Both the position numbers and the translations under genes were made by a program. The notes below the pieces were generated by a model. The model saw only the letters and a list, made by a program, of their open reading frames with translations, made no database searches and was not told the DNA's origin. DNA of 62,105 nucleotides, taken from Candidatus Pacearchaeota archaeon. GTDB taxonomy: Archaea; Nanobdellota; Nanobdellia; Pacearchaeales; UBA284. This document shows positions 1 to 62,105 of the stretch, piece by piece (positions within the stretch are counted from its first letter, which is position 1; the number at the start of each line of letters is the position of its first letter). The stretch lies in the NCBI GenBank assembly GCA_038886195.1, contig JAVZYK010000001.1, positions 5,356 through 67,460 of the forward strand, written 5' to 3'.

Positions 1-1
1 A

Positions 2-178
2 GCTGGCATTTTGAGACCTGAAGTTGTTGTTCCATTGTTGGGCGAATGGATTCCTGTTTTGGCATGGGGTCCTGGATTTGACAGGATAATAATGGACTAT
101 TATGAAATCAAAGATTTGAGAGAAATGTATAAGAATGATTTAAATAAACTCAGAAAAATGAAATTATGGATGAAATAG
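2..178 (+). CDS. pheS: Phenylalanyl-tRNA synthetase alpha subunit, C-terminal part (5' truncated by window edge)
   Basis: Manual translation AGILRPEVVVPLLGEWIPVLAWGPGFDRIIMDYYEIKDLREMY...* matches PheRS-alpha motif 3 region; directly upstream of pheT. Confidence 0.9.
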   Translation, partial: AGILRPEVVVPLLGEWIPVLAWGPGFDRIIMDYYEIKDLREMYKNDLNKLRKMKLWMK

Positions 179-194
179 AATTTTAAAAATTAAA

Positions 195-1832
195 ATGGCG
201 CTAGTAAAATTTTCAAGAAAAGAATTTGAAAAACATATAAAAATAGATAAAAAAATTGAAGAGAAAATAGCAATGTTTGGAACTCCTATTGAGTATGTAA
301 ATGATGAAGAAATAGCTATAGAAATATTTCCAAATAGGCCTGACTTGTTATCGTTACAAGGATATATTAGAGCATTTCTCACTTTTATTGGTAAAAAAAA
401 GAAACTTGAATATAAAGTCAATAAGCCAGAAAAGAATTACGAAATTAAAATAAGCCATTCTGTTAGCGGAATTAGACCTTATACAGCCTGTGCTATAGTA
501 AAAAATTTGAAATTTGATAATGAAAAGATTAAAGAAATTATAGACGTTCAGGAAAAAATACATTCAACTTTAGGAAGAAATAGGAAAAAAATAGCCATAG
601 GAATTTATCCTCTAGAAAAAATAAAATTGCCTATTAAATTTGAAGCAAGAAATCCAAAAGATATAAAATTTGTACCTCTTGAATCTGATAAAGAGATGAA
701 CGGTTTTGAAATACTGAAAGAGCATCCAACTGGCAGAGAATATGGTTATTTGCTTCAAAATTATAAGAAATATCCTGTTTTTGTTGATAGCGCCGGTGAA
801 ATTTTAAGTATGCCTCCGATAATAAATTCAGAAAAAACAGGAAAAGTAACTGAAGAAACAAAAGATGTTTTTATAGAATGTTCTGGTTTTGATTTTAATT
901 TATTGAAAAAAACTTTGAATATTCTTGTCACAATGCTAGCAGATATGGGTGGCGAGATTTATCAAATGAAGTTAGATTATGGTTTTAGAAAAGAATTTAC
1001 TCCTAATTTAGAATATGAAAAAATCAAAATTGATTTAAATGCGATTAATAGGTTATTAGGATTGCAACTTAATGAAAGACAACTAAAGGAATTGTTAAGC
1101 AAGATGGGTTATAGATATGATGGAGGAGAAGTTTACGTACCTCCTTGGCGTGTTGATATTTTACATGAAGTAGATATTGCCGAAGATGTTGCAATAGCTT
1201 ATGGTTACGATAAGTTTCAACCAGAAATTCCTGAAATTTCGACCATAGGTAAAGAAGATGAAAAAGAAAGATTAAAAAGAAAAGTGGCCGAACTTTTAAT
1301 TGGAATAAATTTTTTAGAAATATCTTCTTACCATTTGCTTACAAAAGAGGATTTAAAAAAACAAGAAAAAAAAGATATAATTGAAATAGAAAAAAGTAAA
1401 ACAGATTATTGTTTTTTGAGATCAAATTTATTAAATTCTGCATTAAAAATTTTAAGCGAGAATGTTGATGCAGAATATCCTCAAAGATTGTTTGAAATAG
1501 GGATTGTTTTTGAAAAAAATGATAAAAAAGAAACAGGAATTGAAGAAAAAGAAAAATTATGCATTGTTATAACTCCTGGAAATTTTACTGATATAAAACA
1601 AGTTTTAGAATATTTAGGAAAAATGTTAAATTGTAAAATATCTCTTAAAGAAACGATCGCTCAATATTTTATTGAGGGGAGAGTTGGCAAAATTTTTATT
1701 GATGAAAAAGAATGTGGAGTAATAGGAGAAATACATCCTTCTGTTCTTAAAGCTTGGCATTTAAAAATGCCAGTCGCCGCTTTAGAAGTGGATTTTGATT
1801 GTTTAATTAATAAATTTTTAATTAAAGACTAA
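195..1832 (+). CDS. pheT: Phenylalanyl-tRNA synthetase beta subunit (archaeal type)
   Basis: PNRPDLLS, SMPPIINS, PPWRVDILHEVDIAEDVAIAYGY, GEIHPSVL motifs; 545 aa. Confidence 0.97.
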   Translation: MALVKFSRKEFEKHIKIDKKIEEKIAMFGTPIEYVNDEEIAIEIFPNRPDLLSLQGYIRAFLTFIGKKKKLEYKVNKPEKNYEIKISHSVSGIRPYTACAIVKNLKFDNEKIKEIIDVQEKIHSTLGRNRKKIAIGIYPLEKIKLPIKFEARNPKDIKFVPLESDKEMNGFEILKEHPTGREYGYLLQNYKKYPVFVDSAGEILSMPPIINSEKTGKVTEETKDVFIECSGFDFNLLKKTLNILVTMLADMGGEIYQMKLDYGFRKEFTPNLEYEKIKIDLNAINRLLGLQLNERQLKELLSKMGYRYDGGEVYVPPWRVDILHEVDIAEDVAIAYGYDKFQPEIPEISTIGKEDEKERLKRKVAELLIGINFLEISSYHLLTKEDLKKQEKKDIIEIEKSKTDYCFLRSNLLNSALKILSENVDAEYPQRLFEIGIVFEKNDKKETGIEEKEKLCIVITPGNFTDIKQVLEYLGKMLNCKISLKETIAQYFIEGRVGKIFIDEKECGVIGEIHPSVLKAWHLKMPVAALEVDFDCLINKFLIKD

Positions 1833-2314
1833 CCAAAATAACTTTTACTTTTTTTATCATTACTTTTTTTCTGTATTTGAAGTATTGCTTCAGAAATTTC
1901 TGATAGTTGCGGCTTCAAATCTTGCCATTTTTTTAAAGTTTCTTTAATGAATGAAGCTTCTTTTTCTTCGTTGTAGTTTATATCTAAATTTATAGAGACA
2001 AGTTCCAAGTTAGTAAGTTCTTTGTAAATTTTCTCTATAGAATCCTTTTCTTTTGGAGTTAAATTTTTTAAAGAGGTTAAAATAAATAAAGGTGCCAACT
2101 GAGGATTTAAGAAGAATTCAAGGAATCTGAGAAAAGCGGCAATTTTTTCACTCATTACTCTTCTTATTTCTCTTAATAAAAAGTCAGTTTCTCTTTCCTG
2201 AATTTTTTCAATTTCGAATTCTTCATTCAGTTTTGAAAATTCAGGCAATTTGTATTTCTTTTTTAAAGGTTCATATTGTTTTTTAATTCTTTCTAGAGTG
2301 TTTTGGTTTAACAT
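1829..2314 (-). CDS. Hypothetical helical protein
   Basis: 161-aa ORF with protein-like composition, convergent with pheT. Confidence 0.75.
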   Translation of the reverse strand: MLNQNTLERIKKQYEPLKKKYKLPEFSKLNEEFEIEKIQERETDFLLREIRRVMSEKIAAFLRFLEFFLNPQLAPLFILTSLKNLTPKEKDSIEKIYKELTNLELVSINLDINYNEEKEASFIKETLKKWQDLKPQLSEISEAILQIQKKSNDKKSKSYFG

Positions 2315-2366
2315 TTTTATTTATAAAATAGAAATTAAGCTTTTAAATATTATTGATACTATTGTA

Positions 2367-2786
2367 CTATTTTAAATATTTCCACAAATCTAAGAAGAAT
2401 TTATCATCAAGGATGAGGGGTTCTTTAAGATCGCAAAAATTCAGGGTTTTATCTACAGTTTGTCCATTATTGTAAAATTTTGCAAGTGTTGCTTTTTTAT
2501 TTGCATTTGCTATACTTTCCATAATGTCTTTATTTTCTATTAGTGAATATATTATCTGTGCTTTTTCTTTTTCTATGTTTGTAATAGCAAATGCAACAAT
2601 AGAGCCGTTTTCTAATTTTAATATTAAATTAGATTTGTAAGTTTTATGATTGGCATTATTAGAATAGATTATCTCAAGAAAACCATTTTTGTTTCTCAAC
2701 ATTGACTGGAGAGCATCGACTATGTAATTAGGATCCAGCGTTAATGCAGACTTGTAATGAAATATTTCTTCTAACGATTTTGCCAT
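2367..2786 (-). CDS. Hypothetical protein
   Basis: ORF 2367..2855; first ATG start (MAKSLEE) at 2786 preferred; lies 3' of tRNA-Thr. Confidence 0.6.
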   Translation of the reverse strand: MAKSLEEIFHYKSALTLDPNYIVDALQSMLRNKNGFLEIIYSNNANHKTYKSNLILKLENGSIVAFAITNIEKEKAQIIYSLIENKDIMESIANANKKATLAKFYNNGQTVDKTLNFCDLKEPLILDDKFFLDLWKYLK

Positions 2787-2870
2787 AAGAAGTAAAGGAG
2801 AGCCAAATATATAAATGTTTCTATTATTAAGTAACATCAAAATTTCATTAAACAATTTAATAGTTTAGAA

Positions 2871-2943
2871 GCCTCGGCCGAGAGTTGAACTCGGGACCCC
2901 CACCTTACCAAGGTGATGCTCTAACCAACTGAGCTACCGAGGC
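2871..2943 (-). tRNA. tRNA-Thr(GGT)
   Basis: Reverse complement GCCTCGGTAGCTCAGTTGGTTAGAGCATCACC-TT-GGT-AA-GGTGG...GTTCAACTC...CCGAGGC folds as a cloverleaf; no encoded CCA. Confidence 0.95.
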
Positions 2944-3018
2944 ATTTTATTAAAGAGACAAATCTATTAAGTAGTAAGAAAGAAGCATTTAAAAAATTTG
3001 ATATGTTGTAGTTATTAA

Positions 3019-3091
3019 AGCCCTGTAGTCTAGCGGTCAAGGATCTCTGGTTCTGGCCCAGAGGACCCAGGTTCGAATCCTGGCAGGGCTA
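3019..3091 (+). tRNA. tRNA-Gln(CTG)
   Basis: AGCCCTG...TCTGG-TT-CTG-GC-CCAGA...GTTCGAATC...CAGGGCTA; A1-U72 pair typical of archaeal tRNA-Gln. Confidence 0.95.
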
Positions 3092-3116
3092 TTTTAAATT
3101 AAAGAGGTTTAAAAAA

Positions 3117-3662
3117 ATGAAAATAAAATTTAGATACCCGAAATTAACATTGATAGGAGCAATTATTATTTCCGCATATTTTATATTCAGCAATCATTCT
3201 GTAAAAATCCTTCTTTCTCAACTTAATAGTTTTAGTTATTTCGGAGCTTTTATTGCAGGATTGTTTTATACTTATGGTTTTACAGGGCCTCTTGCAGCAG
3301 GTTTCTTTATAGATTTAAATCCTAATAACATTCTTCTTGCTGGAATTTTAGGAGGCTTTGGAGCATTAGTTTCTGATTTGTTAATTTTTGATATAACGAG
3401 ATTTACTTTAATAGATGAATTTAATTTATTGAAGAAGACAAAATTTGTCGTTGGTGTGAGTAATAGTATAGAAAAAATTTTTGGGAAACAAGTCAAAGTT
3501 ATGTTGGCTTATTTATTAGCTGGAGTTTTTATCGCATCACCATTGCCAGATGAAGCGGGTGTAATTATGATTGCTGGTTTGACGAAGATAAAACAATCTG
3601 TATTTATAACAATTAGTTTTGTTTTAAATACAATCGGAATTTTATTGTTATTAAGTTTATAA
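3117..3662 (+). CDS. Multi-pass membrane protein (possibly DedA/SNARE-like)
   Basis: About 5 hydrophobic segments; SPLPDEAG motif. Confidence 0.7.
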   Translation: MKIKFRYPKLTLIGAIIISAYFIFSNHSVKILLSQLNSFSYFGAFIAGLFYTYGFTGPLAAGFFIDLNPNNILLAGILGGFGALVSDLLIFDITRFTLIDEFNLLKKTKFVVGVSNSIEKIFGKQVKVMLAYLLAGVFIASPLPDEAGVIMIAGLTKIKQSVFITISFVLNTIGILLLLSL

Positions 3663-3720
3663 GTTTCCAAGAAAAACTTTTTATATTTAAGAAATAATTT
3701 AATAGCGAACGATTTAGTTA

Positions 3721-3793
3721 GCTCCCGTAGTCTAGCGGCCAAGGATGCGAGCCTCTCGCGCTCGCGACCCGAGTTCGAATCTCGGCGGGAGCA
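3721..3793 (+). tRNA. tRNA-Glu(CTC)
   Basis: GCTCCCG...CGAGC-CT-CTC-GC-GCTCG...GTTCGAATC...CGGGAGCA cloverleaf. Confidence 0.95.
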
Positions 3794-3804
3794 TTTTATT
3801 AAAA

Positions 3805-4095
3805 ATGGATAAAAAGAAAAAAGCCAAAATAAATCTTGATGAAATAGATTTCAATGATTATATTTTACATTATACTTGTAATGCTCCAGCTCAAGAGATT
3901 TTAGATGAATATAAAATAATTGCTGTTGGTCACGTTTATGGAAGGCAGCCTAGAGAAATGTTATTAATACCAAAAAAATTAATTAAAAAGAAGGGGTATA
4001 GTTTAGAAGGAGATAAACTTTCTATAAGTTCTAATTGCGAACATTTGCTTGTTAAAATAGAAGATGAGTATAAAAGAAAACATAAAAATAACTAA
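3805..4095 (+). CDS. Hypothetical protein
   Basis: Start moved to ATG 3805 (MDKKKK) because the track start lies inside tRNA-Glu. Confidence 0.65.
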   Translation: MDKKKKAKINLDEIDFNDYILHYTCNAPAQEILDEYKIIAVGHVYGRQPREMLLIPKKLIKKKGYSLEGDKLSISSNCEHLLVKIEDEYKRKHKNN

Positions 4096-4349
4096 GCGTA
4101 CTGTATAATTTTTGCTTTTTTGAATTTTTCTTTTATATTCTTTTCAATCTTTGCTTTATCTTCGTTAGAAATGTCTCTATCTAAAGAAATTTCAATTTCC
4201 CTTGAACGATATTTTTTTTCTAAATAATTAAGCAAACTCTCTAAATTATTAAATACTTTATCTTCGTCTTTAGCACTGTGTTTTAATTTTTCGCATAATT
4301 GATATTTGTTAATTCCCCAAGGAAAATATATTATATTTATTTTTTTCAT
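4092..4349 (-). CDS. Hypothetical protein
   Basis: 85-aa ORF preceded by purine-rich GGGG SD-like tract; convergent overlap with previous gene. Confidence 0.6.
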   Translation of the reverse strand: MKKINIIYFPWGINKYQLCEKLKHSAKDEDKVFNNLESLLNYLEKKYRSREIEISLDRDISNEDKAKIEKNIKEKFKKAKIIQYA

Positions 4350-4444
4350 TTCCCCTTGCCTTAAAATTTAAGGTTAAACAAATATATATAATTTTCTATT
4401 TTTATAATCAAAACTTTTATTAATCTTTTTTCATTGAACCTGAC

Positions 4445-5884
4445 ATGATAGATTATGAAAAAGTGGGACTTAAATGCGGCATAGAAATACATCAACAGCT
4501 TGATACCAACAAATTGTTTTGTGAGTGTCCTAGTGTTTTGAGGCAAGATGAGCCAGACATTATTGTAAAAAGAAAGCTATATGCTCCGGCTGGCGAGATT
4601 GGCAAGGTTGATATTGCCGCAGCCTATGAGCAATCTAAGAAAAAAACATATGTTTATGAGGCCTATAGTGATACAACCTGTCTTGTCGAACTTGATGAAG
4701 AGCCTCCACATGAGATTAATCAAGAAGCTCTGAGAATTGCATTGCAAATCTCTTTGTTGCTGAACGCAAAACCTTTGGCGGTTACACAAGTTATGAGAAA
4801 GACAGTTGTGGATGGTTCTAATACTAGCGGGTTTCAAAGAACTTTGTTGCTTGCTACTGACGGCTATGTTGAAGTTAATGATAAAAAAATTGGAATTGCT
4901 ACAATCTGTCTTGAAGAAGATGCTGCAAGAATAATCAAACAAGATGAGAATGAAAGTGTCTTTAGACTTGATAGATTAGGAATTCCGCTTGTTGAAATTG
5001 CTACAAAACCAGAGATTTCAACACCAGAAGAAGCGAAAGCTGTTGCGCTTAAGATTGGCGAAATCCTCCGAAGTTGTAAAGTTAAAAGAGGAATAGGAAC
5101 AATAAGACAAGATGTTAATATGTCAATTGAAGGCGGATCAAGAGTTGAAATTAAAGGAGTTCAAGAACCGGCGCTTATAGCTAAGACAATTGAAACTGAA
5201 GTGGAAAGGCAATTAAAATTGTTAAAAGAAAAAAAGAAAATTGAGCCAGAAGTAAGAAAGGCAGAAATTGATGGAACAACAACTTTTTTGAGGCCATTGC
5301 CAGGAGCAGCAAGAATGTATCCTGAAACTGACTTGCCTTTGATTAAAATTTCTAAAGAATTCATTGAAGAAATAAAAAAGACATTGCCGAAATTGAAACA
5401 TGAAATTAGGGCAGAACTTGAAGAAAAGATGCATTCTGAACTGGCCCAAGCTTTGCTTAAAGAAAACAAACTTGAAGATTATAAAATTTTAATTAATATT
5501 TATAACCACCCAAGTTTAATTGCTAAAATGTTGGCGATATGGCCTAAAGAAATTGCGAGTCATGAGAAGCTTGCTGTTGAAATTGTTAATAAAAGATTGA
5601 CTATTGATGTTTTAGAGATAATTGCAGAAAAATTAAAAGAAGGAAAAATTGAAGAAACTGATGTCAAAAAAATTATGACTGAAATTGTTAAAGGCAAAGC
5701 AATTGAAGAAGCATTGAAGGTTGAAAAAGTTGATGTCACTGAAATTGAAGGAGAAGTTAAAAAACTTGTTAAAGAAAAGCCAGGGTTAAGTGTTAATGCT
5801 TATATGGGTTTATTGATGCAAAAATATAAGGGCAAGGTTGATGCAAGTAAATTGGTTGAGATGATAAAAAAAGAGATAAACTAA
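4445..5884 (+). CDS. gatE: Glu-tRNA(Gln) amidotransferase subunit E, lacking the AspRS-like insert
   Basis: GIEIHQQL, CLVELDEEPP, MRKTVVDGSNTSGFQRT, RGIGTIRQDVN, RPLPGAARMYPETD; only 479 aa. Confidence 0.95.
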   Translation: MIDYEKVGLKCGIEIHQQLDTNKLFCECPSVLRQDEPDIIVKRKLYAPAGEIGKVDIAAAYEQSKKKTYVYEAYSDTTCLVELDEEPPHEINQEALRIALQISLLLNAKPLAVTQVMRKTVVDGSNTSGFQRTLLLATDGYVEVNDKKIGIATICLEEDAARIIKQDENESVFRLDRLGIPLVEIATKPEISTPEEAKAVALKIGEILRSCKVKRGIGTIRQDVNMSIEGGSRVEIKGVQEPALIAKTIETEVERQLKLLKEKKKIEPEVRKAEIDGTTTFLRPLPGAARMYPETDLPLIKISKEFIEEIKKTLPKLKHEIRAELEEKMHSELAQALLKENKLEDYKILINIYNHPSLIAKMLAIWPKEIASHEKLAVEIVNKRLTIDVLEIIAEKLKEGKIEETDVKKIMTEIVKGKAIEEALKVEKVDVTEIEGEVKKLVKEKPGLSVNAYMGLLMQKYKGKVDASKLVEMIKKEIN

Positions 5885-5950
5885 TGCTTTATAAAGTTTT
5901 TTCGACAAAGTTTAAAAATATAATTACGTTTCTATATAAAAGAGGTGAGA

Positions 5951-6736
5951 ATGAAAGCAAAACTTGAAGAGAAAGTTAAAGAGAAAGATAAGTATAAACA
6001 ATATGCAAAAACCAAAGTGAAAGAAGTTAAAGGACTAGAAAAAAAAGAAAAAAATAATAAGAGAGAAATTAAATTAGAAGAAATAAAGTTTAAATGGACA
6101 CCATATCTTGAGAGCATCATTAAAGCAGCTTGGATTCATAATGAGATGCTTTATGTCATTTGTTTGAACAAACACATTGTGGCTTTGACAAAACATTTTT
6201 CTCAAACTTATGGCTTGCCGCAAGAAAAAGTACGTGTTGGCAGTATTGAGGATTTAATTAAAGAAATTTCTGAACATAATACAAGGGTTCTTATAAGTAT
6301 TAGAGACGGCAAAATCATTTATGATCCTTTCAAACTTATAATTTCGCTTAAGATTAATATCAATAAAGGCCTTATGACCGGAACAAAAGAAGCAATCTTA
6401 AGAAAGTTTTTGATGATTAAAGATTATATTAAAGAAATTGAAAATATAAAATTGCAATATCTAGATAATATATATACGGCCACGGTTGAAGCAGCTCAAA
6501 CAGCTTTAGTTTTGAAAGGACATTCCATTTTAATTCCAAGATTGATTCCTGAAATGTTAAAGCAACATTTACAAGGCAAAGGCCTAGAAAAAACTCATAT
6601 TAACTATGCCACTGAAATAATAAAAACTTTCAAGGCTTATGAACATAAAGAAATCTCTCTACCTAATGGCAGAAAACTTGATGATTTAGCAAGAAAAGCC
6701 GAATTGTTTAGGGAAGCTGTTAAAAAATTGAGGTAA
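5951..6736 (+). CDS. Degenerate nucleotidyltransferase/HEPN-like protein
   Basis: RDGKIIYD, EAAQTALV and FKAYEH motifs; paralog of next gene; no recognisable GS..DxD motif. Confidence 0.6.
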   Translation: MKAKLEEKVKEKDKYKQYAKTKVKEVKGLEKKEKNNKREIKLEEIKFKWTPYLESIIKAAWIHNEMLYVICLNKHIVALTKHFSQTYGLPQEKVRVGSIEDLIKEISEHNTRVLISIRDGKIIYDPFKLIISLKININKGLMTGTKEAILRKFLMIKDYIKEIENIKLQYLDNIYTATVEAAQTALVLKGHSILIPRLIPEMLKQHLQGKGLEKTHINYATEIIKTFKAYEHKEISLPNGRKLDDLARKAELFREAVKKLR

Positions 6737-6747
6737 AAAAGGGGAAA

Positions 6748-7509
6748 ATGAAAGTAAAAGTGAATAAAAAGATGCTTGAACAATGGCTGAAGCCATTGCT
6801 GAAATTTAAAAAATGGATTGAAGCTATTTACATTTATGGTTCTGCTGTAACAAAACAAGAAGCTAATGATATTGATACATTAATCATTATTAACGATTCG
6901 GGAGTGCCGCCCGCGCCCCAAATCATTGATTTGATTGAAAAAAGTTGCGGCATGATAGAGGAACAAGGCAAGAAGCAAGGATTGATTTTTCATTTCCAGC
7001 CTTTAAAACCATTGAGCAAATGGTGGCATCTCGTACTTGATGGCGAGCCATGGATAGTTAGCTCGTTAAAACAGCCATGGGTAATTTATGACAAAAAAGG
7101 CTTAATTACAGAGGTTTCAAGGCTTGTAAATGAAGAATTGCTTTTCCGCAAAGAAGAGAAAGCAGAAAAATTAATGGATAGAAGCGATTCTTATTTTTTA
7201 AAAAACCGAAGATTATTATTAGATAGTTTAAGAATCTTGGCTGATGCAGCAACAGAAGCAGCCCAGATTTTATTGCTTTTTGACAACAAGCTAATTTTGA
7301 ACAAAAAACGCATTGTAGAAGAGCTTGAAAAAAATTATATTAAGGCAATAGGTGATGAAATTGTCGGCAATTATAAAGAGATTGTTGACTTGGAAGAGAA
7401 AATGGTAAGAGGCGCCTTGAGCGAGTTCACTGCAGAGAACCTTGATTATTATCTTGACAAAACCAAGAAGTTCATTGCAAAAGTCGAAGATATGTTAAGC
7501 AAGAAATAA
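6748..7509 (+). CDS. Minimal nucleotidyltransferase + HEPN-like helical domain protein
   Basis: IYGS..x6..NDIDTLIIIND Pol-beta-family motif; helical C-terminus with EAAQ. Confidence 0.75.
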   Translation: MKVKVNKKMLEQWLKPLLKFKKWIEAIYIYGSAVTKQEANDIDTLIIINDSGVPPAPQIIDLIEKSCGMIEEQGKKQGLIFHFQPLKPLSKWWHLVLDGEPWIVSSLKQPWVIYDKKGLITEVSRLVNEELLFRKEEKAEKLMDRSDSYFLKNRRLLLDSLRILADAATEAAQILLLFDNKLILNKKRIVEELEKNYIKAIGDEIVGNYKEIVDLEEKMVRGALSEFTAENLDYYLDKTKKFIAKVEDMLSKK

Positions 7510-7705
7510 TTAATTCTTTTTTTAAGTTTCTTCTAAAAATAAATTTTACCCTCTATAAAAAAGATTTTTAATTGTAAGGGGTAAATACAAAAATCGAGGA
7601 AATGCTAGTAAGAAATAAGTTATAAGAAAAATTTAAACTTCAAAAAAGCATTTTTGCTTGAGAAAGACGAGATAAATTTATAAATTCAAGTTGGCAAGTT
7701 AATGT

Positions 7706-9001
7706 ATGGTTTTAGAAAAAGAGAAAAGAGTTTACATTGATGAGATTAAGAAAGGGACAGTTTTTTTGCAAGGTTGGGTTCATGAAATTAGAGATTTGGC
7801 TAATGTTAAATTTCTTTTGTTGCGTGATGTGACTGGCGTTGTTCAGTGTGTTATTAAGGATGAAAAATTGTTTAATAAATTTAAAGAATTGACTCTTGAA
7901 AGCGTAGTTGCTTTGAAAGGCGAAGTTAAGGGCGCTGTTGTTAAAAGTCAGGAAGTTACTAATAATAAAATTGAAATCGAAGTTCAAGAACTTGAATTAA
8001 TTAACAAAGCTGAAAAGCTGCCGATTCAAGTTGTCGAGAAAGGCATTTCGACTGAATTGTCAAAAAGATTAGATTATAGGAGCATTGATTTAAGAAAAGC
8101 AAAGGTCAAGGCTATTTTCAAAATCCAGAGTGAAATTGCTATGGCATTTAGAAATTTTTTCAAACAAAATGGCTTTATTGAAATACAACCGCCATGCATT
8201 ATTGCTACAGCAAGTGAAGGCGGAACTGCTTTATTTCCAGTACAATATTTTGAAAGAAAAGCATTCTTAGCACAATCACCACAGCTTTATAAACAGATGG
8301 CCGCCATATCTTTAGAAAAAGTTTTTTGTTCTGTTCCTGTTTGGCGAGCTGAGAAGCACAACACCGTAAGGCATCTTAATGAATCAAGGCAGTTTGATAT
8401 TGAAGTGGCTTTCGCTAATGACTTTGACGTTATGCTTTGGCTTGAAAAGGTTGTTCAATTTATTGTTAGTCAAGTTATTAAAAACTGTTCAAAAGAGCTT
8501 GAAATTTTAGGACTGAAATTAAAAATTCCAAAGGCAAAATATCTAAGTTATGATGAAACAATTAAATTATTACAAAAAAACAAGTCAAAGACAAAGGAAG
8601 GCGATGATTTGGCTCCAGAAGACGAAAAAATTCTTTGTAAATTGTTTCCCGATTCTATAGTTTTTGTGCATTCATGGCCTATAAGTTTGAAGCCATTTTA
8701 TATTTGGCCTAAAGACGAGAAAAAAGGAATTAGTGCTGGATTTGATGCTTTATATGGTGGTATAGAAATTTCAAGTGGTGGCCAGAGAATTCATAAGGCT
8801 GATGTTTTAATAAAAATGTTAAAATTAAAAGGTTTAAAGCCAGAGCATTTCGAACATTACATTAATGCTTTTCGTTATGGAGCGCCTTATCACGGAGGCT
8901 GGTCTATCGGCTTAGAGCGGTTTACAATGGCTTTATTGCAACTTGATAATATTCGTGAAGCTTGTATATGGCCTCGAGACAGAGAAAGATTAACGCCTTA
9001 A
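7706..9001 (+). CDS. aspS: Aspartyl-tRNA synthetase, archaeal type (possibly non-discriminating)
   Basis: GWVHEIRD, FLAQSPQLYKQ, EISSGGQRIH, YGAPYHGGWSIGLER, PRDRERLTP. Confidence 0.95.
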   Translation: MVLEKEKRVYIDEIKKGTVFLQGWVHEIRDLANVKFLLLRDVTGVVQCVIKDEKLFNKFKELTLESVVALKGEVKGAVVKSQEVTNNKIEIEVQELELINKAEKLPIQVVEKGISTELSKRLDYRSIDLRKAKVKAIFKIQSEIAMAFRNFFKQNGFIEIQPPCIIATASEGGTALFPVQYFERKAFLAQSPQLYKQMAAISLEKVFCSVPVWRAEKHNTVRHLNESRQFDIEVAFANDFDVMLWLEKVVQFIVSQVIKNCSKELEILGLKLKIPKAKYLSYDETIKLLQKNKSKTKEGDDLAPEDEKILCKLFPDSIVFVHSWPISLKPFYIWPKDEKKGISAGFDALYGGIEISSGGQRIHKADVLIKMLKLKGLKPEHFEHYINAFRYGAPYHGGWSIGLERFTMALLQLDNIREACIWPRDRERLTP

Positions 9002-9033
9002 TTTTCATATTTAAAATAAAAAAGGAGGTGAAA

Positions 9034-9312
9034 ATGTTGTCAGACATTCCTAAAGATTTAAAAAAAGTGCCTAAAGAACAAATTGATATGGAAATTGCTC
9101 GTGTTGGAATGATTGCTGAACTCGATGCAATTAATCTTTATGAACAACTCGCGGCAATGGCTAATAGCAAAGATTTAAAGAAAATTCTTTTTGATATTGC
9201 AAAAGAAGAGAAAACACACGTAGGCGAATTTCAGGCATTGTTGTTAAGAAGAGACAAAGAACAAGTCCAAGAATTAGAAAAAGGCAAGGAAGAAGTGGAA
9301 GAAAAAGGTTAG
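9034..9312 (+). CDS. Ferritin-like (encapsulated-ferritin/rubrerythrin-type) protein
   Basis: AELDAINLYEQ...IAKEEKTHVGEF ferroxidase motifs; GGAGGTG SD before ATG 9034. Confidence 0.85.
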   Translation: MLSDIPKDLKKVPKEQIDMEIARVGMIAELDAINLYEQLAAMANSKDLKKILFDIAKEEKTHVGEFQALLLRRDKEQVQELEKGKEEVEEKG

Positions 9313-9394
9313 TTTAGTCGTTTTTTTTAATTATTGTTACTATAAAGGAATAACAAGAGAAAAATATAAAAACTTTTGAAGCTTTAATTTTTTT

Positions 9395-10192
9395 ATGAAA
9401 AATTTAATAAAAATATTGGGCATTTCATTAGCGATTGGGCTTTTGGGAATCGGAAAAACACAAGATTTGCAAGAAAGAAAAATAAAAAAATTTTATTTCG
9501 GAGAAGAAGTAATTAAAGACATCGTAACAATAGATCCTGAAAAAATTAAATTTTATTATGTAAAAAGCTCTTTTGATATTTTAAGCAAGAAAGTAAAGAT
9601 AGCAGATCCACATAACTATGCAGAGTATGTTTCAATGATAGACCCTAAAGGAGTGGCTGAATTGGCTTCTAAAATAGAGCCTAATAAAAACATTTTAGAA
9701 ACCGCCAAATTAGCTTATGATTTATTAAAAAGAGAACAAATAAAATATATTCCAGATCCTTGTATGTTTAAAAGTCCTTTAGAATTCTTGGCTCTTGAAG
9801 ATGAACTTAACAAAGTTGGAAAAAGTCCGATGGAAGCTTCTGTTAAAGATTATGTAAAGCATCCAGATCAAACTTTGAAAGACAAAGGTGGTGATTGTGA
9901 AGATTTATCTATTTTATACAGTTCATTACTTATTGCTAAAGGATTTCAGGCAGGTTTAATTGTATTTCAAAATCATGTTATGAGTATTTTCAAAATAGAC
10001 AAAAAAGAAATTGAAAAAAATAATTTAAAGAATTATTTAAAAGACAATGATGGAAATTTTTGGATTCCAATAGAGATTAGTTCTATCGAAGATAAAGATT
10101 TTCCAGAAGCTTTAGAAAAAGGCTTTATAAATTTTTTATGCGAATTTCCTTGTTATAGGATTGTATTTAATTCTTCTTATTTTGATAAGTGA
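9395..10192 (+). CDS. Secreted transglutaminase-like cysteine protease
   Basis: N-terminal signal peptide; GDCEDLSILYSSLL, NHVM and WIPIE give a Cys-His-acidic triad. Confidence 0.75.
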   Translation: MKNLIKILGISLAIGLLGIGKTQDLQERKIKKFYFGEEVIKDIVTIDPEKIKFYYVKSSFDILSKKVKIADPHNYAEYVSMIDPKGVAELASKIEPNKNILETAKLAYDLLKREQIKYIPDPCMFKSPLEFLALEDELNKVGKSPMEASVKDYVKHPDQTLKDKGGDCEDLSILYSSLLIAKGFQAGLIVFQNHVMSIFKIDKKEIEKNNLKNYLKDNDGNFWIPIEISSIEDKDFPEALEKGFINFLCEFPCYRIVFNSSYFDK

Positions 10193-10265
10193 ACATAAGA
10201 AATAAGAATAAAAACCAGAATAAAAATAAAAACCTTTTAAAATATGCTTGTTTTTAGTATTATAA

Positions 10266-10388
10266 CCCTGCGTAGCTCAACGGCGGAGCACTCGGCTGTA
10301 GTCTTTCACTTGCGTAATGCACGTGTTAGACAATCGCAGGTGTTCGGCAAAACCCGAGGGGTTGGCGGTTCGAATCCGCCCGCAGGGA
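10266..10388 (+). tRNA. tRNA-Tyr(GTA) with 51-nt intron at 37/38 (intron about 10302-10352)
   Basis: CCCTGCG...CTCGG-CT-GTA-G|intron|C-CCGAG...GGCGGTTCGAATCCGCC-CGCAGGGA; C1-G72 archaeal Tyr identity. Confidence 0.92.
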
Positions 10389-10397
10389 TTTTTTAAA

Positions 10398-10706
10398 ATG
10401 AAAGATTTGATTGAAAAGATAATATCTGAAATCCCTAAGGATGTAATTTCTTTAGAGATTGCAAAAGCTCGATCTGAACAAGACATTCTTTCTGATGTAA
10501 TTGTGCCAGGAATTTATATTAATGGCATTACAAAACAAGGAAAAAATTTTGAATTAGAATATTGGCAAGAATTTAAGCCAAAAAATTTCTTTGCCGAGTT
10601 GCTTGATCTCTATGATTATCAAAAGATTGAATTAGTTGCTAAAAACATAAAAGAATATTTTGAAAATAAGGGAATTAAAGTAAATATTAGAAATTTGACT
10701 TTTTAA
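10398..10706 (+). CDS. Hypothetical protein
   Basis: Start reassigned to ATG 10398 (MKDLIEK) downstream of tRNA-Tyr. Confidence 0.65.
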   Translation: MKDLIEKIISEIPKDVISLEIAKARSEQDILSDVIVPGIYINGITKQGKNFELEYWQEFKPKNFFAELLDLYDYQKIELVAKNIKEYFENKGIKVNIRNLTF

Positions 10707-10715
10707 AATCTGAAA

Positions 10716-11570
10716 ATGTTGCTAGAATCTTTAGTTGCACTGAGTTTTTTTTGTCAAAGTCAAGATTCAGTTAAACAAGAAGTTCAAAGAGTTCTTTGGT
10801 GGCCTTATTACGATATAAAAACTGAGGAGATAAAGAAAGAGCAAAAAATTGTTGCGCCAATTCCAATTTTGTGCTGTCATTGGGTTGTGCCAAAAGAACA
10901 CAAAGTTCTTAGCACTGCACGAAGATATGCGCAGACAATTGAAGAGTTTAGAACAACAATTAGAAATTACAAGAAAAAAGGATATGAATTTATAACTGTA
11001 ACAGAGCTTTACGATTTAATGTCAAACTATGATTCCACCAAAGTTAATAAAGAAGATACTTCCAAATATGTTTTAATAACAGTTGATGATGGTTTGAAAT
11101 GTTTTTATGATTATGCTTATCCTATATTGCTTGAAGAAAAGGTTAAAGCGACTTTGTTTATAGTTAATTCTTGTATTGAAGATAGCAATAATAAAGGCCC
11201 TTATCTTTCGTGGAAAAACATCAAGGAAATGTATGCTAGCGGTTTAGTTGATGTACAGAGCCACACTTATGATAGTCATGTCATTAAAGGTTACAACAAA
11301 TCTGCGGTTACTACTAAAGCGGCTAATGAAGATAGTTTAGAATATATGTTGAGAATTTTTACTGATTTCTTGAAATCCAAACAGGAAATTGAAAATAGAA
11401 TTGGAAATAAAGTAATTGCAATTGCATGGCCTTTTGGTTTAAGTAATGATGTTGCAAGAAGATTGGCTGCTTTGGCGGGTTACAAGTTATTTTTTACAGT
11501 TAACGGAGAGAATTTTAAATTAGGTAAAACCTATAAAGATATTCCTAGAAGAGAGGCCGTATTTAAGTAA
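10716..11570 (+). CDS. Polysaccharide deacetylase (CE4/NodB; PgaB/IcaB-like)
   Basis: PILCCH, ITVDDG, QSHTYDSH, AWPFG motifs; hydrophobic N-terminus. Confidence 0.88.
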   Translation: MLLESLVALSFFCQSQDSVKQEVQRVLWWPYYDIKTEEIKKEQKIVAPIPILCCHWVVPKEHKVLSTARRYAQTIEEFRTTIRNYKKKGYEFITVTELYDLMSNYDSTKVNKEDTSKYVLITVDDGLKCFYDYAYPILLEEKVKATLFIVNSCIEDSNNKGPYLSWKNIKEMYASGLVDVQSHTYDSHVIKGYNKSAVTTKAANEDSLEYMLRIFTDFLKSKQEIENRIGNKVIAIAWPFGLSNDVARRLAALAGYKLFFTVNGENFKLGKTYKDIPRREAVFK

Positions 11571-11586
11571 GTCTAAAAAGGTTATA

Positions 11587-11600
11587 GAAAGGTTTATAAA
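11587..11600 (+). promoter_or_regulatory. BRE/TATA promoter of psmB-aCPSF1
   Basis: GAAAGG-TTTATAAA in the intergenic region upstream of ATG 11656. Confidence 0.55.
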
Positions 11601-11655
11601 ATGAAATTATTTAGTTGTTTGTATATTCTAAAAGCATAATTTTTATTGTTAAAAG

Positions 11656-12321
11656 ATGGAAGAAGAATTGAAGAAAAACGTCGTTAGAACTGGAACTACG
11701 ACTGTAGGAATTGTATGTAAAGACGGAGTTGTTTTAGCTGCCGACAAAAGAGCAACAATGGGAGGTGATGGAGCATTGCTTATAGGTCATAAGAAATTCG
11801 ATAAGATTCTTTTTATTACAGATAAGATTGCTGCAACGACTGCAGGAAATGTTTCTGATATTCAGTTAATTGTAAAGTTAATTAAAGCTGAACTGAGATT
11901 GAAACAAATAAGAACAAAAATAGAACCAGGAGTAAAGGAAACAGCAAATCTTTTTGGAACGCTTACTTATGAAAATATAAGAAAATTTAGTCCAATAATA
12001 GGAATTTCTGCTTTTCTTGTTGGTGGCGTGGATAATAAAGGATTTTGGCTTTTCGAGATTGTTCCTGATGGAAGCGTTATGGAACACAAAGATTATGTTG
12101 CTGATGGTTCTGGAAGTGTTATTGCTTATGGTGTTTTAGAAGATGCTTATAAAGAAAATATGAGTATTGAAGAAGGAATTAAATTGGCTATAAGAGCAAT
12201 TAGCGCTGCAATGCAAAGAGATACTGCTTCTGGAAGTGGAATAGACGTTGTTGTAATTGACAAAAAGGGTGCAAGAAAAGTATTGGAAGAAGAAGTAAAA
12301 AGCGTGCTTGTAAAAAAGTAA
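11656..12321 (+). CDS. psmB: Proteasome beta subunit
   Basis: Propeptide then G|TTTVG catalytic Thr; AADKRAT, GSGS, RDTASG. Confidence 0.96.
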   Translation: MEEELKKNVVRTGTTTVGIVCKDGVVLAADKRATMGGDGALLIGHKKFDKILFITDKIAATTAGNVSDIQLIVKLIKAELRLKQIRTKIEPGVKETANLFGTLTYENIRKFSPIIGISAFLVGGVDNKGFWLFEIVPDGSVMEHKDYVADGSGSVIAYGVLEDAYKENMSIEEGIKLAIRAISAAMQRDTASGSGIDVVVIDKKGARKVLEEEVKSVLVKK

Positions 12322-12385
12322 TAAAAAATTCAAGATTGTTTTAGCAGATTCTGAAAATAAAAATATAAAAAAATAAAGTTAAAAA

Positions 12386-14275
12386 ATGCCAGATATTTTG
12401 AAAACGATTTTAAATGAATTGCCTAATAAGGTAATTGAGAATGCAAATTTCGAAGGAGCAAACATTGTTGTTTATACAAAAGATAAAGATTTTTTCCTTG
12501 AAGGAGAAACAAAAATTCGCGAAATCGTTAATAAAATAAAAAAAAGAATTGAACTAAGAGCAAGCAAGGAACTTCTTCTTGAACAAGAGAAAGCAAAAAA
12601 ATTTATTGAAGAAATTGTGCCGAAAGAAGCCGAAGTTCAAAATATTTTATTTGATGAAAATAGAAGTATTGTTGTACTAGAAGTGAAAAAGCCAGGAATA
12701 GCGATAGGTAAAGAAGGAGAGATTCTAAAAAAAATAAAAGAAAACACTTTTTGGATACCTCAAGTTTCTAGATGTCCAGCCATACAATCAAAAATTACCG
12801 AGGCTATAAGACACACTTTGTATGTAAAAGAAGATTATAGAAAAAAGTTTCTAAATGCGATAGGAAAAAGAATATATAAAGAATGGAGTCCAGAAAAAAA
12901 AGAAGAGTGGGTTAGAGTGACTTTTCTTGGAGCTGCTAGAGAAGTAGGTAGAAGTTGTATTTTTTTACAAACTCCAGAATCAAAAATTTTACTTGACTGT
13001 GGAATAAATATAGCAGCTCAAAATTCAGATAAATTTCCTTATTTCAATGTTCCAGAATTTGATCTGAAAGAATTAGATGCAGTAATTGTATCACACGCTC
13101 ATTTAGATCATAGTGGTTTGGTTCCTTTACTTTACAAGCTAGGTTATAGAGGACCTTGTTATATGACTGCTCCTACTAGAGATATAGCTGCCTTGTTGGC
13201 TTTAGATTTTATTGGTGTAAGTTACAAAAAAGCTGCCACACCTTTGTATAGAATTGCTGATATTAAAACAATGGTAAAACATAGTATTGAATTAAATTAT
13301 AATGAAGTTACTGACATTACGCCAGATGTTAGATTAACTTTTTATAATGCAGGCCACGCCCTTGGAAGTGCGATGATTCATCTAAATATTGGAAATGGTT
13401 TGCACAACCTGCTTTATACGGCAGACTTTAAATTTGCTCGCACTAGAGTGCTTGATTTGCCCACATGTAAGTTTCCAAGATTAGAGACCTTAATTATAGA
13501 AAGCACATATGGTAGCAAAAATAATGTTTTACCTCCAAGAAAGGAAGCGGAAGCAATTTTTTATGAGACTATTAAGAAAACCGCTGAGCGAAAAGGCAAG
13601 ATTCTTGTTCCTGTTTTGGGCGTAGGTAGAGCACAAGAAATTATGATGATTGTAGACGCTGGTGTAAAAGAAGGTTTAATTCCAAATGTTCCGATTTATG
13701 TAGATGGAATGGTGTGGGATATAACTGCAATCCATACAGCTTATCCTGAATTTCTTTCTCACAATTTAAGAACACAAATATTTCAAGATAAAAACCCCTT
13801 TACTAGCGAACTTTTCAGGAGAGTCGGTTCTCCTCAGGAACGTAAAGAAGTAGTTGAAGGAGGTCCTTGTATTATTTTAGCAACTAGCGGAATGTTGGTT
13901 GGCGGAGCATCTCAAGAATATTTTAGAGAATTAGCAGATAATAAAAGAAATACGATAGTATTTGTTAGCTATCAAGCTTCTGGAAGTTTAGGAAAACAAG
14001 TACAAGAAGGATTGAAAGAAGCTAAATTTAATGTTGAAGATAAGGAAGAAACAGTTCCAATAAATATGGAAGTTGTAACTATAGATGGTTTAACTGGACA
14101 TGCAGGTCGTAATGAACTTTTAAATTTTGTTAATAATTTAAGTCCGATGCCTCGTCGTATTATTGTACAGCACGGTGAACAGTCGAGATGTTTGGATTTG
14201 GCTTCAACTTTGTATAAATTACATAAAGTTGAAACTAATGTGCCTAGGAATATTGAAGCATTGAGACTTCGTTAA
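12386..14275 (+). CDS. fttA: KH-beta-CASP ribonuclease aCPSF1 (termination factor FttA)
   Basis: N-terminal KH region, HAHLDH, AGHALGS, ESTYG, GHAG, HGE; conserved position after psmB. Confidence 0.95.
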   Translation: MPDILKTILNELPNKVIENANFEGANIVVYTKDKDFFLEGETKIREIVNKIKKRIELRASKELLLEQEKAKKFIEEIVPKEAEVQNILFDENRSIVVLEVKKPGIAIGKEGEILKKIKENTFWIPQVSRCPAIQSKITEAIRHTLYVKEDYRKKFLNAIGKRIYKEWSPEKKEEWVRVTFLGAAREVGRSCIFLQTPESKILLDCGINIAAQNSDKFPYFNVPEFDLKELDAVIVSHAHLDHSGLVPLLYKLGYRGPCYMTAPTRDIAALLALDFIGVSYKKAATPLYRIADIKTMVKHSIELNYNEVTDITPDVRLTFYNAGHALGSAMIHLNIGNGLHNLLYTADFKFARTRVLDLPTCKFPRLETLIIESTYGSKNNVLPPRKEAEAIFYETIKKTAERKGKILVPVLGVGRAQEIMMIVDAGVKEGLIPNVPIYVDGMVWDITAIHTAYPEFLSHNLRTQIFQDKNPFTSELFRRVGSPQERKEVVEGGPCIILATSGMLVGGASQEYFRELADNKRNTIVFVSYQASGSLGKQVQEGLKEAKFNVEDKEETVPINMEVVTIDGLTGHAGRNELLNFVNNLSPMPRRIIVQHGEQSRCLDLASTLYKLHKVETNVPRNIEALRLR

Positions 14276-14296
14276 ATTTCATTTAAAATATAGTTC

Positions 14297-15265
14297 TTAT
14301 TCCTCTTTTGGTTTTTCTAAACACATTTTATGATATTTTTTCCAAAAATTAATTATTTCGTTTTGATAATATATTGTTTCTTTAATATACGGGATTCCTT
14401 TTACTTTAGAAACAGGTTCAGGACCGCAATTATAAGCAGAAATTCCCATTCTTACATCTCCTTCAAATTTTCTAAACATTAAAGCAAGATAATTTGCTCC
14501 TATTTGAATTGCTTTATCTAGAATAAAACGCTCATCAATTTCTTTTATAATACTGTCTGGTTTCCCTTTTACTTTGGATAATAGATCTTTTTTATAATAT
14601 GCAAATAAACTATCTGCTTTTTTTCTCTTTTTTTCATAATCTAAGTAAGTAATCTTGGCAAGTTCAAATTCTTTGCTTGTAAAAAGAGAAATAGCTCTTT
14701 TATATAATTCGTTCGCTTCTTTATTTAATATTTCTGCTTGTTTCAAATAACCAGGATAATAAACTTTAAGTTTATATCCTTGAGCTGTTGAAGGCATTAA
14801 TTGCGATGGACCTGCGGCGCCAACTCTAGATATAGCAAATCTTTCGAATCCTGATTCAGCCTTTATTTTTCCAAGCACAAGTACAGCATCAAGAGGAAAA
14901 ACATCTTTATTGGCTTCAATTGCTTCTTGCACTATAGGAATGTAATCTTTTGCTTTTGGATAATCTTTTGTTATTGCTTCTAAGTTTTTGTAATCAGGAG
15001 CTTCTTTAAATATAAAGAATTCTGAACCAATTGTTTCAGGTTCATTAGGTTTGAACCTGATTTGAAATAATGAATCTAAAATAAAATTTTTTAAGGAATC
15101 TGTTGAAATAGTTGAAGCATTTTCTTGTTTCGGTTTTTTTGATTCTTGATATTGTGCTGTTTTAATTATTGATAATGCTGAGCTTCCAAGCAAAGTTAAA
15201 CAAACTGAAACTTTCCAATAATTTTTTAAAAAAGCAGTTAAGTTTTGGGCAGCATTGTTTTTCAT
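14297..15265 (-). CDS. Secreted lytic transglycosylase (SLT/GH23 domain)
   Basis: KAESGF catalytic Glu, GAAGPSQLMPSTA, GANYL, AYNCGP, ETIYY; N-terminal hydrophobic anchor. Confidence 0.88.
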   Translation of the reverse strand: MKNNAAQNLTAFLKNYWKVSVCLTLLGSSALSIIKTAQYQESKKPKQENASTISTDSLKNFILDSLFQIRFKPNEPETIGSEFFIFKEAPDYKNLEAITKDYPKAKDYIPIVQEAIEANKDVFPLDAVLVLGKIKAESGFERFAISRVGAAGPSQLMPSTAQGYKLKVYYPGYLKQAEILNKEANELYKRAISLFTSKEFELAKITYLDYEKKRKKADSLFAYYKKDLLSKVKGKPDSIIKEIDERFILDKAIQIGANYLALMFRKFEGDVRMGISAYNCGPEPVSKVKGIPYIKETIYYQNEIINFWKKYHKMCLEKPKEE

Positions 15266-15376
15266 ATTTATTTAGAAATTTTTTATTTTAAATATTTTTC
15301 TAATTGTTGTCATTTTTAAATGACATCTTTCAGAAAGATTTATAAATACGAATAATTACTATTTATTGGTTAAAAA

Positions 15377-15865
15377 ATGAAAAAAACTTTGATATGGTTG
15401 GGAATAATTTTATCATTGATGGTTGTGATTTTTTTGTCATATTCTTTACTTTCTTCTGCCATTGAAAATCCATTTTCAACTTTAGGAACATTTAACGAAT
15501 TTTTTGATAAACCATCTCCAGCAAACTGGATTCAAGAAGACAAAATTATAATATATCCTGATAGAATCGTTATACTTATTCCTAATGCTACATTGAGCAG
15601 ATATGCTAATACAAAAAGTATGGATCCTGTTTTTGATTTCACTGCTAATGGAATTGAAATTAAACCCCAATCGCAACAAGACATTCATGTTGGCGATATT
15701 ATTACTTATAAAAAAGGTTCTGAGTTGATTGTGCACAGAGTTATTCAAATTGGAATTGATGAACAAGGATGGTTTTGCATTACTAAAGGCGATAATTCTT
15801 TACAAAATGATGGAAAAATAAGGTTCGAACAAATTAAATACGTTACTGTAGCTATAATTTATTAA
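15377..15865 (+). CDS. Signal peptidase I (S26, archaeal Ser-His type)
   Basis: TM helix; SMDP, GDIITY, IVHRV, TKGDN. Confidence 0.85.
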   Translation: MKKTLIWLGIILSLMVVIFLSYSLLSSAIENPFSTLGTFNEFFDKPSPANWIQEDKIIIYPDRIVILIPNATLSRYANTKSMDPVFDFTANGIEIKPQSQQDIHVGDIITYKKGSELIVHRVIQIGIDEQGWFCITKGDNSLQNDGKIRFEQIKYVTVAIIY

Positions 15866-15866
15866 A

Positions 15867-16118
15867 ATGAAAATCTTAAAGTTCTATTCGACAGAGCCTT
15901 TATTAAAAGATAGAGAATTTATTATTTATTTTTATAAGATGTCAAAAGAAGAAGGAAAGAAAAGCATAAAAATAATAAATGAGCTGACTGAAAATTTTTG
16001 TTATGATAGAGATTTTTGTAAAGAGCACAATATAGATTATTGCAATATAACTGGCAAAGATATTTTAAATATTAAAAGATATATTATTAGAACATTAAAG
16101 AAGTATGATTCAATATGA
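15867..16118 (+). CDS. Hypothetical protein
   Basis: 83-aa ORF abutting signal peptidase; ATGA overlap with next gene. Confidence 0.6.
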   Translation: MKILKFYSTEPLLKDREFIIYFYKMSKEEGKKSIKIINELTENFCYDRDFCKEHNIDYCNITGKDILNIKRYIIRTLKKYDSI

Positions 16119-16405
16119 ACAGAGCAGTTAATGATTCATTTAAAGATTTAATAGATTCCATTATTCTTCCATATCAAGTAACTCTTTTAGATAAAGTTAA
16201 GCTTGGCGCTCTTGAGAAAAAATTTGAGGAATTCAGTGAAGAAAACAAGGCGAAGGTTGTTAAAATAGCTGAAGAAATATTTGATTCAGAGATGCCAGCA
16301 AATGTTAAAGAAGGAAGATGGTATTATTGTTTGATGTATGGCGTAATTGAATTTTTACAAGAACAACAAAATAACTATCAAACTAAAGAGACAACCAGCA
16401 GTTAA
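16115..16405 (+). CDS. Hypothetical protein
   Basis: 96-aa ORF; 3' end overlaps the convergent presenilin gene. Confidence 0.6.
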   Translation: MNRAVNDSFKDLIDSIILPYQVTLLDKVKLGALEKKFEEFSEENKAKVVKIAEEIFDSEMPANVKEGRWYYCLMYGVIEFLQEQQNNYQTKETTSS

Positions 16406-17371
16406 AAAAGGCATTGCAGGATACATTTTGCCTCTTTCTGAAAATAAAAGCAACAGAGTTAGAGCCAAAGTTGTACAAAGAATTGTAATTATCGAAGCGA
16501 GTAAGCCATAAGCCATAAAAATAGTTCCAGCAAAAATCATTGGAAAAGCAACATCGCCACCACCTAGCGCGGCCAGATGCACTTTTACTTTTATTTTTTT
16601 CTCTTTAGTTTTTTTACCTTGCTTTTTTGCTTTTTGATTAGCAATCCTTAATTTTTCTATTCGCGCTTTATCTTTTTCAGTTAGATAAGGTAAAAAAAAT
16701 CCAGTAAATGTTTTAAGATGTTTTATCTGAAATTTTGCCAAGTTCATCATAAATTTAGTTTTCCATACCGCTATTATATCATATATTGATATTGCAAGTA
16801 ATAAACTTAAAGCCGCTATAACATTCACAAGAGGTAGGAATATTATTGCTAGTCCTGGATAGATAAAAAGCTCTGTTATGTTATGAACTATTATGTTTCT
16901 CTTAATTATTTTATAAAAAGTAAGAATAAAAGCTAAAGGAACTGCCACTATTTCAGCAAGAGAAATGTTTTTGCCAAATAAAACAAAAAGATTTGTTCCT
17001 AAAATCGGATATATTAATAAAGTTATGGCCAGTGTTAAACAGATAAAAACTACAAATGAGAACCAAGCTTTAATCAGCAAAGTTATTCTTATTTTTGATA
17101 ACAAGAAGAAGAGAACTGAAGCTATAACTATTGCTATGATTATAGATACTATTATATTTAAAATATCTATGGGTTTTTTTAATTCCATTTCTGGTGGCAC
17201 TGTTTCTTTAACTATTGAAACTTCTGGTTGCACTAATTGTCCTTCTTGAACCTTTTGCTGCGCCGTTTTTCCAAAATAAGAATCGTAAGAATTAATGATA
17301 AAGATACCTATAAGTTGTGATATTAAGAACATTAATATTATCACTAAAGTTATTTTTAATGCATGTTTCAT
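16355..17371 (-). CDS. Presenilin/SPP-family intramembrane aspartyl protease
   Basis: YD (ISIYDIIAVW), LGGGD and PAMP motifs in a multi-TM protein. Confidence 0.92.
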   Translation of the reverse strand: MKHALKITLVIILMFLISQLIGIFIINSYDSYFGKTAQQKVQEGQLVQPEVSIVKETVPPEMELKKPIDILNIIVSIIIAIVIASVLFFLLSKIRITLLIKAWFSFVVFICLTLAITLLIYPILGTNLFVLFGKNISLAEIVAVPLAFILTFYKIIKRNIIVHNITELFIYPGLAIIFLPLVNVIAALSLLLAISIYDIIAVWKTKFMMNLAKFQIKHLKTFTGFFLPYLTEKDKARIEKLRIANQKAKKQGKKTKEKKIKVKVHLAALGGGDVAFPMIFAGTIFMAYGLLASIITILCTTLALTLLLLFSERGKMYPAMPFLTAGCLFSLIVILLFL

Positions 17372-17392
17372 AAGATATCTTAGAGAAAAAGC

Positions 17393-17400
17393 TTTATAAA
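17393..17400. promoter_or_regulatory. Centred palindromic TATA box of divergent presenilin/trpS promoter
   Basis: TTTATAAA at the exact centre of a 50-bp intergenic gap, BRE-like purine tracts on both strands. Confidence 0.55.
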
Positions 17401-17421
17401 ATCTTTTGTCTTGTTGCTTAA

Positions 17422-18564
17422 ATGGAAAAAGAGAAAAATGAATTAAGAATAACTCCTTACGAAGTCGTTGGAGTTGTAACTGAGAAAGATTATCAGTCTT
17501 TAATAAGAGAATTTGGGATTAGACCTTTAACATCGGAACTTTTGGAAAGAATAAAAAAGCATACAAAAGAATTACATTTTATGTTGCGTAGAGGCGTATT
17601 TTTTGCTCATCGTGATTTGGATTGGCTTCTTGATGAATATGAAAAAGGCAACGAATTTTTTCTTTATACTGGAAGAGCGCCTTCTGGTGAAACTCATATA
17701 GGTCATTTATTGCCATGGGTTCTTTGTAAATGGTTACAGGATAAATTTGATGTTGAAATGTGGTTTCAATTTCCCGATGAAGAAAAGTTTATGTTTCGTC
17801 CAGAATTAAGTTTTGACCAGGTTCAAAAATATACTTATGAAAATATGTTGGATGTAATTGCTTTAGGATTTAAACCTGGAAAGACCCATTTTTTAATAGA
17901 TACGAAACATGCCAACTTAATGTATAAAGAGGCATGTAAAGTTGCGAAGAAAATTACTTTTAGTACAGTTAAAGCAGTTTTTGGTTTTACCAATGAGACT
18001 AATATTGGATCTATATTTTACACAGCAATGCAATCAGTTCCCGCTTTCTTGCCTAGCGTGTTGAAAGGCAAAAACATTCCTTGTTTAATTCCTCTTGGAG
18101 TTGATCAAGATCCTCATTTTAGGATAACAAGAGATGTTTTGCCCAAACTTGGCTATTATAAACCTTCTATTTTGCATGCAAAGTTTTTATCTGGTTTGAA
18201 AGTTTATGGTGGTAAAATGTCTACAAGCGATCCTGATTCCACGATTTGGACAACTGATTCTCCAGAACAAGTTAAACAAAAAATAATGAAACACGCATTT
18301 AGCGGAGGACAAGGGACTGTTGAAAAGCATCGAAAACTTGGGGGCAATCCTGACATTGATGTTTCTTTCCAATGGCTTTACTATTTCTTTGAACCTGATG
18401 ATAAAAAAATAGAAGAAATTCGTGAAGATTATAAATCTGGCAAATTATTAACTTCTGAACTTAAAGCTTATCTTATAGATAAAATTAATGAATTCTTAAA
18501 AGAGCATCAAAAGAAGCGAGAACTTGCTAGAAAGCAGGTTGATAAATTTATTTTTAAGTCGTGA
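17422..18564 (+). CDS. trpS: Tryptophanyl-tRNA synthetase (archaeal/eukaryotic type)
   Basis: YTGRAPS..THIGH, GVDQDPHFR, KMSTS, HAFSGG. Confidence 0.96.
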   Translation: MEKEKNELRITPYEVVGVVTEKDYQSLIREFGIRPLTSELLERIKKHTKELHFMLRRGVFFAHRDLDWLLDEYEKGNEFFLYTGRAPSGETHIGHLLPWVLCKWLQDKFDVEMWFQFPDEEKFMFRPELSFDQVQKYTYENMLDVIALGFKPGKTHFLIDTKHANLMYKEACKVAKKITFSTVKAVFGFTNETNIGSIFYTAMQSVPAFLPSVLKGKNIPCLIPLGVDQDPHFRITRDVLPKLGYYKPSILHAKFLSGLKVYGGKMSTSDPDSTIWTTDSPEQVKQKIMKHAFSGGQGTVEKHRKLGGNPDIDVSFQWLYYFFEPDDKKIEEIREDYKSGKLLTSELKAYLIDKINEFLKEHQKKRELARKQVDKFIFKS

Positions 18565-18946
18565 TTTTTAAAATTTTCAATAATTCCTTTTTATTGGCGA
18601 TATACCGAATATATTTTTTATAATTCTTTGGATCTACCTTATAGATTTTAAATTTTCTTATTTGTTTTTTATAGGAATATTGTTGTCTAGGTCCTTTATT
18701 TGCCTTAACATTCACTTCGTACACATATCCTTTTCCTGGTTTTTTATTCCCTACTATTAATAATCTATTTGGGGTAACTGCAAAAACTGTTTTACCTTTC
18801 AATGTTTTTCCTATGGCATATAATGCTGCGTGCTTAAATGTTTTGCATAAAAATACAGCTTTTTGATTTTCAAATTCGCTTAATACTTTCCCTTGTCTTG
18901 GATTTAGAAATTTTAATTTTTTTGGAGAACCATGATATAATTTCAT
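18554..18946 (-). CDS. Basic protein with ADP-ribosyltransferase-like fold signature
   Basis: LYHGS ... AVFL ... A..YA ... GYVYEV strand pattern. Confidence 0.5.
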   Translation of the reverse strand: MKLYHGSPKKLKFLNPRQGKVLSEFENQKAVFLCKTFKHAALYAIGKTLKGKTVFAVTPNRLLIVGNKKPGKGYVYEVNVKANKGPRQQYSYKKQIRKFKIYKVDPKNYKKYIRYIANKKELLKILKITT

Positions 18947-18955
18947 TTATAAAAA

Positions 18956-19030
18956 TGGCCCCGAGGGGATTTGAACCCCCGACACCTTGCTTAAAAGGCA
19001 AGTGCTCTAACCAGGCTGAGCTACGGGACC
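18956..19030 (-). tRNA. tRNA-Lys(TTT)
   Basis: Reverse complement GGTCCCGTAGCTCAGCCTGGTTAGAGCA-CTTGC-CT-TTT-AA-GCAAG...GTTCAAATCC...CGGGGCCA. Confidence 0.95.
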
Positions 19031-19108
19031 TTGTTTAAGTGAAGCAAAGAATGTTTATAAATTTTTGTTAAAATTTTTTAGATTAAAAAAAGAATTCGAA
19101 TTCTCTAT

Positions 19109-19255
19109 TTATATTTTTATTTTTGTATCTTTAATGTCTTTGCTGTGCTGGTCCATCTCACCAGCTTCAAGACAATCCCAACAAGTATGTACAGAACCAT
19201 CAGGCTCTTTAACTATACCAGTTCCGTGACATTTAGGACAATTTTTTCTTGCCAT
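19109..19255 (-). CDS. Small zinc-finger protein (48 aa)
   Basis: Manual translation MARKNCPKCHGTGIVKEPDGSVHTCWDCLEAGEMDQHSKDIKDTKIKI*; below the ORF-track cutoff. Confidence 0.75.
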   Translation of the reverse strand: MARKNCPKCHGTGIVKEPDGSVHTCWDCLEAGEMDQHSKDIKDTKIKI

Positions 19256-19353
19256 TTTTTCCTTAGCCCTAAAAATAGAATGGCTTAGAGTTTAAAAAGT
19301 TTGTTATAATGAACTATCTTTTTAAATAGCAGACAAAAGTTCTTTGCTTCTCT

Positions 19354-19374
19354 AGGTGCTCGGCAATTTTCTTT
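19354..19374. repeat. 21-bp direct repeat, left copy (AGGTGCTCGGCAATTTTCTTT)
   Basis: Identical to 21239-21259; 17-bp core also at 21009-21025. Confidence 0.9.
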
Positions 19375-19480
19375 TCTACTATCCTTTAAATTAATTATTA
19401 ACAAGAGACTGAAAATAAGAGATTAAAAAAATTAAAAAAGAAGAACCAAAAAGAGATGAGAAAAAATAAAAAAAATAAAA

Positions 19481-19702
19481 TTAAACCAAACCTTTTTCTC
19501 TTATATTTTTAGCAATCCTTCCTTTTCCTTCCTTTTCATAATAATCCGCTACTTTATCTCGCAATTCTTCTTGTAAAGGAACACCAGTAGCTTCAATTAT
19601 ATATTTCAAATCATCAAACCTTCCTTCCTCTGCAGCCTTTTGATAACCTGCCTGAATAATTTCATCTTTAATCTTAGGCTTTACACCAGTAAATTTCCCT
19701 TT
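19481..19702 (-). pseudogene. Orphan C-terminal fragment of a helical-repeat protein, no ATG
   Basis: Open frame KGKFTGVKPKIKDEIIQAGYQKAAEEG...DKVADYYEKEGKGRIAKNIREKGLV* directly preceded by a stop. Confidence 0.6.
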
Positions 19703-19718
19703 TTAATTTATACCAAAA

Positions 19719-19835
19719 TTATTTACTAAGTTTCTCTATCTTTCTTCTCAACTCCATTGCCTTTCTTCCCATACCTGCTCTTTCATAAGCATCAGCCAAT
19801 TTTTCCATCTCTATTATCTTCTCCTCTTTATACAT
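19719..19835 (-). pseudogene. Orphan C-terminal cap fragment or micro-ORF (38 aa)
   Basis: MYKEEKIIEMEKLADAYERAGMGRKAMELRRKIEKLSK*; resembles the tail of the adjacent fragment. Confidence 0.5.
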
Positions 19836-19864
19836 TCAAAAATAATAAAAAAATCTCTGAATTA

Positions 19865-21136
19865 TTATTTTTTCTCTCTACTCTTTTCATAACTTTCTAC
19901 TAATATAGAAATAATATCGCCAACGTCTCCTTTTTCTTCAGCCGCTTTTTTCGCATACTTTAAAGCCTCTTCCTTCGCTCCCACCATAGCCGCAATCCAC
20001 CCAGCACCGTAATAGTTTCTTTTTTTAGCCGCTTTTTTTGCATACTCTAAAGCCTCTTTCTTTGCTCCTGCCATAGCCGCAATCCTTCCAGCACAGTAAT
20101 AGTCTCCTTTTTTATCCTCTTTTTTTGCATACTCTAAAGCCTCTTTCTTTGCTCCTACCCTAGCCGCAATCATTCCAGCACCGTAATAGTCTCCTTCTTT
20201 AGCCGCTTTTTTTGCATACTCTAAAGCCTCTTTCTTTGCTCCTGCCATAGCCGCAATATCTCCAGCACCGCCATACAATCCTTTTTTAGCCCATTTTTTT
20301 GCATACTCTAAAGCCTCTTTCTTTGCTCCTACCCTAGCCGCAATCATTCCAGCATCGTCATACCATCCTCTTTCAGCCGCTTTTTTTGCATACTCTAAAG
20401 CCTCTTTCTTTGCTCCTACCCTAGCCGCAATATCTCCAGCACAGCAATACTCTCCTGTTCCAGCCTCTTTTTTTGCATACTCTAAAGCCTCTTCTTTTGC
20501 TCCTACACTAGCCGCAATCATTCCAGCATCGTAATAGTATCCTTTTTCAGCCAGTTTTTTTGCATACTCTAAAGCCTCTTTCTTTGCTCCTACCCTAGCC
20601 GCAATCCTTCCAGCCTTGTCATACCATCCTTTTTCTTCAGCCGCTTTTTTTGCATACTCTAAAGCCTCTTCTTTTGCTCCTACACTAGCCGCAATCATTC
20701 CAGCATCGTAATAGTATCCTTTTTCAGCCAGTTTTTTTGCATACTCTAAAATTTCCTTTTTCTCACTTGGAGAAAATACTTCTTTGACTCCTTTGACTGC
20801 TGGCTTGACTGCTGGCATTCCTATACTTTTTGATTTTGCATATTCTGCCAGTTCTTTAATACGATCAAAATTATTTGTTTTTAATGCCTCTTGAATCTCT
20901 CTTTTAAGCCTGTACCCTTCCCTCTCTTGCAATTTTTTGTAATCTTCTCTAGCAATATCAATAATTTCTGGCAAATGCTCTTCAACAAAAGCTGTTTGCT
21001 TCTCGAGATGCTCGGCAATTTTCTTCTCTACTGCCTCTTTCTCGCGAAACAATTTTTTATACTCAGAAAAACGCTTTACTAACTCTTTCTCCAAATCCTT
21101 TTTCCCTTTTGTCATCCCTTTTTTTTCTTTTGCCAT
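19865..21136 (-). CDS. Helical (TPR-like) tandem-repeat protein with charged N-terminal domain
   Basis: 423 aa; nine full and one partial 29-aa repeats LEYAKKxAxxGxYxxAGxIAAxVGAKxEA. Confidence 0.9.
   Translation of the reverse strand: MAKEKKGMTKGKKDLEKELVKRFSEYKKLFREKEAVEKKIAEHLEKQTAFVEEHLPEIIDIAREDYKKLQEREGYRLKREIQEALKTNNFDRIKELAEYAKSKSIGMPAVKPAVKGVKEVFSPSEKKEILEYAKKLAEKGYYYDAGMIAASVGAKEEALEYAKKAAEEKGWYDKAGRIAARVGAKKEALEYAKKLAEKGYYYDAGMIAASVGAKEEALEYAKKEAGTGEYCCAGDIAARVGAKKEALEYAKKAAERGWYDDAGMIAARVGAKKEALEYAKKWAKKGLYGGAGDIAAMAGAKKEALEYAKKAAKEGDYYGAGMIAARVGAKKEALEYAKKEDKKGDYYCAGRIAAMAGAKKEALEYAKKAAKKRNYYGAGWIAAMVGAKEEALKYAKKAAEEKGDVGDIISILVESYEKSREKK
19928..20749 (-). repeat. Coding tandem array of 87-bp units (one 90 bp)
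   Basis: Recurring TTTGCATACTCTAAAGCCTC and TAGCCGCAAT blocks; units 1 and 3 identical. Confidence 0.95.
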
Positions 21137-21238
21137 ATTTTTTCTTAGTTTTTTTGGTTTTTAAAATTTGTTGCGATGAGTGAGAATCAAAGAGACATAA
21201 TAGAAAGGTTCAAGATAAAAAACGAAGAAGGATTAAAA

Positions 21239-21259
21239 AGGTGCTCGGCAATTTTCTTT
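21239..21259. repeat. 21-bp direct repeat, right copy
   Basis: Identical to 19354-19374; 40 bp from the 3' end of tRNA-Asp. Confidence 0.9.
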
Positions 21260-21299
21260 ACAGAGCCTACAACATCTGCTCGTAATACAGAAAGTTAAA

Positions 21300-21371
21300 C
21301 GCCCGCACCGGGATTCGAACCCGGATTACAGCCGTGACAGGGCTGTGTGTTAACCATTGCACCATACGGGC
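21300..21371 (-). tRNA. tRNA-Asp(GTC)
   Basis: Reverse complement GCCCGTATGGTGCAATGGTTAACACA-CAGCC-CT-GTC-AC-GGCTG...GTTCGAATCCCGGTGCGGGCG. Confidence 0.93.
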
Positions 21372-21487
21372 ACATTTTTTAAAAAATTTTATAATTTTTA
21401 AAGTTTTTCTCTTATGTAAATTTAGAAACTAAAACACTAAAAATTTAAACCCAAAAAGGCAACCATTGTTATAAAAAAGAGGCGAAA

Positions 21488-22096
21488 ATGGAAAAAGGAA
21501 AAGAGCACGAGCATCACAAGCATTTTAAATTCAGGATCGTAGGAAAAAGCGCTTTTGAGAAACATAGAGACTTTTATGAGATATTTTTTTCTGAATTTAT
21601 TTCTATAACTGGCGGTTTGATTGCCGGCTTATTTTTGCTCAATATTAAAAATAGTTTAGAGTTTGTTCCCGCCCTACTTATTCTGCTTCCTGGTTTTTTG
21701 GAACTTCAAGGAAATCTTTTAGGATCTTTAGCTGCAAGATTAAGTGTAGCTTTGCACTTGAGAAAATTGAAGCCTGAACTAAATCATGGAAAAATCTTTA
21801 CTTCCAATATTGCGGCTACTGTTTTTTTAGCATTTGTTGTTTCTATGGTTTTAGGAATCTCTGCTTATATTTTAACTAAAATAATTTTTGGTATTTCGGC
21901 CATAAATATAATTTTTATTTCCATAATTGCCATGTTTTTTTCACTTGTTTTAGGAATTCCTTTAACTGTCTTGGCTATATTTTGGTTTTTTAAAAAAGGA
22001 TTAGAGCCAGATGATATAATGGGGCCTTATGTTACAACTTTAGCAGATGTTATTAGTATTATAACAATTTTGATGGCTATTGCAATAATGGTATAG
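21488..22096 (+). CDS. MgtE/SLC41-type divalent cation transporter membrane domain
   Basis: PGFLELQGNLLGSLAARLS and GLEPDDIMGPYVTTLADV motifs; His-rich N-terminus. Confidence 0.85.
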   Translation: MEKGKEHEHHKHFKFRIVGKSAFEKHRDFYEIFFSEFISITGGLIAGLFLLNIKNSLEFVPALLILLPGFLELQGNLLGSLAARLSVALHLRKLKPELNHGKIFTSNIAATVFLAFVVSMVLGISAYILTKIIFGISAINIIFISIIAMFFSLVLGIPLTVLAIFWFFKKGLEPDDIMGPYVTTLADVISIITILMAIAIMV

Positions 22097-22101
22097 AAAA
22101 A

Positions 22102-22644
22102 ATGAAACTGTTCATGAAAATTGTGCGTGAAAGCATATTTGTTTTAATTATAGCTACGCTTTTAAGTTCAATTGGTGGCATTGCTTTAAAATCTGTAGAA
22201 GAAAGTCTTGTCACCATAGTTCCTCTAATTATCATATTGCCCGCCTTGAATGACATGATTGGAGATTTTGGAATTATTTTGGTTTCAAGATTTACTACTG
22301 CTTTGTATATGAATAAAAAGATAAAAATTGTGGCAAAACATCTGTTTAAAGATGTGTTTTTAATTTCATTAATTTCTGCGATTTATATTGCAGTGATTGG
22401 AACTTTTTTTTCTTTATCAAAAGGTTTTTCTTTTAATGCCGTCTTTTTGTTAAAGATGATTGTTTTAACCCTCATTACAACTACTGGATTAGTTTTGATT
22501 AATTTTCTAATTGCTTTTTTTGCTGGCAAATATGTTTATAAGAAAAAGATTGATCCTGACGATGTTTTGATACCTTTAACTACTTCTATAGCGGATTTAG
22601 GAGCGATGATTATTTTGTCTTTGTTAGTTTTATGGCTTTTTTGA
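22102..22644 (+). CDS. MgtE/SLC41-type transporter membrane domain, second half
   Basis: PALNDMIGDFG and IDPDDVLIPLTTSIADL motifs. Confidence 0.85.
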   Translation: MKLFMKIVRESIFVLIIATLLSSIGGIALKSVEESLVTIVPLIIILPALNDMIGDFGIILVSRFTTALYMNKKIKIVAKHLFKDVFLISLISAIYIAVIGTFFSLSKGFSFNAVFLLKMIVLTLITTTGLVLINFLIAFFAGKYVYKKKIDPDDVLIPLTTSIADLGAMIILSLLVLWLF

Positions 22645-23535
22645 TTTCAAATAAGAATATGCGGAAAAAGCGGCTATAGCGCCATCGCTTGCCGCCGTGA
22701 CTATTTGCCTTAGTGTCTTTTTTCTTATGTCGCCCGCTGCGAAAATGCCTTTAATATTTGTTTCCATCGCCTGGTTTGTTAAAATGAATCCTTCTTTGTC
22801 TTTTTGTATCGGTATTTTTTTTAAAAAATAGGTAACAGGAACATTGCCAATTTCTATAAAAATGCCTTGAACGTTAAGTTTCTTTTTATTATTTAAAATT
22901 ATAGATTCAACGAAATTTTTTCCTTTAATTTCTTTAATTCCAGAATTGTAAAGAATTTTAATTTTCTTATTTTTTTTCAATCTTTCAATTTGAATCGGTT
23001 CTGCTTTTAATTCTTTACCTCTATAAATTAGATAGATTTTTTTTGCATATTCTGCCAAAAGCAAAGCGCTCATAACAGCAGAATTGCCGCCACCAATTAC
23101 AGCCACGATTTTATTTTTAAACAAAGGAGCATCACAAGTTGCGCAATAAGAAACGCCTTTGCCAATAAATTTTTCTTCATTGGGAATATTAAGTTTTTTT
23201 CTTTCAGTTCCAGAAGCCAAAATTATTGTCTTTGTTTTGTATATTTTGTTTCCTGTGACAACAAGAAAGTATTTTCTTTTTTTTATTTCTTTAACTTCTT
23301 CTTTAATTATTCTAATATTGAATGTCTTGGCTTGGTCTTCTATTCTTTTTAGCAATTCCATTCCAGAAATGTTTGGAAAGCCAGGATAGTTTTCAATTTT
23401 ATGAGCATAAAAAGCTAGACCAAGTCCTTTGGTTATAACCAATGTTTTTAATTTATATCTTGTTGCATAGATTGCTGCTGTTAGGCCGGCGGGACCGGAG
23501 CCTATAATAATTAAATCATAAATCTCAAATCTCAT
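22630..23535 (-). CDS. trxB: Thioredoxin reductase
   Basis: GSGPAG, GVSYCATCD, GGGNSA, FAAGD. Confidence 0.95.
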   Translation of the reverse strand: MRFEIYDLIIIGSGPAGLTAAIYATRYKLKTLVITKGLGLAFYAHKIENYPGFPNISGMELLKRIEDQAKTFNIRIIKEEVKEIKKRKYFLVVTGNKIYKTKTIILASGTERKKLNIPNEEKFIGKGVSYCATCDAPLFKNKIVAVIGGGNSAVMSALLLAEYAKKIYLIYRGKELKAEPIQIERLKKNKKIKILYNSGIKEIKGKNFVESIILNNKKKLNVQGIFIEIGNVPVTYFLKKIPIQKDKEGFILTNQAMETNIKGIFAAGDIRKKTLRQIVTAASDGAIAAFSAYSYLKSKKP

Positions 23536-23550
23536 TTTTTATTTCTTCTT

Positions 23551-23793
23551 TTACTTATATCTTAAAGATGTAAATAAGTATATTAGAGCAAGGCAGGCCC
23601 AAATTATGAATAAAACTGCAGAAGGCCAAGCGTCGTTGACTATAGAATTAATAACAATTCCTATAGCGCCTATAAAATTCAAGGTTTGATAAAGCCTTGA
23701 ATTTGGTTGTATTTGTTTTGTTGTAACAAGCAAATATGCTATCAAAATTAAAGCCATGCCAGCCCAGCCAATTATTGATATTATCGATACCAT
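23551..23793 (-). CDS. Small 3-TM membrane protein (CBU_0592-like)
   Basis: IGWAG..LILIAY...YQTLNFIGA...AWPS. Confidence 0.7.
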   Translation of the reverse strand: MVSIISIIGWAGMALILIAYLLVTTKQIQPNSRLYQTLNFIGAIGIVINSIVNDAWPSAVLFIIWACLALIYLFTSLRYK

Positions 23794-23848
23794 TTTTTTA
23801 TCTTATTTTTTATTTTTTTAAATTTTTTTATAATTAAATGAACTTCAT

Positions 23849-24550
23849 TTAATAAAGCCAGCCAAACAATAAAGCAAGGCCTATAATTACCAATATTATG
23901 CCCGCTATAAGATGAAGCACTCTTATGTTTCTTTCACGCCATCCATATACTACATCTATTGTTGTAAATCCGAAATAAATTATTAAAGTAATTGCTATCA
24001 TAGGAAGCACGAAAATTATATTATATAATAAAAGCCAAGGGATTGTTTCAATAATGCTCAATGGCTCAAGAAGGCCGCAACAAATTATATAGGGTCCCAT
24101 CGTGCATGGTGTCAAAAATAATGCTACGATTAAACCAGTAACAAATGCTCCTTTTGCTGAAGTTATACTTGCAATTATGTTTTTCATTGTAGGACGCCAT
24201 TTTCTTGGAACCTCGGTAACCATTCCTAAAGCTCCGTAAGCAAAAAAATCTTTTATGTTTAGCAATCCTAGAACAATTCCAATTATTCCAAGAAAACGAT
24301 AAAGCCATAGTTTTATTCCAGCTATTGCAGTTAAACCCTTGAAAACATTAATTAAAACAAGGCCGTAAATAAAATACATTAAAAATATTGCTGCAGTAAA
24401 TGCCAAGCCAACCCGAAGTACTTTTTTTCTTTCTCTAGGATATCGTGTTAAAATTGCTATAAGCGCCAATGTTAATACAGCAAGTTCACATGGATTGACA
24501 GCATCGGCTGCTGCTAGTCCTAAAATTGTTGGCAAAGTTAAATTAACCAT
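23849..24550 (-). CDS. CcdA/DsbD-like transmembrane electron transporter
   Basis: Two Pro-Cys motifs (VNPCE, TPCTMGPY) in a 6-TM protein. Confidence 0.82.
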   Translation of the reverse strand: MVNLTLPTILGLAAADAVNPCELAVLTLALIAILTRYPRERKKVLRVGLAFTAAIFLMYFIYGLVLINVFKGLTAIAGIKLWLYRFLGIIGIVLGLLNIKDFFAYGALGMVTEVPRKWRPTMKNIIASITSAKGAFVTGLIVALFLTPCTMGPYIICCGLLEPLSIIETIPWLLLYNIIFVLPMIAITLIIYFGFTTIDVVYGWRERNIRVLHLIAGIILVIIGLALLFGWLY

Positions 24551-24965
24551 TTTGGTTTATAATGGCATTTTTATATTCTTCTTTGCTTTTTACTCCGACA
24601 TATGTTTTACAATCGATTATAACTGTAGGAACCGCTTCTGGAATTAAATTTAGATTCAAAACAGCTTCTTTATCTTTTTCTATTGCTAAATCGTAGTAAG
24701 AAAAACTTAAATTCAATTCTCGTTCTAATTCTTGAAGTCTTGGAACTGCAATTGCGCAAGCACTACAACCCGTCATATGAATTATCATTATTTTTGGAAG
24801 TTTATTACAATATTCTGATGATAGGATTGTTCCATCTTTAAGTGTTATTTTTTCTTTTTCTTTTGGTTGGCTTGAAACTAAAATTATTAATATAATGATT
24901 ATAACTATCGCCAAAATTAGTGCGGCGTAACCCCAAAAAAGTTTTTTATTAATTTCTTCATTCAT
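24543..24965 (-). CDS. Membrane-anchored thioredoxin-fold protein
   Basis: TM helix, CSAC, AVPT cis-Pro loop. Confidence 0.8.
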   Translation of the reverse strand: MNEEINKKLFWGYAALILAIVIIIILIILVSSQPKEKEKITLKDGTILSSEYCNKLPKIMIIHMTGCSACAIAVPRLQELERELNLSFSYYDLAIEKDKEAVLNLNLIPEAVPTVIIDCKTYVGVKSKEEYKNAIINQNG

Positions 24966-25195
24966 TTTATTTTCAATATTTCTTTTAATTTCTTTTGATC
25001 AAAACCAACAACTATTTTTCCATCTATTTCTGTTACAGGAACGCCCATTTGGCCAGATTTGGCTACCATTTCTTGAGCTGCTTTTTCATTTGTGCTAACA
25101 TCTATGTCTTGAAATTCGATTTTATTTTTTTTCAACCATTCTTTAAGCATATGGCACCAAGGACAATGTGGTGTTGAGTAAACTTTAATTTTCAT
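24962..25195 (-). CDS. Glutaredoxin/NrdH-redoxin
   Basis: YSTPHCPWC, SGQMGVPV, VGFD. Confidence 0.92.
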   Translation of the reverse strand: MKIKVYSTPHCPWCHMLKEWLKKNKIEFQDIDVSTNEKAAQEMVAKSGQMGVPVTEIDGKIVVGFDQKKLKEILKIK

Positions 25196-25196
25196 T

Positions 25197-26198
25197 TTAC
25201 TTTAGTCTCATACTTTCAATCTCTTTTTTATTTAATTGAGAAACTTCTAGCAGTTTATTAAGCTTTCCTTTTCTATAATTAACAATGACTCGTTTTCCTT
25301 CAGGAGCATCTGAATATGACGCTGTTAAAGCCGCAGTAATTTCAATAGCTTTTTTAGTTCCTCTTCCTTGCATCAATGTTACTGGGCCTGGAAAATCTTT
25401 TAGTTCAAAAATAAAATCTTTTTTTGCTAAAGCCTCTAGCTTTTTATTTTCTTGCTCGTTTCTTCCTACAATTATTTTATTCTTACCATAACGGAAATGT
25501 CTTCCTAATTTAAGCAATTCTATATCTCGCGGTTCAATTTTTTTTCTATGTTCAAAAAGATCTCTAAGTCTTTTTGCAAATTCTTTCTCACAAAGTAAAC
25601 AACCTCCGGCAGGTGTAGGAAAAGAAATCTCAAATTTTTTAGCTAGTTCAATTTGTTTTTTTCTTGAACGTCCTTGAATATCAAGCAACTTGTTTCTATC
25701 AACAAGACCTTGTTTCTCAATTTCTGTTTCTGGCAAAAGTTTCGCGCTTAGCGGTCTTAGAAGTTTGCCTTGTAAACCAGATTCTTTTTCAACCACATCT
25801 AACATTTTTCTTGTTTGGCTCATTGGTCTTTCATTAAGGACTTCGCCTGTTACAATAAATTGTGCCTTGAGCTTAGACATTAAAGCTTTTGCTTTCTTTA
25901 ACATAAAAATTCTACAATCAATGCAAGGATTAATTGCAGAGCCATAACCATATTTTGGCTTTCTTATTAGGGCCATATATTCTTGAAACAATTTGCCTTT
26001 AGTACAATCTATAATTTTTAATTTAATGCCTTGAGTTTGCGCAAAGTTGAAAGCACAATCAGGCATGCAACAACCAGTACCAAATGGTAATGAAAAGTAT
26101 AAAGCAATTATATCAATACCTTGTTGTTGCATTAATTTTATTGCAAGTCTTGAGTCAAGACCGCCTGAAAGCAAGGCCAGGCATCTTTTTTTAGGCAT
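25197..26198 (-). CDS. PP-loop tRNA thiolase, ThiI/MnmA-like, no THUMP domain
   Basis: SGGLDS PP-loop, NPCIDCR, TGEVL..RPMSQ, PAGGCLL, GRHFR. Confidence 0.8.
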   Translation of the reverse strand: MPKKRCLALLSGGLDSRLAIKLMQQQGIDIIALYFSLPFGTGCCMPDCAFNFAQTQGIKLKIIDCTKGKLFQEYMALIRKPKYGYGSAINPCIDCRIFMLKKAKALMSKLKAQFIVTGEVLNERPMSQTRKMLDVVEKESGLQGKLLRPLSAKLLPETEIEKQGLVDRNKLLDIQGRSRKKQIELAKKFEISFPTPAGGCLLCEKEFAKRLRDLFEHRKKIEPRDIELLKLGRHFRYGKNKIIVGRNEQENKKLEALAKKDFIFELKDFPGPVTLMQGRGTKKAIEITAALTASYSDAPEGKRVIVNYRKGKLNKLLEVSQLNKKEIESMRLK

Positions 26199-26287
26199 TT
26201 TTATATTAAAAAATCAAGTTTTAGGTTTTTTTATTTTTTTCTTTAAAAACAAAAGAATTAAAAATAAAAATTAGTTTATTATTGAAA

Positions 26288-28096
26288 ATGGAATTAAACG
26301 CAAAAAGAGGCTTGCTTTTTGGAAATGAAGCGATAGTTCGTGGTGCTTTGGAAGCAGGCGTTGCTTTTGCTTCGAGCTATCCTGGAACTCCTGCTAGCGA
26401 AATAGGCGAGAGTTTTGCTAAAATTGCCAAAGAAGCAGGAATTTATTTTGAATGGTCAACAAACGAGAAAGTTGCTTTAGAAGCAGCAGCAGGAGCTGCC
26501 TTTTCTGGTGTAAAAGCAATAGTGTCAATGAAACACTATGGTTTGAATGTTGCTCTTGACTCTCTTTTACCTTTAGCTTATCTTTCTTGTCCTCTTGTAG
26601 TTGTTGTAGCAGACGACCCTGGATGTTTTAGTTCTATACAAACAGAACAAGATTTGAGAAATTTTGCATCTCTGGCGAAAATTCCTATTTTTGAACCAAG
26701 CAATCCACAAGAAGCTAAAGATATGACTATAGAAGCATTTAGAATGGCTTGGCAATACAAAATTCCTGTTTTAATGAGGCTCGTTACTAGAGTTTGCTAT
26801 TCTAGAGCGATAGTTAGATTTAATAAAATCATTAAACCCAAAACCGTTGGAAAATTCATAAAAAAAGATTTTGATGTTAGTTGTGATGTAACTGTTGATT
26901 TACATAAAAAATTATTAGAGAAATTAGAAAAAATAAAAAAAGAAATAGAGAAGTCTAAATTTAATTTTATTGAAAAAGGTCAAGGAAAAGTTGGCATTAT
27001 AACTTCTGGCGCAGCTTATAACTATGTTAAAGAAGCTTTAGAAAAGCTTGAGCTTAAATTACCTTTATTGAAGTTAGGAGCTATATGGCCTTTTCCTTCT
27101 GAAAATGTTAAAAATTTCTTAGAAGATTTGAATGAATTAGTAATAGTAGAAGAACTTGATCCTTTTATTGAAAATGAAATTAAAAAGCTAAAAAAAATTA
27201 AAATTTATGGTAAAGCATTTTTTCCTGAATGTGGCGAATTGAAACCAGAACAAGTTTTAATTGGCTTGGCTAAGATTTTCAAAAAGCCATTAGAAAAAGA
27301 AATAGTTGTTCCGTTTTTTTCAGTTAAGCCAAGATTGCCTTTCTTATGTCCTGGCTGTCCTCATAGGGCTACTTTTTATGCCATTGCCAAAACTTTAGGC
27401 AAACAGCACGTTTTTGGTGGCGACATTGGTTGTTATTTGCTTGCTGCAAAGCAGCCTTTCAAAATGTCTGATTATATTGTAAGTATGGGTGCTGGTGTTG
27501 GCATTTCTCATGGCATTTCTAAAGCTACGACAGAGAAACCGATTGTCTTTATAGGTGACAGCACTTTTTTTCATGCAGGCATGCCAGCTTTAGTAAATTT
27601 AGTTCATAATAAAGCCAATGTTTTGGTTGTAATTCTTGATAATAGATGGACTGCAATGACAGGACATCAACCAAATCCAACTACTGGTTTAACAGCATTA
27701 GGAGATGAAACCAAAATTATAGACATAGAACAAATAGCCAAAGCATGCAAAGTTGATTGGGTTAAAACTTCAAATGTTTATAATTTTAACCAATTATGTA
27801 AAGATATTCAAGAAGCTTATGCTGTTAAGGGAGTTTCTGTTATTATTGCAAAAGGCGAGTGTAGATTAATGTTTACAAGACAAATGGCAAGAAAAGGAGT
27901 AAAATTGCCTAAATATGAAATAATAAAACAAAATCCTGAACTAGAAAACTTGAAAGATTTTGATTGTCCTGCAATACAAAAAATAAAAAATAAATGGTGT
28001 ATTGATGAAAATTTGTGTTGGAGCTGCTCTATATGTAAACAACTTTATCCCGGAAATATAGAAATGAAACAGGAGAAAAAGCAAGAGAAAAAATGA
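26288..28096 (+). CDS. iorA: Indolepyruvate-type 2-oxoacid:ferredoxin oxidoreductase alpha subunit
   Basis: GNEAIVRG, YPGTPASE, NEKVALE, CPGCPH, GDIGCY, GDSTFFHAG, TAMTGHQ. Confidence 0.95.
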   Translation: MELNAKRGLLFGNEAIVRGALEAGVAFASSYPGTPASEIGESFAKIAKEAGIYFEWSTNEKVALEAAAGAAFSGVKAIVSMKHYGLNVALDSLLPLAYLSCPLVVVVADDPGCFSSIQTEQDLRNFASLAKIPIFEPSNPQEAKDMTIEAFRMAWQYKIPVLMRLVTRVCYSRAIVRFNKIIKPKTVGKFIKKDFDVSCDVTVDLHKKLLEKLEKIKKEIEKSKFNFIEKGQGKVGIITSGAAYNYVKEALEKLELKLPLLKLGAIWPFPSENVKNFLEDLNELVIVEELDPFIENEIKKLKKIKIYGKAFFPECGELKPEQVLIGLAKIFKKPLEKEIVVPFFSVKPRLPFLCPGCPHRATFYAIAKTLGKQHVFGGDIGCYLLAAKQPFKMSDYIVSMGAGVGISHGISKATTEKPIVFIGDSTFFHAGMPALVNLVHNKANVLVVILDNRWTAMTGHQPNPTTGLTALGDETKIIDIEQIAKACKVDWVKTSNVYNFNQLCKDIQEAYAVKGVSVIIAKGECRLMFTRQMARKGVKLPKYEIIKQNPELENLKDFDCPAIQKIKNKWCIDENLCWSCSICKQLYPGNIEMKQEKKQEKK

Positions 28097-28665
28097 AAAA
28101 AGAGAAAAAAGAATTTAATTTAATAGTGGCAGGTTATGGAGGCCAAGGAATATTGACTATAGCAGAAATTGTAGCCATGGCTGCTTTCAAGCAAGGCTGT
28201 GATGTAAAACAATCAGAATTGCATGGTTTGGCTCAGAGAGGCGGTGCTTTAGATTGTCATGTTCGTTTTGGTAAAAAAATATATTCGCCATTAGTTATGA
28301 AAGGAAGTGCAGATTTAATTATCGCTTTAGAAGCTTTAGAAGCCTTGCGTGCTTGTTATTGGGCAAATTCTAGCACTGTTATAATTTTAAATTCTAAAAC
28401 ATTCCGTTCTTATTTGACATTTAAAGAAATTTTAACTAAAATAAAAAAAATAACAAAAAAAGTTTATATTGTAGATGCCGACAACATAGTAAAAAAAGCA
28501 GTCGGAAGCACAACAAGCGCAAATATTTTTCTGCTTGGCTATGCTTTAAAGAAAAAATTCTTGCCTTTGAAAAAAGAAATTGTTTGGCAAGCAATAAAAG
28601 AAAAAATTAGGCCCCAGTTTTTAGAAGAAAACAAAAAAGTTTTTGATATTGCTTTTAAAAAATGA
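28093..28665 (+). CDS. iorB: Indolepyruvate oxidoreductase beta subunit
   Basis: GYGGQGIL, ELHGLAQRGG, EALEALR; ATGA overlap with iorA. Confidence 0.93.
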   Translation: MKKEKKEFNLIVAGYGGQGILTIAEIVAMAAFKQGCDVKQSELHGLAQRGGALDCHVRFGKKIYSPLVMKGSADLIIALEALEALRACYWANSSTVIILNSKTFRSYLTFKEILTKIKKITKKVYIVDADNIVKKAVGSTTSANIFLLGYALKKKFLPLKKEIVWQAIKEKIRPQFLEENKKVFDIAFKK

Positions 28666-29489
28666 TTGAAAATATTATAGCAAGAGCGCAAGAAATAAAC
28701 AAAAGAAAAAAAGTTAGAATACTTTTTCTCGAAATGCAAGATAAAAGAGTAAGGGAAGCTGTAAAAATAATAAAAAACAAAAAAATAGCAGAAGTAAGAA
28801 TTCTTGAAGGAAAGGATATTGAAAAAAAATTAAAAGAAGCGAAAGAGCTTCTTGAAAAGAATAAAGTTGATGCAATAATAACCGGGGCAACACACTCGAG
28901 CGCTTTAACTTTGATGCTTTCTTTTAATTTTATTAGAAAAGATGTTAGCAGGGTTAGTGGAGCTTTTTTAATGGTGTCGCCAGAAGGAAAGGTTATGCTT
29001 TTTGCTGATTGCGCCGCTCAACCAGATCCAACGGCTGAGCAACTTGCGGAAATTGCAATGTTAAGTGCAGAGACTTTTAAAATTTTAACAAGAAAAGAGC
29101 CAAAAATTGCTTTGTTGTCTTATTCGACAAAAGGTTCAGGCAAAGGCGCAAGTCCAGAAAAAGTAAAAAAAGCTTTTGAAATTTTAAAGAAAAAATTTCC
29201 GAAATTACAAGTAGAGGGCGAGATTCAGGCCGATGCTGCTTTAAATAAAAATGTAGCCAAATTTAAAGGAGCTAAGGTTCTTGATTATAATGTTTTAATT
29301 TTTCCTTGTCTTGACGCAGCAAACATTGGCTATAAACTTGTTGAGAGACTTGCTGGTTGGCATGCGATAGGGCCAATTTTACAAGGATTGGAAAAGCAAG
29401 TTAATGATTTATCTAGAGGTTGTTCTACTGAAGATATTGTTGCTTTGGCTGCGATAACTGTGTTACAAATTGATGGACAAAAGAAATAG
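28662..29489 (+). CDS. pta: Phosphate acetyl/acyltransferase (short form)
   Basis: FADCA, LSYSTKGS, GEIQADAAL, NIGYKL, GPILQG, NDLSRGC. Confidence 0.93.
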   Translation: MIENIIARAQEINKRKKVRILFLEMQDKRVREAVKIIKNKKIAEVRILEGKDIEKKLKEAKELLEKNKVDAIITGATHSSALTLMLSFNFIRKDVSRVSGAFLMVSPEGKVMLFADCAAQPDPTAEQLAEIAMLSAETFKILTRKEPKIALLSYSTKGSGKGASPEKVKKAFEILKKKFPKLQVEGEIQADAALNKNVAKFKGAKVLDYNVLIFPCLDAANIGYKLVERLAGWHAIGPILQGLEKQVNDLSRGCSTEDIVALAAITVLQIDGQKK

Positions 29490-29512
29490 AAAAAAATAAA
29501 AAAGATTAAAAA

Positions 29513-31054
29513 ATGACAAAAGAGGTAAAAGAAAATAGAGAAAAGAAAGTAGCCACGATTAATGAAAGACTTTCTTTAGAGCCTTGTCCTATAGGCTTAC
29601 AAGGCAAATGTTGTAAAAACTGCTTAATGGGTCCTTGTAGAGTCGTGGTTAAAGAACAAAAAGGAGTTTGTGGCGCAAATCAAGATGTTGTTGTTGCAAG
29701 AAATTTATTGAGATTTGTTGCAGCTGGCGCAGCCTGTCATGTTGGTCATGCCTATCATTTGAAGAATTTTCTTGGAAAGGAATATCCTAAAAAATACATA
29801 GAAAAAAAAGCTCCAATTTATTTATACAAATTGTGGCAAGAACTTGGGATTGTGCCAGTGATTCATTTTGAACATTTTAAAGACATAAGCGAAGCTTTGC
29901 ACGCTTCAACAATGGGCGTAGATGCTGATTATACTAGCATTTTAAAAAGAACAATGAGAATGGGGATTGTTGATGGTTATTATGGATTGTATCTTGCTAC
30001 AGAACTAGAAGATGAAACTTATGGAAAGCCTAACATTAAAAAAGGAATGCTTGATCTCGGAGTTATTAAAAAAGATAAAGTTAACATAGCAGTTCATGGT
30101 CACGAGCCTATTCTTGCTCACGCGCTTGCTCAAGAATTAAAGAAAAAAGAAAATAGAGATATTAATTTAATTGGAGTTTGTTGTACTGGTACAAGCGTTT
30201 TAGCTCGTTATGGAATTCCGATGGCTGCCAATTTTGTTTTACAAGAAGAAGTTATTGCTTCTGGCGCAATAGAAGTAATGGTTGTTGATGTTCAATGTAT
30301 TATGCCTAGTCTTGCAGATTTATGTGAATGTTATCATACAAAATTAATTACAACAAACAAATTATGCCACATTCCCGGAGCTTTACATTTGCCTTTTAGA
30401 ACAGAAGAAGAGGCAAAAGAAGTTGCAGAGAAAATAATTAAAATTGCAAGAGAAAATAAATCAAAAAGAAAAGAAGTTGAGATAAAGAATGTAAAAAAAG
30501 AAGCAACAATAGGTTTTCACGAAGATAATTTGCCTCTGAAGGAATGGTCGGAAAAATTGGAAAAAGGAAAAATTAAGGGCATTATCGGAGTTGTTGGCTG
30601 TGTAAATCCTAGAGTTAAAGAAGACTGGATTTCTTGTTACAAAGAATTAAGTAAAGATTATATTATTTTAACTACAGGATGCATGGCTTTTAAATTAGGA
30701 CAAGCTGGCTTGCTAGATGGCAAAAAATTTTTCCATATGGGTTCTTGTGTGAATAATGCCAGAATAGCAGAAGTCTTCAAAAGAATTGCAGAAATGCAAG
30801 GAAAACGGATTACAGACCTGCCTTTCTTAATTTCTTGTCCAATGCCTATAACTGAGAAAGCAATAGCAATAGGCATGTTTTTTGCTGCTCTCGGAGTAGA
30901 TGTTCATTTTGGTTATCCGTTCATGATTTCAAGCGATACTACAATAGCAGAATTTTTAGAAAATGTTTTGCGAGAGAAATTTGAAAGTCGCGTTTTTCTT
31001 GAAACTTCACCATCAAAACTTTTACGAAAGATTAAAGAAGGAAATAAAAAATGA
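29513..31054 (+). CDS. cooS: Ni-containing carbon monoxide dehydrogenase catalytic subunit (CooS-like, shortened)
   Basis: CPIG..GKCCKNCLMGPC..GVCG; HVGHAYH; HGHEP, CCTG, DVQCIMP, VGC, TGC, GSCVN; EKA. Confidence 0.9.
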   Translation: MTKEVKENREKKVATINERLSLEPCPIGLQGKCCKNCLMGPCRVVVKEQKGVCGANQDVVVARNLLRFVAAGAACHVGHAYHLKNFLGKEYPKKYIEKKAPIYLYKLWQELGIVPVIHFEHFKDISEALHASTMGVDADYTSILKRTMRMGIVDGYYGLYLATELEDETYGKPNIKKGMLDLGVIKKDKVNIAVHGHEPILAHALAQELKKKENRDINLIGVCCTGTSVLARYGIPMAANFVLQEEVIASGAIEVMVVDVQCIMPSLADLCECYHTKLITTNKLCHIPGALHLPFRTEEEAKEVAEKIIKIARENKSKRKEVEIKNVKKEATIGFHEDNLPLKEWSEKLEKGKIKGIIGVVGCVNPRVKEDWISCYKELSKDYIILTTGCMAFKLGQAGLLDGKKFFHMGSCVNNARIAEVFKRIAEMQGKRITDLPFLISCPMPITEKAIAIGMFFAALGVDVHFGYPFMISSDTTIAEFLENVLREKFESRVFLETSPSKLLRKIKEGNKK

Positions 31055-32016
31055 AAATCTTAATTTTTAATGTAGGTTCAGAAACTTTAAAATATAGCAT
31101 CTATGAAAATAAAAATTTAATAAAAAAGGAAACCATTTATACTAGAGATTTTAAAATTGTTAAAAAAATTCTTCAAGAAGCAAAACCAGCTTTCATTGTC
31201 CATAGAGTTGTCCACGGCGGTGAAATTAGTAAGCCTTGTTTTATTAATAAAAATATAATAAAAGAAATCGAAAAATACTCAAAGTTTGCACCTTTACACA
31301 ATCCTTATGAACTTGAGGTTATAAAATTATGTAAAAAATATAGTAAAGTTAAACAGATTGCTGTTTTTGACACTTCTTTTTTTGTTGATTTGCCTGAGAA
31401 AGTAAAAATTTATGCTTTACCTATGAAAATTATAAAAAAATATGGCATAAGACGTTATGGTTTTCATGGTTTAAATCACGAGTATATTGCCAAAAAATTT
31501 CCTGATAAAAATATAGTTTCGTGCCATCTCGGAGCCGGCTGTAGTATTGCAGCCATATCTAAAGGAAAAGCTTTAGACATCAGTATGGGAATGACTCCTT
31601 TAGAAGGTTCAATTATGGTTACAAGAACTGGCAGTATTGATCCTGGAATTATTTTATGGCTTGTTGAAGAATTTGGATTGAAAAAAACTAAAGAATTGCT
31701 CAATTTTAAATCAGGACTCTATGGATTGACTGGCTTAAAAGATGTTAAAAAAATTGTTGATACAAGAGGCAAAGAACAAAATGCTTTAGCTTTAGAAGTT
31801 TTTTGTTATAATGTTGCAAAGATAATTTGTTCTTATCAGGCCGCTTTGGGCAATATTGATTTAATTATCTTTAGTGGCGGAATTGGCGAAGCAAATAAAT
31901 GGATTAGAAACAAGATTTGCAATTATTTGCCATTCAAGTTTGCTATAGCTGTTGTTAAAGCAAACGAAGAAGAAATAATGCTTGAAAAAGCGATAGAGTT
32001 AATAAAAACTAGCTAA
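31051..32016 (+). CDS. ackA: Acetate kinase (short form)
   Basis: NVGSETLK, HRVVHGG, APLHN, RYGFHG, HLGAG, SMGMTPLEG, GGIGE, NEE. Confidence 0.95.
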   Translation: MKILIFNVGSETLKYSIYENKNLIKKETIYTRDFKIVKKILQEAKPAFIVHRVVHGGEISKPCFINKNIIKEIEKYSKFAPLHNPYELEVIKLCKKYSKVKQIAVFDTSFFVDLPEKVKIYALPMKIIKKYGIRRYGFHGLNHEYIAKKFPDKNIVSCHLGAGCSIAAISKGKALDISMGMTPLEGSIMVTRTGSIDPGIILWLVEEFGLKKTKELLNFKSGLYGLTGLKDVKKIVDTRGKEQNALALEVFCYNVAKIICSYQAALGNIDLIIFSGGIGEANKWIRNKICNYLPFKFAIAVVKANEEEIMLEKAIELIKTS

Positions 32017-32033
32017 TTTATTTGGCAAGGAAA

Positions 32034-32501
32034 TTATGAATTAAATTTTTCATGAAATTTTTTTTCTAAAGTAAGCATTTGTTTGTGTTTCTTTTCTAAT
32101 TCTTTAGGAATTTTTCTTTTTTGTTTTTTGAAATAATCGTAAATTGCCTCACTTAAAGCTTGTTCTGCGAGTAAAGAACAATGATATTTTATTGGAGGCA
32201 ATTCGCCTAAAACTTTAATTACATCTTTGTTTGTAATTTTTAATGCTTCTTTAATCGTTTTTCCCTTTGCAAGTTCTGTTGCTACGCTTGAAGTTGCGAT
32301 AGCTGCAGGACACCCCAAAGTTTCAAATTTTATATTTTTAATAAATTCTTCACCCTTTTTATTTTTGCCAACTTTGATAAAAATGCGCATTATATCGCCG
32401 CATTGAATATTGCCTACTTTACCAATACCATCTGCGTTTTTAATTTTACCAGCGTTTTTAGGATGCATAAAATATTGCATAACTTTCTTGTTATAAATCA
32501 T
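32034..32501 (-). CDS. iscU: Fe-S scaffold IscU/NifU
   Basis: GNIQCGD, GCPAAIATSS, LPPIKYHCSLLA. Confidence 0.95.
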   Translation of the reverse strand: MIYNKKVMQYFMHPKNAGKIKNADGIGKVGNIQCGDIMRIFIKVGKNKKGEEFIKNIKFETLGCPAAIATSSVATELAKGKTIKEALKITNKDVIKVLGELPPIKYHCSLLAEQALSEAIYDYFKKQKRKIPKELEKKHKQMLTLEKKFHEKFNS

Positions 32502-32513
32502 TTTTTAACTTTC

Positions 32514-33197
32514 TCAAAATTTTTCTATCAATTTTATTATTTTTTTATCAGCAAGATTTTTGAAAATATAATCTGCTTTCTTTTCTTTTAATTGATTTTT
32601 TGTATGATGGCCCGTTAGGACGGCAATGGTTAAAGCTCCCACCGCTTTTCCAGCCTCTACATCATGAATAGAATCGCCTATAACAATTATTTTTTTAAAT
32701 TTCTTTTCTTTTGTTTCTTTATGAGCTTTTTTGACAGCCAATTTTATGAGTTTTATTCTGTTTGTAGTATGTTCGCCCGTAACTATAAAACGGAATTTTT
32801 TAAAAAGATTTGTTCTCTTAAGAATAGTTTTAGCAATTTTTTCAGAATCTCCTGTTAATATTATTAAAAAATTATTTTTGTCTTTGGATAATTTATCGAT
32901 AAGAGTATAAACTCCTGGCAAGATAAATTTTTTAATATCTTTAGGAAGAATCGAAATGAAATTTTTATTGTAATTTTTAATAGCTTTTGATATTTTTTTA
33001 TTTCTTATACTTTTCGGAATTTTCTTTAGTATTGCCAATTCTGTTAGAACTCTTTTGATGGTTTTTCCAACATAGTCTACTTCATCCATTCGCGCTTTGA
33101 CATTAAAGATTTTTTTAAATGTCAGTTCAGTAGCTTTATTGTGAAATGGAAAAACATCTATGAGTGTTTGATCCAAATCAAAAATTATTAGTTTCAT
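32514..33197 (-). CDS. HAD-superfamily hydrolase
   Basis: FDLDQTLID, LTG, IGDSIHDVEAG. Confidence 0.9.
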   Translation of the reverse strand: MKLIIFDLDQTLIDVFPFHNKATELTFKKIFNVKARMDEVDYVGKTIKRVLTELAILKKIPKSIRNKKISKAIKNYNKNFISILPKDIKKFILPGVYTLIDKLSKDKNNFLIILTGDSEKIAKTILKRTNLFKKFRFIVTGEHTTNRIKLIKLAVKKAHKETKEKKFKKIIVIGDSIHDVEAGKAVGALTIAVLTGHHTKNQLKEKKADYIFKNLADKKIIKLIEKF

Positions 33198-33199
33198 TC

Positions 33200-33412
33200 T
33201 TACTTTGCTTTTTTATTTAACTTCTTAAGAAGTTTATTAACATTTATTCCATGAGCTTTACAACCTTGTTCAATTGTTTCTTGCATTGACATCGGACAGC
33301 CAACACACATCATTCCTTCTTCTAATAACATTTTCGAAGCCTCTGGATATTCTTTTAGAAGTTGTGAGAATGTCATCTCTTTTGTTATTTTTTGTTTTTT
33401 TTCTTTTTTCAT
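33200..33412 (-). CDS. DUF1858-type redox/disulfide domain protein
   Basis: ITKEMT..YPE..GMMCVGCP...ETIEQGC..HG. Confidence 0.85.
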   Translation of the reverse strand: MKKEKKQKITKEMTFSQLLKEYPEASKMLLEEGMMCVGCPMSMQETIEQGCKAHGINVNKLLKKLNKKAK

Positions 33413-33414
33413 CT

Positions 33415-34059
33415 TTAAAATTTCCTTTTGCTTTTTATCTTTTTTATAATTGTTTTCAGCGCATAATAGCTGCTTCCAAAAATTATAACTCCCGGTATTA
33501 AAGCAATTCCCATTGTTGGAGCCAGAGCAATTGCACCTATTGTTCCTAAAAAACCCGCGCCTATGCTTTCTAGAATGTTGGCTATTTTAGGAACGTCTTT
33601 TTCTATATCTTTTTGTAAAGCATCTATCTGCATTATGAATTTTCCATTTCTAAATATCTTGACTTTGTGTTCTTCTTCTGAACACAAAATTGCAATATTG
33701 CCTCCCTTAGATGCTGTTATTGCCGCAGCATGCCTTGTTCCAAATCCAACAAAAGGCTTTGTTTTTTTAATCATAGCCCCATAGTTCATTATAATTCCTT
33801 CTTTATTGATTATCACTGCTCCATCAATAGTTGCTATTGCTTGTAATGTTTTTTCTGTACCTGGAGTAAGAACATTAAAAGGTTTAATTTCTTGTTTTAT
33901 TAGTAAAGAATATTCTATTTTTTTTCCTTTATTTATCACGAACAGCGCTCCTTCTCCTTTTTTTGAGATATTTATTGCTATTTTCAAAATTTTTTCTTCT
34001 ATTTCTTTTAATCTTTTATTTGATTTTTTTTCTTTTTGTTTCTTATCTTTTTTCACCAT
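33415..34059 (-). CDS. Diadenylate cyclase (DisA_N/DAC) with C-terminal TM hairpin
   Basis: GALFV, DGAVII, GTRHAAA, SEE; hydrophobic C-terminus. Confidence 0.87.
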   Translation of the reverse strand: MVKKDKKQKEKKSNKRLKEIEEKILKIAINISKKGEGALFVINKGKKIEYSLLIKQEIKPFNVLTPGTEKTLQAIATIDGAVIINKEGIIMNYGAMIKKTKPFVGFGTRHAAAITASKGGNIAILCSEEEHKVKIFRNGKFIMQIDALQKDIEKDVPKIANILESIGAGFLGTIGAIALAPTMGIALIPGVIIFGSSYYALKTIIKKIKSKRKF

Positions 34060-35210
34060 TTTCCTAAAGGGCTTATTTTTCTAAGAGAGTTTATTATATT
34101 TTTTAGTTGTTCTATTGTATAATCTATGTCTTGTTCAGTATTGTCTTTGCCTAAAGTAATTCTAAGCGAGCCGTGTGCTTGTTCGGCTGTTAAGCCGATT
34201 GCTGTTAAAACATGACTTGGCTCTAGAGATTTCGTTGAGCATGCAGAGCCTGTTGAGACGGCTATGCCTTTTTCGTTTAGCCTGATTAAAAGAGCCTCGC
34301 CTTCTACGCCTTTAATACTTACATTAACGTTATTTGGAAGTCTCTGCGTTGGATGGCCATTTAATTGAGATCCTGGAATTTTTAAGATTTCATTAATAAT
34401 CTTGTCGCGCAATTTGGTTTGTCTTTCTGCTTCTTTTTTCATATTTTTTTCTGCGAGTTCTATGGCCTTAGCAAAACCAACTATACCAGGAACATTTTCT
34501 GTTCCAGAACGTAAGCCAGATTCATGGCCACCGCCATGCTGAACAGGTTCAATTTTTACATCTTGATTTATGTAAAGCAAGCCGACGCCTTTAGGACCAT
34601 AAAGTTTATGCGATGATGCCGATAACAAATCAATATTCATTTTCTTAACATCAATAGGAATTTTGCCGAAACTTTGTACAGCATCTGTATGAAAATAAAC
34701 TTTATGTTTTTTACAAATTTTGCCGATTTCTTCTATAGGTTCGATTGTTCCTATTTCATTGTTTGCATGCATGATTGAAACTAAAATTGTATCTTTTGTT
34801 ATGGCTTTCTCAACGTCTGCAGGGTTTACTAGGCCGTATTTGTCGACATTTAAATAAGTCACTTTAAAACCATGTTTCTCGAGCCAATGACAAGGTTCAA
34901 GAATTGCATGATGTTCTATTTTGCTTGTTATGATGTGATTTCCTTTTGATTTATTTGCAAAAGCTACGCCCTTTATTGCCAAATTATTAGATTCAGTACC
35001 GCCACTTGTGAAAATTATTTCATTTGGTCTTGCTCCAAGGAACTTTGCAGCTATTTTTCTTGCTGTTTCTATAGCTGCTCGGGCTTCTTGGCCAAATGAA
35101 TGTAATGAAGAAGCATTGCCAAATTTTTCTGAAAAATAAGGCTTCATTGCTTCGAAAACTTCTTGTGCTAACGGCGTTGTTGCAGCGTGATCAAGATAAA
35201 TTCTTTTCAT
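34053..35210 (-). CDS. iscS: Cysteine desulfurase
   Basis: YLDHAATTP, HTDAVQ, SSHKLYGPKG, STGSAC. Confidence 0.96.
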   Translation of the reverse strand: MKRIYLDHAATTPLAQEVFEAMKPYFSEKFGNASSLHSFGQEARAAIETARKIAAKFLGARPNEIIFTSGGTESNNLAIKGVAFANKSKGNHIITSKIEHHAILEPCHWLEKHGFKVTYLNVDKYGLVNPADVEKAITKDTILVSIMHANNEIGTIEPIEEIGKICKKHKVYFHTDAVQSFGKIPIDVKKMNIDLLSASSHKLYGPKGVGLLYINQDVKIEPVQHGGGHESGLRSGTENVPGIVGFAKAIELAEKNMKKEAERQTKLRDKIINEILKIPGSQLNGHPTQRLPNNVNVSIKGVEGEALLIRLNEKGIAVSTGSACSTKSLEPSHVLTAIGLTAEQAHGSLRITLGKDNTEQDIDYTIEQLKNIINSLRKISPLGKW

Positions 35211-35407
35211 TTTAATGAGCTTCTAGGTTTATAGTATTGACAATTTTTATCATAAGTATCGCACTCTAGACATTTTTGTGTTACTGGACTTTCTTTATTC
35301 CAATAGTTAATTGCATAAAATTTCCATACGCATTTTTCTTCTATTTTTTGGTCGTTTTCTGTTTCTTTTGTTTTTTCTTTGTTTTCTTCAATTTTATTCT
35401 CCAACAT
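35207..35407 (-). CDS. Small Cys-containing hypothetical protein
   Basis: 66 aa with four Cys; ATGA overlap with iscS. Confidence 0.6.
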   Translation of the reverse strand: MLENKIEENKEKTKETENDQKIEEKCVWKFYAINYWNKESPVTQKCLECDTYDKNCQYYKPRSSLK

Positions 35408-35408
35408 T

Positions 35409-35723
35409 TTAAAATTTGCATTCTTTACATCTCTTTTTAAGATCTTGTATGCTTTTCTTCTTATCTACTTTTCCAGCTTTAAATAATTTAATATTTTTTA
35501 TTTTCAAATCACTTTTATGCAAATAGCCGCGTCTTTTCATTTCTTTTACAAGCTCTTCATGTCTTTTTTCTATATTGTGCGTTTCTATAAGGCCCTTGTC
35601 TATATAACCTTTTATGCTTTTATTTTTCTTTAATGATCCAACTAACTGATGTATTTCTTTGTGCTCTCCAAGAAGGTGCTTTCTACACATTTTTCTTGGA
35701 TCAACCATCCACATTCTTGTCAT
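35409..35723 (-). CDS. Pyrimidine dimer DNA glycosylase (T4 endonuclease V-like)
   Basis: MTRMWMVDP..CRKHLLGEHKE ... RHEELVKEMKRRGY.H; start at 35723 couples to the upstream stop. Confidence 0.82.
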   Translation of the reverse strand: MTRMWMVDPRKMCRKHLLGEHKEIHQLVGSLKKNKSIKGYIDKGLIETHNIEKRHEELVKEMKRRGYLHKSDLKIKNIKLFKAGKVDKKKSIQDLKKRCKECKF

Positions 35724-36055
35724 TTTTTGCACTCTTTGCAGATTATACAAATATAACTGCTTGCTTTTATTTTATTTATGATCTTGCTGATTTCAGCATT
35801 AGCATTTTTACCTTTTTTTATTATCTTAGCAGCCTTTTCAATTTCTTTTTCTACGGATTTTGGAAATTTAATGCTCTTGCCTCTCTTTTTGTGTTTGTAT
35901 TGTGATATTGCGGCCTTAGTTATCTTTAGTTTTTTAGCTATCTCTGCGTCTTTTAGTCCTTGTTTTTCGAGCAAGTTTACTAGCTTTTTTCTTATTGCAG
36001 GAATTATATAGTTTAATTCTATCCTCTGCGTCAAACAATTGTTGATTTTTTTCAT
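35720..36055 (-). CDS. HTH transcriptional regulator with Cys motifs
   Basis: IIPAIR..L...GLKDAEIAKKLKITKAAISQY..KRG; C-terminal CxxC. Confidence 0.85.
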   Translation of the reverse strand: MKKINNCLTQRIELNYIIPAIRKKLVNLLEKQGLKDAEIAKKLKITKAAISQYKHKKRGKSIKFPKSVEKEIEKAAKIIKKGKNANAEISKIINKIKASSYICIICKECKK

Positions 36056-36061
36056 CTTCTT

Positions 36062-36080
36062 AAGTTAACAGTGTTAACTT
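36062..36080. promoter_or_regulatory. Perfect 9-1-9 inverted repeat, candidate operator
   Basis: AAGTTAACA-G-TGTTAACTT between TATA (36079-36086) and the regulator start codon. Confidence 0.7.
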
Positions 36081-36134
36081 TATAAATCTTTTCATATTAA
36101 AAATCTTTATAAAACTCTTTGTTTTTGTTTAAAC

Positions 36135-36806
36135 ATGAAAGTCGCGGTTTTGTTTTCAGGAGGTAAAGATTCATGTATGGCCTTGTATTATGCTTCAGAA
36201 GAACACGAAATTAAATGTTTAATTACTGTTTTTTCTGAAAATTCTGATAGCTTTATGTTTCATACTCCAAACATTAAATGGGCAAAAAAGCAGGCCGAAG
36301 CAATAGAACTGCCGATTATTTTCGAGAAAACAAAAGGCAAGAAAGAAGAAGAGCTTTTAGATTTAAAAAAAGCAATCAAGAAAGCAAAAGAAAAATATGG
36401 AATTGAAGGTATAGTAACAGGAGCTTTGGCTTCTGTTTATCAAGCTTCACGCATAAAAAAAATTTGTGATGAACTTGGTTTAAAACTTATTAATCCTTTG
36501 TGGCAGAAAGATCAGTTTGAATTGCTTAAAGAAATAGTCAAGTACGGATTTGAAGTTATAGTAACAAGAGTGGCTGCAGAAGGATTAGAAAATTTTATTG
36601 GAAGAAAAATAGATGAGCAATTTATAAAGGACATAAAAAAAGTGCATGAAAAGTACAAAGTTAATGTTGCTGGAGAAGGTGGCGAGTTTGAGAGTTTTGT
36701 TTTATGGGCCCCTTTTTTCAAGAAACGTCTTAAGATTTTAAAGAGCGCTGTTAAAGGAAAAGAATTGGACAAGTTGTTTGTTATTAAAAAAATTAGAATG
36801 GTTTAA
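36135..36806 (+). CDS. dph6: Diphthine--ammonia ligase (Dph6 family)
   Basis: SGGKDS, SFMFH, GALASVYQ, PLW, GEGGEFES. Confidence 0.92.
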   Translation: MKVAVLFSGGKDSCMALYYASEEHEIKCLITVFSENSDSFMFHTPNIKWAKKQAEAIELPIIFEKTKGKKEEELLDLKKAIKKAKEKYGIEGIVTGALASVYQASRIKKICDELGLKLINPLWQKDQFELLKEIVKYGFEVIVTRVAAEGLENFIGRKIDEQFIKDIKKVHEKYKVNVAGEGGEFESFVLWAPFFKKRLKILKSAVKGKELDKLFVIKKIRMV

Positions 36807-36844
36807 ACAATAGATTTAAATACCCTTCTTTTTAATTACTATGT

Positions 36845-37411
36845 ATGGCGCTTTGGTGGCTAATTATTTTAATTGTATTGGTAGTTTTAATTTTAATAAT
36901 CGTTTTAGGTTATTATAATCGTTTTGCTATTTTACAGAATAGAATAGAGAATTCTTTGGCGCAAATTGATGTCCAGTTAAAGAAAAGGGCAGATTTAGTG
37001 CCTAATCTGATTGAAACAGTTAAAGGCTATGCAAAACATGAGGAAAAAATAATGCATGAAGTTTCTGAAGCAAGAAAAGCTTTAGTAGGGGCAATAGAAT
37101 CTAAAGATTTTGTGAAGAGTGTTAAAGCGGGAGATGCTTTACAAAATGCTCTCGGAAGGCTTTTTGCTGTAGCAGAAAATTATCCAAATTTAAGAGCCAA
37201 TGAAAATTTCTTGCAGCTTCAACAAGAACTTAGTGCTATTGAAGACAAAATAGCATATTCAAGACAATTCTATAATGATTCTGTTCTTAATTATAACAAT
37301 TTATGTAGAACAATTCCTGGAGTTTGGTTTGCTGCGCTATTTGGAAAGAAAGCCGGCAAATATCTTGAGATTCCTCAGGCAGAAAGAGAGGCGCCGAAAG
37401 TTAAATTTTAA
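36845..37411 (+). CDS. lemA: LemA family protein
   Basis: IDVQLKKRADLVPNL, ENYPNLRAN, SRQFYND. Confidence 0.95.
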   Translation: MALWWLIILIVLVVLILIIVLGYYNRFAILQNRIENSLAQIDVQLKKRADLVPNLIETVKGYAKHEEKIMHEVSEARKALVGAIESKDFVKSVKAGDALQNALGRLFAVAENYPNLRANENFLQLQQELSAIEDKIAYSRQFYNDSVLNYNNLCRTIPGVWFAALFGKKAGKYLEIPQAEREAPKVKF

Positions 37412-37428
37412 TGTTTCTTTAGTTTAAA

Positions 37429-38316
37429 ATGGCGAAAGAAAGAATTTCATTTCATGATCAAATTACAAGAAACAAATGGAAGAGCTTCTTTTTAGTTATA
37501 TTTGTTTTTATTGTTTTAGTTGCTCTGGGTTATGCTATTTCTTTGGCTTTTGATCCAGGATATTTTTTTATTATCATGATTATAGCAACAATTTTTTCTT
37601 TGTGTTATGTGCTCATTACTTATTTTAATTCAGACAAAATTGCTTTGGCAAGTGTTAACGCAAGAAAAGCAGATCCGATAAAACATAGAATGCTTTACCA
37701 TGCTGTTGAAAATATGGCCATTGCAAGTGGCTTGCCGATGCCAAAAGTTTATATAATGCCTGGCAAACAGATTAATGCTTTTGCAACAGGCCGTGATCCG
37801 AAACATGCTGTTATTTGTGTGACAGAAGGTGCTTTGGAGAAACTTAATAAACAAGAATTAGAAGGAGTTATCGGGCATGAGATGAGTCATATCGCGAATT
37901 ATGATATAAGATATATGACTACTGTTGCGGTTGTTGTTGGGGCCATTTCAATTATCTCACAAATGTTTCTAAGAAGTTTGTGGTTTGGTTCTCGTGATAG
38001 AGAAGGTAGAGGCAACGTGATTTTTTTCTTAATAGCCATAGTTCTTGCCATTCTTGCTCCGATTGTAGTAATGCTTGTTCAATTCGCGATTTCAAGAAAA
38101 CGCGAATTTATGGCTGATGCTGGTTCAGTTCAATTCACAAGATATCCTCCAGGTTTGATAGGAGCATTGAAAAAAATTAAGCACGAACATGAACCAATGA
38201 AAGTTCCAGATGCGGTTAAGCCTTTATTTTTCAGCGACACTGCACGAAAAATTTCTGGCTTGTTTCAAACCCATCCGCCAATTGATGAAAGAATAAAAGT
38301 GCTCGAGAGGATGTAA
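37429..38316 (+). CDS. htpX: HtpX-type M48 zinc metalloprotease
   Basis: NAFATG, HEMSH, SRKREFMAD, THPP. Confidence 0.93.
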   Translation: MAKERISFHDQITRNKWKSFFLVIFVFIVLVALGYAISLAFDPGYFFIIMIIATIFSLCYVLITYFNSDKIALASVNARKADPIKHRMLYHAVENMAIASGLPMPKVYIMPGKQINAFATGRDPKHAVICVTEGALEKLNKQELEGVIGHEMSHIANYDIRYMTTVAVVVGAISIISQMFLRSLWFGSRDREGRGNVIFFLIAIVLAILAPIVVMLVQFAISRKREFMADAGSVQFTRYPPGLIGALKKIKHEHEPMKVPDAVKPLFFSDTARKISGLFQTHPPIDERIKVLERM

Positions 38317-38443
38317 AAGAGCAAATAAAGAAGGTTTTTAGTATATTTTCGTTTCATACTCAGAACAAAGGGATTAAGAATTCTTATCCGCAGCTTATCT
38401 ATCTAAACTTTTTAATCATAAAAATCGATTTTATTTTATATTA

Positions 38444-39946
38444 TTATCCACAGCTTCCACCACTGCCTGAGCTGCTAGAACCGCTGCCAAATCCTGGTGA
38501 TGGATTTTGTGTTGAGAATTTTTCTGAGCAAACATTTGGCTTGCTTCCTTTGAATGCATTACATATTGCATTTGCAATGCTTTGAGGATCTCTAGGATAG
38601 ATGTTTGCTTCTTTACCATCAAGAACGAAAGTTGGTGAGCCTCGAACTCCGTATTTTTCATTTAATGCTTTGTCTTCTTCCATATATTTAGAAGCTCTAG
38701 TTGTCATACAACTAGAAAGTTTATTTTCATCAATACCTGTTTTTTTAATACAGCCAGAAGCGTCGCCAGCTTCAACGAAACATTTTAAGTAAGGAATTAA
38801 TTTTGAAGATTGTTCTTCTCTAATGCAGATCATTCTATTGTTTTCCTCATCTTCTTTTTGTCCGTGCATTGTGTATGAAACAAATCTTAATTCAATATTT
38901 GCTTTATTTTGGAATTTCTCCCATACAGGCAACAATCCCTTTACGGCTTGCAAACCAAAAGGACAATAACTCATGATGAAAACTTGTAATGTTGGAGCGC
39001 CGGGAATCTTTGTGGCAGCTCCCGTCGGTCCAGATGTTTTAATCTTTTTAATATCATTTAAAATTATTTTAATGATAACTTTTTGTCCAGCAAAAGGATG
39101 ATTAGAATCGATGGTTATGTGAGTGGAATTTAATTCCTTTACAAAGCCTTTAGGATAGTTGCCTAATTGTACTTCTTGTCCTATTTTCGGAGTTAATGTT
39201 GTAATTATTTCATTTTCTGTAAATTTTATTTCTAGATCGCCATTTTCTGTTGGAATTGTAGTATTATTTCCCTGAAGCTTTAGCTTTATTTTTTCTGAAG
39301 TTATTTCGATAACTTCATAACTAAATAAGCCGAAAGGAATTTTTTGATTTAACGAAGGCTCTTGACTTATTTTAACATGACTATCATTAAGTTCAATTAC
39401 TTTGTAAGACCATGGAGCGCCTTCTAAAGTATAGAGTTTATTTAATTCTGGTTGTTCATTAAATGCATCGATAAAATCATTTTTTGTTATCCAATTTGTT
39501 CTATTTACTTCCTTTGTTCTATTTTCTGTTACGATTCTTTCATAATAATATATTTTATTATTGTCATATTCGCCATAAGCATCTTTTGCTTCTAAAGTTA
39601 TAGTTTTTGTTTCTCCTTTTGTTAAAACTTCGAGTTCTTTATCAAGCTTGTCTGTTTTAAAGCCCAGGGTTGATGCTATATTTCCTTTGGTAAATTCATT
39701 TATTCCAGAATCGATTATTGTGCCGTTTTCCAATTCTATGTTGTAAGTAATATTCAATATTTCTTGTGTGGCTTTTGGTTTTGTAAAAATTAAAACTAGA
39801 ACAACTATCAGTACAATTACAGCAGCAATAAGTGCTATTAATCCTATTTTTGTCCAATTTATTTTGGATGATTTTGTTTCAACAGAAGAAACGATTTCGC
39901 TAGCAGTCATTTCTTCAGTTTTTGTTTCTGTAGTTTGACCTTCCAT
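38444..39946 (-). CDS. Membrane-anchored FKBP/SlyD-type PPIase fused to a thioredoxin-fold (DsbA-like) domain
   Basis: TM; GETKTITLEAKDAYG...IDSNHPFAG (FKBP halves); FIMSYCPFG and YGVRGSPT (Trx fold). Confidence 0.75.
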   Translation of the reverse strand: MEGQTTETKTEEMTASEIVSSVETKSSKINWTKIGLIALIAAVIVLIVVLVLIFTKPKATQEILNITYNIELENGTIIDSGINEFTKGNIASTLGFKTDKLDKELEVLTKGETKTITLEAKDAYGEYDNNKIYYYERIVTENRTKEVNRTNWITKNDFIDAFNEQPELNKLYTLEGAPWSYKVIELNDSHVKISQEPSLNQKIPFGLFSYEVIEITSEKIKLKLQGNNTTIPTENGDLEIKFTENEIITTLTPKIGQEVQLGNYPKGFVKELNSTHITIDSNHPFAGQKVIIKIILNDIKKIKTSGPTGAATKIPGAPTLQVFIMSYCPFGLQAVKGLLPVWEKFQNKANIELRFVSYTMHGQKEDEENNRMICIREEQSSKLIPYLKCFVEAGDASGCIKKTGIDENKLSSCMTTRASKYMEEDKALNEKYGVRGSPTFVLDGKEANIYPRDPQSIANAICNAFKGSKPNVCSEKFSTQNPSPGFGSGSSSSGSGGSCG

Positions 39947-40081
39947 TTGTCTGAAATGATGGAGTTATTTATAAAGTTTTCTGCATTTTGATATAATAAT
40001 ACAATATGTTTAATTCAATATCGTTATATATAGACTCGCAATAGAAGAAAGGTTTTTAATAGCATTCTTTGTAAGATTTTT

Positions 40082-40744
40082 ATGCTAACATTAAAAGAGA
40101 TTAAACAAAACGAGGAAATTAAAGCTTTAATTAAGGCGGCCGATTTTTATCTCGAAAGAATGGGCTATACTGAACATGGTTCAAGACATGCCGAGCTTTG
40201 TGCCGAGAGAGCTAGAAAAATTCTTGAAACTTTGGGCTATGAAAAAGAAAAGATTGAGCTGGCCGCAATTGCAGCTTATCTACATGATATAGGAAACATT
40301 GTTAATAGACAAGATCATTCACAGTCTGGAGCCTTGCTTGCTTTTGATGTATTAACGAAGATGGGGATGAAAGTGGAAAACTGTGTTAAAGTTATGGCTG
40401 CCATCGGCAATCATGAAGAAACAGAAGCAGGATTGCCAATAACGAGTATTGCGGCAGCAGTTATACTTGCTGATAAATCTGATGTTCATAGAGAAAGAGT
40501 GAAGCAAAAAGAGAAAAGCAAATTTGATATACATGATAGAGTTAATTATGCTGTCTTACATTCTGAGTTAAAAGCTAATAAACATACAAAAATAATTACT
40601 TTGAAACTAAAAATAGATACTAAATTCTCAGCCATAATGGAATACTTTGAGATTTTTTTAGGAAGAATGGTGATGATGAGACATGCGGCAGAGAGACTTG
40701 GCTGCAAGTTTGAGCTTATAATCAACAACACAAAAATGTTTTGA
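40082..40744 (+). CDS. HD-domain phosphohydrolase
   Basis: EHGSRH, LHDIGN, NHEE, LADKSD. Confidence 0.88.
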   Translation: MLTLKEIKQNEEIKALIKAADFYLERMGYTEHGSRHAELCAERARKILETLGYEKEKIELAAIAAYLHDIGNIVNRQDHSQSGALLAFDVLTKMGMKVENCVKVMAAIGNHEETEAGLPITSIAAAVILADKSDVHRERVKQKEKSKFDIHDRVNYAVLHSELKANKHTKIITLKLKIDTKFSAIMEYFEIFLGRMVMMRHAAERLGCKFELIINNTKMF

Positions 40745-40855
40745 TGCTTTAAAGATCTTAGAGAGGAGAGCTTTTTGATTAATAAATAAAAGAAAAGTTT
40801 AAATTCGTGTTATTTATATTATGATTAACATTTAGATAAAAAGAGATGATAAAAA

Positions 40856-42184
40856 ATGCCGGAAGATATTATTATTGGAAGAGACGAGAGTGATAAAAAG
40901 AAATTTGGAAATGAAGGTTTGATTTTTTTAGGTAAACATTATGTTAAGATGGGTCAGATTACTTCTTTAAGCAATAGAGTTATGATGGACGTTGCTAGAG
41001 CCCATGTGGTTCTTGTGGCAGGCAAGAGGGGCTCTGGTAAGTCGTATACTTTAGGAGTTATTGCAGAAGAGATTTCTAATTTGCCTCCAGAGGTTTCACA
41101 GAATATAGCTGTATTAATTTTCGATACAATGGGAATTTTCTGGACAATGAATTACAAAAATGAGAAAGAAACAGAATTAATTAAAGAATGGCAAATTGAG
41201 CCAAAGAAATTGCCGGTTAGAGTTTTTGTTCCTTTTGGTTATGCTGAAAAATGGCGCGAAAGAGGAATCCCTGTTTATAAAGAATTTGCTTTGAAACCAA
41301 GCGATATAACGGCAGAAGAGTGGTGTTTAACTTTCGGTTTAAGTTTCGTCGATCCTGTAGGAGCAGTAATTCAAGGAGCTGTAACTAGACTTCAAGAAGC
41401 AGTTGAAGAAGGTTCAATTAAATCTTTTGATATTGATGACATTATTAGAACAATTATGTTAGATAAAGAAGCTGGTAAAAATGAAAAGAATGCGGCCATT
41501 AATTTGTTCGAAGCGGCTAAAACATGGAAAATTTTTGCAACTAAAAAGGAAAAGGGAACTACCATTGCAGAATTGATAGAGGCCGGAAAAACTAGTATAA
41601 TTGATTTGAGCTGTTACAGCAGCATTGGAACTGTAAATGTTCGTGCGCTTGTTATTGGACTTGTTTGTAAAAAATTATTTAATGAAAGAATGGAAGCAAG
41701 AAAGCATGAAGAGATTGAAGCAGTAAGACATGGTTTGGATTATCTTTACTATAAAGAAAAGAGAGAAATGCCTTTAGTTTGGATTTGTATCGATGAAGGC
41801 CATGAATTTTTGCCTTTACACGGAAAAACTGCCGCTACGGATGCTTTAATACAATTGCTTCGTGAAGGAAGGCAGCCCGGAATTAGTGTTGTTATAGCCA
41901 CGCAACAGCCAGGACAAATACATCATGATGTTATGACTCAGAGCGATATTGTTATAAGTCATAGAGTTACAGCCAAGCCAGATATAGATTCTTTGAATTA
42001 TATTATGCAAACTTATCTTTTAGCTGATATTAAAACATATTTGGATAATTTGCCTAGATTGAAAGGTTCTGCAATTATACTTGACGATAATAGTGAAAGA
42101 ATATATCCTATACGTGTGAGGCCAAGATTCACTTGGCACGGCGGCGAGGCACCAACTGCAGTAAAAGTGAAAAAAAGAATTTAA
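40856..42184 (+). CDS. HerA/FtsK/VirB4-like P-loop ATPase
   Basis: GKRGSGKS, ICIDEGH, REGR, ATQQP. Confidence 0.88.
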   Translation: MPEDIIIGRDESDKKKFGNEGLIFLGKHYVKMGQITSLSNRVMMDVARAHVVLVAGKRGSGKSYTLGVIAEEISNLPPEVSQNIAVLIFDTMGIFWTMNYKNEKETELIKEWQIEPKKLPVRVFVPFGYAEKWRERGIPVYKEFALKPSDITAEEWCLTFGLSFVDPVGAVIQGAVTRLQEAVEEGSIKSFDIDDIIRTIMLDKEAGKNEKNAAINLFEAAKTWKIFATKKEKGTTIAELIEAGKTSIIDLSCYSSIGTVNVRALVIGLVCKKLFNERMEARKHEEIEAVRHGLDYLYYKEKREMPLVWICIDEGHEFLPLHGKTAATDALIQLLREGRQPGISVVIATQQPGQIHHDVMTQSDIVISHRVTAKPDIDSLNYIMQTYLLADIKTYLDNLPRLKGSAIILDDNSERIYPIRVRPRFTWHGGEAPTAVKVKKRI

Positions 42185-42261
42185 TTTTCTTTAAAATTGA
42201 GTTACTATTATAAAGTGAAAAATATAGAAAAATTTATAAGTACATTTATTATATCTTTTTT

Positions 42262-44580
42262 ATGCACAGACTATATGAAAATCTAATAGGAGGGGATGGA
42301 AATTTAATTCCTGAGTTGATAAAATCAATTGGTAATTTATATTTTTTAAGGAATGATATTAAAGATTTTAGAAATGCTTTAGGTGATTTGCCTGAATTTG
42401 AAAGCCTTGAAAATATAATTCAAGTTGTTCCACCAGCGGATTTTACAGCATCAGTTGAAAACTTTATTAAGAGATTGTGGGACCAATATTGTTCTTTAAG
42501 AACAGATCCCAATTATGGAGAAAAAATTATAGCTAAGAAATTTGAAATTGCTAAAAAAATAAATAAGTTTAGAAAAGTAAGAGGAACACATCAAGATATA
42601 GATGAAGATGCAGAATTTGAAGTTTTTTTTGCTCCTTATGAAATAGAGTTTCTTAAAGATATTAAAAACGAAATTGGTAAATTATCAGAAATAGTAGAGT
42701 CAAGAAGTGAAATCATTAACGTATCTGCTTTAAGATTAGAAGAAATTATTAATAAAACAAACGAGCCAAGATTGATTAATTTAGCAATGGCGACCTATAT
42801 TCGAGGAATTGGCAGCATAATTGGAGAAATAGAAAAAGACTCTTTAGCGAAATCAGCAAATGTTAATTATTTTAAATATCAAATCGTTTTACCTGAATTG
42901 AATAATTTATTTGAAATATTGAGAAAAATCCTAATAGAGTCGATTGATTCTAAAATAAAATCTGAAGCCTTTATTAGACCTTCTCCAATGCTTTTAGTAA
43001 ATCAAAAAATAATTCCGCAACAGCAATATAATATAGGCACCATAGAAGCATCCCTCATCTATGATGTTGATTATTCTTTGTTGGGTCTTAAAGGTTATGA
43101 AAGTATTGGGAATTTTTTAAAAAATGTAGTTTTAGGTTTAATTAAAGATCGCAGATTTGAAGATTTTCTCGTAGACAAAACAGATAGAAAATTTGTAGAG
43201 AAAATAAAACAAAATATTCCTTCTGCTATAGAAATTGCTATTAAAAATCCGGACATAATTAACGAAATTTTAAGACGTGAAGAAATCGTTATAAAATTAA
43301 AGGATTTGTTAAAAAAAGAAAAATTAGATCCAAATGTAATAAATATTTATTTAAAATTTCTAACGGACTGGAGAAGGGCAGAAGCGCTGTTCCCAGCAAT
43401 AAATAGAATTAAAAGTGTAGAATATCTTTTAAGAAACGAAGAGAAGAAAAGAAAGCTCAAGGAAGAACATGAAAATGGGAATATTTATAGATTTGATGAA
43501 AGACAAGTAGTTTATAGAAATAAGAAAACTATCAGCATTAATTTTGATATGCGCGATAGCACTATTTACGTAGATAAATTGGGTGATGAATTTAATACTT
43601 TATTTGATGAAATTTTTAATTATCCAACGTTAAAAGAACTTTGTAAAAAATATAAAGCAACTTCTGGAAAAAGAAAATATGCTGGCGATGAACAATTATA
43701 TTCTTTTATTGGAATGTTCTATCCAGCAGTGAATTCTTTGCTTTTTATAAAGGAATTTTTTCAAGAATTTAAGGAAATAAGAGAAAGAAAAAAAGAAGTT
43801 TTAAAATCTAAGTATGGAGAAGATTTTAGTTTAGAATTCGGTGCAGCAATGTATTTGCATTTTTTTAATCCTGAAAAACCAGAAGATTATGAAAGCGGCA
43901 TCACTATCGTAAGAGATTTGTCAAAATCTATAAAAGAAAATATTGGAAATGGAAATTGTCATCCTTCTGTTTATATAACTGAAAAAGGAATTTTTAATTA
44001 TGGTTTGATTATTGCTGAGAATTGTAATTTAGAATCAAAAGAAACTTTTGTTAAATCTCTCGAAGAAGAATTAACTATTTTAAATAGAATTGATATGGCT
44101 GAATTAAAGGAAGAACCTTTTTACAAGTTACTTTTTAAAGTAAAGGAAACAAAAGGAGATATAAGATTGAAATCTTCTAAAGATTTAGAAAAAGAAGGCG
44201 TGGATCTTTTTACCAATAAATTATGTTTACATTATTATCTTTTTAATTTGTTTTCAAAAAATAAGAATCCAGAAGGAAAATACAATATAAAATATAAAGA
44301 GATGGATGTAGTGATTTCAGAGACAGATATGAGGGCCATTATAAAAAAATATTGTAGCAACTATGTTACTTATTCTATTCCTTTAATTGCTTCAGATTAT
44401 CCTGATTTAATTAAAATAGCGGACAACTATCCTTTAAGAACTTCTAGAATAGCAATTTATGCGATGCCTCTAGATAGAGAAGATTTTGATAATTTTGTTC
44501 ATTATTTTTACAATGATTCTTTACAATGGATATATGATAAATGGAAAAGGCTAAAGGAGGACAAAAAAACAGAAAAATGA
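42262..44580 (+). CDS. Large protein with a divergent class III nucleotide cyclase-like domain
   Basis: SINFDMRDST and KYAGDEQLYSF correspond to the two metal-binding Asp motifs. Confidence 0.6.
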   Translation: MHRLYENLIGGDGNLIPELIKSIGNLYFLRNDIKDFRNALGDLPEFESLENIIQVVPPADFTASVENFIKRLWDQYCSLRTDPNYGEKIIAKKFEIAKKINKFRKVRGTHQDIDEDAEFEVFFAPYEIEFLKDIKNEIGKLSEIVESRSEIINVSALRLEEIINKTNEPRLINLAMATYIRGIGSIIGEIEKDSLAKSANVNYFKYQIVLPELNNLFEILRKILIESIDSKIKSEAFIRPSPMLLVNQKIIPQQQYNIGTIEASLIYDVDYSLLGLKGYESIGNFLKNVVLGLIKDRRFEDFLVDKTDRKFVEKIKQNIPSAIEIAIKNPDIINEILRREEIVIKLKDLLKKEKLDPNVINIYLKFLTDWRRAEALFPAINRIKSVEYLLRNEEKKRKLKEEHENGNIYRFDERQVVYRNKKTISINFDMRDSTIYVDKLGDEFNTLFDEIFNYPTLKELCKKYKATSGKRKYAGDEQLYSFIGMFYPAVNSLLFIKEFFQEFKEIRERKKEVLKSKYGEDFSLEFGAAMYLHFFNPEKPEDYESGITIVRDLSKSIKENIGNGNCHPSVYITEKGIFNYGLIIAENCNLESKETFVKSLEEELTILNRIDMAELKEEPFYKLLFKVKETKGDIRLKSSKDLEKEGVDLFTNKLCLHYYLFNLFSKNKNPEGKYNIKYKEMDVVISETDMRAIIKKYCSNYVTYSIPLIASDYPDLIKIADNYPLRTSRIAIYAMPLDREDFDNFVHYFYNDSLQWIYDKWKRLKEDKKTEK

Positions 44581-45758
44581 ATAGAAAAAATAATCATGTT
44601 GTGGAAGCTATATCTTGTGGAGTATCTAATAATTTAGAATCTAAATTCGAGACAGGAATTATTAAAAAAATAACTGTAGAACATATTTTTGAAAATCCTA
44701 ATGAGCCAAAGTATGATGAGTTGCTTGAAGATAGAGTTACTATAGAAACTATAATTTTAGTACCGGCTAAGAAAAAAAAGACAAAAAAAGATGAAATTGA
44801 GTTTGAGACAAATTTAGTTCAGAATTTAATAGAAAAAATTTATAGAGATAAAGAAATAGCATTTACAGAAATTAAAGCCTATGATAACGAAGGTAAACCA
44901 GTCGCTAATAAATTCTGGCAAAATGCTTTAGATTCTAAATATGAGATGGAAGAGATTATAGTGAGAAGAGTTAATGAAGATGATAAAGAGATTGTTAAAG
45001 AATTTACAGAAAAAGAAATAGAGGAAAATTATTTAATATTTCAAAAATTAAAAATTGTTGGTGTTCCAAAAGAAATAGAAAAAGTTATTAAAAAATATTC
45101 TTTATTAGAGGATGTCATTCTTTATAATGCTCCTAAAGAATTTACTGGAAAAAATTGGGAAAGATATAAGTTATTAAAATATAAATTTAACGGAATTTAT
45201 TATAGAACTTCTCATATACCTAAAGAAATGGAAAATTTACAAAGACCTTGCTTCTCAAAAGATTCAGTTCTTAAAGATATTGTTGCAGAAAATCTTCTAG
45301 AGATAGAAAAAGAAGAAATTTTAAAATTTTTAGAAAAAACTCTACAAAGAAAATATGAAGAGAATAAAATTAAAAAAATAATGAGAGATGATTTTAATAA
45401 GCTTATAAAGTTATTTCTTTTTGAATTGAGACAACAAATTATAAAAGATGTTTTAAGAAATCCCGAACTTGGTTGGGATAGTTTTGATTGGAGAATAAGT
45501 TTTGATAGATCTAATAATATAAGAGTTTATGATATATTTAATAAAAATGGCGAAAGAATTTATGATTTTACTTTTAGTCTTTCTTCAAACGTACCAATTA
45601 AAAATTGGTTGGTTAGAAAATTTAGCTATTTTTTTGAAGAGCCTTCAAAAGCATCTTTATTTGAAACAATGAGTGGTTATGGAAGGAATTTTGCTATAAG
45701 ATGCCTGTTTGATTATTTCTCTTTATTAAATAAGCCCTTTGGAATGTCCCTTCCTTAA
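44577..45758 (+). CDS. Hypothetical protein coupled to the cyclase-like gene
   Basis: ATGA overlap at 44577-44580; 393 aa; no family recognised. Confidence 0.7.
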   Translation: MNRKNNHVVEAISCGVSNNLESKFETGIIKKITVEHIFENPNEPKYDELLEDRVTIETIILVPAKKKKTKKDEIEFETNLVQNLIEKIYRDKEIAFTEIKAYDNEGKPVANKFWQNALDSKYEMEEIIVRRVNEDDKEIVKEFTEKEIEENYLIFQKLKIVGVPKEIEKVIKKYSLLEDVILYNAPKEFTGKNWERYKLLKYKFNGIYYRTSHIPKEMENLQRPCFSKDSVLKDIVAENLLEIEKEEILKFLEKTLQRKYEENKIKKIMRDDFNKLIKLFLFELRQQIIKDVLRNPELGWDSFDWRISFDRSNNIRVYDIFNKNGERIYDFTFSLSSNVPIKNWLVRKFSYFFEEPSKASLFETMSGYGRNFAIRCLFDYFSLLNKPFGMSLP

Positions 45759-45803
45759 ATAATTGTGGATAAATTTAAAAAAAGATTTGCATTTATTATT
45801 TTA

Positions 45804-46523
45804 ATGGAAAAAAGAGGTTTTAAAAGAATTCCTAAGGGAGTCACCAATGTAGAAATGATTATAGCCGCAACTTTTTTCATTTTTTCAATAGTTATTGTAA
45901 TTTATTATATCAATTTCATTGGTATTGAAAGAGAGCCTTCTGATATCTTTCTTGACATTATTGAAAAAAATTTGAGAGAAAAAAGTGAAGTAAATTATAA
46001 TTTAACTTATTTAATAATTAATCCTTCTATTCAAACTGGTTGTTTTAACATATCAAAGCATTCTAGCATAATTAAAGAAAATAATGTGTTTATTAAAGAA
46101 GAAAATGGACATAAAGTCGATTTTAATGCCACTACCGATAGGCTTTTAATTAGAAATGGAGGACAGATTCACAATTATTTTATTTACACATTTCCTTTTA
46201 ATGTAGTTGCTATAGATCAATTTACTCCTTCAACCTGTAATGAACTTGCCGATAGCGATTATAATTATAGTATAACTTATGAAGATAAGATTTTTGTTTA
46301 TGAAAATTTGACTGATCTATTTGAGACTCCTTATAATGAATTAAAACAGCAATTGCAATTCAAAGAAGACTTTTTGATAAATTTAAGTGCGGCCGGACAA
46401 AGTTTGAGTGTAGGCGGAATAAAACCATTACAAACATCCGTTAAAGCTAGACAGTTTCAAATAAAAATTATAAATAAAACTGGAGATATTTTTGAAGGAA
46501 TTATTAATATTCAAGTTTGGTAA
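45804..46523 (+). CDS. Pilin-like protein with class III signal peptide
   Basis: KRIPKG|VTNVEMIIA plus hydrophobic helix; start reassigned to ATG 45804. Confidence 0.7.
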   Translation: MEKRGFKRIPKGVTNVEMIIAATFFIFSIVIVIYYINFIGIEREPSDIFLDIIEKNLREKSEVNYNLTYLIINPSIQTGCFNISKHSSIIKENNVFIKEENGHKVDFNATTDRLLIRNGGQIHNYFIYTFPFNVVAIDQFTPSTCNELADSDYNYSITYEDKIFVYENLTDLFETPYNELKQQLQFKEDFLINLSAAGQSLSVGGIKPLQTSVKARQFQIKIINKTGDIFEGIINIQVW

Positions 46524-46527
46524 TAAA

Positions 46528-46929
46528 ATGGAAAATAAAAAAGGATGGTTATTAATAGTTGAATCAGTTATTGCCATACTGATTTTGTTTGGGTTTGTTT
46601 TCGTAGCTATGGCAAAATACGCCCAAGAAAGCAAAGTGCTTAAAGAAGAACAATCTCTTTACGATATTGCAGAACTTCTTGCATTAAAAGTTGAAAAAAA
46701 TAAAACTGTGAGGGAATATGTTTTTAATTTTAATAATCAAGCAATCGATGCACATCTTTCTAATGAGATTTCGAAGATGAAATTAAATGTTGAAGCAAGA
46801 GGGAAAATATGCGATATTGAAGAAAGATGTTTATTGGAGGAGATTCAAAAAGAAATTTATAGTTCAGAAATTATTCTTGCTAACGAGTCTATAATTAAAA
46901 AATTAAAAATTTTTGTTTGGCAAAAATAA
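46528..46929 (+). CDS. Pilin-like protein with class III signal peptide
   Basis: MENKKG|WLLIVESVIAILILF; start reassigned to ATG 46528. Confidence 0.75.
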   Translation: MENKKGWLLIVESVIAILILFGFVFVAMAKYAQESKVLKEEQSLYDIAELLALKVEKNKTVREYVFNFNNQAIDAHLSNEISKMKLNVEARGKICDIEERCLLEEIQKEIYSSEIILANESIIKKLKIFVWQK

Positions 46930-46930
46930 A

Positions 46931-47356
46931 ATGAGCTATGAACATTTTGAACACGAAGCCGATATTGGAATTAGAGGCAAAGGCAAAACTATAGAAGAGG
47001 CTTTTCAGGAAGCTGCTAAAGCCCTGTTTAATGTTGAGGTTGATATTAAAAAGGTAAAAGCAGTAAAAAAAATAAAAATTGAATGTGAAGCTTCAAATAT
47101 AGAAGAGCTTTTTGTTGAATGGCTTAATTCATTGTTAAGTCAAGCCTCTTTGCATGAAATGGTTTTTTCAAAATTCAAGGTAAAAATTATAAAGAATAGA
47201 AATTTTGAAATTAAAGGTTTTGCTATGGGGGAAAAATTAAATGCTAAGAAACACAATATAAAAGACGAAGTTAAAGGTGCGACATACTCTCAACTTAAAG
47301 TTTATCAAGATAAAAAAACAAAATTATGGATTTCGCAATGTATAGTTGATGTTTAA
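46931..47356 (+). CDS. Archease
   Basis: EHEADIG, EVKGATY, C-terminal VDV; upstream of rtcB. Confidence 0.93.
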   Translation: MSYEHFEHEADIGIRGKGKTIEEAFQEAAKALFNVEVDIKKVKAVKKIKIECEASNIEELFVEWLNSLLSQASLHEMVFSKFKVKIIKNRNFEIKGFAMGEKLNAKKHNIKDEVKGATYSQLKVYQDKKTKLWISQCIVDV

Positions 47357-47357
47357 A

Positions 47358-48785
47358 ATGGATATAAAGAAATTTAGAAAAATCAATGATTTTGAATGGG
47401 AAATCCCCAAAACAGGAACAATGAGAGTTCCTGGAAGGATTTTCGCTTCAAGAAAATTAATAGAAGAGATGGATGATAAAGTTTGGGAGCAAGTTTCTAA
47501 TGTAGCGACTTTGCCTGGAATTCAAAAAGCCAGTATAGCTATGGCAGATGCTCATTGGGGCTACGGTTTTCCTATAGGAGGTGTTGGTGCATTTGATGCT
47601 GACGAAGGCGGAGTTGTTAGTGTTGGCGGCGTTGGTTTTGATGGCGGTTGTGGTGTTAGAAGTTTAAAGACAGATTTAACTTTGAAGGAAGTAAAACCAA
47701 AAATAAAAGAACTTATAGATGAACTTTTCGTAAGAGTTCCAGCAGGTTTAGGTTCAAGAGGTAAAATTTTGTTAAGCGATTCTGAAGTTAATGAAGTTCT
47801 AATGCAAGGTGCCAAGTGGGTTGTTGAGAAAGGTTATGGAATTCCAGAGGATTTAGAATTTATAGAAGATAAAGGAACAATTAAGGGAGCGATGCCAGAA
47901 GCTGTCAGCGAAATGGCTATGAAGCGCGAGAAAAAACAAGTTGGCACTCTAGGCAGTGGCAATCATTATTTAGAAGTACAGTATATAGATGAAATTTATG
48001 ACGAAAAAGCCGCAAAAATTTTTGGATTGGAAAAAGAACAAGTCATGGTTTGGATTCATTGTGGTTCTAGAGCGTTAGGACACCAAATAGGAACAGATTA
48101 TTTGAAAGTTCTTGCCGAAGCTTCGAGAAAATATAATATTCCGATTCATGAACGCGAACTTGTGTGTGCACCTATAAACTCGCCAGAAGGTCAACGTTAT
48201 TTTGGAGCAATGTGTTGTGCTTTAAACTATGCTCATGCTAATAGGCAAGTTATAGCTCATTTAGTAAGGCAAGGTTTTGAGAAAGTTTTTCCTAAAGCAA
48301 AGGTTGAAACTTTTTATGAAATTTCTCATAATTCTTGCAAAGCCGAAAAACACAATATTAATGGTAAAAGTAAAGTGGTTTATGTGCATAGAAAAGGAGC
48401 CACAAGAGCATTTGGTCCCGAACGAGAAGAATTACCTAAACCTTACAGAAATATAGGACAGCCGGTGCTTATTGGTGGAACAATGGGAACATGTAGTTAT
48501 ATTTTACATGGTACTAAAGAAGGAGAAAAAGCTTTTTATTCAGCATGTCATGGTGCAGGAAGAGCGATGTCAAGAACTCAAGCAAAGAAAAAATGGTGGG
48601 GTTCTACATTAATTAAAGAGCTCGAAGCACAAGGAGTTTATGTCAGAGCTCATAGCATGAGTGGCTTGGCCGAAGAAGCTCCTTTGGCTTATAAGCCGGT
48701 AGAAGATGTGGTTGATGCAATTCATAATGCAAATTTAGCAAGAAAAGTGGCTCGTTTGAAACCAATAGGAAATATAAAAGGTTAA
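47358..48785 (+). CDS. rtcB: RNA-splicing ligase RtcB
   Basis: DAHWGYGFPIG, GFDGGCG, GSGNHYLE, HRKGAT, CHGAGR, EEAP. Confidence 0.96.
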   Translation: MDIKKFRKINDFEWEIPKTGTMRVPGRIFASRKLIEEMDDKVWEQVSNVATLPGIQKASIAMADAHWGYGFPIGGVGAFDADEGGVVSVGGVGFDGGCGVRSLKTDLTLKEVKPKIKELIDELFVRVPAGLGSRGKILLSDSEVNEVLMQGAKWVVEKGYGIPEDLEFIEDKGTIKGAMPEAVSEMAMKREKKQVGTLGSGNHYLEVQYIDEIYDEKAAKIFGLEKEQVMVWIHCGSRALGHQIGTDYLKVLAEASRKYNIPIHERELVCAPINSPEGQRYFGAMCCALNYAHANRQVIAHLVRQGFEKVFPKAKVETFYEISHNSCKAEKHNINGKSKVVYVHRKGATRAFGPEREELPKPYRNIGQPVLIGGTMGTCSYILHGTKEGEKAFYSACHGAGRAMSRTQAKKKWWGSTLIKELEAQGVYVRAHSMSGLAEEAPLAYKPVEDVVDAIHNANLARKVARLKPIGNIKG

Positions 48786-48887
48786 AATAATAAAAGGTTA
48801 AAATAAAAATTGTTCAATAATTACGAAATCTTTAAATAGCAAAAATTTTTAAAATATATTAATAAAAAGAAGGTATTGTTTTGTCAA

Positions 48888-51851
48888 ATGGTTATTTCGA
48901 AAACAAAAGACTTTAGAAAGAGAAAAAAAAGAGAAATTTTTTTTGGAATGCCTTTTTTGCCTTTAGCAACATTTTTAATTTTAATCATAACGGTGCTTGT
49001 TGTTTCTAGTTTAAACGAAACAAACAGGCCTCAAAATGAATTTTCTTCAAAACAACAATATGAAATTATAAAAACACAAATTACTGGCGAAGTGGTTGGT
49101 GGTTTAAATTTGACTAAGATAAATTACAATATTAATGAACCTTTACAAGGCCAGTTCAATTTAAAATTTTATCAAGGCGATTTGATTCCTGTAGCAAGCA
49201 ATCTTAGTTTTAAAATTTCTGGAATAAAATGCAATTATTTTTATGTTTGCGGCGATGGTGAAACTTTGGCTCCTTGGGAATTTTATAATGTAACGGCAGG
49301 AAGATGTCAAAATATTAGTGGTTATTGGCAAACCAGTCCTTGGGAAGATTATTGTGGTGAAAGTTATAATGTTTATCCTAATGAAAATAGTGCAATAAAC
49401 TGTACAAGTTTAGGAGGCAAATGTTGTGATGCTGGCAATGGGATTGGTTATTTTTATCCTAATTTAAATTGCAGTTATTCTGGAGCAAATAAAGAATGTT
49501 GGGATGATTGTGCTACAACTCAAGTTGTTAATTTAAAAACATTGGTTAGCAAATCAACAACTCCAACTAAAGGCAATTATAGTTATGGAACTTATAATAA
49601 TGTTAATGGTTCTGAACCTTCGGGCCAAGGTTGGGGCTTTGGTTATTGTACTGAAACTGCTGGCGGAACTTTTGGCGGCGGCATTTTTGGAAGATTAGGC
49701 AACACTGGTTATGCCATTGGAGGCCCAGGAATTGAAATTCCTGACTTGGTTGTTTCTAGAGTTTATTTAAGTGAAGAAATAGAGAATAAAATTTATGCAA
49801 CAGTTGAAAATATCATTGGTAGCGTAACTAAAGAATTTGTTGTTGTTGCTTGTTGGGGCAATCCTCCAGATATGAATTGTAAAGATGGTCAAGTAATCCC
49901 TCCAATTCCTCCTAATTGTATAGTTAAGATAATTAATCCAATTAATCAACGATGGGAAGTTAATGTAGGAAATTTAGATTTAATGCTTAATAAAAGACTT
50001 TATGTTGAAGCTGATTACTGCGAAGTTATTAATGAAGCTAACGAAAGTAATAATGTTTTATCAAGATGGATTGGTTGTTTAGATCTTGATGGTTTAGATC
50101 CTTATATTTTTGGAACTTGTGAAGATATGAATGGCAAGTATGATGACATTTGTTCGCTTCTTCCAGGAATTGAAGGAGTTCAGGAAAAGTATTGTGTAAA
50201 TGCGCTGCCTTTGCCTTATTGTAGTACCAAGACAATTGAATGTGGAAAAGGAGAGATCTGTCAAGAAGGAAGGTGTGTTCAACAGCCTGTTCAGCCTTGG
50301 TGTAATGATACAGATGAAGGCAATCCTATGGTTGGAGGAAGTTGTTCGGATTCGCAAGGAAACGGCGGCTTTGATGATTGTATTAATGAAACTTATTTAA
50401 AAGAATATGTTTGTGCCGGATTTAATTGGCCGCAGTGTACTTATAATTACATAAATTGCGAAGAAGTTGTTGGAACTGGTTCGAGATGTGTTATAGATAT
50501 GATTTCTGGATTCGGTAAATGTAGTGAATCAGTACAATTAAAACCAGACTTGATTGTTGAAAAAATTGAAAGAACGAGTGATATGAGAAAAGTTTTAGTG
50601 TGGATAAAAAATCAAGGTAATGCTATAGCAATTGCTCCTTTCAACGTTTCTTTAAATATAACTGGTGAAACTAATGCATTTGAAATTTTAACTTTTAATT
50701 CTAATTTAGGATCTGGTAGCAATGGTTCAATAATTGGACAAACAAATATAGAGGGTAAAACAGTTCATGTAACTGCTTTTGCTGATTATCCTTCTCCAGG
50801 CGTAGTTGATGAGTCAAATGAGTATAATAATGAAATGGCCAATGTCTATTTATCACCTTATTCTTGTCAAAACTGGAGTAATGTTTATATTGTGCCTCTT
50901 GGTTCTAATGGTTTAAACTTGAAAGCTCCTGCTGATGAAGGAAATTATTATTTGAATGTTTCTTTATATTATAATTCTAACTCTACAGGATTTGTTGAAA
51001 TGTCAAAAACCTCCGCTATTTTTATAGCAAGAAGACCAACAATTTACTATTATAAGGGATGTGAAAACAACAAATGTATTACTAAAAAAAGTACAACTCC
51101 AAAAAATGATACATGTGATAGCGATTCTGATTGTACCGGGCCAGGCTATTGTAATGAGAATTGGAAATTTAAAGATTTAACTGGTTGTGTAAATAAACAA
51201 AGAAAGCTTGAATGTTACGATGAAAAAAACTGTGGCACGATTGATAAGTTGCCTCTGGGTTGTAATTATGATGCTGCTTTAGGAAGATATTTCAAGATTG
51301 AAAGTTGTTGCGAGTCTAATTGGCAATGTGATGCTTGGAGTGTTTGTTACAAACATCAGGGCAGTTCGGTTCAAAGCATGACTTGTAAAGATTTAAATGA
51401 GTGCAACCCTCAAAATTCTAGTTATATTCAGCTTAGAGATTGTTGTATAGAAGATTGGCAATGTAAGTGGGGTCCTTGTATTAATGGAAGACAAAAATTA
51501 ATTTGTCAAGAAATGGCCGGTTGCGGTACAGAATTTACAAAACCTAAAGAAGAAATAAAAGAATGTAAAGAGGCCATAGCAATAGCGTGGTGGATATGGT
51601 TAATTATAATTGTGGCTGTTGTTGCTGTTACTTTAGTTATACTTTTTGCTACAAGGGTCATTAGATTGCCTAAAGCTAAGAAAGAATTTAGAGAAGAAAT
51701 TGAAAAAGCGAAGCCAGAAGAAAATCTCGAATTGATTAATTATATTAAAAGCGCTTTAGCTGCAGGCATGTCTAAAGAAGAAATAAAGAAAAAATTAATC
51801 GAGGCCGGATGGCCACAAGACCTTGTTGATTTAGAGCTTAAAAAATTTTAG
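48888..51851 (+). CDS. Cys-rich surface protein with two CARDB-like domains, N- and C-terminal TM
   Basis: PDL...EANESNN and PDL...ESNEYNN; CxDxDxG modules; W.C..W..C repeats; C-terminal AGWP tail. Confidence 0.85.
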   Translation: MVISKTKDFRKRKKREIFFGMPFLPLATFLILIITVLVVSSLNETNRPQNEFSSKQQYEIIKTQITGEVVGGLNLTKINYNINEPLQGQFNLKFYQGDLIPVASNLSFKISGIKCNYFYVCGDGETLAPWEFYNVTAGRCQNISGYWQTSPWEDYCGESYNVYPNENSAINCTSLGGKCCDAGNGIGYFYPNLNCSYSGANKECWDDCATTQVVNLKTLVSKSTTPTKGNYSYGTYNNVNGSEPSGQGWGFGYCTETAGGTFGGGIFGRLGNTGYAIGGPGIEIPDLVVSRVYLSEEIENKIYATVENIIGSVTKEFVVVACWGNPPDMNCKDGQVIPPIPPNCIVKIINPINQRWEVNVGNLDLMLNKRLYVEADYCEVINEANESNNVLSRWIGCLDLDGLDPYIFGTCEDMNGKYDDICSLLPGIEGVQEKYCVNALPLPYCSTKTIECGKGEICQEGRCVQQPVQPWCNDTDEGNPMVGGSCSDSQGNGGFDDCINETYLKEYVCAGFNWPQCTYNYINCEEVVGTGSRCVIDMISGFGKCSESVQLKPDLIVEKIERTSDMRKVLVWIKNQGNAIAIAPFNVSLNITGETNAFEILTFNSNLGSGSNGSIIGQTNIEGKTVHVTAFADYPSPGVVDESNEYNNEMANVYLSPYSCQNWSNVYIVPLGSNGLNLKAPADEGNYYLNVSLYYNSNSTGFVEMSKTSAIFIARRPTIYYYKGCENNKCITKKSTTPKNDTCDSDSDCTGPGYCNENWKFKDLTGCVNKQRKLECYDEKNCGTIDKLPLGCNYDAALGRYFKIESCCESNWQCDAWSVCYKHQGSSVQSMTCKDLNECNPQNSSYIQLRDCCIEDWQCKWGPCINGRQKLICQEMAGCGTEFTKPKEEIKECKEAIAIAWWIWLIIIVAVVAVTLVILFATRVIRLPKAKKEFREEIEKAKPEENLELINYIKSALAAGMSKEEIKKKLIEAGWPQDLVDLELKKF

Positions 51852-51852
51852 A

Positions 51853-54180
51853 ATGAAAGGAAAAAAAGAATTAAAAGATACAAAATCAAATGAAAATAAA
51901 GTTAACTTGCCATCTATATCTTTGCTGTTTTTTCTATTTTCTATTGCTATTTTAATAACTTTTTCTGGAGAAACTTTTTTTATTTCTACCGGAAAAGTTA
52001 TCGATAAAATAGAATTAGCAAAAACAGAATATGGAGTTAATGAAAATTTTGATGGAAATTTGAATATTATTTTAAATCAAGGAGATCATATTCCAGCATC
52101 AACTAAAGTTTATTTTTTAATTAATGGAGAAAATTATAGTTATAATATAACTGCCACTCTTCCAGGAATTATAGCTCTTTCGAGTAGTCCATGGAGCGGA
52201 AATTTTAGCTATGGAAAATTTAATAACGTAGATGGCCCTTCGCCTAGTGGAGAAGGATGGGGATTTGGCGCTTGTCCCCAAATATCTATTCCACCACCAC
52301 AAACACCTCCTATAAGTACAGAAGCGATAACACAACCACAAACACCGATTCAAGGAGTTGATTTAATTGTTAGTGATGTTTATGTAGTATATGGAAGGCT
52401 TTATGCTAAAATAAAGAATATTGGAAACGAACCAACTCCTGATTTTCCTTTTTCTGTCAAAGCTTGTTGGTATAGAACTGAAGATTGTTTCTTTGAACAA
52501 ATTATTAATACGGTTATTTTACCAAGTCAAGAAATAATTTTAGATATGAATTACCAAAATGTAGAAGGAAAGTCAGTACAAGTTATTGTAGATTTTTATG
52601 ATGATATTTTAGAAATTAATGAATTCAATAATGAGTTTATTAAAGACTTTGGTTTTTCTCAAGGATGTGTTGATACTGATAATGGAAAAGATATATTTTC
52701 TTTTGGAGAATGTATTTCTGGAATAGTTCCTGTTTTTATGTCTGATGAATGCTTAGATGATAAAAAAATAAAGGAATGGTTCTGTGATTTAGGGGGTTGT
52801 AATTATGAAATTTTTGAATGTCCTTCAGATTATTTCTGTGATAAAGAGAAAAAGGCCTGTGTTTCTAAACAACAGATTCCTAGTTGTAAAGATAGCGATG
52901 GAGGAAAAAACTATTGGGTAAAGGGAACTTGTAAAGATGATTATGAAGAAAGAACAGATTACTGTTTAGAAATTGGAAATTCTAATGAACCTAACTTGGC
53001 AGAATTTTATTGTACTGGAAATAATTTGATTTATTATGATTCAGAATGTTCTGAATGTGGTGAAGTTTATTGCGCTTATGAAGGAACAAGAAGCCAGGGA
53101 TGGTATGCTAAATGTCCTAAAGGAGAGAAACTAATAAGTTACGATTCTTTGTGTCATCTTTCTACTAGAAGAAAATTCAAACCAGTTTGTTTATTTAATG
53201 AATCTAAGAGTGAAGGGTGGTATACTCCTAACGTATGTGATATCGATCAATATCTTTGTTATTATGGCTGTAGCGCTGGAAGTTGCAAAACTAGCAATTA
53301 TTCTTGTGATGGTTGGAATAATATTTATAAAATAAATTTAAAAAATTTATATCCTAGTCTTAAGACTCCCGCCCCTAGAGGAAATTATGATTTCAGTGTA
53401 AAACTAGTTTATGAAGAAACTATTTTGCCAGAGCCCATAGTTTTAACTTCAGATGTTAAAAAATTTAGTGTAATTTCTCATAAGGCCTGTCAAAATTATC
53501 AGTGTATGTGGGTTAGTGGAAGCGGAAATGATCAATGTAATGTAGATAGTGATTGTAGACCATCAGGCGGAGGCGGCGGAGGTGGTGGAGGTGGAGTTTG
53601 TAATGAATTATGGCAATTCAGTTCTTGGAGCGATTGTATTGAAGGTAAAAAAACCAGAGAGTGTTTTGATATAAGAAATTGCGGCACTACTTACGCTAAA
53701 CCAACTTATTGTTTGCCTTTAGGAAATAAATATATTCAAACTGAAGAGTGTATTCCAGGTTGTCAAGAAAATTGGCATTGTAGTGATTGGAGTTATTGTA
53801 ATGAAGAGACTAAAGAACAGAGTTCAATTTGCGAGGATTTAAATAAATGCAACTCATTTAATTTTACTTATATTCAACTTCGTGATTGTTGTATTGAGGA
53901 TTGGCAGTGCAAATGGGGTCCTTGTATTAATGGAAGACAAGAAAAGGTTTGTATTGATCTTAATAATTGTGGTACTGAATTTAATAAACCAAGAGAAACC
54001 AGAATTTGTAAGAAAGGCTTATCATTGATTAGTTTAACTATCTTGATTCTAATTTTTATAATTATAATTCTTTTAATTCTTTACTCTACAAAAATTCTTA
54101 AATGGCCTTTTAAAAGAAAATTAAAGACCATAGAAGAAGAGTCTACAGAAGAAGCAACTTTTAAAGAAATAAAGATTTGA
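51853..54180 (+). CDS. Cys-rich surface protein, paralog of upstream gene
   Basis: One CARDB-like domain, CVDTDNG and CKDSDGG modules, poly-Gly linker, shared C-terminal Cys repeats, TM. Confidence 0.85.
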   Translation: MKGKKELKDTKSNENKVNLPSISLLFFLFSIAILITFSGETFFISTGKVIDKIELAKTEYGVNENFDGNLNIILNQGDHIPASTKVYFLINGENYSYNITATLPGIIALSSSPWSGNFSYGKFNNVDGPSPSGEGWGFGACPQISIPPPQTPPISTEAITQPQTPIQGVDLIVSDVYVVYGRLYAKIKNIGNEPTPDFPFSVKACWYRTEDCFFEQIINTVILPSQEIILDMNYQNVEGKSVQVIVDFYDDILEINEFNNEFIKDFGFSQGCVDTDNGKDIFSFGECISGIVPVFMSDECLDDKKIKEWFCDLGGCNYEIFECPSDYFCDKEKKACVSKQQIPSCKDSDGGKNYWVKGTCKDDYEERTDYCLEIGNSNEPNLAEFYCTGNNLIYYDSECSECGEVYCAYEGTRSQGWYAKCPKGEKLISYDSLCHLSTRRKFKPVCLFNESKSEGWYTPNVCDIDQYLCYYGCSAGSCKTSNYSCDGWNNIYKINLKNLYPSLKTPAPRGNYDFSVKLVYEETILPEPIVLTSDVKKFSVISHKACQNYQCMWVSGSGNDQCNVDSDCRPSGGGGGGGGGGVCNELWQFSSWSDCIEGKKTRECFDIRNCGTTYAKPTYCLPLGNKYIQTEECIPGCQENWHCSDWSYCNEETKEQSSICEDLNKCNSFNFTYIQLRDCCIEDWQCKWGPCINGRQEKVCIDLNNCGTEFNKPRETRICKKGLSLISLTILILIFIIIILLILYSTKILKWPFKRKLKTIEEESTEEATFKEIKI

Positions 54181-54259
54181 AAACATATTGTGATTATTTA
54201 ATTTTTATAAAAAGATTTATATATTTATTTTTTTTCAATACTGTAGTGTAAAAGAGGAA

Positions 54260-57200
54260 ATGGCTTATAAAAGATATATAAAGATAGGCGGCAAACTTTA
54301 TGGACCTTATGAATATCATAGTTATCGCGATAGTGATGGTAGTGTAAAAAGTAAATATGTTAGAAAAATAGAGAAAGTAGAAGAAGAAAAGAATCGATTG
54401 AAAAGAAATCTGCTTTTTTTTAAACTGGGTTTTGTCATTTTATTGATTTTTTTTGCGATAATTTTATTTTTTTATATTAAAAATTTAAATGCTTTTACAG
54501 GAAAACTTGCGTTAGATATAACAGATAAAAATAAAATAAACGAGAATCTAAAAGGTTTTATAAATCTAGAATTTAGAGAAGGAGAGTTTTATCCCGCTAA
54601 TTCTAAAATAATTATTAATTTTTATAACTATACTAAAGAATTGACTTTAGAAGAATTTATTTCGCTTTCTAATGTTGAACTCGAGCCTAGAGAAGAAGTT
54701 TTTTACACTACTTCTGGGCTTTTAGATGATCAGGGAAGCGGACTTGGTTATGGGTTTATTGGAACAAAAAAAATGCCTATAGATGTTTATTTTGAATTAA
54801 TAATTGAAAAAGAAATAGAAGAAAATGTTTCTGAAGAAAATATGACTTCAGAAGAAAGCACGAATGAAAGTGAAACTACATCCCAAAGCGAGGCTGAAGA
54901 AACAGAAGTTTCAGAAACAGAAACTTCAGAATCATCAGAAGAAAATCCTTCTGAATCTTCTACAGAGCCTCAAGAAGAGCAATCAGGAGAAAATGAAAAT
55001 CCTATTGAAACCCCTTTAGAATCGCCGGGGTTGCCGGATTCATCCGAAATAAAACAAGAAATTAGAGATGTGTTAACGGGCTCTGTTATTGAAGAAGTTA
55101 AGAGAATTTCAGGAAAATGTGATGCTAATAATCCATTTATCTATACTCTTGAAAGTGGCGAATTTGCAATTTTAGTTCCAGGAAGCGTTAGAACTGATAA
55201 TGAAACTTTGCCCGATTCTAGTGTTAATGTAATTAATGAAGAAAACAAAGTTAAAGTAACTACTGATTATATGTTAGTTCAAGAGGGTTATGGGCGAGAA
55301 TATGTTGGTAAGAAACGTCTTGTGCCTTTAAATATTGAACAATTTAATTTTACTGTGAATGAAGAAGGAACTTATTTATTAAAAGTAGATTTTGTTTATA
55401 ATAATATTACCTTAGCTTCTGTTTCAAAAGAAGTTTCTTTTGAAAATATTACTAAAGTTAACGAGACCAATGAAACAAATCTTTCTTTTGCTCCTGTGTT
55501 AATTAAAGAAATTCCTGATATTACAATTTTGAAAAATGAAAAATATTCTTTTGATCTTACGGAATATTTCAGTGATCCAAATAACAATTCTCTTGAATTC
55601 GGCGCTGATGAGATGGAAAATATAACCATTGAGTTTGAAAATTCAATCGCTACAATTATTCCAGAAGAAAACTTTACTGGTTCAAGACAAACAAGATTTT
55701 ATGCAAGCGATGGCGAGAATGTAACAGAAAGCAATCTTGTTACAATAAATGTTGTTGAAGCCAAAAATTATGTAATCCAAATCATTAATAAAAAGAGTGA
55801 AATTATTGACGAACTTTCTGTGAATGAATCTAAGGTGAAGGTTAAGGTTAATAGAATTGAACAGGAAGGTAAAGAAGAAATTAATTTGATTTTAGAAGAG
55901 AATGAAGATAAGATAGAGACAGAAAATAATGAGAGCTTCGAACAAGAAAATAAAAGTTTAGAAAGCAATGAAAGTTTGGAGGAAGAAAATGAGAGTGTAG
56001 ACATTACAGGAAGCGTTACAGGATACGCAATTTCTGAAAAAAAGAAAGAATATAGTTCAGCTATTAATTTTGTTGCCTTATCAGACATTACTTTTATTCA
56101 GATAGACAAACCTAGTGAAAAGCAACAGAAACAAGGCATTGTTACAGAAATTATTGCTATTGAGCCTAGGGCGGCCAAAGTCGAGAGTGCAGAAATTACT
56201 TTAAAGAAAAATTCAGCGATAAATGTAGCTAAAATAGGTTTTTGTTCTGATTGGAATATTAAAAAATTTGAATGCGATGGTGAGTGGCAAGATACTGAGA
56301 TTGAGTTTGAACAAGATAATGAAACTATCAAATTTAATGTTTCAAGCTTTAGTGCTTATGCTGGATTTTCTGAACTACCAGAAGGCGTTATAATTAAACT
56401 GGTTTCAAACACAGAACAATGTCTCGTAGATTGCGAAGCTGTTTTGGACATTTACATCCCAGAGAGTTTGTTTAACATCACGAATGAAACAGAGGAAAAA
56501 GGAAAAGTACAAGAAAAGAAATTGAAACTTAACAAGATTGCAAAGAAAGATTCTAAACTCATTAGCGACAAGAAGATAAAACTGAAAGAAAAGAAAAGCA
56601 ATTTAATTATTGATGAAGAAAACTGGCTCGATACTGATTTGTTTGACTTGTGGTTCTTGAAAACAGCGAAAAGCCAGGGGCTTGAAGAATTTAGCGTAGA
56701 GAAGCTTGTTGATGTAACCAAAGAAAAAGTTGTTTTTGATTATGAGCCTTGTGGTGAGTCGCCTACAACACCAGGAGCAAAAAAACTTTGTGTAAAAGGC
56801 AACCATGTGGAGCAATATAATGTAGGCGAATGGCATGACTTGCTTGATGAAGGCCTCAGCCCAGGACATAATATTGTTAGAATAAAAGGCAAGAAACAAG
56901 CGACTCTTAATGAAAACAATGTTGATTGGAAAATTGCTATGGAAATAGGTAGTTATCAAGAGCCTAACTTGGCTTGGTGGAATGCCAGTTGGAGCAGAAG
57001 AGTTCCCATTTTTGTATGGGGTCCTAACGGAGCTGGGCCGGAAAATTACGCCATTCCAATGAATATAACTTATGATAGTGACATGCAAAATGATTTTGAT
57101 GATTTAAGATTTGTTGATGATGATAATGTTAGCGAATTGGATTATTGGATCCAGGAAAAAAGCAATGGTGCTTGGGCGCTCGTTTGGGTTGAAATCAAAG

Positions 57201-60200
57201 ATGCAATAAGTGACAGCGAGAATCAAACCGTTTATATGTATTATGGTAATCCTCAGGCGTCTAGTAGAAGCGACATCAGCAAAACTTTCTTGTTTGGTGA
57301 CGACTTCAATGATGGAGTTATTGGGCCAGAATGGATGAATAATACAGGGCCTATTTACGAAGAAAACGGTGTCATTTTTATGAACACAAGTTCTTACACA
57401 GATGTGGCCAAACTTTACATTAATACGACAGATGACATAATTTATGATTTTGCAGTTATGGTTAAAGTTAGGCCTGATCATCTTGATTCTGGCGACTATA
57501 GATTGGGCGTGGCGGCAAAGCACAGGTGGGATGGTTCTGGAGATGGCTACAATGTTTTGATTAAATATGATAACTTAAGTTCGGTTATTTTCCTAGACGA
57601 TTGGAATGCATGGGGTGATGAAGCTTACCCTGGATTTAATTATGAGGAAGGCAATTGGTATTGGTTTGAAATGAGCGTTTTAATGGGAATGTGGGGAGAT
57701 ATTTTGCAAGGTAGAAGCTGGCAAGTTGGTACAGAAAGGCCTGATTGGCAGATAACTCAATCATGGAGCACAAGATCGGGAGCAACTGCCGGGGTTAATT
57801 TAGGCTATTTATCTTATGGAAGTTTTGATGATTTCATTTTGAGAAAATATAGCGGTAATGAGCCGTTTGCTTATGCAATAAATACAAACCAAGAAACTGC
57901 GAATCTTGTTGTAAATGTCTCGAGTCCTGCATGTGTCGAAGGCGAGGCATATTATAGTACAATTCAAGCAGCGATAAATGCAGCAAGCAATGGCTCCTCG
58001 ATAACTGTTTGTCCTGGAACTTACACTGAAAATGTTAAAGTTAATAAGACGGGTTTAAAAATCATAGCATATTCATCAAACTTGGCAGACACAATTGTCC
58101 AGCCAACTTCAACGAGCAACGACGCTTTTGAAATTACAGCCAACTCAACTTTAATTAAGGGCTTTACAATAAGAAACCCTCGCTATGGAGTTTATGTTAA
58201 TGGAAATTATTGGTTTAATGAAATTATGGATTTAAACATTACTTCTGTTAACAGCCAAGGGATAAACCTCAACCAAGCCAAGAACACAACTATTTACAAT
58301 ATTACGGTATACAACTCCACTAGCAGCGCTTATGGTTTCTATTTGGGCAGCGCGCACAACAATACAATTAAGAATTGTGATATTAATACAACGAGTTATG
58401 CGGTTTATCTTTCTTCTAGCAATGACAATTTAATAGAAAACTCAATAATAAAAACGAACGCTGATGGGATCTATCTACATGCTAACAACAACAGAAACGT
58501 TATCAATAACAACACAATAAATGCCACTGGTTCAACTTCTAGCGGTATTTATGTTTACTTCAACAATCCGGATAATAATTTAACTAACAACAATGTTGTA
58601 AAATCTGCTAGAGGAATCAGAATAGAATCTTCAAGGACTTTTGTTAAAAACAACACAGTCTTGAATGCAACAGAATATGGAATTTATATAAGCAATTCTG
58701 AAAATAACACATTGCAGCAAAACCAAGTTAATAATTCGAGATATGGCCTTTACATTGATGGCTCTAACAAATGGCATTTCAATCATAGCATTGACACAAC
58801 TAACTTGGTTAATGGCCTGCCTATTTATTATTACAACAATATAAATGGTATTGGAATAGACTGTGGCTCATTAAACCAGGCGGCTTTAAGTAATGTAAAT
58901 GTTACCGCGGGCGATATTGGCAAGATAACTATTGCTAACTCACAGAATGTTATTGTTAATAACTGCAACATTAGCAATGAAAATCAACTTGGTAATGCTA
59001 TAGCTTTAGTTTATTCTAACAACATAGTTGTACAAAATTCAAACATGAGCAATAATCAATATACGGTTTATCTTGAATCTACAAATAATAGCAATGTTTC
59101 TAATGTTATAAGTTCTGGTTATAAAGGAATTTACCTTTATGGTTATAGCTACAATAATGTGATAGAGAATAACAAAATTAACACAAGTGGAAGCAATGGG
59201 CATGGAATTCATCTTAACGCCTATTCTAGCAACAATGCTGTAAAAAATAACATAATCAATATATTTTATAGTGGTTATGGAGTGCGATTAGAAGGCTCCT
59301 CTTCAGGAAACAATATAACTCAAAATAATATTAGTTCCAATTGTAGTGGTTGCAATGGAATTCATTTATCCACCTCTAACAATAACAGTATTTCATACAA
59401 TTATCTAAATCTTACAGGTAGCAGCGCTTATGGTTTCTATTTGGGCAGCGCGCACAACAATACAATTAAGAATTGTGATATTAATACAACGAGTTATGCG
59501 GTTTATCTTTCTTCTAGCAATGACAATTTAATAGAAAACTCAATAATAAAAACGAACGCTGATGGGATCTATCTACATGCTAACAACAACAGAAACGTTA
59601 TCAATAACAACACAATAAATGCCACTGGTTCAACTTCTAGCGGTATTTATGTTTACTTCAACAATCCGGATAATAATTTAACTAACAACAATGTTGTAAA
59701 ATCTGCTAGAGGAATCAGAATAGAATCTTCAAGGACTTTTGTTAAAAACAACACAGTCTTGAATGCAACAGAATATGGAATTTATATAAGCAATTCTGAA
59801 AATAACACATTGCAGCAAAACCAAGTTAATAATTCGAGATATGGCCTTTACATTGATGGCTCTAACAAATGGCATTTCAATCATAGCATTGACACAACTA
59901 ACTTGGTTAATGGCCTGCCTATTTATTATTACAACAATATAAATGGTATTGGAATAGACTGTGGCTCATTAAACCAGGCGGCTTTAAGTAATGTAAATGT
60001 TACCGCGGGCGATATTGGCAAGATAACTATTGCTAACTCACAGAATGTTATTGTTAATAACTGCAACATTAGCAATGAAAATCAACTTGGTAATGCTATA
60101 GCTTTAGTTTATTCTAACAACATAGTTGTACAAAATTCAAACATGAGTAACAATCAATATACGGTTTATCTTGAAAGAACCAATAATAGCAATGTTTCTA

Positions 60201-62105
60201 ATGTTATAAGTTCTGGCTATAAAGGCATTTACATATATGACTACTGTTATAATAACACGATTGAAAATTCAAAGATTAACACGAGCGCATTAGATGGGGC
60301 TTATGGTATTTATGTTTATAATTATGTTAATGGGACTACAATTAAAAATAATGAAATAAAAACAAATCGCGATAGAGGAATTTATATCAATCAATATTCT
60401 ATGAATAATACCATCCTCAACAACAATGTAACTGTTGTTTCAACAACAAGCATTTATGGTATTCATATCATATCGTTCTCTGATTATGGCAATATTAGTA
60501 ATAACATCGTCAATGTGAGTTGTACTGGGAACTGTTATGGATTTCTTGTTGGTGTAAATAATCTTACTTTATATGGCAATATTGTTTATATAGGATATTC
60601 TAATTATAATCAATATGGGATTTACTTATCTTCTGCAAGCGACTGTATCGTTAATAATTCTTTAATTAGTATTGTTTCTAGTGGTAGGGGAATTACTTTG
60701 AGTGGTTCTTCTTACAGGAATACATTGAATAATAATACTATTTATTTAAATAGTTCTAGTTCGTATGGTATTGAAATGAGTTCTTCTAATAATAATTTAA
60801 CCAATAACAACATTTCTGTTCTAGGAACTGGCTCGAGAGGAATCTATTTCGGAGGCACAACTGCAAATACTACTGTTATTAATAACATAATAACAACAAA
60901 CTTAACTGATGCTAATTCATGGGCATTTTATTCTGATAATGTCAATAATCAAAAGAATGTTTTTATTAACAACATGATTAAAGGCGATAATGCTTCGGCT
61001 GACACAAATATCAGCTTTAGTTATTATGGCCAAATTGCTTTAAAAGGCGTTACAACATCAGCAAGACCTAGCAATCCAAGCGGTTATGGGAATATAAATA
61101 AGTACATAAATGTAACAAATCTAAGCTCAGGCTCGTGGCTTTTCTTAAATGTAAGTTATAGTGATTCTGATGTTTATTTTGTTGATGAAGATACTTTGTT
61201 TATAGCAAGACACAACGGAACCTGGGAAATTGATACAAGCAAGTTTTCGAGCAGTTATGGAAGGGACACTGTAAACAATTATGTTTACGCAAACATAACA
61301 AACTTCTCAACTTTCGCGCCATTGGGTAACAAAAAAACAGGATGTGTTGGCGAACATTATGTTTTTGGTTGTGGCGATAAGATTAATGAATCTTGCACGA
61401 TGAATGCTGATTTAAAATCAGATGGCACTTGCTTTACGATTGGAAATGATAATATTATTCTTGACTGCGCCGGCTATAGTATCAATTATTCAACAACTCA
61501 GGAAGGTTATGGCATTGATAATAGTGGCGGCTTTGATAACATAACGATAAAGAACTGTACAATAGTTCAAGAAAATCAAAGTGTGCAGGGCTTTAACATT
61601 TTCTTGAATAATTCTGACAACAGCATTGTAGAATATAACAATTTAACAAGAGGTAAAGGCGGAATTCTTGCAATTAATTCCTTTAATTTAACGGCAAGAC
61701 ACAATTATGGCTCTTATTTTGAATATGGCGAATCATTCAATTGGAATGTTTGTGAACCTTTCAATGATACTGAATCATACAAATATTTCGAGTCAGCAAT
61801 ATGGCTAGTTGATAGCAATAATGCGACAATATTTAACAATACAATTCAAGGCAATACAACTGAAGCAGGAATGGAAAATCATCTTGGAACAGAATCCGCA
61901 ATAACCTTATGCAGAAGTAACTATAGCAACATTTCCAGCAACACAATTAGAGCAACAGATACTTATGGGATACATATTTATAATAGCACTTACGCTGTTG
62001 CTACTTATAATTTTGTTAATGGCTCTAGCGCTTATGGAGCAACAAACACTAATGATGGCATAATTCTTGCAGCTGGCTCTAATCATAATGTTTCCTTCAA
62101 TGAAT
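54260..62105 (+). CDS. Giant surface/adhesin-like protein (>2600 aa; 3' truncated by window edge)
   Basis: ATG 54260 (MAYKRYIK); same frame reads open at every spot check to the end; TM, acidic linkers, cadherin-like, DUF2341-like (DFDDLRF..LDYW..VWV) and parallel beta-helix repeats. Confidence 0.88.
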   Translation, partial: MAYKRYIKIGGKLYGPYEYHSYRDSDGSVKSKYVRKIEKVEEEKNRLKRNLLFFKLGFVILLIFFAIILFFYIKNLNAFTGKLALDITDKNKINENLKGFINLEFREGEFYPANSKIIINFYNYTKELTLEEFISLSNVELEPREEVFYTTSGLLDDQGSGLGYGFIGTKKMPIDVYFELIIEKEIEENVSEENMTSEESTNESETTSQSEAEETEVSETETSESSEENPSESSTEPQEEQSGENENPIETPLESPGLPDSSEIKQEIRDVLTGSVIEEVKRISGKCDANNPFIYTLESGEFAILVPGSVRTDNETLPDSSVNVINEENKVKVTTDYMLVQEGYGREYVGKKRLVPLNIEQFNFTVNEEGTYLLKVDFVYNNITLASVSKEVSFENITKVNETNETNLSFAPVLIKEIPDITILKNEKYSFDLTEYFSDPNNNSLEFGADEMENITIEFENSIATIIPEENFTGSRQTRFYASDGENVTESNLVTINVVEAKNYVIQIINKKSEIIDELSVNESKVKVKVNRIEQEGKEEINLILEENEDKIETENNESFEQENKSLESNESLEEENESVDITGSVTGYAISEKKKEYSSAINFVALSDITFIQIDKPSEKQQKQGIVTEIIAIEPRAAKVESAEITLKKNSAINVAKIGFCSDWNIKKFECDGEWQDTEIEFEQDNETIKFNVSSFSAYAGFSELPEGVIIKLVSNTEQCLVDCEAVLDIYIPESLFNITNETEEKGKVQEKKLKLNKIAKKDSKLISDKKIKLKEKKSNLIIDEENWLDTDLFDLWFLKTAKSQGLEEFSVEKLVDVTKEKVVFDYEPCGESPTTPGAKKLCVKGNHVEQYNVGEWHDLLDEGLSPGHNIVRIKGKKQATLNENNVDWKIAMEIGSYQEPNLAWWNASWSRRVPIFVWGPNGAGPENYAIPMNITYDSDMQNDFDDLRFVDDDNVSELDYWIQEKSNGAWALVWVEIKDAISDSENQTVYMYYGNPQASSRSDISKTFLFGDDFNDGVIGPEWMNNTGPIYEENGVIFMNTSSYTDVAKLYINTTDDIIYDFAVMVKVRPDHLDSGDYRLGVAAKHRWDGSGDGYNVLIKYDNLSSVIFLDDWNAWGDEAYPGFNYEEGNWYWFEMSVLMGMWGDILQGRSWQVGTERPDWQITQSWSTRSGATAGVNLGYLSYGSFDDFILRKYSGNEPFAYAINTNQETANLVVNVSSPACVEGEAYYSTIQAAINAASNGSSITVCPGTYTENVKVNKTGLKIIAYSSNLADTIVQPTSTSNDAFEITANSTLIKGFTIRNPRYGVYVNGNYWFNEIMDLNITSVNSQGINLNQAKNTTIYNITVYNSTSSAYGFYLGSAHNNTIKNCDINTTSYAVYLSSSNDNLIENSIIKTNADGIYLHANNNRNVINNNTINATGSTSSGIYVYFNNPDNNLTNNNVVKSARGIRIESSRTFVKNNTVLNATEYGIYISNSENNTLQQNQVNNSRYGLYIDGSNKWHFNHSIDTTNLVNGLPIYYYNNINGIGIDCGSLNQAALSNVNVTAGDIGKITIANSQNVIVNNCNISNENQLGNAIALVYSNNIVVQNSNMSNNQYTVYLESTNNSNVSNVISSGYKGIYLYGYSYNNVIENNKINTSGSNGHGIHLNAYSSNNAVKNNIINIFYSGYGVRLEGSSSGNNITQNNISSNCSGCNGIHLSTSNNNSISYNYLNLTGSSAYGFYLGSAHNNTIKNCDINTTSYAVYLSSSNDNLIENSIIKTNADGIYLHANNNRNVINNNTINATGSTSSGIYVYFNNPDNNLTNNNVVKSARGIRIESSRTFVKNNTVLNATEYGIYISNSENNTLQQNQVNNSRYGLYIDGSNKWHFNHSIDTTNLVNGLPIYYYNNINGIGIDCGSLNQAALSNVNVTAGDIGKITIANSQNVIVNNCNISNENQLGNAIALVYSNNIVVQNSNMSNNQYTVYLERTNNSNVSNVISSGYKGIYIYDYCYNNTIENSKINTSALDGAYGIYVYNYVNGTTIKNNEIKTNRDRGIYINQYSMNNTILNNNVTVVSTTSIYGIHIISFSDYGNISNNIVNVSCTGNCYGFLVGVNNLTLYGNIVYIGYSNYNQYGIYLSSASDCIVNNSLISIVSSGRGITLSGSSYRNTLNNNTIYLNSSSSYGIEMSSSNNNLTNNNISVLGTGSRGIYFGGTTANTTVINNIITTNLTDANSWAFYSDNVNNQKNVFINNMIKGDNASADTNISFSYYGQIALKGVTTSARPSNPSGYGNINKYINVTNLSSGSWLFLNVSYSDSDVYFVDEDTLFIARHNGTWEIDTSKFSSSYGRDTVNNYVYANITNFSTFAPLGNKKTGCVGEHYVFGCGDKINESCTMNADLKSDGTCFTIGNDNIILDCAGYSINYSTTQEGYGIDNSGGFDNITIKNCTIVQENQSVQGFNIFLNNSDNSIVEYNNLTRGKGGILAINSFNLTARHNYGSYFEYGESFNWNVCEPFNDTESYKYFESAIWLVDSNNATIFNNTIQGNTTEAGMENHLGTESAITLCRSNYSNISSNTIRATDTYGIHIYNSTYAVATYNFVNGSSAYGATNTNDGIILAAGSNHNVSFNE
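58321..60147 (+). repeat. 729-bp direct duplication (58321-59049 and 59419-60147), period 1098 bp
   Basis: Both copies start TAGCAGCGCTTATGGTTTCT and read identically by eye to ...AAACATGAG; in frame. Confidence 0.9.

Follow-up and report, generated by a model that had tools for sequence, protein, structure and literature searches.

Some surface proteins are switched when recombination acts on a site in the 5' coding region of their gene, as in the vsa-type inversions of Mycoplasma and with pilin-type silent cassettes. In Alteromonas, additive flexible genomic islands are found at tRNA hot spots, and in the part of the work cited here the repeat belongs to the tRNA gene and integrases are involved (PMC4898812). 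In Haloferax volcanii, microhomology-mediated end joining (MMEJ) is described, in the relevant passages, as relying on microhomologies longer than 2 nt and shorter than 50 nt (PMC12281630). Recombination in Sulfolobus acidocaldarius separates markers 20-30 nt apart, and its tracts are short and discontinuous, according to the sections on this point (PMC3367456).

The locus described here belongs to a Pacearchaeota-like DPANN archaeon with a genome of 645 kb that is 91.6% complete; the window is the whole stretch of 62,105 nt that was analysed. An interval between tRNA-Lys and tRNA-Asp, both placed there by the first-pass annotation and confirmed with ARAGORN and Rfam, contains a short zinc-ribbon gene (ZnR) and an islet (Table 1). 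ZnR is present in 15 of the 23 other genomes of the family and gives weak matches to DnaJ_CXXCXGXG and anti-TRAP, below the cut-off. The spacer from ZnR to tRNA-Asp is 82 nt in one relative of the same family (G006), 64 nt in a second (G010) and 66 nt in a third (G013, where the tRNA was identified by eye and with blastn and ARAGORN made no call), versus 2,043 nt here. The direct adjacency of tRNA-Asp and ZnR appears to be the ancestral order. Among 40 relatives there is no DNA match to positions 19380-21250 except to an A-rich low-complexity stretch. In one genome of the same genus (G002) different genes adjoin ZnR and tRNA-Asp, and contigs break there; in the other (G001) the contig begins 279 nt from tRNA-Asp. 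The tRNA-Asp/ZnR interval may be a strain-variable insertion hot spot.

Table 1. Features of the interval between tRNA-Lys and tRNA-Asp (positions in the window).
Feature	Position	Strand	Basis and remarks
tRNA-Lys(UUU)	18956..19030	-	Left anchor, conserved; ARAGORN; Rfam tRNA, 69 bits
ZnR, 48-aa CxxC...CxxC zinc-ribbon gene	19109..19255	-	ORF
Islet, 2,043 nt, strain-specific	19256..21298	.	Spacer comparison with three same-family relatives
L	19333..19380	-	48-nt putative relic of the V36-V51 codons of the N-terminal module; 21-nt motif at 19354-19374
Segment absent in X4 form	19364..21250	.	1,887 nt skipped; junction inside the motif, G replaces CA
T-rich (- strand) spacer	19381..19480	-	Sequence; probably an archaeal oligo-T termination zone after the upstream fragments
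frag73	19481..19699	-	72-codon open stretch; sole start gives 42 aa; C-terminal motif KVADYYEKEGKGRIAKNIR
orf38, 38 aa	19719..19835	-	Matches the frag73 C-terminal motif, 11/22 identical, E 1e-5
423-aa repeat-protein gene, intact	19865..21136	-	ORF; start supported by alignment to P0004
Tandem array	19940..20750	-	Period 87 nt, 9.3 copies, 86% matches
M	20985..21032	-	Coding original (VEKKIAEHLEKQTAFV), codons 36-51; core 21009-21025
R	21239..21259	-	Lone 21-nt copy identical to the L motif; flanks unrelated
tRNA-Asp(GUC)	21299..21372	-	Right anchor, conserved; ARAGORN, Rfam

The islet consists of a single intact gene, which belongs to a very rare orphan family, the putative relics L and R, and two C-terminal fragments; no other ORF in it exceeds 72 codons. 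The Alteromonas islands, in the part of that work cited above, are similar in having a tRNA-side stretch whose gene content varies in close relatives, fast gain and loss of cassettes, and a direct repeat at the border. Here, however, the repeat comes from the coding sequence of the cassette itself, no piece of a tRNA is repeated and no integrase is found.

One short word occurs three times in this interval. The 21-nt word AGGTGCTCGGCAATTTTCTTT is read on the + strand in both L and R, and its 17-nt core TGCTCGGCAATTTTCTT lies on the + strand in M, inside the gene for the 423-aa repeat protein. In a repeat search and blastn-short, L and M match at 43/48 positions (89.6%, E 1.4e-11), L and R at 21/21 (E 2.7e-8) and R and M at 17/17. 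The first-pass annotation had reported the three places, their common orientation and the figure of 43/48, all of which agree with the sequence and with both searches, and it had placed the core in the N-terminal coding region of the repeat gene. Its translations, VEKKIAEHLEKQRTFV for L and VEKKIAEHLEKQTAFV for M, are correct. The core gives three matches in the window even when up to 3 mismatches are allowed (expected 0.31), a number that 0 of 100 shuffles reached. With as many as 2 mismatches allowed, the whole genome (645,366 bases) has 3 matches on the forward strand and 0 on the reverse, and a reversed control pattern gives 0. Among exact non-low-complexity repeats of at least 17 nt and at most 5 kb apart in the whole genome, L and R are the sole pair of at least 21 nt outside longer paralogous or tandem duplications.

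The copies have sharp limits. The homology of L and M stops abruptly at 48 nt: the flanks are identical at 16/60 and 17/60 positions, with local scores below the shuffle means. L stays open for 23 codons, has no start and is bounded by stops 2 codons upstream and 5 codons downstream, and R has no open coding stretch. Of the five differences between L and M, three are at an adenine of the coding strand of L; two variant bases of L recur in R, where M differs. A diversity-generating retroelement was considered and rejected, as the reverse transcriptase family PF00078 has no match in the genome and the mismatches are not confined to adenines.

Strains were compared in Logan contigs and unitigs, not raw reads, of four hot-spring runs (X1-X4) from different samples. 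In X2 the L copy has a 2-nt deletion and carries M-like bases at both non-synonymous differences, so ancestral L probably differed from M at three synonymous sites only. Because it has no start and has suffered this deletion, L appears to be free of coding constraint. M is the best-conserved stretch of the N-terminal module, with E37, K39, I40, H43 and L44 invariant in four proteins; in X2 and X3 the motif in M has a C>T change. We suggest that L and R originated in a paralogue or another allele, most of whose differences from the present gene were synonymous, and that they were left or copied as short patches, whether as deletion end-points, by short-patch gene conversion or by templated repair. 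Near-identity over 21 and 48 nt inside unrelated sequence, and the mosaic L of X2, are like pseudogene relics and the short-patch conversion of S. acidocaldarius in the sections of PMC3367456 cited; here, in contrast, the pattern is known from sequence alone and the flanks of L and R are no longer paralogue-like.

A form with a single copy of the motif is present in a sister population. A unitig of 93 nt in X4 (depth 5.5) runs from 19334 to 19363, continues with G and after it with 21251-21312, has 0 other letters, and joins the left flank of L to the right flank of R. This junction is one short unitig from one run, with a likeness of at least 85 and a shorter side of 30 letters, which is the tool's borderline for trust. 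The flanking unitigs of X4 have the same depth (4.4 and 5.1), and their identity to the window is about 99%. The one-copy form keeps some 41 nt with homology to codons 38-51 of the gene and has a spacer of 157 nt versus 64-82 nt in kin; it therefore looks like a scar left by an insert that was lost. This remnant of the gene and the spacer lengths point to deletion rather than insertion, and the X4 form could also be the older state. Since its motif has G for CA, the event was either not recent or not precise.

Our preferred reading, to which we assign a probability of about 0.6, is that gene turnover left L and R as short scars which, as direct repeats, mediate deletion of the islet by ordinary repeat-mediated loss with no dedicated switch. 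Being identical direct repeats of 21 nt at a distance of 1,885 nt, L and R are a substrate for short-homology recombination. Recombination between them, by MMEJ, single-strand annealing, replication slippage or RadA-dependent exchange, would remove the islet and leave one motif copy; neither L nor R would have a dedicated function. Of the repair and recombination proteins, the search covered the RadA/Rad51 family, with two matches in the genome, and Fen1 (XPG_I), with one match over the cut-off. The MMEJ-type deletions of H. volcanii, in the passages of PMC12281630 cited above, likewise involve short direct repeats and keep one copy and the outer flanks, 21 nt lies within the range of more than 2 to fewer than 50 nt, and Fen1 and RadA are encoded here as well. 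The difference is that the present case is a natural polymorphism inferred from metagenome contigs and not an induced break.

The first-pass annotation had proposed a crossover site at which gene bodies are excised, or swapped behind a constant N-terminus. Excision agrees with the loss of the DNA between the outer copies in the X4 unitig, and at the level of the family a protein with the same module and a different body (P0004) is known. Swapping behind a constant N-terminus at this locus does not hold up, as recombination of L with R deletes the whole gene including its promoter and N-terminus. No coding similarity was found after L or R, neither is followed by a promoterless gene body, and no joint of L with M or of M with R is listed in the four runs. 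As in vsa or pilin switching, a repeat-rich gene has in its N-terminal coding region a short word that is found again close by. Here, however, the copies are direct, no silent bodies or recombinase are found, the protein model has no signal peptide or membrane segment, and recombination of the outer copies deletes the gene instead of switching it.

The tyrosine integrase family PF00589, the one site-specific recombinase family searched for, has no match in the whole genome, which extends the first-pass observation that the window holds no integrase; the control is positive in 14 of 14 genomes. The result gives no support to the crossover site of the first-pass annotation. It also bears on the idea of a small mobilisable cassette that has L and R as its attL/attR-like sites and is moved in and out by a site-specific recombinase in trans from a virus, a plasmid or unassembled DNA. 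Identical 21-nt direct repeats do stand at both borders of an insert near a tRNA gene, the one-copy form in X4 (one contig) would be the empty site, and a homologous gene at an unrelated site in another family indicates that the gene moves. The repeat, however, is no copy of a tRNA end: the longest match between 19031 and 21298 is 8 nt for tRNA-Asp and 9 nt for tRNA-Lys, and R lies 39 nt past the 3' end of tRNA-Asp. Inspection by eye shows no inverted symmetry within the word, which belongs to 48 nt copied from the coding sequence of the cassette itself. The ORFs of the islet are only the repeat gene and short fragments. IMG/VR has neither a relative of the gene nor an extended motif match, and no circle junction is listed in the four runs.

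The homologous gene mentioned above is the best relative of the repeat gene (G063, 76% identity); its neighbours are enolase on one side and a response-regulator gene on the other, and there is no tRNA close to it. It is flanked by an exact direct repeat of 16 nt; this repeat is purine-only, encodes GKERE in two unrelated genes and was rejected as a border pair and treated as chance. The N-terminal coding stretch of this gene is not copied in its flanks, and this lack of comparable repeats is a further point against att-like sites, which we consider quite unlikely.

The AlphaFold2 model of the 423-aa protein (mean pLDDT 83.4) has a long N-terminal helix (residues 3-86), a disordered linker and about 10 helix-hairpin repeats of 29 aa, in which 20 short helices are paired and pLDDT is above 90. 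No Pfam or NCBIfam family matches over its cut-off: no TPR or PPR family is found in Pfam at E up to 1, and TPR_END_plus of NCBIfam scores 16.4 bits against a cut-off of 32. Foldseek ranks designed proteins of the PPR and TPR type first (E 1e-7 to 1e-4, with TM just 0.26-0.44), and the ESM Atlas gives TPR/PPR-like leads only, all sub-threshold. TPR and PPR repeats have 34-35 aa, whereas this predicted solenoid has a repeat of 29 aa. The G+C of the gene is 0.42-0.44, compared with 0.31 for the window, because its repeats are Ala/Gly-rich; we draw no evidence of transfer from it.

The repeat gene was found in 0 of the 40 relatives, two genomes of the same genus included. Among 400 other genomes of the order 4 have it, and it is not vertically conserved. 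About five relatives are detectable among the billions of proteins searched, with none in the genome_contigs or viral_contigs collections. P0004 is 47% identical over the first 62 residues and unrelated beyond, and a 157-aa protein of G044 has the repeat body without the N-terminal module. P0003 (138 aa) carries V36I and E41K, the same changes as X2 and X3 at 21031 and 21013, differs at its 5' end and stops after the first repeat; sister alleles of the gene appear to be decaying.

This modularity raises the possibility that the relics serve as homology anchors for gain, loss and exchange of family members at this place without a recombinase. The motif is the most conserved stretch of a module that occurs with at least two bodies (P0004), and the repeat body also occurs without the module (G044). 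Both X1 and X2 lineages retain L and R around an interior that differs, and the mosaic of L-type and M-type bases in L of X2 suggests exchange. Yet there is one intact gene only, with no silent bodies, and exchange between strains needs no special site, because the tRNA genes and ZnR already supply long conserved flanks. With a module identity of just 47%, the body swap seen in P0004 must be ancient; the joints of L with M and of M with R are unlisted, and the motif copy of X4 is itself mutated. We think such anchors unlikely. A broader form of the idea is a cassette slot of integrase-free, ultra-small DPANN genomes, in which relic N-terminal words would be portable homology handles bracketing a tRNA-side slot, and short-homology recombination, with nothing else needed, would let family members with different bodies be lost, regained or exchanged. 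The X4 junction would then be one toggle state and the L/R pair kept across strains would be the borders; this we regard as a speculative and rather improbable extension.

Outside the locus the motif has little presence. A degenerate word of 21 nt, scanned for exact matches, was found at 10 loci in genome_contigs and at 13 in metagenome_contigs, and the 17-nt core at 17 loci in viral_contigs. These are single occurrences in unrelated DNA, mostly of higher G+C, and the longest shared stretch is 38 nt (31 nt viral). No relatives of the islet gene or of the fragments are found at those loci, where the sole tblastn match of the neighbourhood queries is a 36-aa match to TrxR in L034. The motif was rejected as a wider element, its matches in the three collections being at chance level; it is also absent from the copies of the interval in the 40 relatives. 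A wider occurrence, for which the first-pass annotation had suggested a search, was thus found neither in this genome nor in its relatives.

The first-pass annotation had also considered a regulator or antisense site. On this view the motif is a regulatory word: it would either bind a protein some 100 nt before two genes of the minus strand or give rise to a short + strand RNA that is antisense to codons 36-51. From each outer motif it is about 100 nt to a minus-strand start codon downstream on that strand (98 nt from L to ZnR, 102 nt from R to the ATG of the repeat gene), and all copies share one orientation. A/T-rich TATA-like boxes are seen by eye about 25 nt before both on the + strand, but such boxes are everywhere in a genome of 31% G+C, and a promoter and terminator scan used a bacterial consensus and is uninformative for an archaeon. 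The motif is absent upstream of ZnR in G006, G010 and G013 and from the tRNA-Asp trailer of G001, and it is altered by an indel in X4 and by the C>T change in M of X2 and X3. In Rfam the contexts of L and R have no match over threshold besides the two tRNAs, and their folds are no better than shuffles (z -0.17, 0.03, -1.43 and -0.44). A regulatory role of either kind is in our view very improbable.

The locus is polymorphic in the samples and the genome is metagenome-derived, which could mean that strain variants were stitched serially at a shared short word; 21 is a common smallest k-mer size of assemblers. The Logan assembly of X1, from a second assembler, nevertheless has L with its flanks (18500-20053) and M and R with theirs (20644-21900), each with 0 differences from the window, on contigs of 25,311 and 37,772 nt. 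X1 may be the sample from which the genome was built. X2 also has L and R. Its interior differs: homology starts at 21204, and one contig ends at 19383. Only the copy number of the 87-nt array is uncertain, because an X1 contig joins 20466 to 20644. An assembly artefact is consequently extremely unlikely. A joint of 19691 to 21112 in X2 (skipping 1,420, side 39) may be an alignment effect, both sides sharing a C/T-rich word. In X3 and X4 parts of the islet are without cover, and these gaps carry no weight in the reading given here.

Further putative family relics lie downstream of the repeat gene. The motif KVADYYEKEGKGRIAKNIR of frag73 resembles the C-terminus of P0004 (E 0.001), which therefore marks frag73 as a likely relic of another family member; among 48 candidates no longer relatives of it were found, which is weak evidence. 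The match of orf38 to the same motif suggests a second C-terminal relic of the family, with no BLASTP alignment to P0004. Simple decay of tandem paralogues, which the first-pass annotation had set against its own proposal, is borne out in part by these two homologous C-terminal fragments. In our reading the islet would be one intact family member together with the debris of earlier ones (orf38, frag73, L and R). Three points speak against reading L and R as scars. Gradual decay of whole paralogues does not give two razor-sharp copies of 48 and 21 nt, and extra events are needed; the spacing of about 100 nt between both motifs and the starts is not predicted; and the persistence of L and R in X1 and X2 with a differing interior would also fit a functional border element.

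The orphan family, with its N-terminal helix and 29-aa solenoid, is modular and unstable across hot-spring strains. If L and R are indeed scars through which the islet is lost, the locus brings no new principle but is a natural DPANN example of a strain-specific gene lost through a 21-nt direct repeat. It would show how the debris of earlier copies creates such repeats, and would help in understanding gene turnover in very small, integrase-poor genomes.

The 21-nt word AGGTGCTCGGCAATTTTCTTT is found by reading of the sequence at 18800-21800 at two outer positions (L and R), and its 17-nt core is found within the coding region of a gene for a 423-aa repeat protein (M). All three copies have the same orientation. 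In a repeat search and blastn-short, L and R are identical at 21/21 positions and R and M at 17/17, and L matches M at 43 of 48 nt (E 1.4e-11). With up to three mismatches the core has only these three matches in the window, where 0.31 are expected, and none of 100 shuffles reached three. With up to two mismatches there are three forward and no reverse matches in the 645,366-base genome, throughout which a reversed control pattern has none. The three-copy motif described in the first-pass annotation is therefore real and far above chance. In a census of every exact repeat of at least 17 nt in the genome, L and R are the sole pair of at least 21 nt lying no more than 5 kb apart outside larger paralogous or tandem duplications. 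Isolated pairs of 16-18 nt number approximately 25 in the 620-kb contig, so a lone 17-mer is unremarkable, while the 48-nt and 21-nt matches are remarkable. For the same reason an exact 17-nt direct repeat encoding AEYAK in both the repeat gene and a thioredoxin-reductase-like gene, 2.2 kb apart, is probably due to chance. An inverted match near chance expectation (16/19 complementary, with an 11-nt exact core) brackets the gene for a 48-aa zinc-ribbon protein (ZnR).

Features of the locus and of other sequences mentioned in the text
Feature	Position	Strand	Remark
Lys-rich 130-aa ORF	18554-18946	-	beside tRNA-Lys; no Pfam or NCBIfam match
tRNA-Lys	18956-19030		
tRNA-Lys/ZnR spacer	19033-19109		75 nt replaced by 199 other letters in runs X2 and X4
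Inverted 19-nt match	19038-19056; 19335-19353		arms: just upstream of tRNA-Lys; left part of L
L-M similarity	19333-19380; 20985-21032		48 nt
L	19354-19374	+	21-nt word
A-rich stretch	19410-19484		
423-aa gene	19865-21136	-	only long ORF of the interval; contains M
AEYAK-coding repeat	20834-20850; 23041-23057		
M	21009-21025	+	17-nt core of the 48-nt stretch at codons 36-51
R	21239-21259	+	21-nt word
tRNA-Asp	21299-21372		
Long open frame	54260-62104	+	>2,615 aa; runs past window end
Purine-only repeat, genome G063	L023 7692-7707; 8991-9006		16 nt, exact, direct
tRNA-Asp, genome G013	L025 2388-2490		apparent intron
tRNA-Lys, genome G019	L062 2491-2636		called intron, 69 nt
tRNA-Ala, genome G022	L061 277-410		called intron, 50 nt

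Both tRNA genes named in the earlier annotation are confirmed. Along the minus strand, tRNA-Asp is followed by 39 nt, R, 102 nt, the 423-aa gene, the gene fragments orf38 and frag73, a T-rich 100 nt, L, 98 nt, ZnR and tRNA-Lys; to the right of tRNA-Asp are two MgtE-like genes and the thioredoxin-reductase-like gene. ZnR is present in 15 of 23 other genomes of the family, and tRNA-Asp adjoins it where the neighbourhood is assembled, with spacers of 82 nt (G006), 64 nt (G010) and 66 nt (G013, by blastn and manual reading, the tRNA being uncalled by ARAGORN). In the window this spacer measures 2,043 nt, so that, compared with the arrangement common in the family, the islet is an insertion. Variation at the site extends into the genus: in G002 ZnR and tRNA-Asp are split between two contigs and have unrelated genes beside them (a KAS III-like gene, a 191-aa protein and a lipoprotein), and the G001 contig begins 279 nt from tRNA-Asp with unrelated sequence. 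Several relatives have tRNA genes with apparent introns. For the A-rich stretch next to L, blastn gave 77-81% matches some 70-80 nt long, both in several relatives and at G000:C1:526620-526696; Lys-rich coding or spacer sequence of low complexity is the probable explanation. Elsewhere in the window, the long open frame has a hydrophobic N-terminal stretch, long Asn/Ser/Thr-rich repeats and an internal 1,098-nt duplication (around 58321 and 59419, 729 nt exactly identical), and looks like a giant surface protein.

Parts of the stretch are present in six hot-spring metagenome runs. Four (X1-X4) were compared, all as Logan contigs, so that depth and absence need careful reading. X1 covers the stretch best and is possibly the source sample of the genome. 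Its contigs carry 18500-20053 (25,311-nt contig) and 20644-21900 (37,772-nt contig) with no differences, and L with both flanks, and M and R with all flanks, are thereby reproduced by a second assembler. The number of 87-nt tandem units is the only doubtful part of the structure; TRF counts 9.3 copies, and in the X1 contig 20466 is linked directly to 20644, 107 letters there being compatible with either side.

Logan unitigs are built from 31-mers; the motif is shorter than this word, so words spanning it physically tie both flanks. One X4 unitig, 93 nt long (depth 5.5), runs from 19334-19363 through a single G directly into 21251-21312, no further letters being present. Its overlap with a 480-nt unitig carrying 19109-19363 (depth 4.4, two differences) is 30 nt, and a 1,291-nt contig carrying 21298-21900 (depth 5.1, six differences) follows it. 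This form has a single motif copy with G in place of CA, and 19364-21250 are missing. X2 has both L and R; on the left a 2,459-nt contig stops at 19383, and on the right homology to the window begins only at 21204, preceded in one contig by 255 unlike letters. Its interior is present and diverged, 20735-21102 (368 nt) showing 8 differences and 19544-19682 (139 nt) showing 18. The M allele of X2 and X3 has 21013 C>T and 21031 C>T, giving E41K and V36I. The same residues are found in P0003, a related 138-aa Logan protein in which the first 17 residues differ and which ends after the first repeat; in sister strains, therefore, the gene exists in rearranged or truncated form. The tRNA-Lys/ZnR spacer replacement is a second small structural polymorphism at the locus. 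Of the junctions between copies that the first-pass annotation proposed to look for, the one-copy L/R form is present in the X4 unitig. The joints listed for the four runs' Logan contigs include no L x M joint (1,652-nt), no M x R joint (233-nt) and no circle junction.

The X4 form retains approximately 41 nt homologous to internal codons of the 423-aa gene, which are also in place in a homologue from another family, and between tRNA-Asp and ZnR it would leave 157 nt, where relatives have 64-82 nt. A never-occupied site should hold no gene piece, and on this ground we read the X4 form as the outcome of a deletion between L and R, or its descendant. Less probably the event went the other way, with re-insertion at a relic already in place, which would be the same reaction run backwards. 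The genome (645 kb, 31% G+C, 91.6% complete) has no tyrosine recombinase match, which extends the earlier observation that the window lacks an integrase, and no reverse transcriptase match; no tRNA fragment is repeated within the islet. RadA (two matches) and Fen1 are encoded. In a study on Haloferax volcanii, breaks are repaired via microhomologies of >2 and <50 nt (PMC12281630), and in one on Sulfolobus acidocaldarius, recombination tracts can resolve markers spaced as closely as 20-30 nt (PMC3367456). The most economical account of the deletion is that the two 21-nt direct repeats, themselves debris, would have recombined by short homology. We give this account a probability of about 0.6, and not more, because the junction is one short unitig, because two sharply bounded copies lack an explained origin, and because L and R persist across lineages with differing interiors.

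The reading frame of L stays open over just 23 codons (RIVEKKIAEHLEKQRTFVCYLKR) without a start codon, and the frame of R likewise lacks one. The similarity of L and M ends abruptly, the next 60 nt on each side being 16/60 and 17/60 identical with best local scores below shuffle means. Their five differing positions are three synonymous third bases and two non-synonymous changes. L of the X2 population has the M-like base at both non-synonymous positions, together with a 2-nt deletion, so ancestral L differed from M only synonymously, as would be expected of a fragment left by an allele or paralogue that once functioned; L now drifts regardless of reading frame. R has the two variant bases of L and not those of M, hence both come from one L-type source. 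Downstream of the 423-aa gene, orf38 and frag73 are homologous (11/22 identical, E 1e-5). The end of frag73 resembles the C-terminus of the related protein P0004 (E 0.001), to which orf38 alone gives no alignment, and a weaker similarity of frag73 to module residues 66-92 (E 0.5-1.3) is only suggestive. From this evidence the islet comprises a single intact gene plus no fewer than four pieces of family members. The lone 48-nt and 21-nt pieces may each be bounded by two deletion end-points, or may stem from short-patch conversion of what remains of a now unrecognisable paralogue or from templated filler at rearrangement joints.

The 423-aa protein matches no Pfam or NCBIfam model above cut-off. 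A single-sequence AlphaFold2 model (mean pLDDT 83.4) has a long helix (residues 3-86), a low-confidence linker (107-119) and ten helix-hairpin repeats (pLDDT >90). In Foldseek, designed proteins of the PPR and TPR types match best (E 1e-7 to 1e-4, TM 0.26-0.44), and the ESM Atlas gave only sub-threshold TPR/PPR-like leads; the predicted fold is like a TPR/PPR-type solenoid, a likeness short of membership. The family is extremely small. Two relatives were found among 7,998 scored candidates of similar length, one shorter relative was also found, and the N-terminal 130 residues have three matches in 1.84 billion representatives. The closest named relative of the protein is annotated as coming from a Candidatus Pacearchaeota archaeon. 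The gene was found in none of 40 close relatives, and homologues occur in 4 of the 400 other genomes searched from the order. The best of these is 76% identical over 268 residues and belongs to G063, a genome from a different family, where its neighbours are enolase and a response-regulator gene and no tRNA adjoins it; the sole tRNA in this 16-kb locus is a tRNA-Ala approximately 6.5 kb away, and no copies of the homologue's N-terminal coding stretch flank it. A purine-only repeat flanking this homologue encodes GKERE in both the enolase and the response-regulator gene, and was treated as chance.

The family is modular. P0004 has the first 62 residues in common (47% identity, E 1e-9) and a different body, G044 encodes a body-only protein of 157 aa, and P0002 has another N-terminus and, to judge by its hydrophobic tail, a predicted C-terminal membrane segment. 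Invariant module residues in a four-protein alignment include E37, K39, I40, H43 and L44, and this stretch is exactly what the motif encodes. The first-pass annotation had proposed a crossover site at which gene bodies are excised or swapped behind a constant N-terminus. Excision between the outer copies is borne out by the X4 form, and different bodies do occur behind the N-terminal module over evolutionary time, as in P0004; swapping at the motif itself is not upheld. Nor is the motif enriched elsewhere: the genome has only L, M and R, and viral, genome and metagenome collections gave the word at chance level only and no relatives of the gene.

An att-site element was rejected, the locus having no integrase and no tRNA copy, as was a 5'-site switching system, there being no silent bodies, direct orientation and no recombinase. 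The locus also fails the test for a DGR, with no reverse transcriptase match. A literature search aimed at mechanisms rather than the family found nothing on the gene family or locus. In its behaviour the locus resembles the additive flexible islands at tRNA hot spots described in PMC4898812, but unlike them it has no tRNA-derived repeat and no integrase. All tested features agree with repeat-mediated deletion, and the locus is a new example, in an unusual organism, of an already known kind of event.

Follow-up and report, generated by a model that had tools for sequence, protein, structure and literature searches.

A constant repeat scaffold with hypervariable codons in a TPR-like protein of a pacearchaeal genome: a candidate recognition module

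What kind of protein keeps the DNA of its tandem repeats nearly constant, silent sites included, but has a handful of codons that vary from unit to unit, and what would such a surface be for? This question is raised by a gene of the window, by which we mean the whole 62,105-nucleotide stretch of Candidatus Pacearchaeota DNA analysed here. The gene (19865..21136, minus strand) is the single long open reading frame at its site and encodes 423 amino acids plus a stop codon, arranged as an N-terminal domain, a nine-unit array and a C-terminal cap. On the same minus strand, the N-terminal helical domain with its linker (amino acids 1-125) occupies 20762..21136, the repeat array (amino acids 130-391; nine units of 29 residues, unit 2 having 30) occupies 19964..20749, and a partial tenth unit with a capping helix (amino acids 392-423, ...GDVGDIISILVESYEKSREKK) occupies 19868..19963. 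Tandem Repeats Finder reports an 87-nt period in 9.3 copies with 86% matches over 19940-20750. A similar cap is present in two relatives (L003 and P0001), and NCBIfam, which returned sub-threshold matches only, gives a weak one to 'TPR end-of-group' at amino acids 375-402. An A/T-rich TATA-like box (AAATTTTAAAAA; 21158..21169, minus strand), recognised from its sequence only and centred about 28 nt 5' of the ATG, may be an archaeal promoter for an mRNA with a short leader or none. With a pI of 9.3 (93 K+R against 73 D+E), the protein is basic. The original prediction held that it has no signal peptide, and we likewise found neither a signal peptide nor a membrane helix in the 423 residues, the maximum Kyte-Doolittle 19-residue mean being 0.46.

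The repeat unit has the consensus LEYAKKxAxxGxYxxAGxIAAxxGAKxEA, numbered here from the L of LEYAKK. Its core hypervariable codons are 7, 12, 14, 15, 18 and 22, and the codon sets that had been read at these six places were recovered exactly and in the same frame when the units were realigned: CTG/GCG/GAG/TGG at position 7, TAC/TGG/GAG/TTG/GAC/AAC at position 12 (AAC in unit 9 only), TAC/GAC/TGC/GGC at position 14, GAT/AAG/TGT/GGT at position 15, ATG/AGG/GAT/TGG at position 18 (TGG in unit 9 only) and AGT/AGG/ATG at position 22. Several of these codons differ from one another at two or three bases, and milder variation is seen at positions 8, 9, 10, 23 and 27. Throughout units 1-8, 17 of the 29 codon columns are identical and the sole silent difference is AAA/AAG at position 26, which bears out the claim that the scaffold codons are nearly invariant even at silent sites; unit 9 adds three further silent changes, at positions 17, 23 and 25. 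Variants were also said to recur in new combinations, and all four combinations are indeed present in 10 of the 45 pairs of variable sites, which are four-gamete violations. A predicted preference for Y, W, D, R and G holds in part: they take 30 of the 54 core places, compared with 25% of all residues in the protein, but M (7) and C (3) are common at these places as well, and K and E together account for just 4 of the 54. Units 1 and 3 are identical, which creates an exact repeat of 107 nt; with this pair set aside, no exact internal repeat exceeds 61 nt.

The signature of positive selection on a few codons per unit is present in these data. Units 1-8 require at least 31 non-synonymous changes against 1 synonymous change (binomial P=0.0047), and the minimum for all nine units is 34 against 4. 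The six core codons, out of 29, take up 25 of these 34 non-synonymous changes (P=6e-11), so that the comparison of non-synonymous and synonymous change per site across units, which had been suggested as a check, finds its excess of non-synonymous change at these codons. Pairwise Nei-Gojobori pN/pS over all columns is 2.3 for the nine units and 4.6 for units 1-8, and these whole-unit values are the unbiased ones; the corresponding values of 9.4 at eight variable codons and 0.39 in the scaffold concern codons picked after seeing the data, and all four compare paralogous units within one gene. At the variable codons, 1.46 changes per non-synonymous site stand against 0.22 per synonymous site (Poisson P ~1e-15). 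Mean identity between units is higher in DNA (86.6%) than in protein (74.9%, range 65.5-100%).

The near-invariant scaffold is the result of concerted evolution. An orthologue in another genome (G059; L002/P0001) has the same scaffold and varies at the same places, 7, 12, 14, 15, 18 and 22. The silent consensus codons of the two arrays differ at seven positions (1, 5, 7, 9, 14, 20 and 28), each differing codon being the majority codon of its own array: five of the seven are found in all nine units of the window array, and in the G059 array five or six occur in 5/5 units, with positions 1 and 7 at 4/5 and position 14 at 3/5. Since the orthologue has silent codons of its own, it is concerted evolution rather than constraint at the DNA level that holds the scaffold constant. 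Arrays differ in length among relatives, with 9 units, 5 units and part of another, and 3 units. The recombination between repeats that had been proposed is supported by signs of exchange and duplication: the four-gamete violations, the identity of units 1 and 3 and the lineage-specific silent codons that extend across the whole array. The gene is a single one with no paralogue for unit exchange, and no second copy of the unit was found elsewhere in the genome.

To judge from its sequence, the unit is a shortened TPR-like hairpin. A three-unit profile aligns with the TPR units of P0013 (hhalign 79.5%, E 1.5e-5, 75 columns) and lacks five residues of the loop between repeats, at TPR positions 32-2; the period is 29 (30 in one unit), not the 34 of canonical TPR. 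Pfam TPR models gave no match to the window protein at E<=1. Its relative P0006 (E 1.4e-10 to the window protein) passes Pfam TPR_2 with 33.8 bits against a cut-off of 27, and the TPR kinship is transitive only, since it is P0006 that passes this model; TPR proteins are also among the weak matches of an exhaustive sequence search. The TPR signature consists of an aromatic residue at position 4, G8, A20 and A27, of which position 27 normally holds a buried small residue and is not a ligand contact. In all nine units Y13 is kept at TPR 4, G17 at TPR 8 and A29 at TPR 20; position 7, at TPR 27, is Ala in just four of the nine and L, A, E or W overall. The profile alignment places positions 14, 15, 18 and 22 at TPR 5, 6, 9 and 13, and position 12 at TPR 3. 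In PMC1261162, TPR positions 2, 5, 9, 12, 13, 33 and 34 are described as the most variable and as lying on the concave face, and HOP is described as binding its ligands via positions 2, 5, 6, 9, 12 and 13. When the helix is drawn as a wheel with 100-degree steps, positions 14, 15, 18 and 22 fall within 200-300 degrees, opposite the invariant A16, G17, A20 and G24. The variable positions of helix A would therefore lie on or beside the concave ligand groove of TPR proteins, as far as a profile alignment of moderate strength (79.5%) can place them. A scatter of the variable residues over the structure, which would speak against a binding face, is not what this alignment gives, the placement being by profile rather than by a three-dimensional model. 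Not all variable residues fit one face, since position 7 (~TPR 27) and positions 9/10 belong to the other helix, outside the canonical concave set. As to the right-handed superhelix of antiparallel helix pairs that TPR units form, the ESM Atlas model (pTM 0.62, pLDDT 0.74) has PPR and TPR solenoids as its nearest structures; those aligned over most of the array have TM 0.31-0.43, and the ten matches listed range from 0.21 to 0.43 by query, all below 0.5. The Pfam families of alphaRep-type HEAT-like, ankyrin and TAL effector repeats gave no match at E<=1, and a PDB sequence search gave none below E 0.39.

The best explanation of these observations, which we regard as probable, is a mini-TPR alpha-solenoid with a hypervariable binding face, shaped by concerted evolution together with positive selection and serving as an accessory recognition module. 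The data themselves show the sequence pattern, the signature of selection, concerted evolution, kinship with TPR, a patchy distribution and a low silent divergence; the fold, the concave placement, the binding and the kind of target that we infer from them are as follows. The protein would be a cytoplasmic alpha-solenoid, in which nine or ten TPR-like hairpins of 29 residues stand behind the conserved 125-residue N-terminal domain and the invariant, Ala/Gly-rich residues make a tightly packed core. Positions 12, 14, 15, 18 and 22 would share a face of each hairpin's first helix, which corresponds to helix A of TPR, and line the concave groove; the resulting long surface, variable from unit to unit, would most likely bind a peptide or protein. 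The 87-nt units may undergo unequal recombination or gene conversion, which would homogenise the scaffold, change the number of units and reshuffle them, and positive selection may keep and promote the amino-acid differences at the ligand-facing codons. Such a protein would most likely act in recognition within an interaction that changes quickly, be it with viruses, host cells or competitors, and its role may be analogous to that of NLR-type sensor arrays but without the NTPase.

The genomic setting shows the gene to be accessory. It lies in a variable segment between two tRNA genes, tRNA-Asp(GTC) at its upstream border (21299..21372, minus strand) and tRNA-Lys(TTT) at its downstream border (18956..19030, minus strand), and Rfam detected nothing but these two. 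About 500 nt downstream of the gene, a 48-nt copy (19333..19380, minus strand), 90% identical to the N-terminal coding sequence 20985-21032, resembles a trace left by a previous copy or by a rearrangement. A third, weaker copy of the N-terminal fragment (21218..21265, minus strand; 63% over 48 nt, its core spanning about 20 nt) sits between the gene and tRNA-Asp. Two joints in contigs of the sequencing runs, 19363 to 21251 in run X4 (side 30, depth 5.5) and 19691 to 21112 in run X2 (side 39), could come from strains without the gene, but they coincide with the repeated 48-nt fragment or lie close to it, and they are too short to be relied on. In a genome of the same genus (G038), both contigs end beside the corresponding tRNAs and the 279 nt past tRNA-Asp are unrelated to the window, which fits a variable or unassembled segment. 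Among 401 genomes sampled across the order, the gene turned up in 5, counting its own, and the 23 other genomes from its family gave none; the array by itself was detected in 3 out of 401 in a phylum sample, and an exhaustive search gave 21 matches at E<=0.001 among 1.84 billion representatives. DNA scans of metagenome contigs and genome contigs for more alleles or orthologues returned no relative, and a degenerate scaffold pattern had 0 matches in viral contigs. The G059 orthologue shows no synteny with the window gene. Its silent divergence, pS 0.42, is below that of two housekeeping genes, AspRS (0.74) and RtcB (0.65), which suggests horizontal transfer, and the gene was probably acquired in this way. 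In the N-terminal domain, pS of 0.42 and pN of 0.13 to this orthologue give an omega of 0.24, so the domain is kept by purifying selection; it is shared with P0014 and P0015, whose C-terminal parts differ or are shorter. Pfam gave no family match for the domain and the ESM Atlas no usable lead. At the locus we found no partner, operon context or defence-system match that would give a function: PADLOC had 0 matches for six proteins, PHROGs had 0 for the repeat protein, and neither Pfam nor PADLOC gave a P-loop, NACHT or NB-ARC match.

Several other readings have to be weighed against a selected recognition surface. One concerns the array itself, which might be an assembly mosaic of units from co-existing strains or have the wrong number or order of units. 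If it were, part of the diversity between units would be diversity between strains. The strain data consist of Logan contigs of four runs, none of which spans the array, so that unit number and order are taken as assembled, and some parts, for example 20272-20352, have no Logan contig over them. In a run X1 contig, 20466 is joined directly to 20644, which makes it 177 nt shorter across the exact repeat of units 1 and 3; the joint is ambiguous in that 107 letters fit on either side. A contig of run X2 on unit 3 differs in codons 12, 15 and 18 only, by five bases, which points to a related strain with other variable codons; as variation between strains, this also speaks for the reading that we prefer. 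The arrays of two relatives (P0003 and L010) stop at a contig end or a frame break, and according to PMC12222747 such arrays are inaccurately rebuilt in Illumina-based assemblies. Against this, the 61-nt longest other repeat can be bridged by ordinary reads, the gene lies within a 620-kb contig, and the Logan contigs match both ends of the array and a piece of unit 7 letter for letter. In G059, the independent orthologue follows this regime too, and at matching positions, and even a chimera would still leave a constant scaffold with hypervariable codons. We therefore consider a mosaic unlikely, and in any case short-read assembly is known to stumble over arrays of this kind. The 620-kb contig, together with a natural orthologue that has other silent codons, also rules out a contaminating synthetic construct, and a CRISPR-like array is ruled out by the coding frame and the lack of spacers.

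The other readings accept the array and explain its variable codons differently. The protein could be a structural, scaffold or chaperone-like TPR protein of recent expansion, with variable sites that are merely unconstrained surface. Generic scaffolds are common among TPR proteins, the searches gave no defence or conflict context here, and the identity of units 1 and 3 indicates a very recent duplication; but relaxed constraint cannot lift the non-synonymous rate above the silent rate, as seen at the variable codons, nor is it favoured by codons that differ at two or three bases, by an orthologue that varies at the same positions or by a gene absent from most relatives searched, which a housekeeping scaffold would not be. 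We hold this to be quite unlikely. A sequence-specific nucleic-acid binder that reads one base per unit, in the manner of PPR, PUF or TALE proteins, appears very unlikely. The best structural neighbour in the ESM Atlas is a PPR protein, the window protein is basic, and near-identity of DNA with few variable residues resembles TALEs, but the TM of 0.43 by query is under the usual bar for the same fold, no Pfam PPR, PUF or TAL match exists at E<=1, and the sequence relatives are TPR proteins. Known codes use two or three residues per unit, and the PPR code uses pairs of T/N/S and D/N; in the window array each unit has six to eight variable residues, with D, Y, M, R, W and G prevailing. Finally, DGR mutagenesis, or cassette gene conversion from silent donors, would account for a fixed third base with varying first two bases (NNC at position 14, NNG at position 7), and DGRs are said to be frequent in DPANN archaea. 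A search for reverse transcriptase (PF00078) in the 645-kb, 91.6%-complete genome was negative with control genomes scoring, the scaffold adenines are invariant (AAA AAA at positions 5-6 in 9/9 units), and a unit with no second copy in the genome leaves no template repeat and no donor cassette, so that this route is extremely improbable.

Returning to the reading that we prefer, a TPR-like recognition module, concerted evolution combined with diversifying selection on a repeat surface is a hallmark of fast-evolving recognition proteins, and most descriptions of this regime concern NLR receptors of fungi and multicellular bacteria. The window gene, which is accessory, lacks an NTPase and seems to have been transferred, is a candidate virus or host recognition factor in a DPANN archaeon whose genome measures 0.65 Mb, and we know of very few such factors in organisms that depend on cell-cell contact. 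We speculate further, although we regard the idea as doubtful, that the protein is a stand-alone, NTPase-less counterpart of NLR sensors in ultra-small symbiotic archaea, exchanged horizontally and with its units reshuffled within populations, which would track viral or host proteins and whose N-terminal domain would turn binding into an output. If this is true, such a stand-alone receptor would represent a new minimal recognition system and, at the same time, a natural thermostable 29-residue binder scaffold. A short TPR-like hairpin here carries a natural 'library' of surface variants, and since the source runs are labelled as hot-springs metagenome, it would be an attractive scaffold for binder engineering.

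How the array compares with known systems is instructive. With the canonical TPR (CL0020) it shares the probable helix-turn-helix unit, the residues kept at TPR 4, 8 and 20 and the capping helix at the end; it differs in that its unit lacks loop residues 32-2, has an Ala/Gly-rich core and is variable at position 27. TALEs have units that are nearly identical in DNA, vary at two residues per 34-residue unit and read DNA. The window array resembles them in its near-identical DNA and in the clustering of variable residues from about position 12, and differs from them in the six to eight variable residues per unit and in its TPR relatives, and Pfam gave no sign of homology between the two. Engineered alphaRep, DARPin and consensus TPR libraries keep one scaffold constant and randomise a few residues along a single face. 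The original prediction compared the protein with such libraries, and the analogy is apt, both having a constant scaffold and a few varied positions rich in Y, W, D, R and G (DARPin positions are quoted in PMC1261162), but the window array is natural, evolves by recombination and selection and has, by Pfam search, no sequence kinship with HEAT-like alphaRep or ankyrin repeats; moreover, there is natural precedent among fungal and bacterial NLRs, in their TPR, ANK and WD40 repeats.

It is this precedent that comes closest. Near-identical repeats have reportedly been noted in cyanobacterial TPR-like proteins by Marold et al. in 2015. Among fungal NLRs, HIC TPR, ANK and WD40 arrays such as those of Podospora HET-E/HET-D and Pa_2_10340 are treated in PMC4986451 and PMC12222747, and these sources describe features that recur or are predicted here: near-identical tandem units produced by concerted evolution, few hypervariable codons per unit under positive selection, located on the concave side in the TPR ones, and varying repeat number, which here is seen among relatives, with unreliable short-read assemblies. 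The window protein differs from them in having neither a NACHT/NB-ARC NTPase (Pfam, PADLOC) nor a known effector domain, in a unit of 29 residues instead of 34 or 42, and in being a single gene of an archaeon with a 0.65-Mb genome. [quoted passage not shown] For bacterial NLR-like proteins, bioRxiv 10.1101/2020.01.06.895854 gives TPR-type arrays with 80-90% unit identity and a proposed rapid diversification of binding; the window array differs from these in its shorter unit, its orphan helical domain and its DPANN host. Thus, the regime itself is already known from the HIC repeats of fungal and bacterial NLRs, and what is new here is that it operates without an NTPase domain, on a 29-residue unit and in an archaeal host.

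The gene under study (19865-21136, minus strand) lies in a window of low GC content (about 31%) with archaeal gene content (a proteasome subunit, an FttA-type factor, archease, RtcB and a GatB/E-type subunit), from a genome of 645 kb in 5 contigs that is 91.6% complete. Its product of 423 aa begins with a helical, highly charged N-terminal region of about 125 aa, continues with nine tandem units of 29 aa each (30 aa in unit 2; consensus LEYAKKxAxxGxYxxAGxIAAxxGAKxEA), and ends with a partial tenth unit and a capping helix. As originally predicted, the protein has no signal peptide, and a membrane helix is likewise absent. Tandem Repeats Finder gives the array a period of 87 nt and 9.3 copies, and it is the sole long tandem array genome-wide, except for one 171-nt repeat of 2.1 copies with 97% matches outside the window (G000:C1:211636-211988). 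Within its own genome the protein has no paralogue, and the unit is not present outside the array.

Codon-by-codon alignment of the units, with position 1 at the L of LEYAKK, confirms that a constant scaffold is interrupted by hypervariable codons, and the six codon sets in the original prediction are all exact in its own numbering. In units 1-8, 17 of the 29 codon columns are identical and the sole silent difference is AAA/AAG at position 26; terminal unit 9 carries three additional silent changes, which in our view fits the weaker homogenisation usual for edge units. A minimum of 34 non-synonymous and 4 synonymous changes is required over the nine units (31 and 1 in units 1-8; binomial P=0.0047), with six codons holding 25 of the 34 non-synonymous ones. 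When all columns are compared pairwise, pN/pS is 2.3, or 4.6 in units 1-8, and it reaches 9.4 at the eight variable codons compared with 0.39 in the scaffold. Between-unit identity is higher for DNA (86.6%) than for protein (74.9%). Variants were said to recur in new combinations, and indeed all four combinations occur at 10 of 45 site pairs. The proposed preference for Y, W, D, R and G holds in part: these residues fill 30 of the 54 places at the six core positions (7, 12, 14, 15, 18 and 22) versus 25% protein-wide, but M and C are frequent there too; K and E are almost absent.

A genome scan found the gene in 5 of 401 genomes of the same order, its own included. The top match, in genome G059 (L002, protein P0001; source name 'Candidatus Pacearchaeota archaeon'), has the same N-terminal domain followed by five full units and one partial, near-identical to one another as DNA. 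Its source name, together with the gene content of the window, places the host among the DPANN-type archaea. Relative to the window array, this orthologue uses TTG for TTA at position 1, AAG for AAA at 5, GCA for GCG at 7 and 20, GAG for GAA at 9, TAT for TAC at 14 and GAA for GAG at 28, and each lineage-specific silent codon is the majority codon within its own array. Positions 1, 5, 20 and 28 are uniform in all nine window units; in the orthologue positions 5, 9, 20 and 28 are uniform in 5/5 units and position 1 in 4/5. Because the two arrays have fixed different silent codons, silent sites are free between lineages and homogenised within an array. The uniformity of the scaffold bears the classical mark of concerted evolution, driven by gene conversion or unequal recombination. 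A constraint on DNA or RNA as the cause of the frozen scaffold is ruled out, since the orthologue uses other silent codons. Concerted evolution is also consistent with the orthologue being variable at the same positions (7, 12, 14, 15, 18 and 22), with the three diverged, non-homogenised units of a third relative, L003 (157 aa, with a cap as in the window protein), and with the identity of window units 1 and 3, a 107-nt exact repeat that marks a very recent duplication or conversion.

The repeat protein matched no Pfam family, no PDB sequence and nothing in PADLOC or PHROGs, and an exhaustive search of 1.84 billion representatives returned just 21 matches at E<=0.001. Among them are small proteins bearing the same unit (AGxIAAxVGAKxEAL-YAKK), some with a C-terminal membrane anchor (P0002, P0016), a protein that shares the N-terminal domain but differs in its C-terminal part (P0014), a protein kinase with related units (P0009), and ordinary TPR proteins. 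One member of the family, P0006, scores above the Pfam TPR_2 cut-off, and a three-unit profile aligns with the TPR units of P0013 (79.5% probability, E 1.5e-5) with five residues per unit deleted at the inter-repeat loop. The structures nearest to the ESM Atlas model of the repeat protein (pTM 0.62, pLDDT 0.74) are PPR and TPR solenoids, all with TM < 0.5. On the strength of the P0006 and P0013 matches and the Atlas neighbours, the unit is read as a shortened, Ala/Gly-packed TPR-like hairpin, one that lies outside the formal definition of a TPR in both length and Pfam score.

In the hhalign register, positions 12, 14, 15, 18 and 22 are paired with TPR positions 3, 5, 6, 9 and 13. In excerpts of Magliery and Regan (PMC1261162), the most variable TPR positions are 2, 5, 9, 12, 13, 33 and 34, all on the concave face, and TPR1 and TPR2A of HOP hold their peptides via positions 2, 5, 6, 9, 12 and 13. 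Four of the five variable positions in helix A therefore coincide with concave-face contact positions described in those excerpts, and the fifth (12) abuts the deleted loop, beside TPR position 2. Positions 14, 15, 18 and 22 occupy the sector from 200 to 300 degrees of a helical wheel, opposite the invariant small residues, and homology suggests that the variable residues lie on one face. The concave-face picture does not account for position 7 (L/A/E/W), whose counterpart in the alignment, TPR 27, is usually a buried Ala; we speculate that position 7 might tune inter-repeat packing. Positions 9 and 10, in the second helix, show mild charge swaps only.

Population data were taken from the Logan contigs of four runs of one study, labelled hot-springs metagenome, in which this stretch occurs; contigs match both array ends exactly, and none covers the whole array. 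One contig of run X1 skips 177 nt across the exact repeat of 107 nt, which may reflect a graph collapse or a genuine seven-unit allele. Run X2 contains a related strain with 8 differences over 368 nt of the N-terminal region, matching the relative P0003. One X2 contig placed on unit 3 has five base differences, confined to codons 12, 15 and 18 (encoding E, E and W), which fits strain-level variation at hypervariable codons, or, the contigs being short, possibly a different unit of the other strain.

The segment holding the gene is bordered by tRNA-Asp (21299-21372, minus strand) and tRNA-Lys (18956-19030, minus strand). An A/T-rich box about 28 nt upstream of the ATG resembles an archaeal TATA box, and three tiny ORFs follow the gene. 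Directly downstream, the ORFs at 19719-19835 and 19481-19609 (both minus strand; 38 and 42 aa) occupy a stretch weakly similar to the gene's own units by tblastn (e.g. QKAAEEGRFDD vs KKAAERGWYDD) and may be what is left of a decayed second copy. A 48-nt fragment of the N-terminal coding sequence is repeated about 500 nt downstream with 90% identity, with a weaker copy upstream, and these fragments look like footprints of past rearrangement. The same segment holds a 48-aa ORF (19109-19255, minus strand) with two Cys pairs (CPKCHGTG ... CWDC), whose matches to a PHROG of unknown function (E 3e-5), a DnaJ-type zinc finger and anti-TRAP protein are weak and sub-threshold.

The G059 orthologue has different neighbours, an enolase-like protein (judged from sequence without a family scan) and a receiver-like protein, and those of L003 differ from both. 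Genome G038, from the same genus, has the flanking genes; its contigs stop beside both tRNAs, and the sequence past tRNA-Asp is unrelated to the window. At locus L012 of that genome (G038:C6, about 57-216), the tRNA-Lys match to window 18949-19065 is interrupted by about 40 nt and ARAGORN predicts no tRNA, suggesting an intron in the G038 copy where the window's copy is continuous; the window's 130-aa ORF at 18554-18946 is absent at this locus. The repeat gene turned up in none of 23 other genomes from its own family and in 3 of 356 from another family; the array alone was seen in 3 of the 401 genomes sampled from the phylum. Between the window and G059, silent divergence (pS) is 0.42 for the N-terminal domain versus 0.74 for AspRS and 0.65 for RtcB, both near saturation, and protein identity is 72% versus 58% and 50%, respectively. 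The simplest reading would be horizontal exchange of an accessory gene, dating from after the split of the two lineages.

Several other genes in the window deserve mention. Directly past tRNA-Asp are two adjoining half-size MgtE-type divalent cation transporter genes (21488-22644, plus strand; 202 and 180 aa). An ORF open at the window end (54260-62104, plus strand; >2615 aa) has six right-handed beta-helix/NosD stretches and a DUF2341 domain, and is a surface-type protein, very large for a 0.65-Mb genome. A 322-aa protein of this archaeal host (14297-15265, minus strand) matches the lytic transglycosylase SLT domain (E 1.5e-16). Its substrate could be bacterial-type murein, or the gene may have been acquired by transfer. 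At 40856-46523 (plus strand) a HerA/DUF87-type ATPase with a weak Zot match precedes ORFs of 772, 405 and 252 aa without family match, and two more orphan ORFs (991 and 775 aa) lie at 48876-54180; together they may form a secretion, pilus or DNA-transfer cluster. The protein at 33415-34059 (minus strand) has a DisA_N (diadenylate cyclase) domain, which suggests c-di-AMP signalling in this reduced genome.

We consider it reasonably probable that the product is a cytoplasmic mini-TPR solenoid whose concave face, diverse unit by unit, binds protein or peptide and is coupled to the conserved N-terminal domain (omega 0.24). The concave face would be the surface that varies from unit to unit, its diversity would be maintained by unit shuffling, homogenisation and positive selection, and the N-terminal domain would give some putative output. 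An assembly mosaic, which we think unlikely, would alter the number and order of units but leave the core codon pattern unchanged. That the array is a generic scaffold with relaxed surface sites is contradicted by a non-synonymous rate far above the silent rate, and we give this explanation little credence. A reader of a nucleic-acid code could be argued from the PPR structural neighbour and a pI of 9.3, but the residue types at the variable positions and the TPR kinship speak against it, making it improbable. Diversification by a DGR or cassette conversion is hardly credible, as the 91.6%-complete genome yielded no reverse transcriptase and neither a template nor a donor copy, and the scaffold adenines do not vary.

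None of the open-access papers returned by full-text searches describes an array of this sort in DPANN archaea. Passages of two papers on fungal NLRs (PMC4986451, PMC12222747) describe WD40, ANK and TPR arrays of near-identical units under concerted evolution, with repeat-number polymorphism and a few hypervariable, positively selected codons on the binding surface, which in the TPR arrays map to the concave side. This regime is noted as well, in an excerpt of a preprint, for bacterial NLRs and one cyanobacterial TPR-like protein (bioRxiv 10.1101/2020.01.06.895854). The likeness to these sensor arrays is one of working and the archaeal protein stands outside their family: it is without the NOD NTPase, it has a unit length of 29 residues, and protein identity between its units is below the 85% used as a criterion for NLR arrays. 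The combinatorial binder of the original prediction is partly supported: the pattern and the unit exchange bear it out, but the phenomenon has natural precedent, and the array as a binder is plausible only.

Follow-up and report, generated by a model that had tools for sequence, protein, structure and literature searches.

What does a nickel carbon monoxide dehydrogenase (Ni-CODH) do in an archaeal operon whose other genes encode an indolepyruvate:ferredoxin oxidoreductase (IOR), a phosphotransacetylase and an acetate kinase? Monofunctional Ni-CODHs are usually taken to oxidise CO in connection with hydrogenases, CooF or ACS, and at this locus the CODH gene lies between pta and ackA. The window, i.e. 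the whole stretch of 62,105 nucleotides that was analysed, belongs to a genome of 645 kb (91.6% complete). The DPANN-like archaeal origin suggested in the preliminary description is supported by the FttA KH domain and the GatE-type genes within the window, by the RpoD with a ferredoxin domain and the small size of the genome, and by the nearest homologues, which carry the labels Pacearchaeota, Woesearchaeota or Nanoarchaeota. The DNA was detected in hot-spring metagenomes of three studies.

Organization of the operon

The layout first described, with five co-directional genes (Table 1), agrees with both the ORF coordinates and the junction sequences, which showed ATGA overlaps at 28093 (iorA/iorB), 28662 (iorB/pta) and 31051 (CODH/ackA) and a gap of 23 bp between pta and the CODH gene. 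The iorA gene starts with the ATG at 26288, and an in-frame TTG is also present at 26282. Since the upstream neighbour (25197-26198, minus strand) is divergent and the downstream one (32034-32501, minus strand) convergent, the five genes form one unit. The overlap with ackA together with the short distance to pta, in a genome of this size, indicates co-transcription and translational coupling of the CODH gene.

Table 1. Features of the window; operon genes as in the ORF list
Feature	Position	Strand	Basis or context
Thiol-disulfide block, outside the operon	22630..26198	-	Pfam and reading of the sequences
AT-rich intergenic region, presumed operon promoter region	26199..26287	.	separates iorA from the divergent ThiI-like gene
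iorA-iorB-pta-CODH-ackA operon	26288-32016	+	five co-directional ORFs
iorA, IOR alpha subunit, 603 aa from ATG	26288..28096	+	TIGR03336, PF02775, PF01855, PF17147
iorB, IOR beta subunit, 190 aa	28093..28665	+	PF01558, E 1.5e-33
pta, compact phosphotransacetylase-like, 275 aa	28662..29489	+	PF01515, E 1e-73
Short-form Ni-CODH (CooS-type), 513 aa	29513..31054	+	PF03063, E 4.5e-111
ackA, compact acetate/propionate-family kinase, 321 aa	31051..32016	+	PF00871, E 1.4e-82

A search for the same gene order elsewhere, called for in the preliminary description, found it in four genomes of two genera, either as the whole operon or as pta-CODH-ackA. They are the present one (G000), G003 (locus L026, also with iorAB), G028 (L003) and G048, and the arrangement is retained at 61-82% protein identity. 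Contigs from other runs bridge the iorA/iorB/pta junctions (X2 record 2, X3 record 9), the pta/CODH junction (X2, X3 and, from another study, X6) and the CODH/ackA junction (X2, X3 and, from another study, X5). With every junction covered by independent contigs, a chimera arising in a single assembly is excluded.

IorA scored 663.8 bits on TIGR03336, above the cut-off of 650.9, and its C-terminal end carries a Cys cluster. The best IorB equivalogs gave 132-154 bits for IorB, under their cut-offs of 206-237, and the pair was accepted as IorAB because the alpha subunit passes the TIGR03336 cut-off and its neighbour is a POR gamma-type beta subunit. IorA is the sole POR_N match in G000 and represents the only 2-oxoacid:ferredoxin oxidoreductase (OFOR) found in this 91.6%-complete genome.

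The names pta, cooS and ackA hold at the level of the families, as given by the Pfam matches, but all three proteins are shorter than the profiles and stay below the NCBIfam equivalog cut-offs. Pta covers positions 102-319 of the 319 of PF01515, scored 243 on TIGR00651 (cut-off 311) and is about 50 N-terminal residues short of the solved Pta structures. Its best PDB match was 1td9 (E 1.9e-50), the NDLSRGC stretch is conserved, and the C-terminal stretch shared with 1td9 presumably holds the catalytic residues. AckA covers positions 80-349 of the 392 of PF00871 and scored 279.7 on TIGR00016 (cut-off 293.4). In the alignment with its best PDB match, 6ioy (E 1.9e-63), the N-terminal NVGSETLK lies on NCGSSSVK, and HRVVHGGE, RRYGFHG and a C-terminal NEEE are also present; we take these to be motifs of the ASKHA type, NVGSETLK being the phosphate motif.

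The short-form Ni-CODH

The score of the CODH on TIGR01702 was 355.2 bits, below the equivalog cut-off of 478, a shortfall that fits the deletion of about 110 residues. The best PDB match was CODH-IV of Carboxydothermus hydrogenoformans (6elq, E 3.9e-106); the Thermococcus sp. AM4 enzyme (6t7j) matched with E 4.6e-98. An AF2 model (pLDDT 82.8, pTM 0.85) was assigned by Foldseek to the Prismane/CODH fold, with TMq 0.87 and E 6.9e-39 for 6elq and TMq 0.86 for 6t7j. Both of these are monofunctional CooS-type Ni-CODHs, and the short CODH shares their full set of ligands for the B-, C- and D-clusters as well as the acid-base residues; it differs from them in being about 110-120 residues shorter, at an identity of about 35%. 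The alignment with 6elq places the losses in the helical domain at the N-terminus, where about 55 residues (chain 103-157) are gone, and near chain 490-517, where about 28 are.

The residues C25, C33, C34, C37, C42, C53, H76, H197, C224, C262, C363, C390, C412 and K449 are invariant among 24 family members. From the residue mapping to CODH-II, we take H197, C224, C262, C363, C390 and C412 to be the C-cluster ligands and H76 and K449 to be the acid-base residues; the C-cluster motifs (His and five Cys) align with those of CODH-IV. The N-terminal motif, C25-x7-C33-C34-x2-C37-x4-C42...C53, comprises a type II D-cluster motif and the four B-cluster Cys. The ligand set fits the CODH signature table, in which the type II motif is given as Cys-x7-13-Cys-Cys (Inoue 2019). 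Judged by its ligands and by the modelled fold, the 513-aa protein looks catalytically complete.

It is a member of a large, mostly DPANN family, many NCBI records of which say 'hypothetical protein'. A literature search, with supplements outside its scope, found no mention of the family in DPANN metabolic surveys, which its position below the annotation cut-offs may explain.

Search for redox partners

The observation that neither CooF nor CooC, hydrogenase or ACS is encoded in the window could be extended to the genome. In the 91.6%-complete sequence no ACS and no NiFe or FeFe hydrogenase was found, and no CooF-like protein occurred among the Fer4 matches. CooC was not found in the genome either: the CbiA-family matches, among which we took a CxC motif as the criterion for CooC, were two MinD/ParA-like proteins without CxC, SRP54 and a RadB-like protein. 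Of the components that had been proposed for checking (cooC, acsB, hydrogenases, ferredoxins), only the last are present, as two free ferredoxins. The same 91.6%-complete genome yielded no HypB/CobW-family GTPase, CbiM or NicO, and no RnfC/NuoF. Its one Pyr_redox_2 protein is TrxB, whose CATC is the motif of an NADPH-dependent thioredoxin reductase; a ferredoxin:NAD(P) or ferredoxin:thioredoxin link was not found in the genome.

The trxB gene belongs to the thiol-disulfide block next to the operon, together with genes for an 80-aa membrane protein, a CcdA/DsbD-like membrane protein, a membrane-anchored thioredoxin-like protein (CSAC), a glutaredoxin and a ThiI/NFACT-R protein. Such a block flanks the short CODH in other DPANN genomes (L007, L008, L015, L017, L093, L101, L102, L180). 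The CODH gene follows genes for a DsbD-like and a small membrane protein in seven loci and is followed by trxB in three, and glutaredoxin or IscS/IscU is encoded close to it in others, so that thiol-redox genes are a commoner neighbourhood of the short CODH than OFOR. In one bacterial short-form locus an H-NOX gas-sensor gene lies directly upstream of the CODH gene.

Linkage to OFOR and alternation with hydrogenases

Three further lineages have the short-CODH gene right after, and co-directional with, an OFOR of another type that consists of two subunits (L014, with a 17-bp gap; L019, with a 4-bp overlap; L094), and on the family tree the OFOR-linked CODHs fall into three distinct subclades. 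Upstream sequence of 2.5 kb or more was available for 24 short-CODH loci, of which 5 are linked to OFOR and 19 have no OFOR upstream.

The sister family f9 carries an FeFe hydrogenase of 280-303 aa downstream of the same OforAB type in the fetched loci (n = 6), immediately after OforAB in four and with one or two small ORFs between in two. By coordinates, 12 of 33 small-type hydrogenase genes follow OforAB. The f9 hydrogenases, in which the first H-cluster motif is SPCPG, were assigned to group E from their size and their Pfam domain. According to the accessible part of Greening et al. 2024 (PMC11216029), ultraminimal FeFe hydrogenases make H2 and are proposed to re-oxidise OFOR-reduced ferredoxin.

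OFOR is present in 101 of the 201 genomes of the archaeon's order; 21 of the 101 encode CODH, 52 a hydrogenase, 28 neither and none both. The rest of the class added five genomes with CODH, each of which encodes OFOR and none a hydrogenase (5/5 and 0/5), giving OFOR in 26/26 and hydrogenase in 0/26 CODH-bearing genomes. Genome G023 has pta and ackA adjacent without CODH and a small FeFe hydrogenase, and in its sister G028 the order is pta-CODH-ackA and a hydrogenase is lacking; pta-ackA without CODH occurs also in G042. The sister of G003, G038, gave no match for OFOR, CODH or AckA, from which it appears that the module comes and goes as a block. Independent contrasts on the marker tree gave no pair changing the same way, 3-4 changing in opposite ways and 2-3 uninformative (sign-test p 0.125-0.25); after correction for shared ancestry, the exclusivity of CODH and hydrogenase is a trend only. 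The earlier proposal of a CODH acting as partner of IOR through ferredoxin is strengthened by the OFOR linkage, the analogous f9 hydrogenases and the lack of co-occurrence, but weakened by the majority of loci without OFOR upstream and by a corrected test that is not significant.

Proposed function and alternatives

In the scheme that we prefer, the operon would be a self-contained module leading from a 2-oxoacid to an organic acid and ATP. IorAB would convert the 2-oxoacid to acyl-CoA, CO2 and reduced ferredoxin, the compact Pta and AckA would turn acyl-CoA into the acid with formation of ATP, and the Ni-CODH would re-oxidise the ferredoxin, passing its electrons to CO2 to form CO. The CODH would thereby fill the role of the ultraminimal FeFe hydrogenase of sister lineages, the electrons being vented as CO and not as H2. 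We hold this one-operon module, with the CODH as a CO-releasing electron sink, with moderate confidence; the electron flow via the two free ferredoxins, the nickel loading, the net direction and the release of CO are parts of it that we infer. The potential of the CO2/CO couple (E0' about -520 mV) is below that of H+/H2 (about -414 mV) and near that of the 2-oxoacid couple, so that CO formation needs CO to be kept very low, and CO consumers in the community, or a host, would have to hold it at a level at which the process can run. To our knowledge, no net CO-evolving fermentation has been established as a main electron sink, and 28 OFOR genomes manage with neither CODH nor hydrogenase. The failure to find CooC, HypB/CobW, CbiM or NicO as a route for nickel supply, and the CODH score under the equivalog cut-off, likewise count against the scheme. 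The broader idea, that in hydrogenase-free Nanoarchaeota a miniaturised Ni-CODH serves as the terminal sink for the fermentation of amino acids or 2-oxoacids, releasing CO in place of H2, and that these episymbionts need interspecies CO transfer to hosts or neighbours that consume it, is offered tentatively, as possible rather than probable.

The reaction might run in the opposite sense. The CODH could oxidise geothermal CO and supply low-potential ferredoxin as an extra reductant or for defence, in thiol-redox chemistry or peroxide detoxification, its place in the operon reflecting co-regulation. The closest sequence and fold match, CODH-IV of Carboxydothermus, has been proposed to feed electrons to peroxide-detoxifying systems, and the same direction is suggested by the DsbD-like and TrxB genes around the CODH in other loci, the thiol block just upstream of the operon, the H-NOX gene and the hot-spring habitat, which counts against a sink in that geothermal CO could favour oxidation there. 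However, the TrxB is of the NADPH type and no link from ferredoxin to thiols or NAD(P) was found in the genome; CO oxidation without a hydrogenase or other sink would enlarge the pool of reduced ferredoxin made by IOR, the thiol block may be no more than conserved synteny, and the repeated position behind two types of OFOR and the swap with hydrogenase would be left unexplained. We consider this reading unlikely. A reversal of the whole operon, in which AckA and Pta activate scavenged acids and CO-reduced ferredoxin drives IOR as a 2-oxoacid synthase towards amino-acid precursors, fits the same gene linkage equally well and also suits the habitat. All four enzyme types are reversible, IOR is anabolic in methanogens, and few simple donors other than CO have a potential that suffices for reductive carboxylation without energy coupling. 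Such a pathway would cost ATP, yet the operon is the only evident source of substrate-level ATP found, and at trace CO it would be unfavourable overall; we know of no AckA that uses aryl acids. In addition, an FeFe hydrogenase behind OforAB cannot drive the OFOR backwards with H2, and the analogy therefore points to a sink. We regard the anabolic reading as quite unlikely.

It is also conceivable that the short protein is no CO/CO2 enzyme in vivo, having a nickel-free C-cluster and carrying out hydroxylamine or NO chemistry like hybrid-cluster proteins, or serving as an Fe-S electron carrier. The absence of CooC, HypB/CobW, CbiM and NicO from the matches in the genome, the score below the TIGR01702 cut-off and the deletions relative to solved CODHs are compatible with this, as is the acquisition of hydroxylamine reductase activity by C-cluster variants mentioned in the accessible part of Inoue 2019. 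All Ni-CODH signature residues are nevertheless invariant throughout the short-CODH family, and divergent chemistry is marked by substitutions in clades B, C, D and G (Inoue 2019). Moreover, hybrid-cluster proteins match far worse (E 5e-07 vs 4e-106), and CODHs have been made without CooC according to the PDB titles of 6t7j and 6onc, so that this alternative seems very unlikely. The position between pta and ackA could, finally, be a neutral rearrangement in one small clade without functional coupling, in line with its restriction to four genomes of two genera, the pta-ackA pairs without CODH of G023 and G042 and the widely varying neighbourhoods of the short CODH. Against it stand the start-stop overlap and tight spacing in so small a genome, the persistence of the order at the protein identities given above, the independent CODH-OFOR linkage in three other lineages and the presence of OFOR in every CODH-bearing genome, and we regard it as highly improbable.

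Relation to known systems

Carbon monoxide formed from pyruvate-derived electrons and CO2 is known from the coupling of PFOR to CODH in acetogens, and Voordouw reportedly described in 2002 a CO cycling of this kind by Ni-CODH in Desulfovibrio vulgaris. There, CO is an internal intermediate that is re-oxidised by a hydrogenase-linked CODH or used by ACS, and the 91.6%-complete genome G000 yielded neither a hydrogenase nor ACS. The short CODH likewise differs from 6ELQ and 6T7J in its setting, since it is without genes for CooF, CooC, rubrerythrin or hydrogenase and sits in an IOR-Pta-AckA operon.

The proposed CO-releasing sink resembles the pairs of OFOR and group E FeFe hydrogenase of Nanoarchaeota, as far as these are described in the accessible part of PMC11216029: host lineage, two-subunit OFOR and downstream position are alike, a miniaturised enzyme is the only candidate for ferredoxin re-oxidation, and the distributions are complementary. 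The difference is that Ni-CODH replaces the hydrogenase, and the product would be CO instead of H2. In the 645-kb genome the single ferredoxin-reducing enzyme found has no recognisable partner apart from a stripped-down CODH, and among relatives this CODH and ultraminimal hydrogenases take each other's place. If the proposal is true, fermentation would end in CO, which would be a syntrophic currency parallel to H2 in anoxic food webs, with a bearing on the redox balance of DPANN archaea and on their ties to hosts. It would also represent a new biological source of CO in anoxic sediments, aquifers and hot springs, and these CODHs, among the smallest known to have a full ligand set, would be candidate catalysts for CO2 reduction.

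Another shortened CooS homologue is the mini-CooS of Thermosinus carboxydivorans (clade G; 482 or 428 aa as printed), which, according to the accessible parts of Techtmann 2012 (PMC3328121) and Inoue 2022 (PMC8776680), has many deletions with all cluster ligands kept and, unlike the short CODH, adjoins cooF in a carboxydotrophic bacterium. The short CODH does not show the signature of clade G-1: its D-cluster motif is of type II and not of type III, and it keeps Cys and His where G-1 has Thr (C-cluster Cys1) and Tyr (acid-base His). The DPANN family may correspond to clade H, a clade of sequences earlier excluded by length, going by the accessible part of Inoue 2022 (PMC8776680).

Structure of the operon and origin of the DNA

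The five genes from iorA to ackA are co-directional, with an ATGA overlap at three junctions and a gap of 23 bp between pta and the CODH gene, which is the arrangement reported in the preliminary description. Since the upstream neighbour is divergent and the downstream one convergent, the five genes form one unit. Pta, the CODH and AckA are all shorter than their family profiles and each falls under its own NCBIfam equivalog cut-off; each nevertheless retains the stretches that correspond, by alignment with solved enzymes, to their catalytic regions.

Every junction of the operon was bridged by contigs of other sequencing runs; therefore the gene order is not an assembly chimera, and this objection, considered in the preliminary description, is excluded. 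Many contig "joints" were short, with about 21 bases of AT-rich sequence on each side, and were taken as spurious. The DNA of the window was found in hot-spring metagenomes of three studies, and its genome comprises 645,366 bp in five contigs and is 91.6% complete. The archaeal markers (the FttA KH domain and a GatE-type gene in the window, RpoD with a ferredoxin domain) and the nearest homologues, labelled Pacearchaeota, Woesearchaeota or Nanoarchaeota, showed that the assignment to a DPANN-like archaeon was right.

Features of the window and of the genomes (G) and loci (L) compared; positions without a prefix are those of the window
Feature	Location	Strand	Length (aa)	Assignment or remark
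IorA	26288-28096	+		TIGR03336 (NCBIfam), 663.8 bits, cut-off 650.9
IorB	28093-28665	+		PF01558 (Pfam)
Pta	28662-29489	+	275	PF01515 (Pfam)
CODH	29513-31054	+	513	Prismane/CODH protein, PF03063 (Pfam), E 4.5e-111
AckA	31051-32016	+	321	acetate/propionate-family kinase, PF00871 (Pfam)
Thiol-disulfide block	22630-26198	-		just upstream of the operon
Block with IscU/NifU-like gene	32034-35210	-		just downstream of the operon
ORF	19865-21136	-	423	no Pfam match at E 1e-5
ORF	38444-39946	-	500	no Pfam match at E 1e-5
ORF	42262-44580	+	772	no Pfam match at E 1e-5
Giant ORF	54260-62104	+	>2615	continues past the end of the window
Longer CODH type	G002:C2:89117-90580; G006:C25; G203:C14; G213:C23; G228:C19
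CODH match	G048:C49:23429-24934			one in-frame stop, TAA
CODH match	G026:C1:6755-8284			two in-frame stops, TGA
FttA (aCPSF1)	G032:C31:49507-52902		1133	one open frame
H-NOX domain protein	L024:6378-6902	+		haem-NO-binding gas-sensor domain
Short-form CODH	L024:6935-8512	+		32 bp downstream of the H-NOX gene

The short CODH and its family

The short CODH carries the motif C25-x7-C33-C34-x2-C37-x4-C42...C53, followed by H76, H197, C224, C262, C363, C390, C412 and K449, and when 24 family members were aligned none of these positions varied. They map to the type II D-cluster, B-cluster, C-cluster and acid-base positions tabulated for CODHs by Inoue et al. 2019 (PMC6344411). The signature is the "complete" one described there for groups such as E-1 and F-1, and on residue comparison that of clade G-1, as given in the same paper, was absent. 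With an E value of 3.9e-106, CODH-IV of C. hydrogenoformans is the closest solved relative; hybrid-cluster proteins match far less well (E ~5e-07). Compared to CODH-IV, about 55 residues are absent from the N-terminal helical domain of the short CODH, and near chain residues 490-517 it lacks about 28 more. Its AlphaFold model (pLDDT 82.8, pTM 0.85) superposes on Ni-CODH structures with a TMq of 0.86-0.88.

Relatives of about 500 aa form more than 100 clusters at 90% identity, mostly from DPANN MAGs, and many of them are annotated as "hypothetical protein". A tree was built of 90 CODHs, and a branch with 100% SH-aLRT separated its 35 short forms from the rest. The few bacterial short forms, from Elusimicrobia, Fibrobacteres and Bacteroidetes, were nested among the archaeal ones in this unrooted tree; the position of these sequences (L020-L024) inside the DPANN clade suggests a possible transfer between archaea and bacteria. 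Sequences shorter than 550 aa were left out by Inoue 2019, and "clade H" of Inoue 2022 (PMC8776680) holds sequences earlier excluded by the selection criteria; the short-form family may be this clade.

Other Nanoarchaeia genomes encode a second, longer type of CODH, which has open frames of 634-744 aa and shares about 40% identity with the short form; in these genomes OFOR is present and hydrogenase absent. The in-frame stops in two further CODH matches (G048 and G026) could reflect decay, sequencing errors or recoding.

Gene order

The comparison covered 34 distinct short-form loci, namely the window, L003-L026 and L091-L102 after removal of duplicates (L092=L006, L100=L003, L096=L016). The order pta-CODH-ackA was found in the window, L003 and L026, the last with iorAB as well, and an order-level search added G048. 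The gene order, for which a search had been proposed in the preliminary description, is thus not unique to this contig, pta-CODH-ackA being present in four genomes of two genera (g1 and g4). In G023 and G042 pta adjoins ackA with no CODH between them.

More telling than this recurrence is the occurrence of the short CODH behind a different OFOR. In L014, L019 (=G025) and L094 it follows directly, on the same strand, a two-subunit enzyme, one subunit being a fusion of POR and POR_N and the other a protein with TPP_enzyme_C and PFO_beta_C. The CODH gene is separated from this enzyme's genes by 17 bp in L014 and overlaps them by 4 bp in L019. Of the 24 loci whose upstream sequence extends over at least 2.5 kb, five, the Ior cases included, have an OFOR-linked short CODH, and in the CODH tree these five are spread over three separate subclades.

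Apart from OFOR linkage, the short CODH is found most often with a thiol-disulfide block: a DsbD-like gene lies upstream of it in seven loci, and TrxB follows it in three. Such a block lies next to the operon in the window, on the opposite strand. Its relay looks complete, with TrxB (CATC), an 80-aa membrane protein, a CcdA/DsbD-like membrane protein, a membrane-anchored thioredoxin-like protein (CSAC), glutaredoxin and a ThiI/NFACT-R protein, and at least eight other DPANN loci show this block in synteny with the short CODH. The order in L017 (ThiI, c5, c2, DsbD-like, CODH, TrxB), with the CODH within the block, suggests that the CODH moved out of it in the lineage of the window. In seven loci the CODH is preceded by a small gene whose 80-91-aa product was considered as a possible nickel chaperone. 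This reading was rejected, as the product is a membrane protein poor in Cys and matches no Pfam family. The block downstream of the operon encodes an IscU/NifU-like protein, a HAD hydrolase, a protein with a DisA-type diadenylate cyclase domain and a cysteine desulfurase; in L006 and L025, too, IscS and IscU lie close to the short CODH.

No common context was seen among the bacterial short-form loci, where the neighbours included a methyltransferase DNA-binding domain protein, T2SS-F, a PAS kinase, a Roadblock protein and, in a Bacteroidetes MAG (L024), an H-NOX protein.

Partners encoded in the genome

Searches of the 91.6%-complete genome gave no match for ACS, for NiFe or FeFe hydrogenase, for an RnfC/NuoF-type subunit (Complex1_51K), for a second 2-oxoacid oxidoreductase beside IorAB, or for the nickel-handling proteins cobW/HypB, CbiM and NicO. 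CooC was not among the CbiA-family matches, which were MinD/ParA-like ATPases, SRP54 and a RadB-like protein. Within the limits of this completeness the conventional CODH partners are therefore absent, as the preliminary description had noted for the window. The sole Pyr_redox_2 match is a true TrxB with the CATC motif, and the check for ferredoxins proposed at that stage yielded two small free ones. These are encoded on contig C1 of G000, the genome of the window, at 494852-495202 on the + strand and at 276028-276249 on the - strand.

Distribution of CODH and hydrogenase

Among 201 genomes of the order, CODH was found in 21, OFOR in 101, NiFe hydrogenase in 13 and FeFe hydrogenase in 42. All 21 CODH genomes contain OFOR and none a hydrogenase; the 101 OFOR genomes divide into 21 with CODH, 52 with hydrogenase and 28 with neither. 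A class-level sample of 281 genomes added only five CODH genomes, from other orders, and in these five, to which the hydrogenase search was limited, OFOR was always present and hydrogenase never.

Family f9 has a gene for a 280-303-aa FeFe hydrogenase shortly downstream of an OforAB of the type that is linked to the CODH. Among six loci retrieved, the hydrogenase gene comes immediately behind OforAB in four and is separated from it by one or two small ORFs in two. By coordinates, 12 of 33 genes of the small type are just downstream of OforAB. The small FeFe hydrogenase-like proteins of L181-L186 and L175 keep PCxxK and CxxGCxxG, and their first motif is SPCPG, the usual form in FeFe hydrogenases being a double-Cys one. 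According to Greening et al. 2024 (PMC11216029), ultraminimal DPANN FeFe hydrogenases produce H2 and are frequently adjacent to OFOR, and re-oxidation of ferredoxin was proposed as their role. From the OFOR-adjacent hydrogenases of f9 and the genome distribution it follows that the short CODH replaces hydrogenase in the operon and across genomes, the phylogenetic contrasts not being significant (p 0.125-0.25).

For these contrasts FttA served as the marker, and the tree comprised 48 genomes; G054 was left out (109-residue fragment only), and G032 was represented by a C-terminal piece only. In this tree G023, with hydrogenase and no CODH, is sister to G028, with CODH and no hydrogenase; G062 is likewise placed among CODH-bearing relatives, and family f8 has three CODH genomes against two hydrogenase genomes. 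Six independent CODH contrasts were obtained among 34 OFOR genomes, hydrogenase changing in the opposite way in three to four and in the same way in none, and the formal phylogenetic control of the exclusivity is weak.

Proposed role of the short CODH

In the proposed fermentation IorAB would convert a 2-oxoacid to acyl-CoA and CO2 with reduction of ferredoxin, Pta and AckA would convert acyl-CoA to the acid and ATP, and the ferredoxin would be re-oxidised by the CODH, with CO2 as acceptor and CO as product. The standard potentials are about -520 mV for CO2/CO, -500 mV for 2-oxoacid couples and -414 mV for H+/H2. On these values the reduction of CO2 by the CODH should be close to equilibrium, and CO would have to be kept low by consumers, as H2 must be in H2 syntrophy.

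The CODH may instead oxidise CO for reductant or defence, a role consistent with the likeness to CODH-IV, with the thiol-redox genes nearby and with a hot-spring habitat. The operon may also run in reverse, as a reductive carboxylation driven by CO, or the CODH-like protein may be nickel-free and catalyse other chemistry; the position of its gene may even be a neutral rearrangement with no functional coupling.

The enzyme family is known and has here a miniaturised form; the physiological role proposed for it, with the CODH as electron sink, would be new. In the passages of the DPANN and CODH literature covered no mention was found of this operon or of a CODH electron sink in DPANN archaea, and supplementary tables might list the family or its contexts; PMC9723730, in the passages covered, lists only cdhAB in three Woesearchaeota MAGs.

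In G032 the match to FttA falls into two parts, residues 1-243 and 234-629, indicating a large in-frame insertion, which is possibly an intein.
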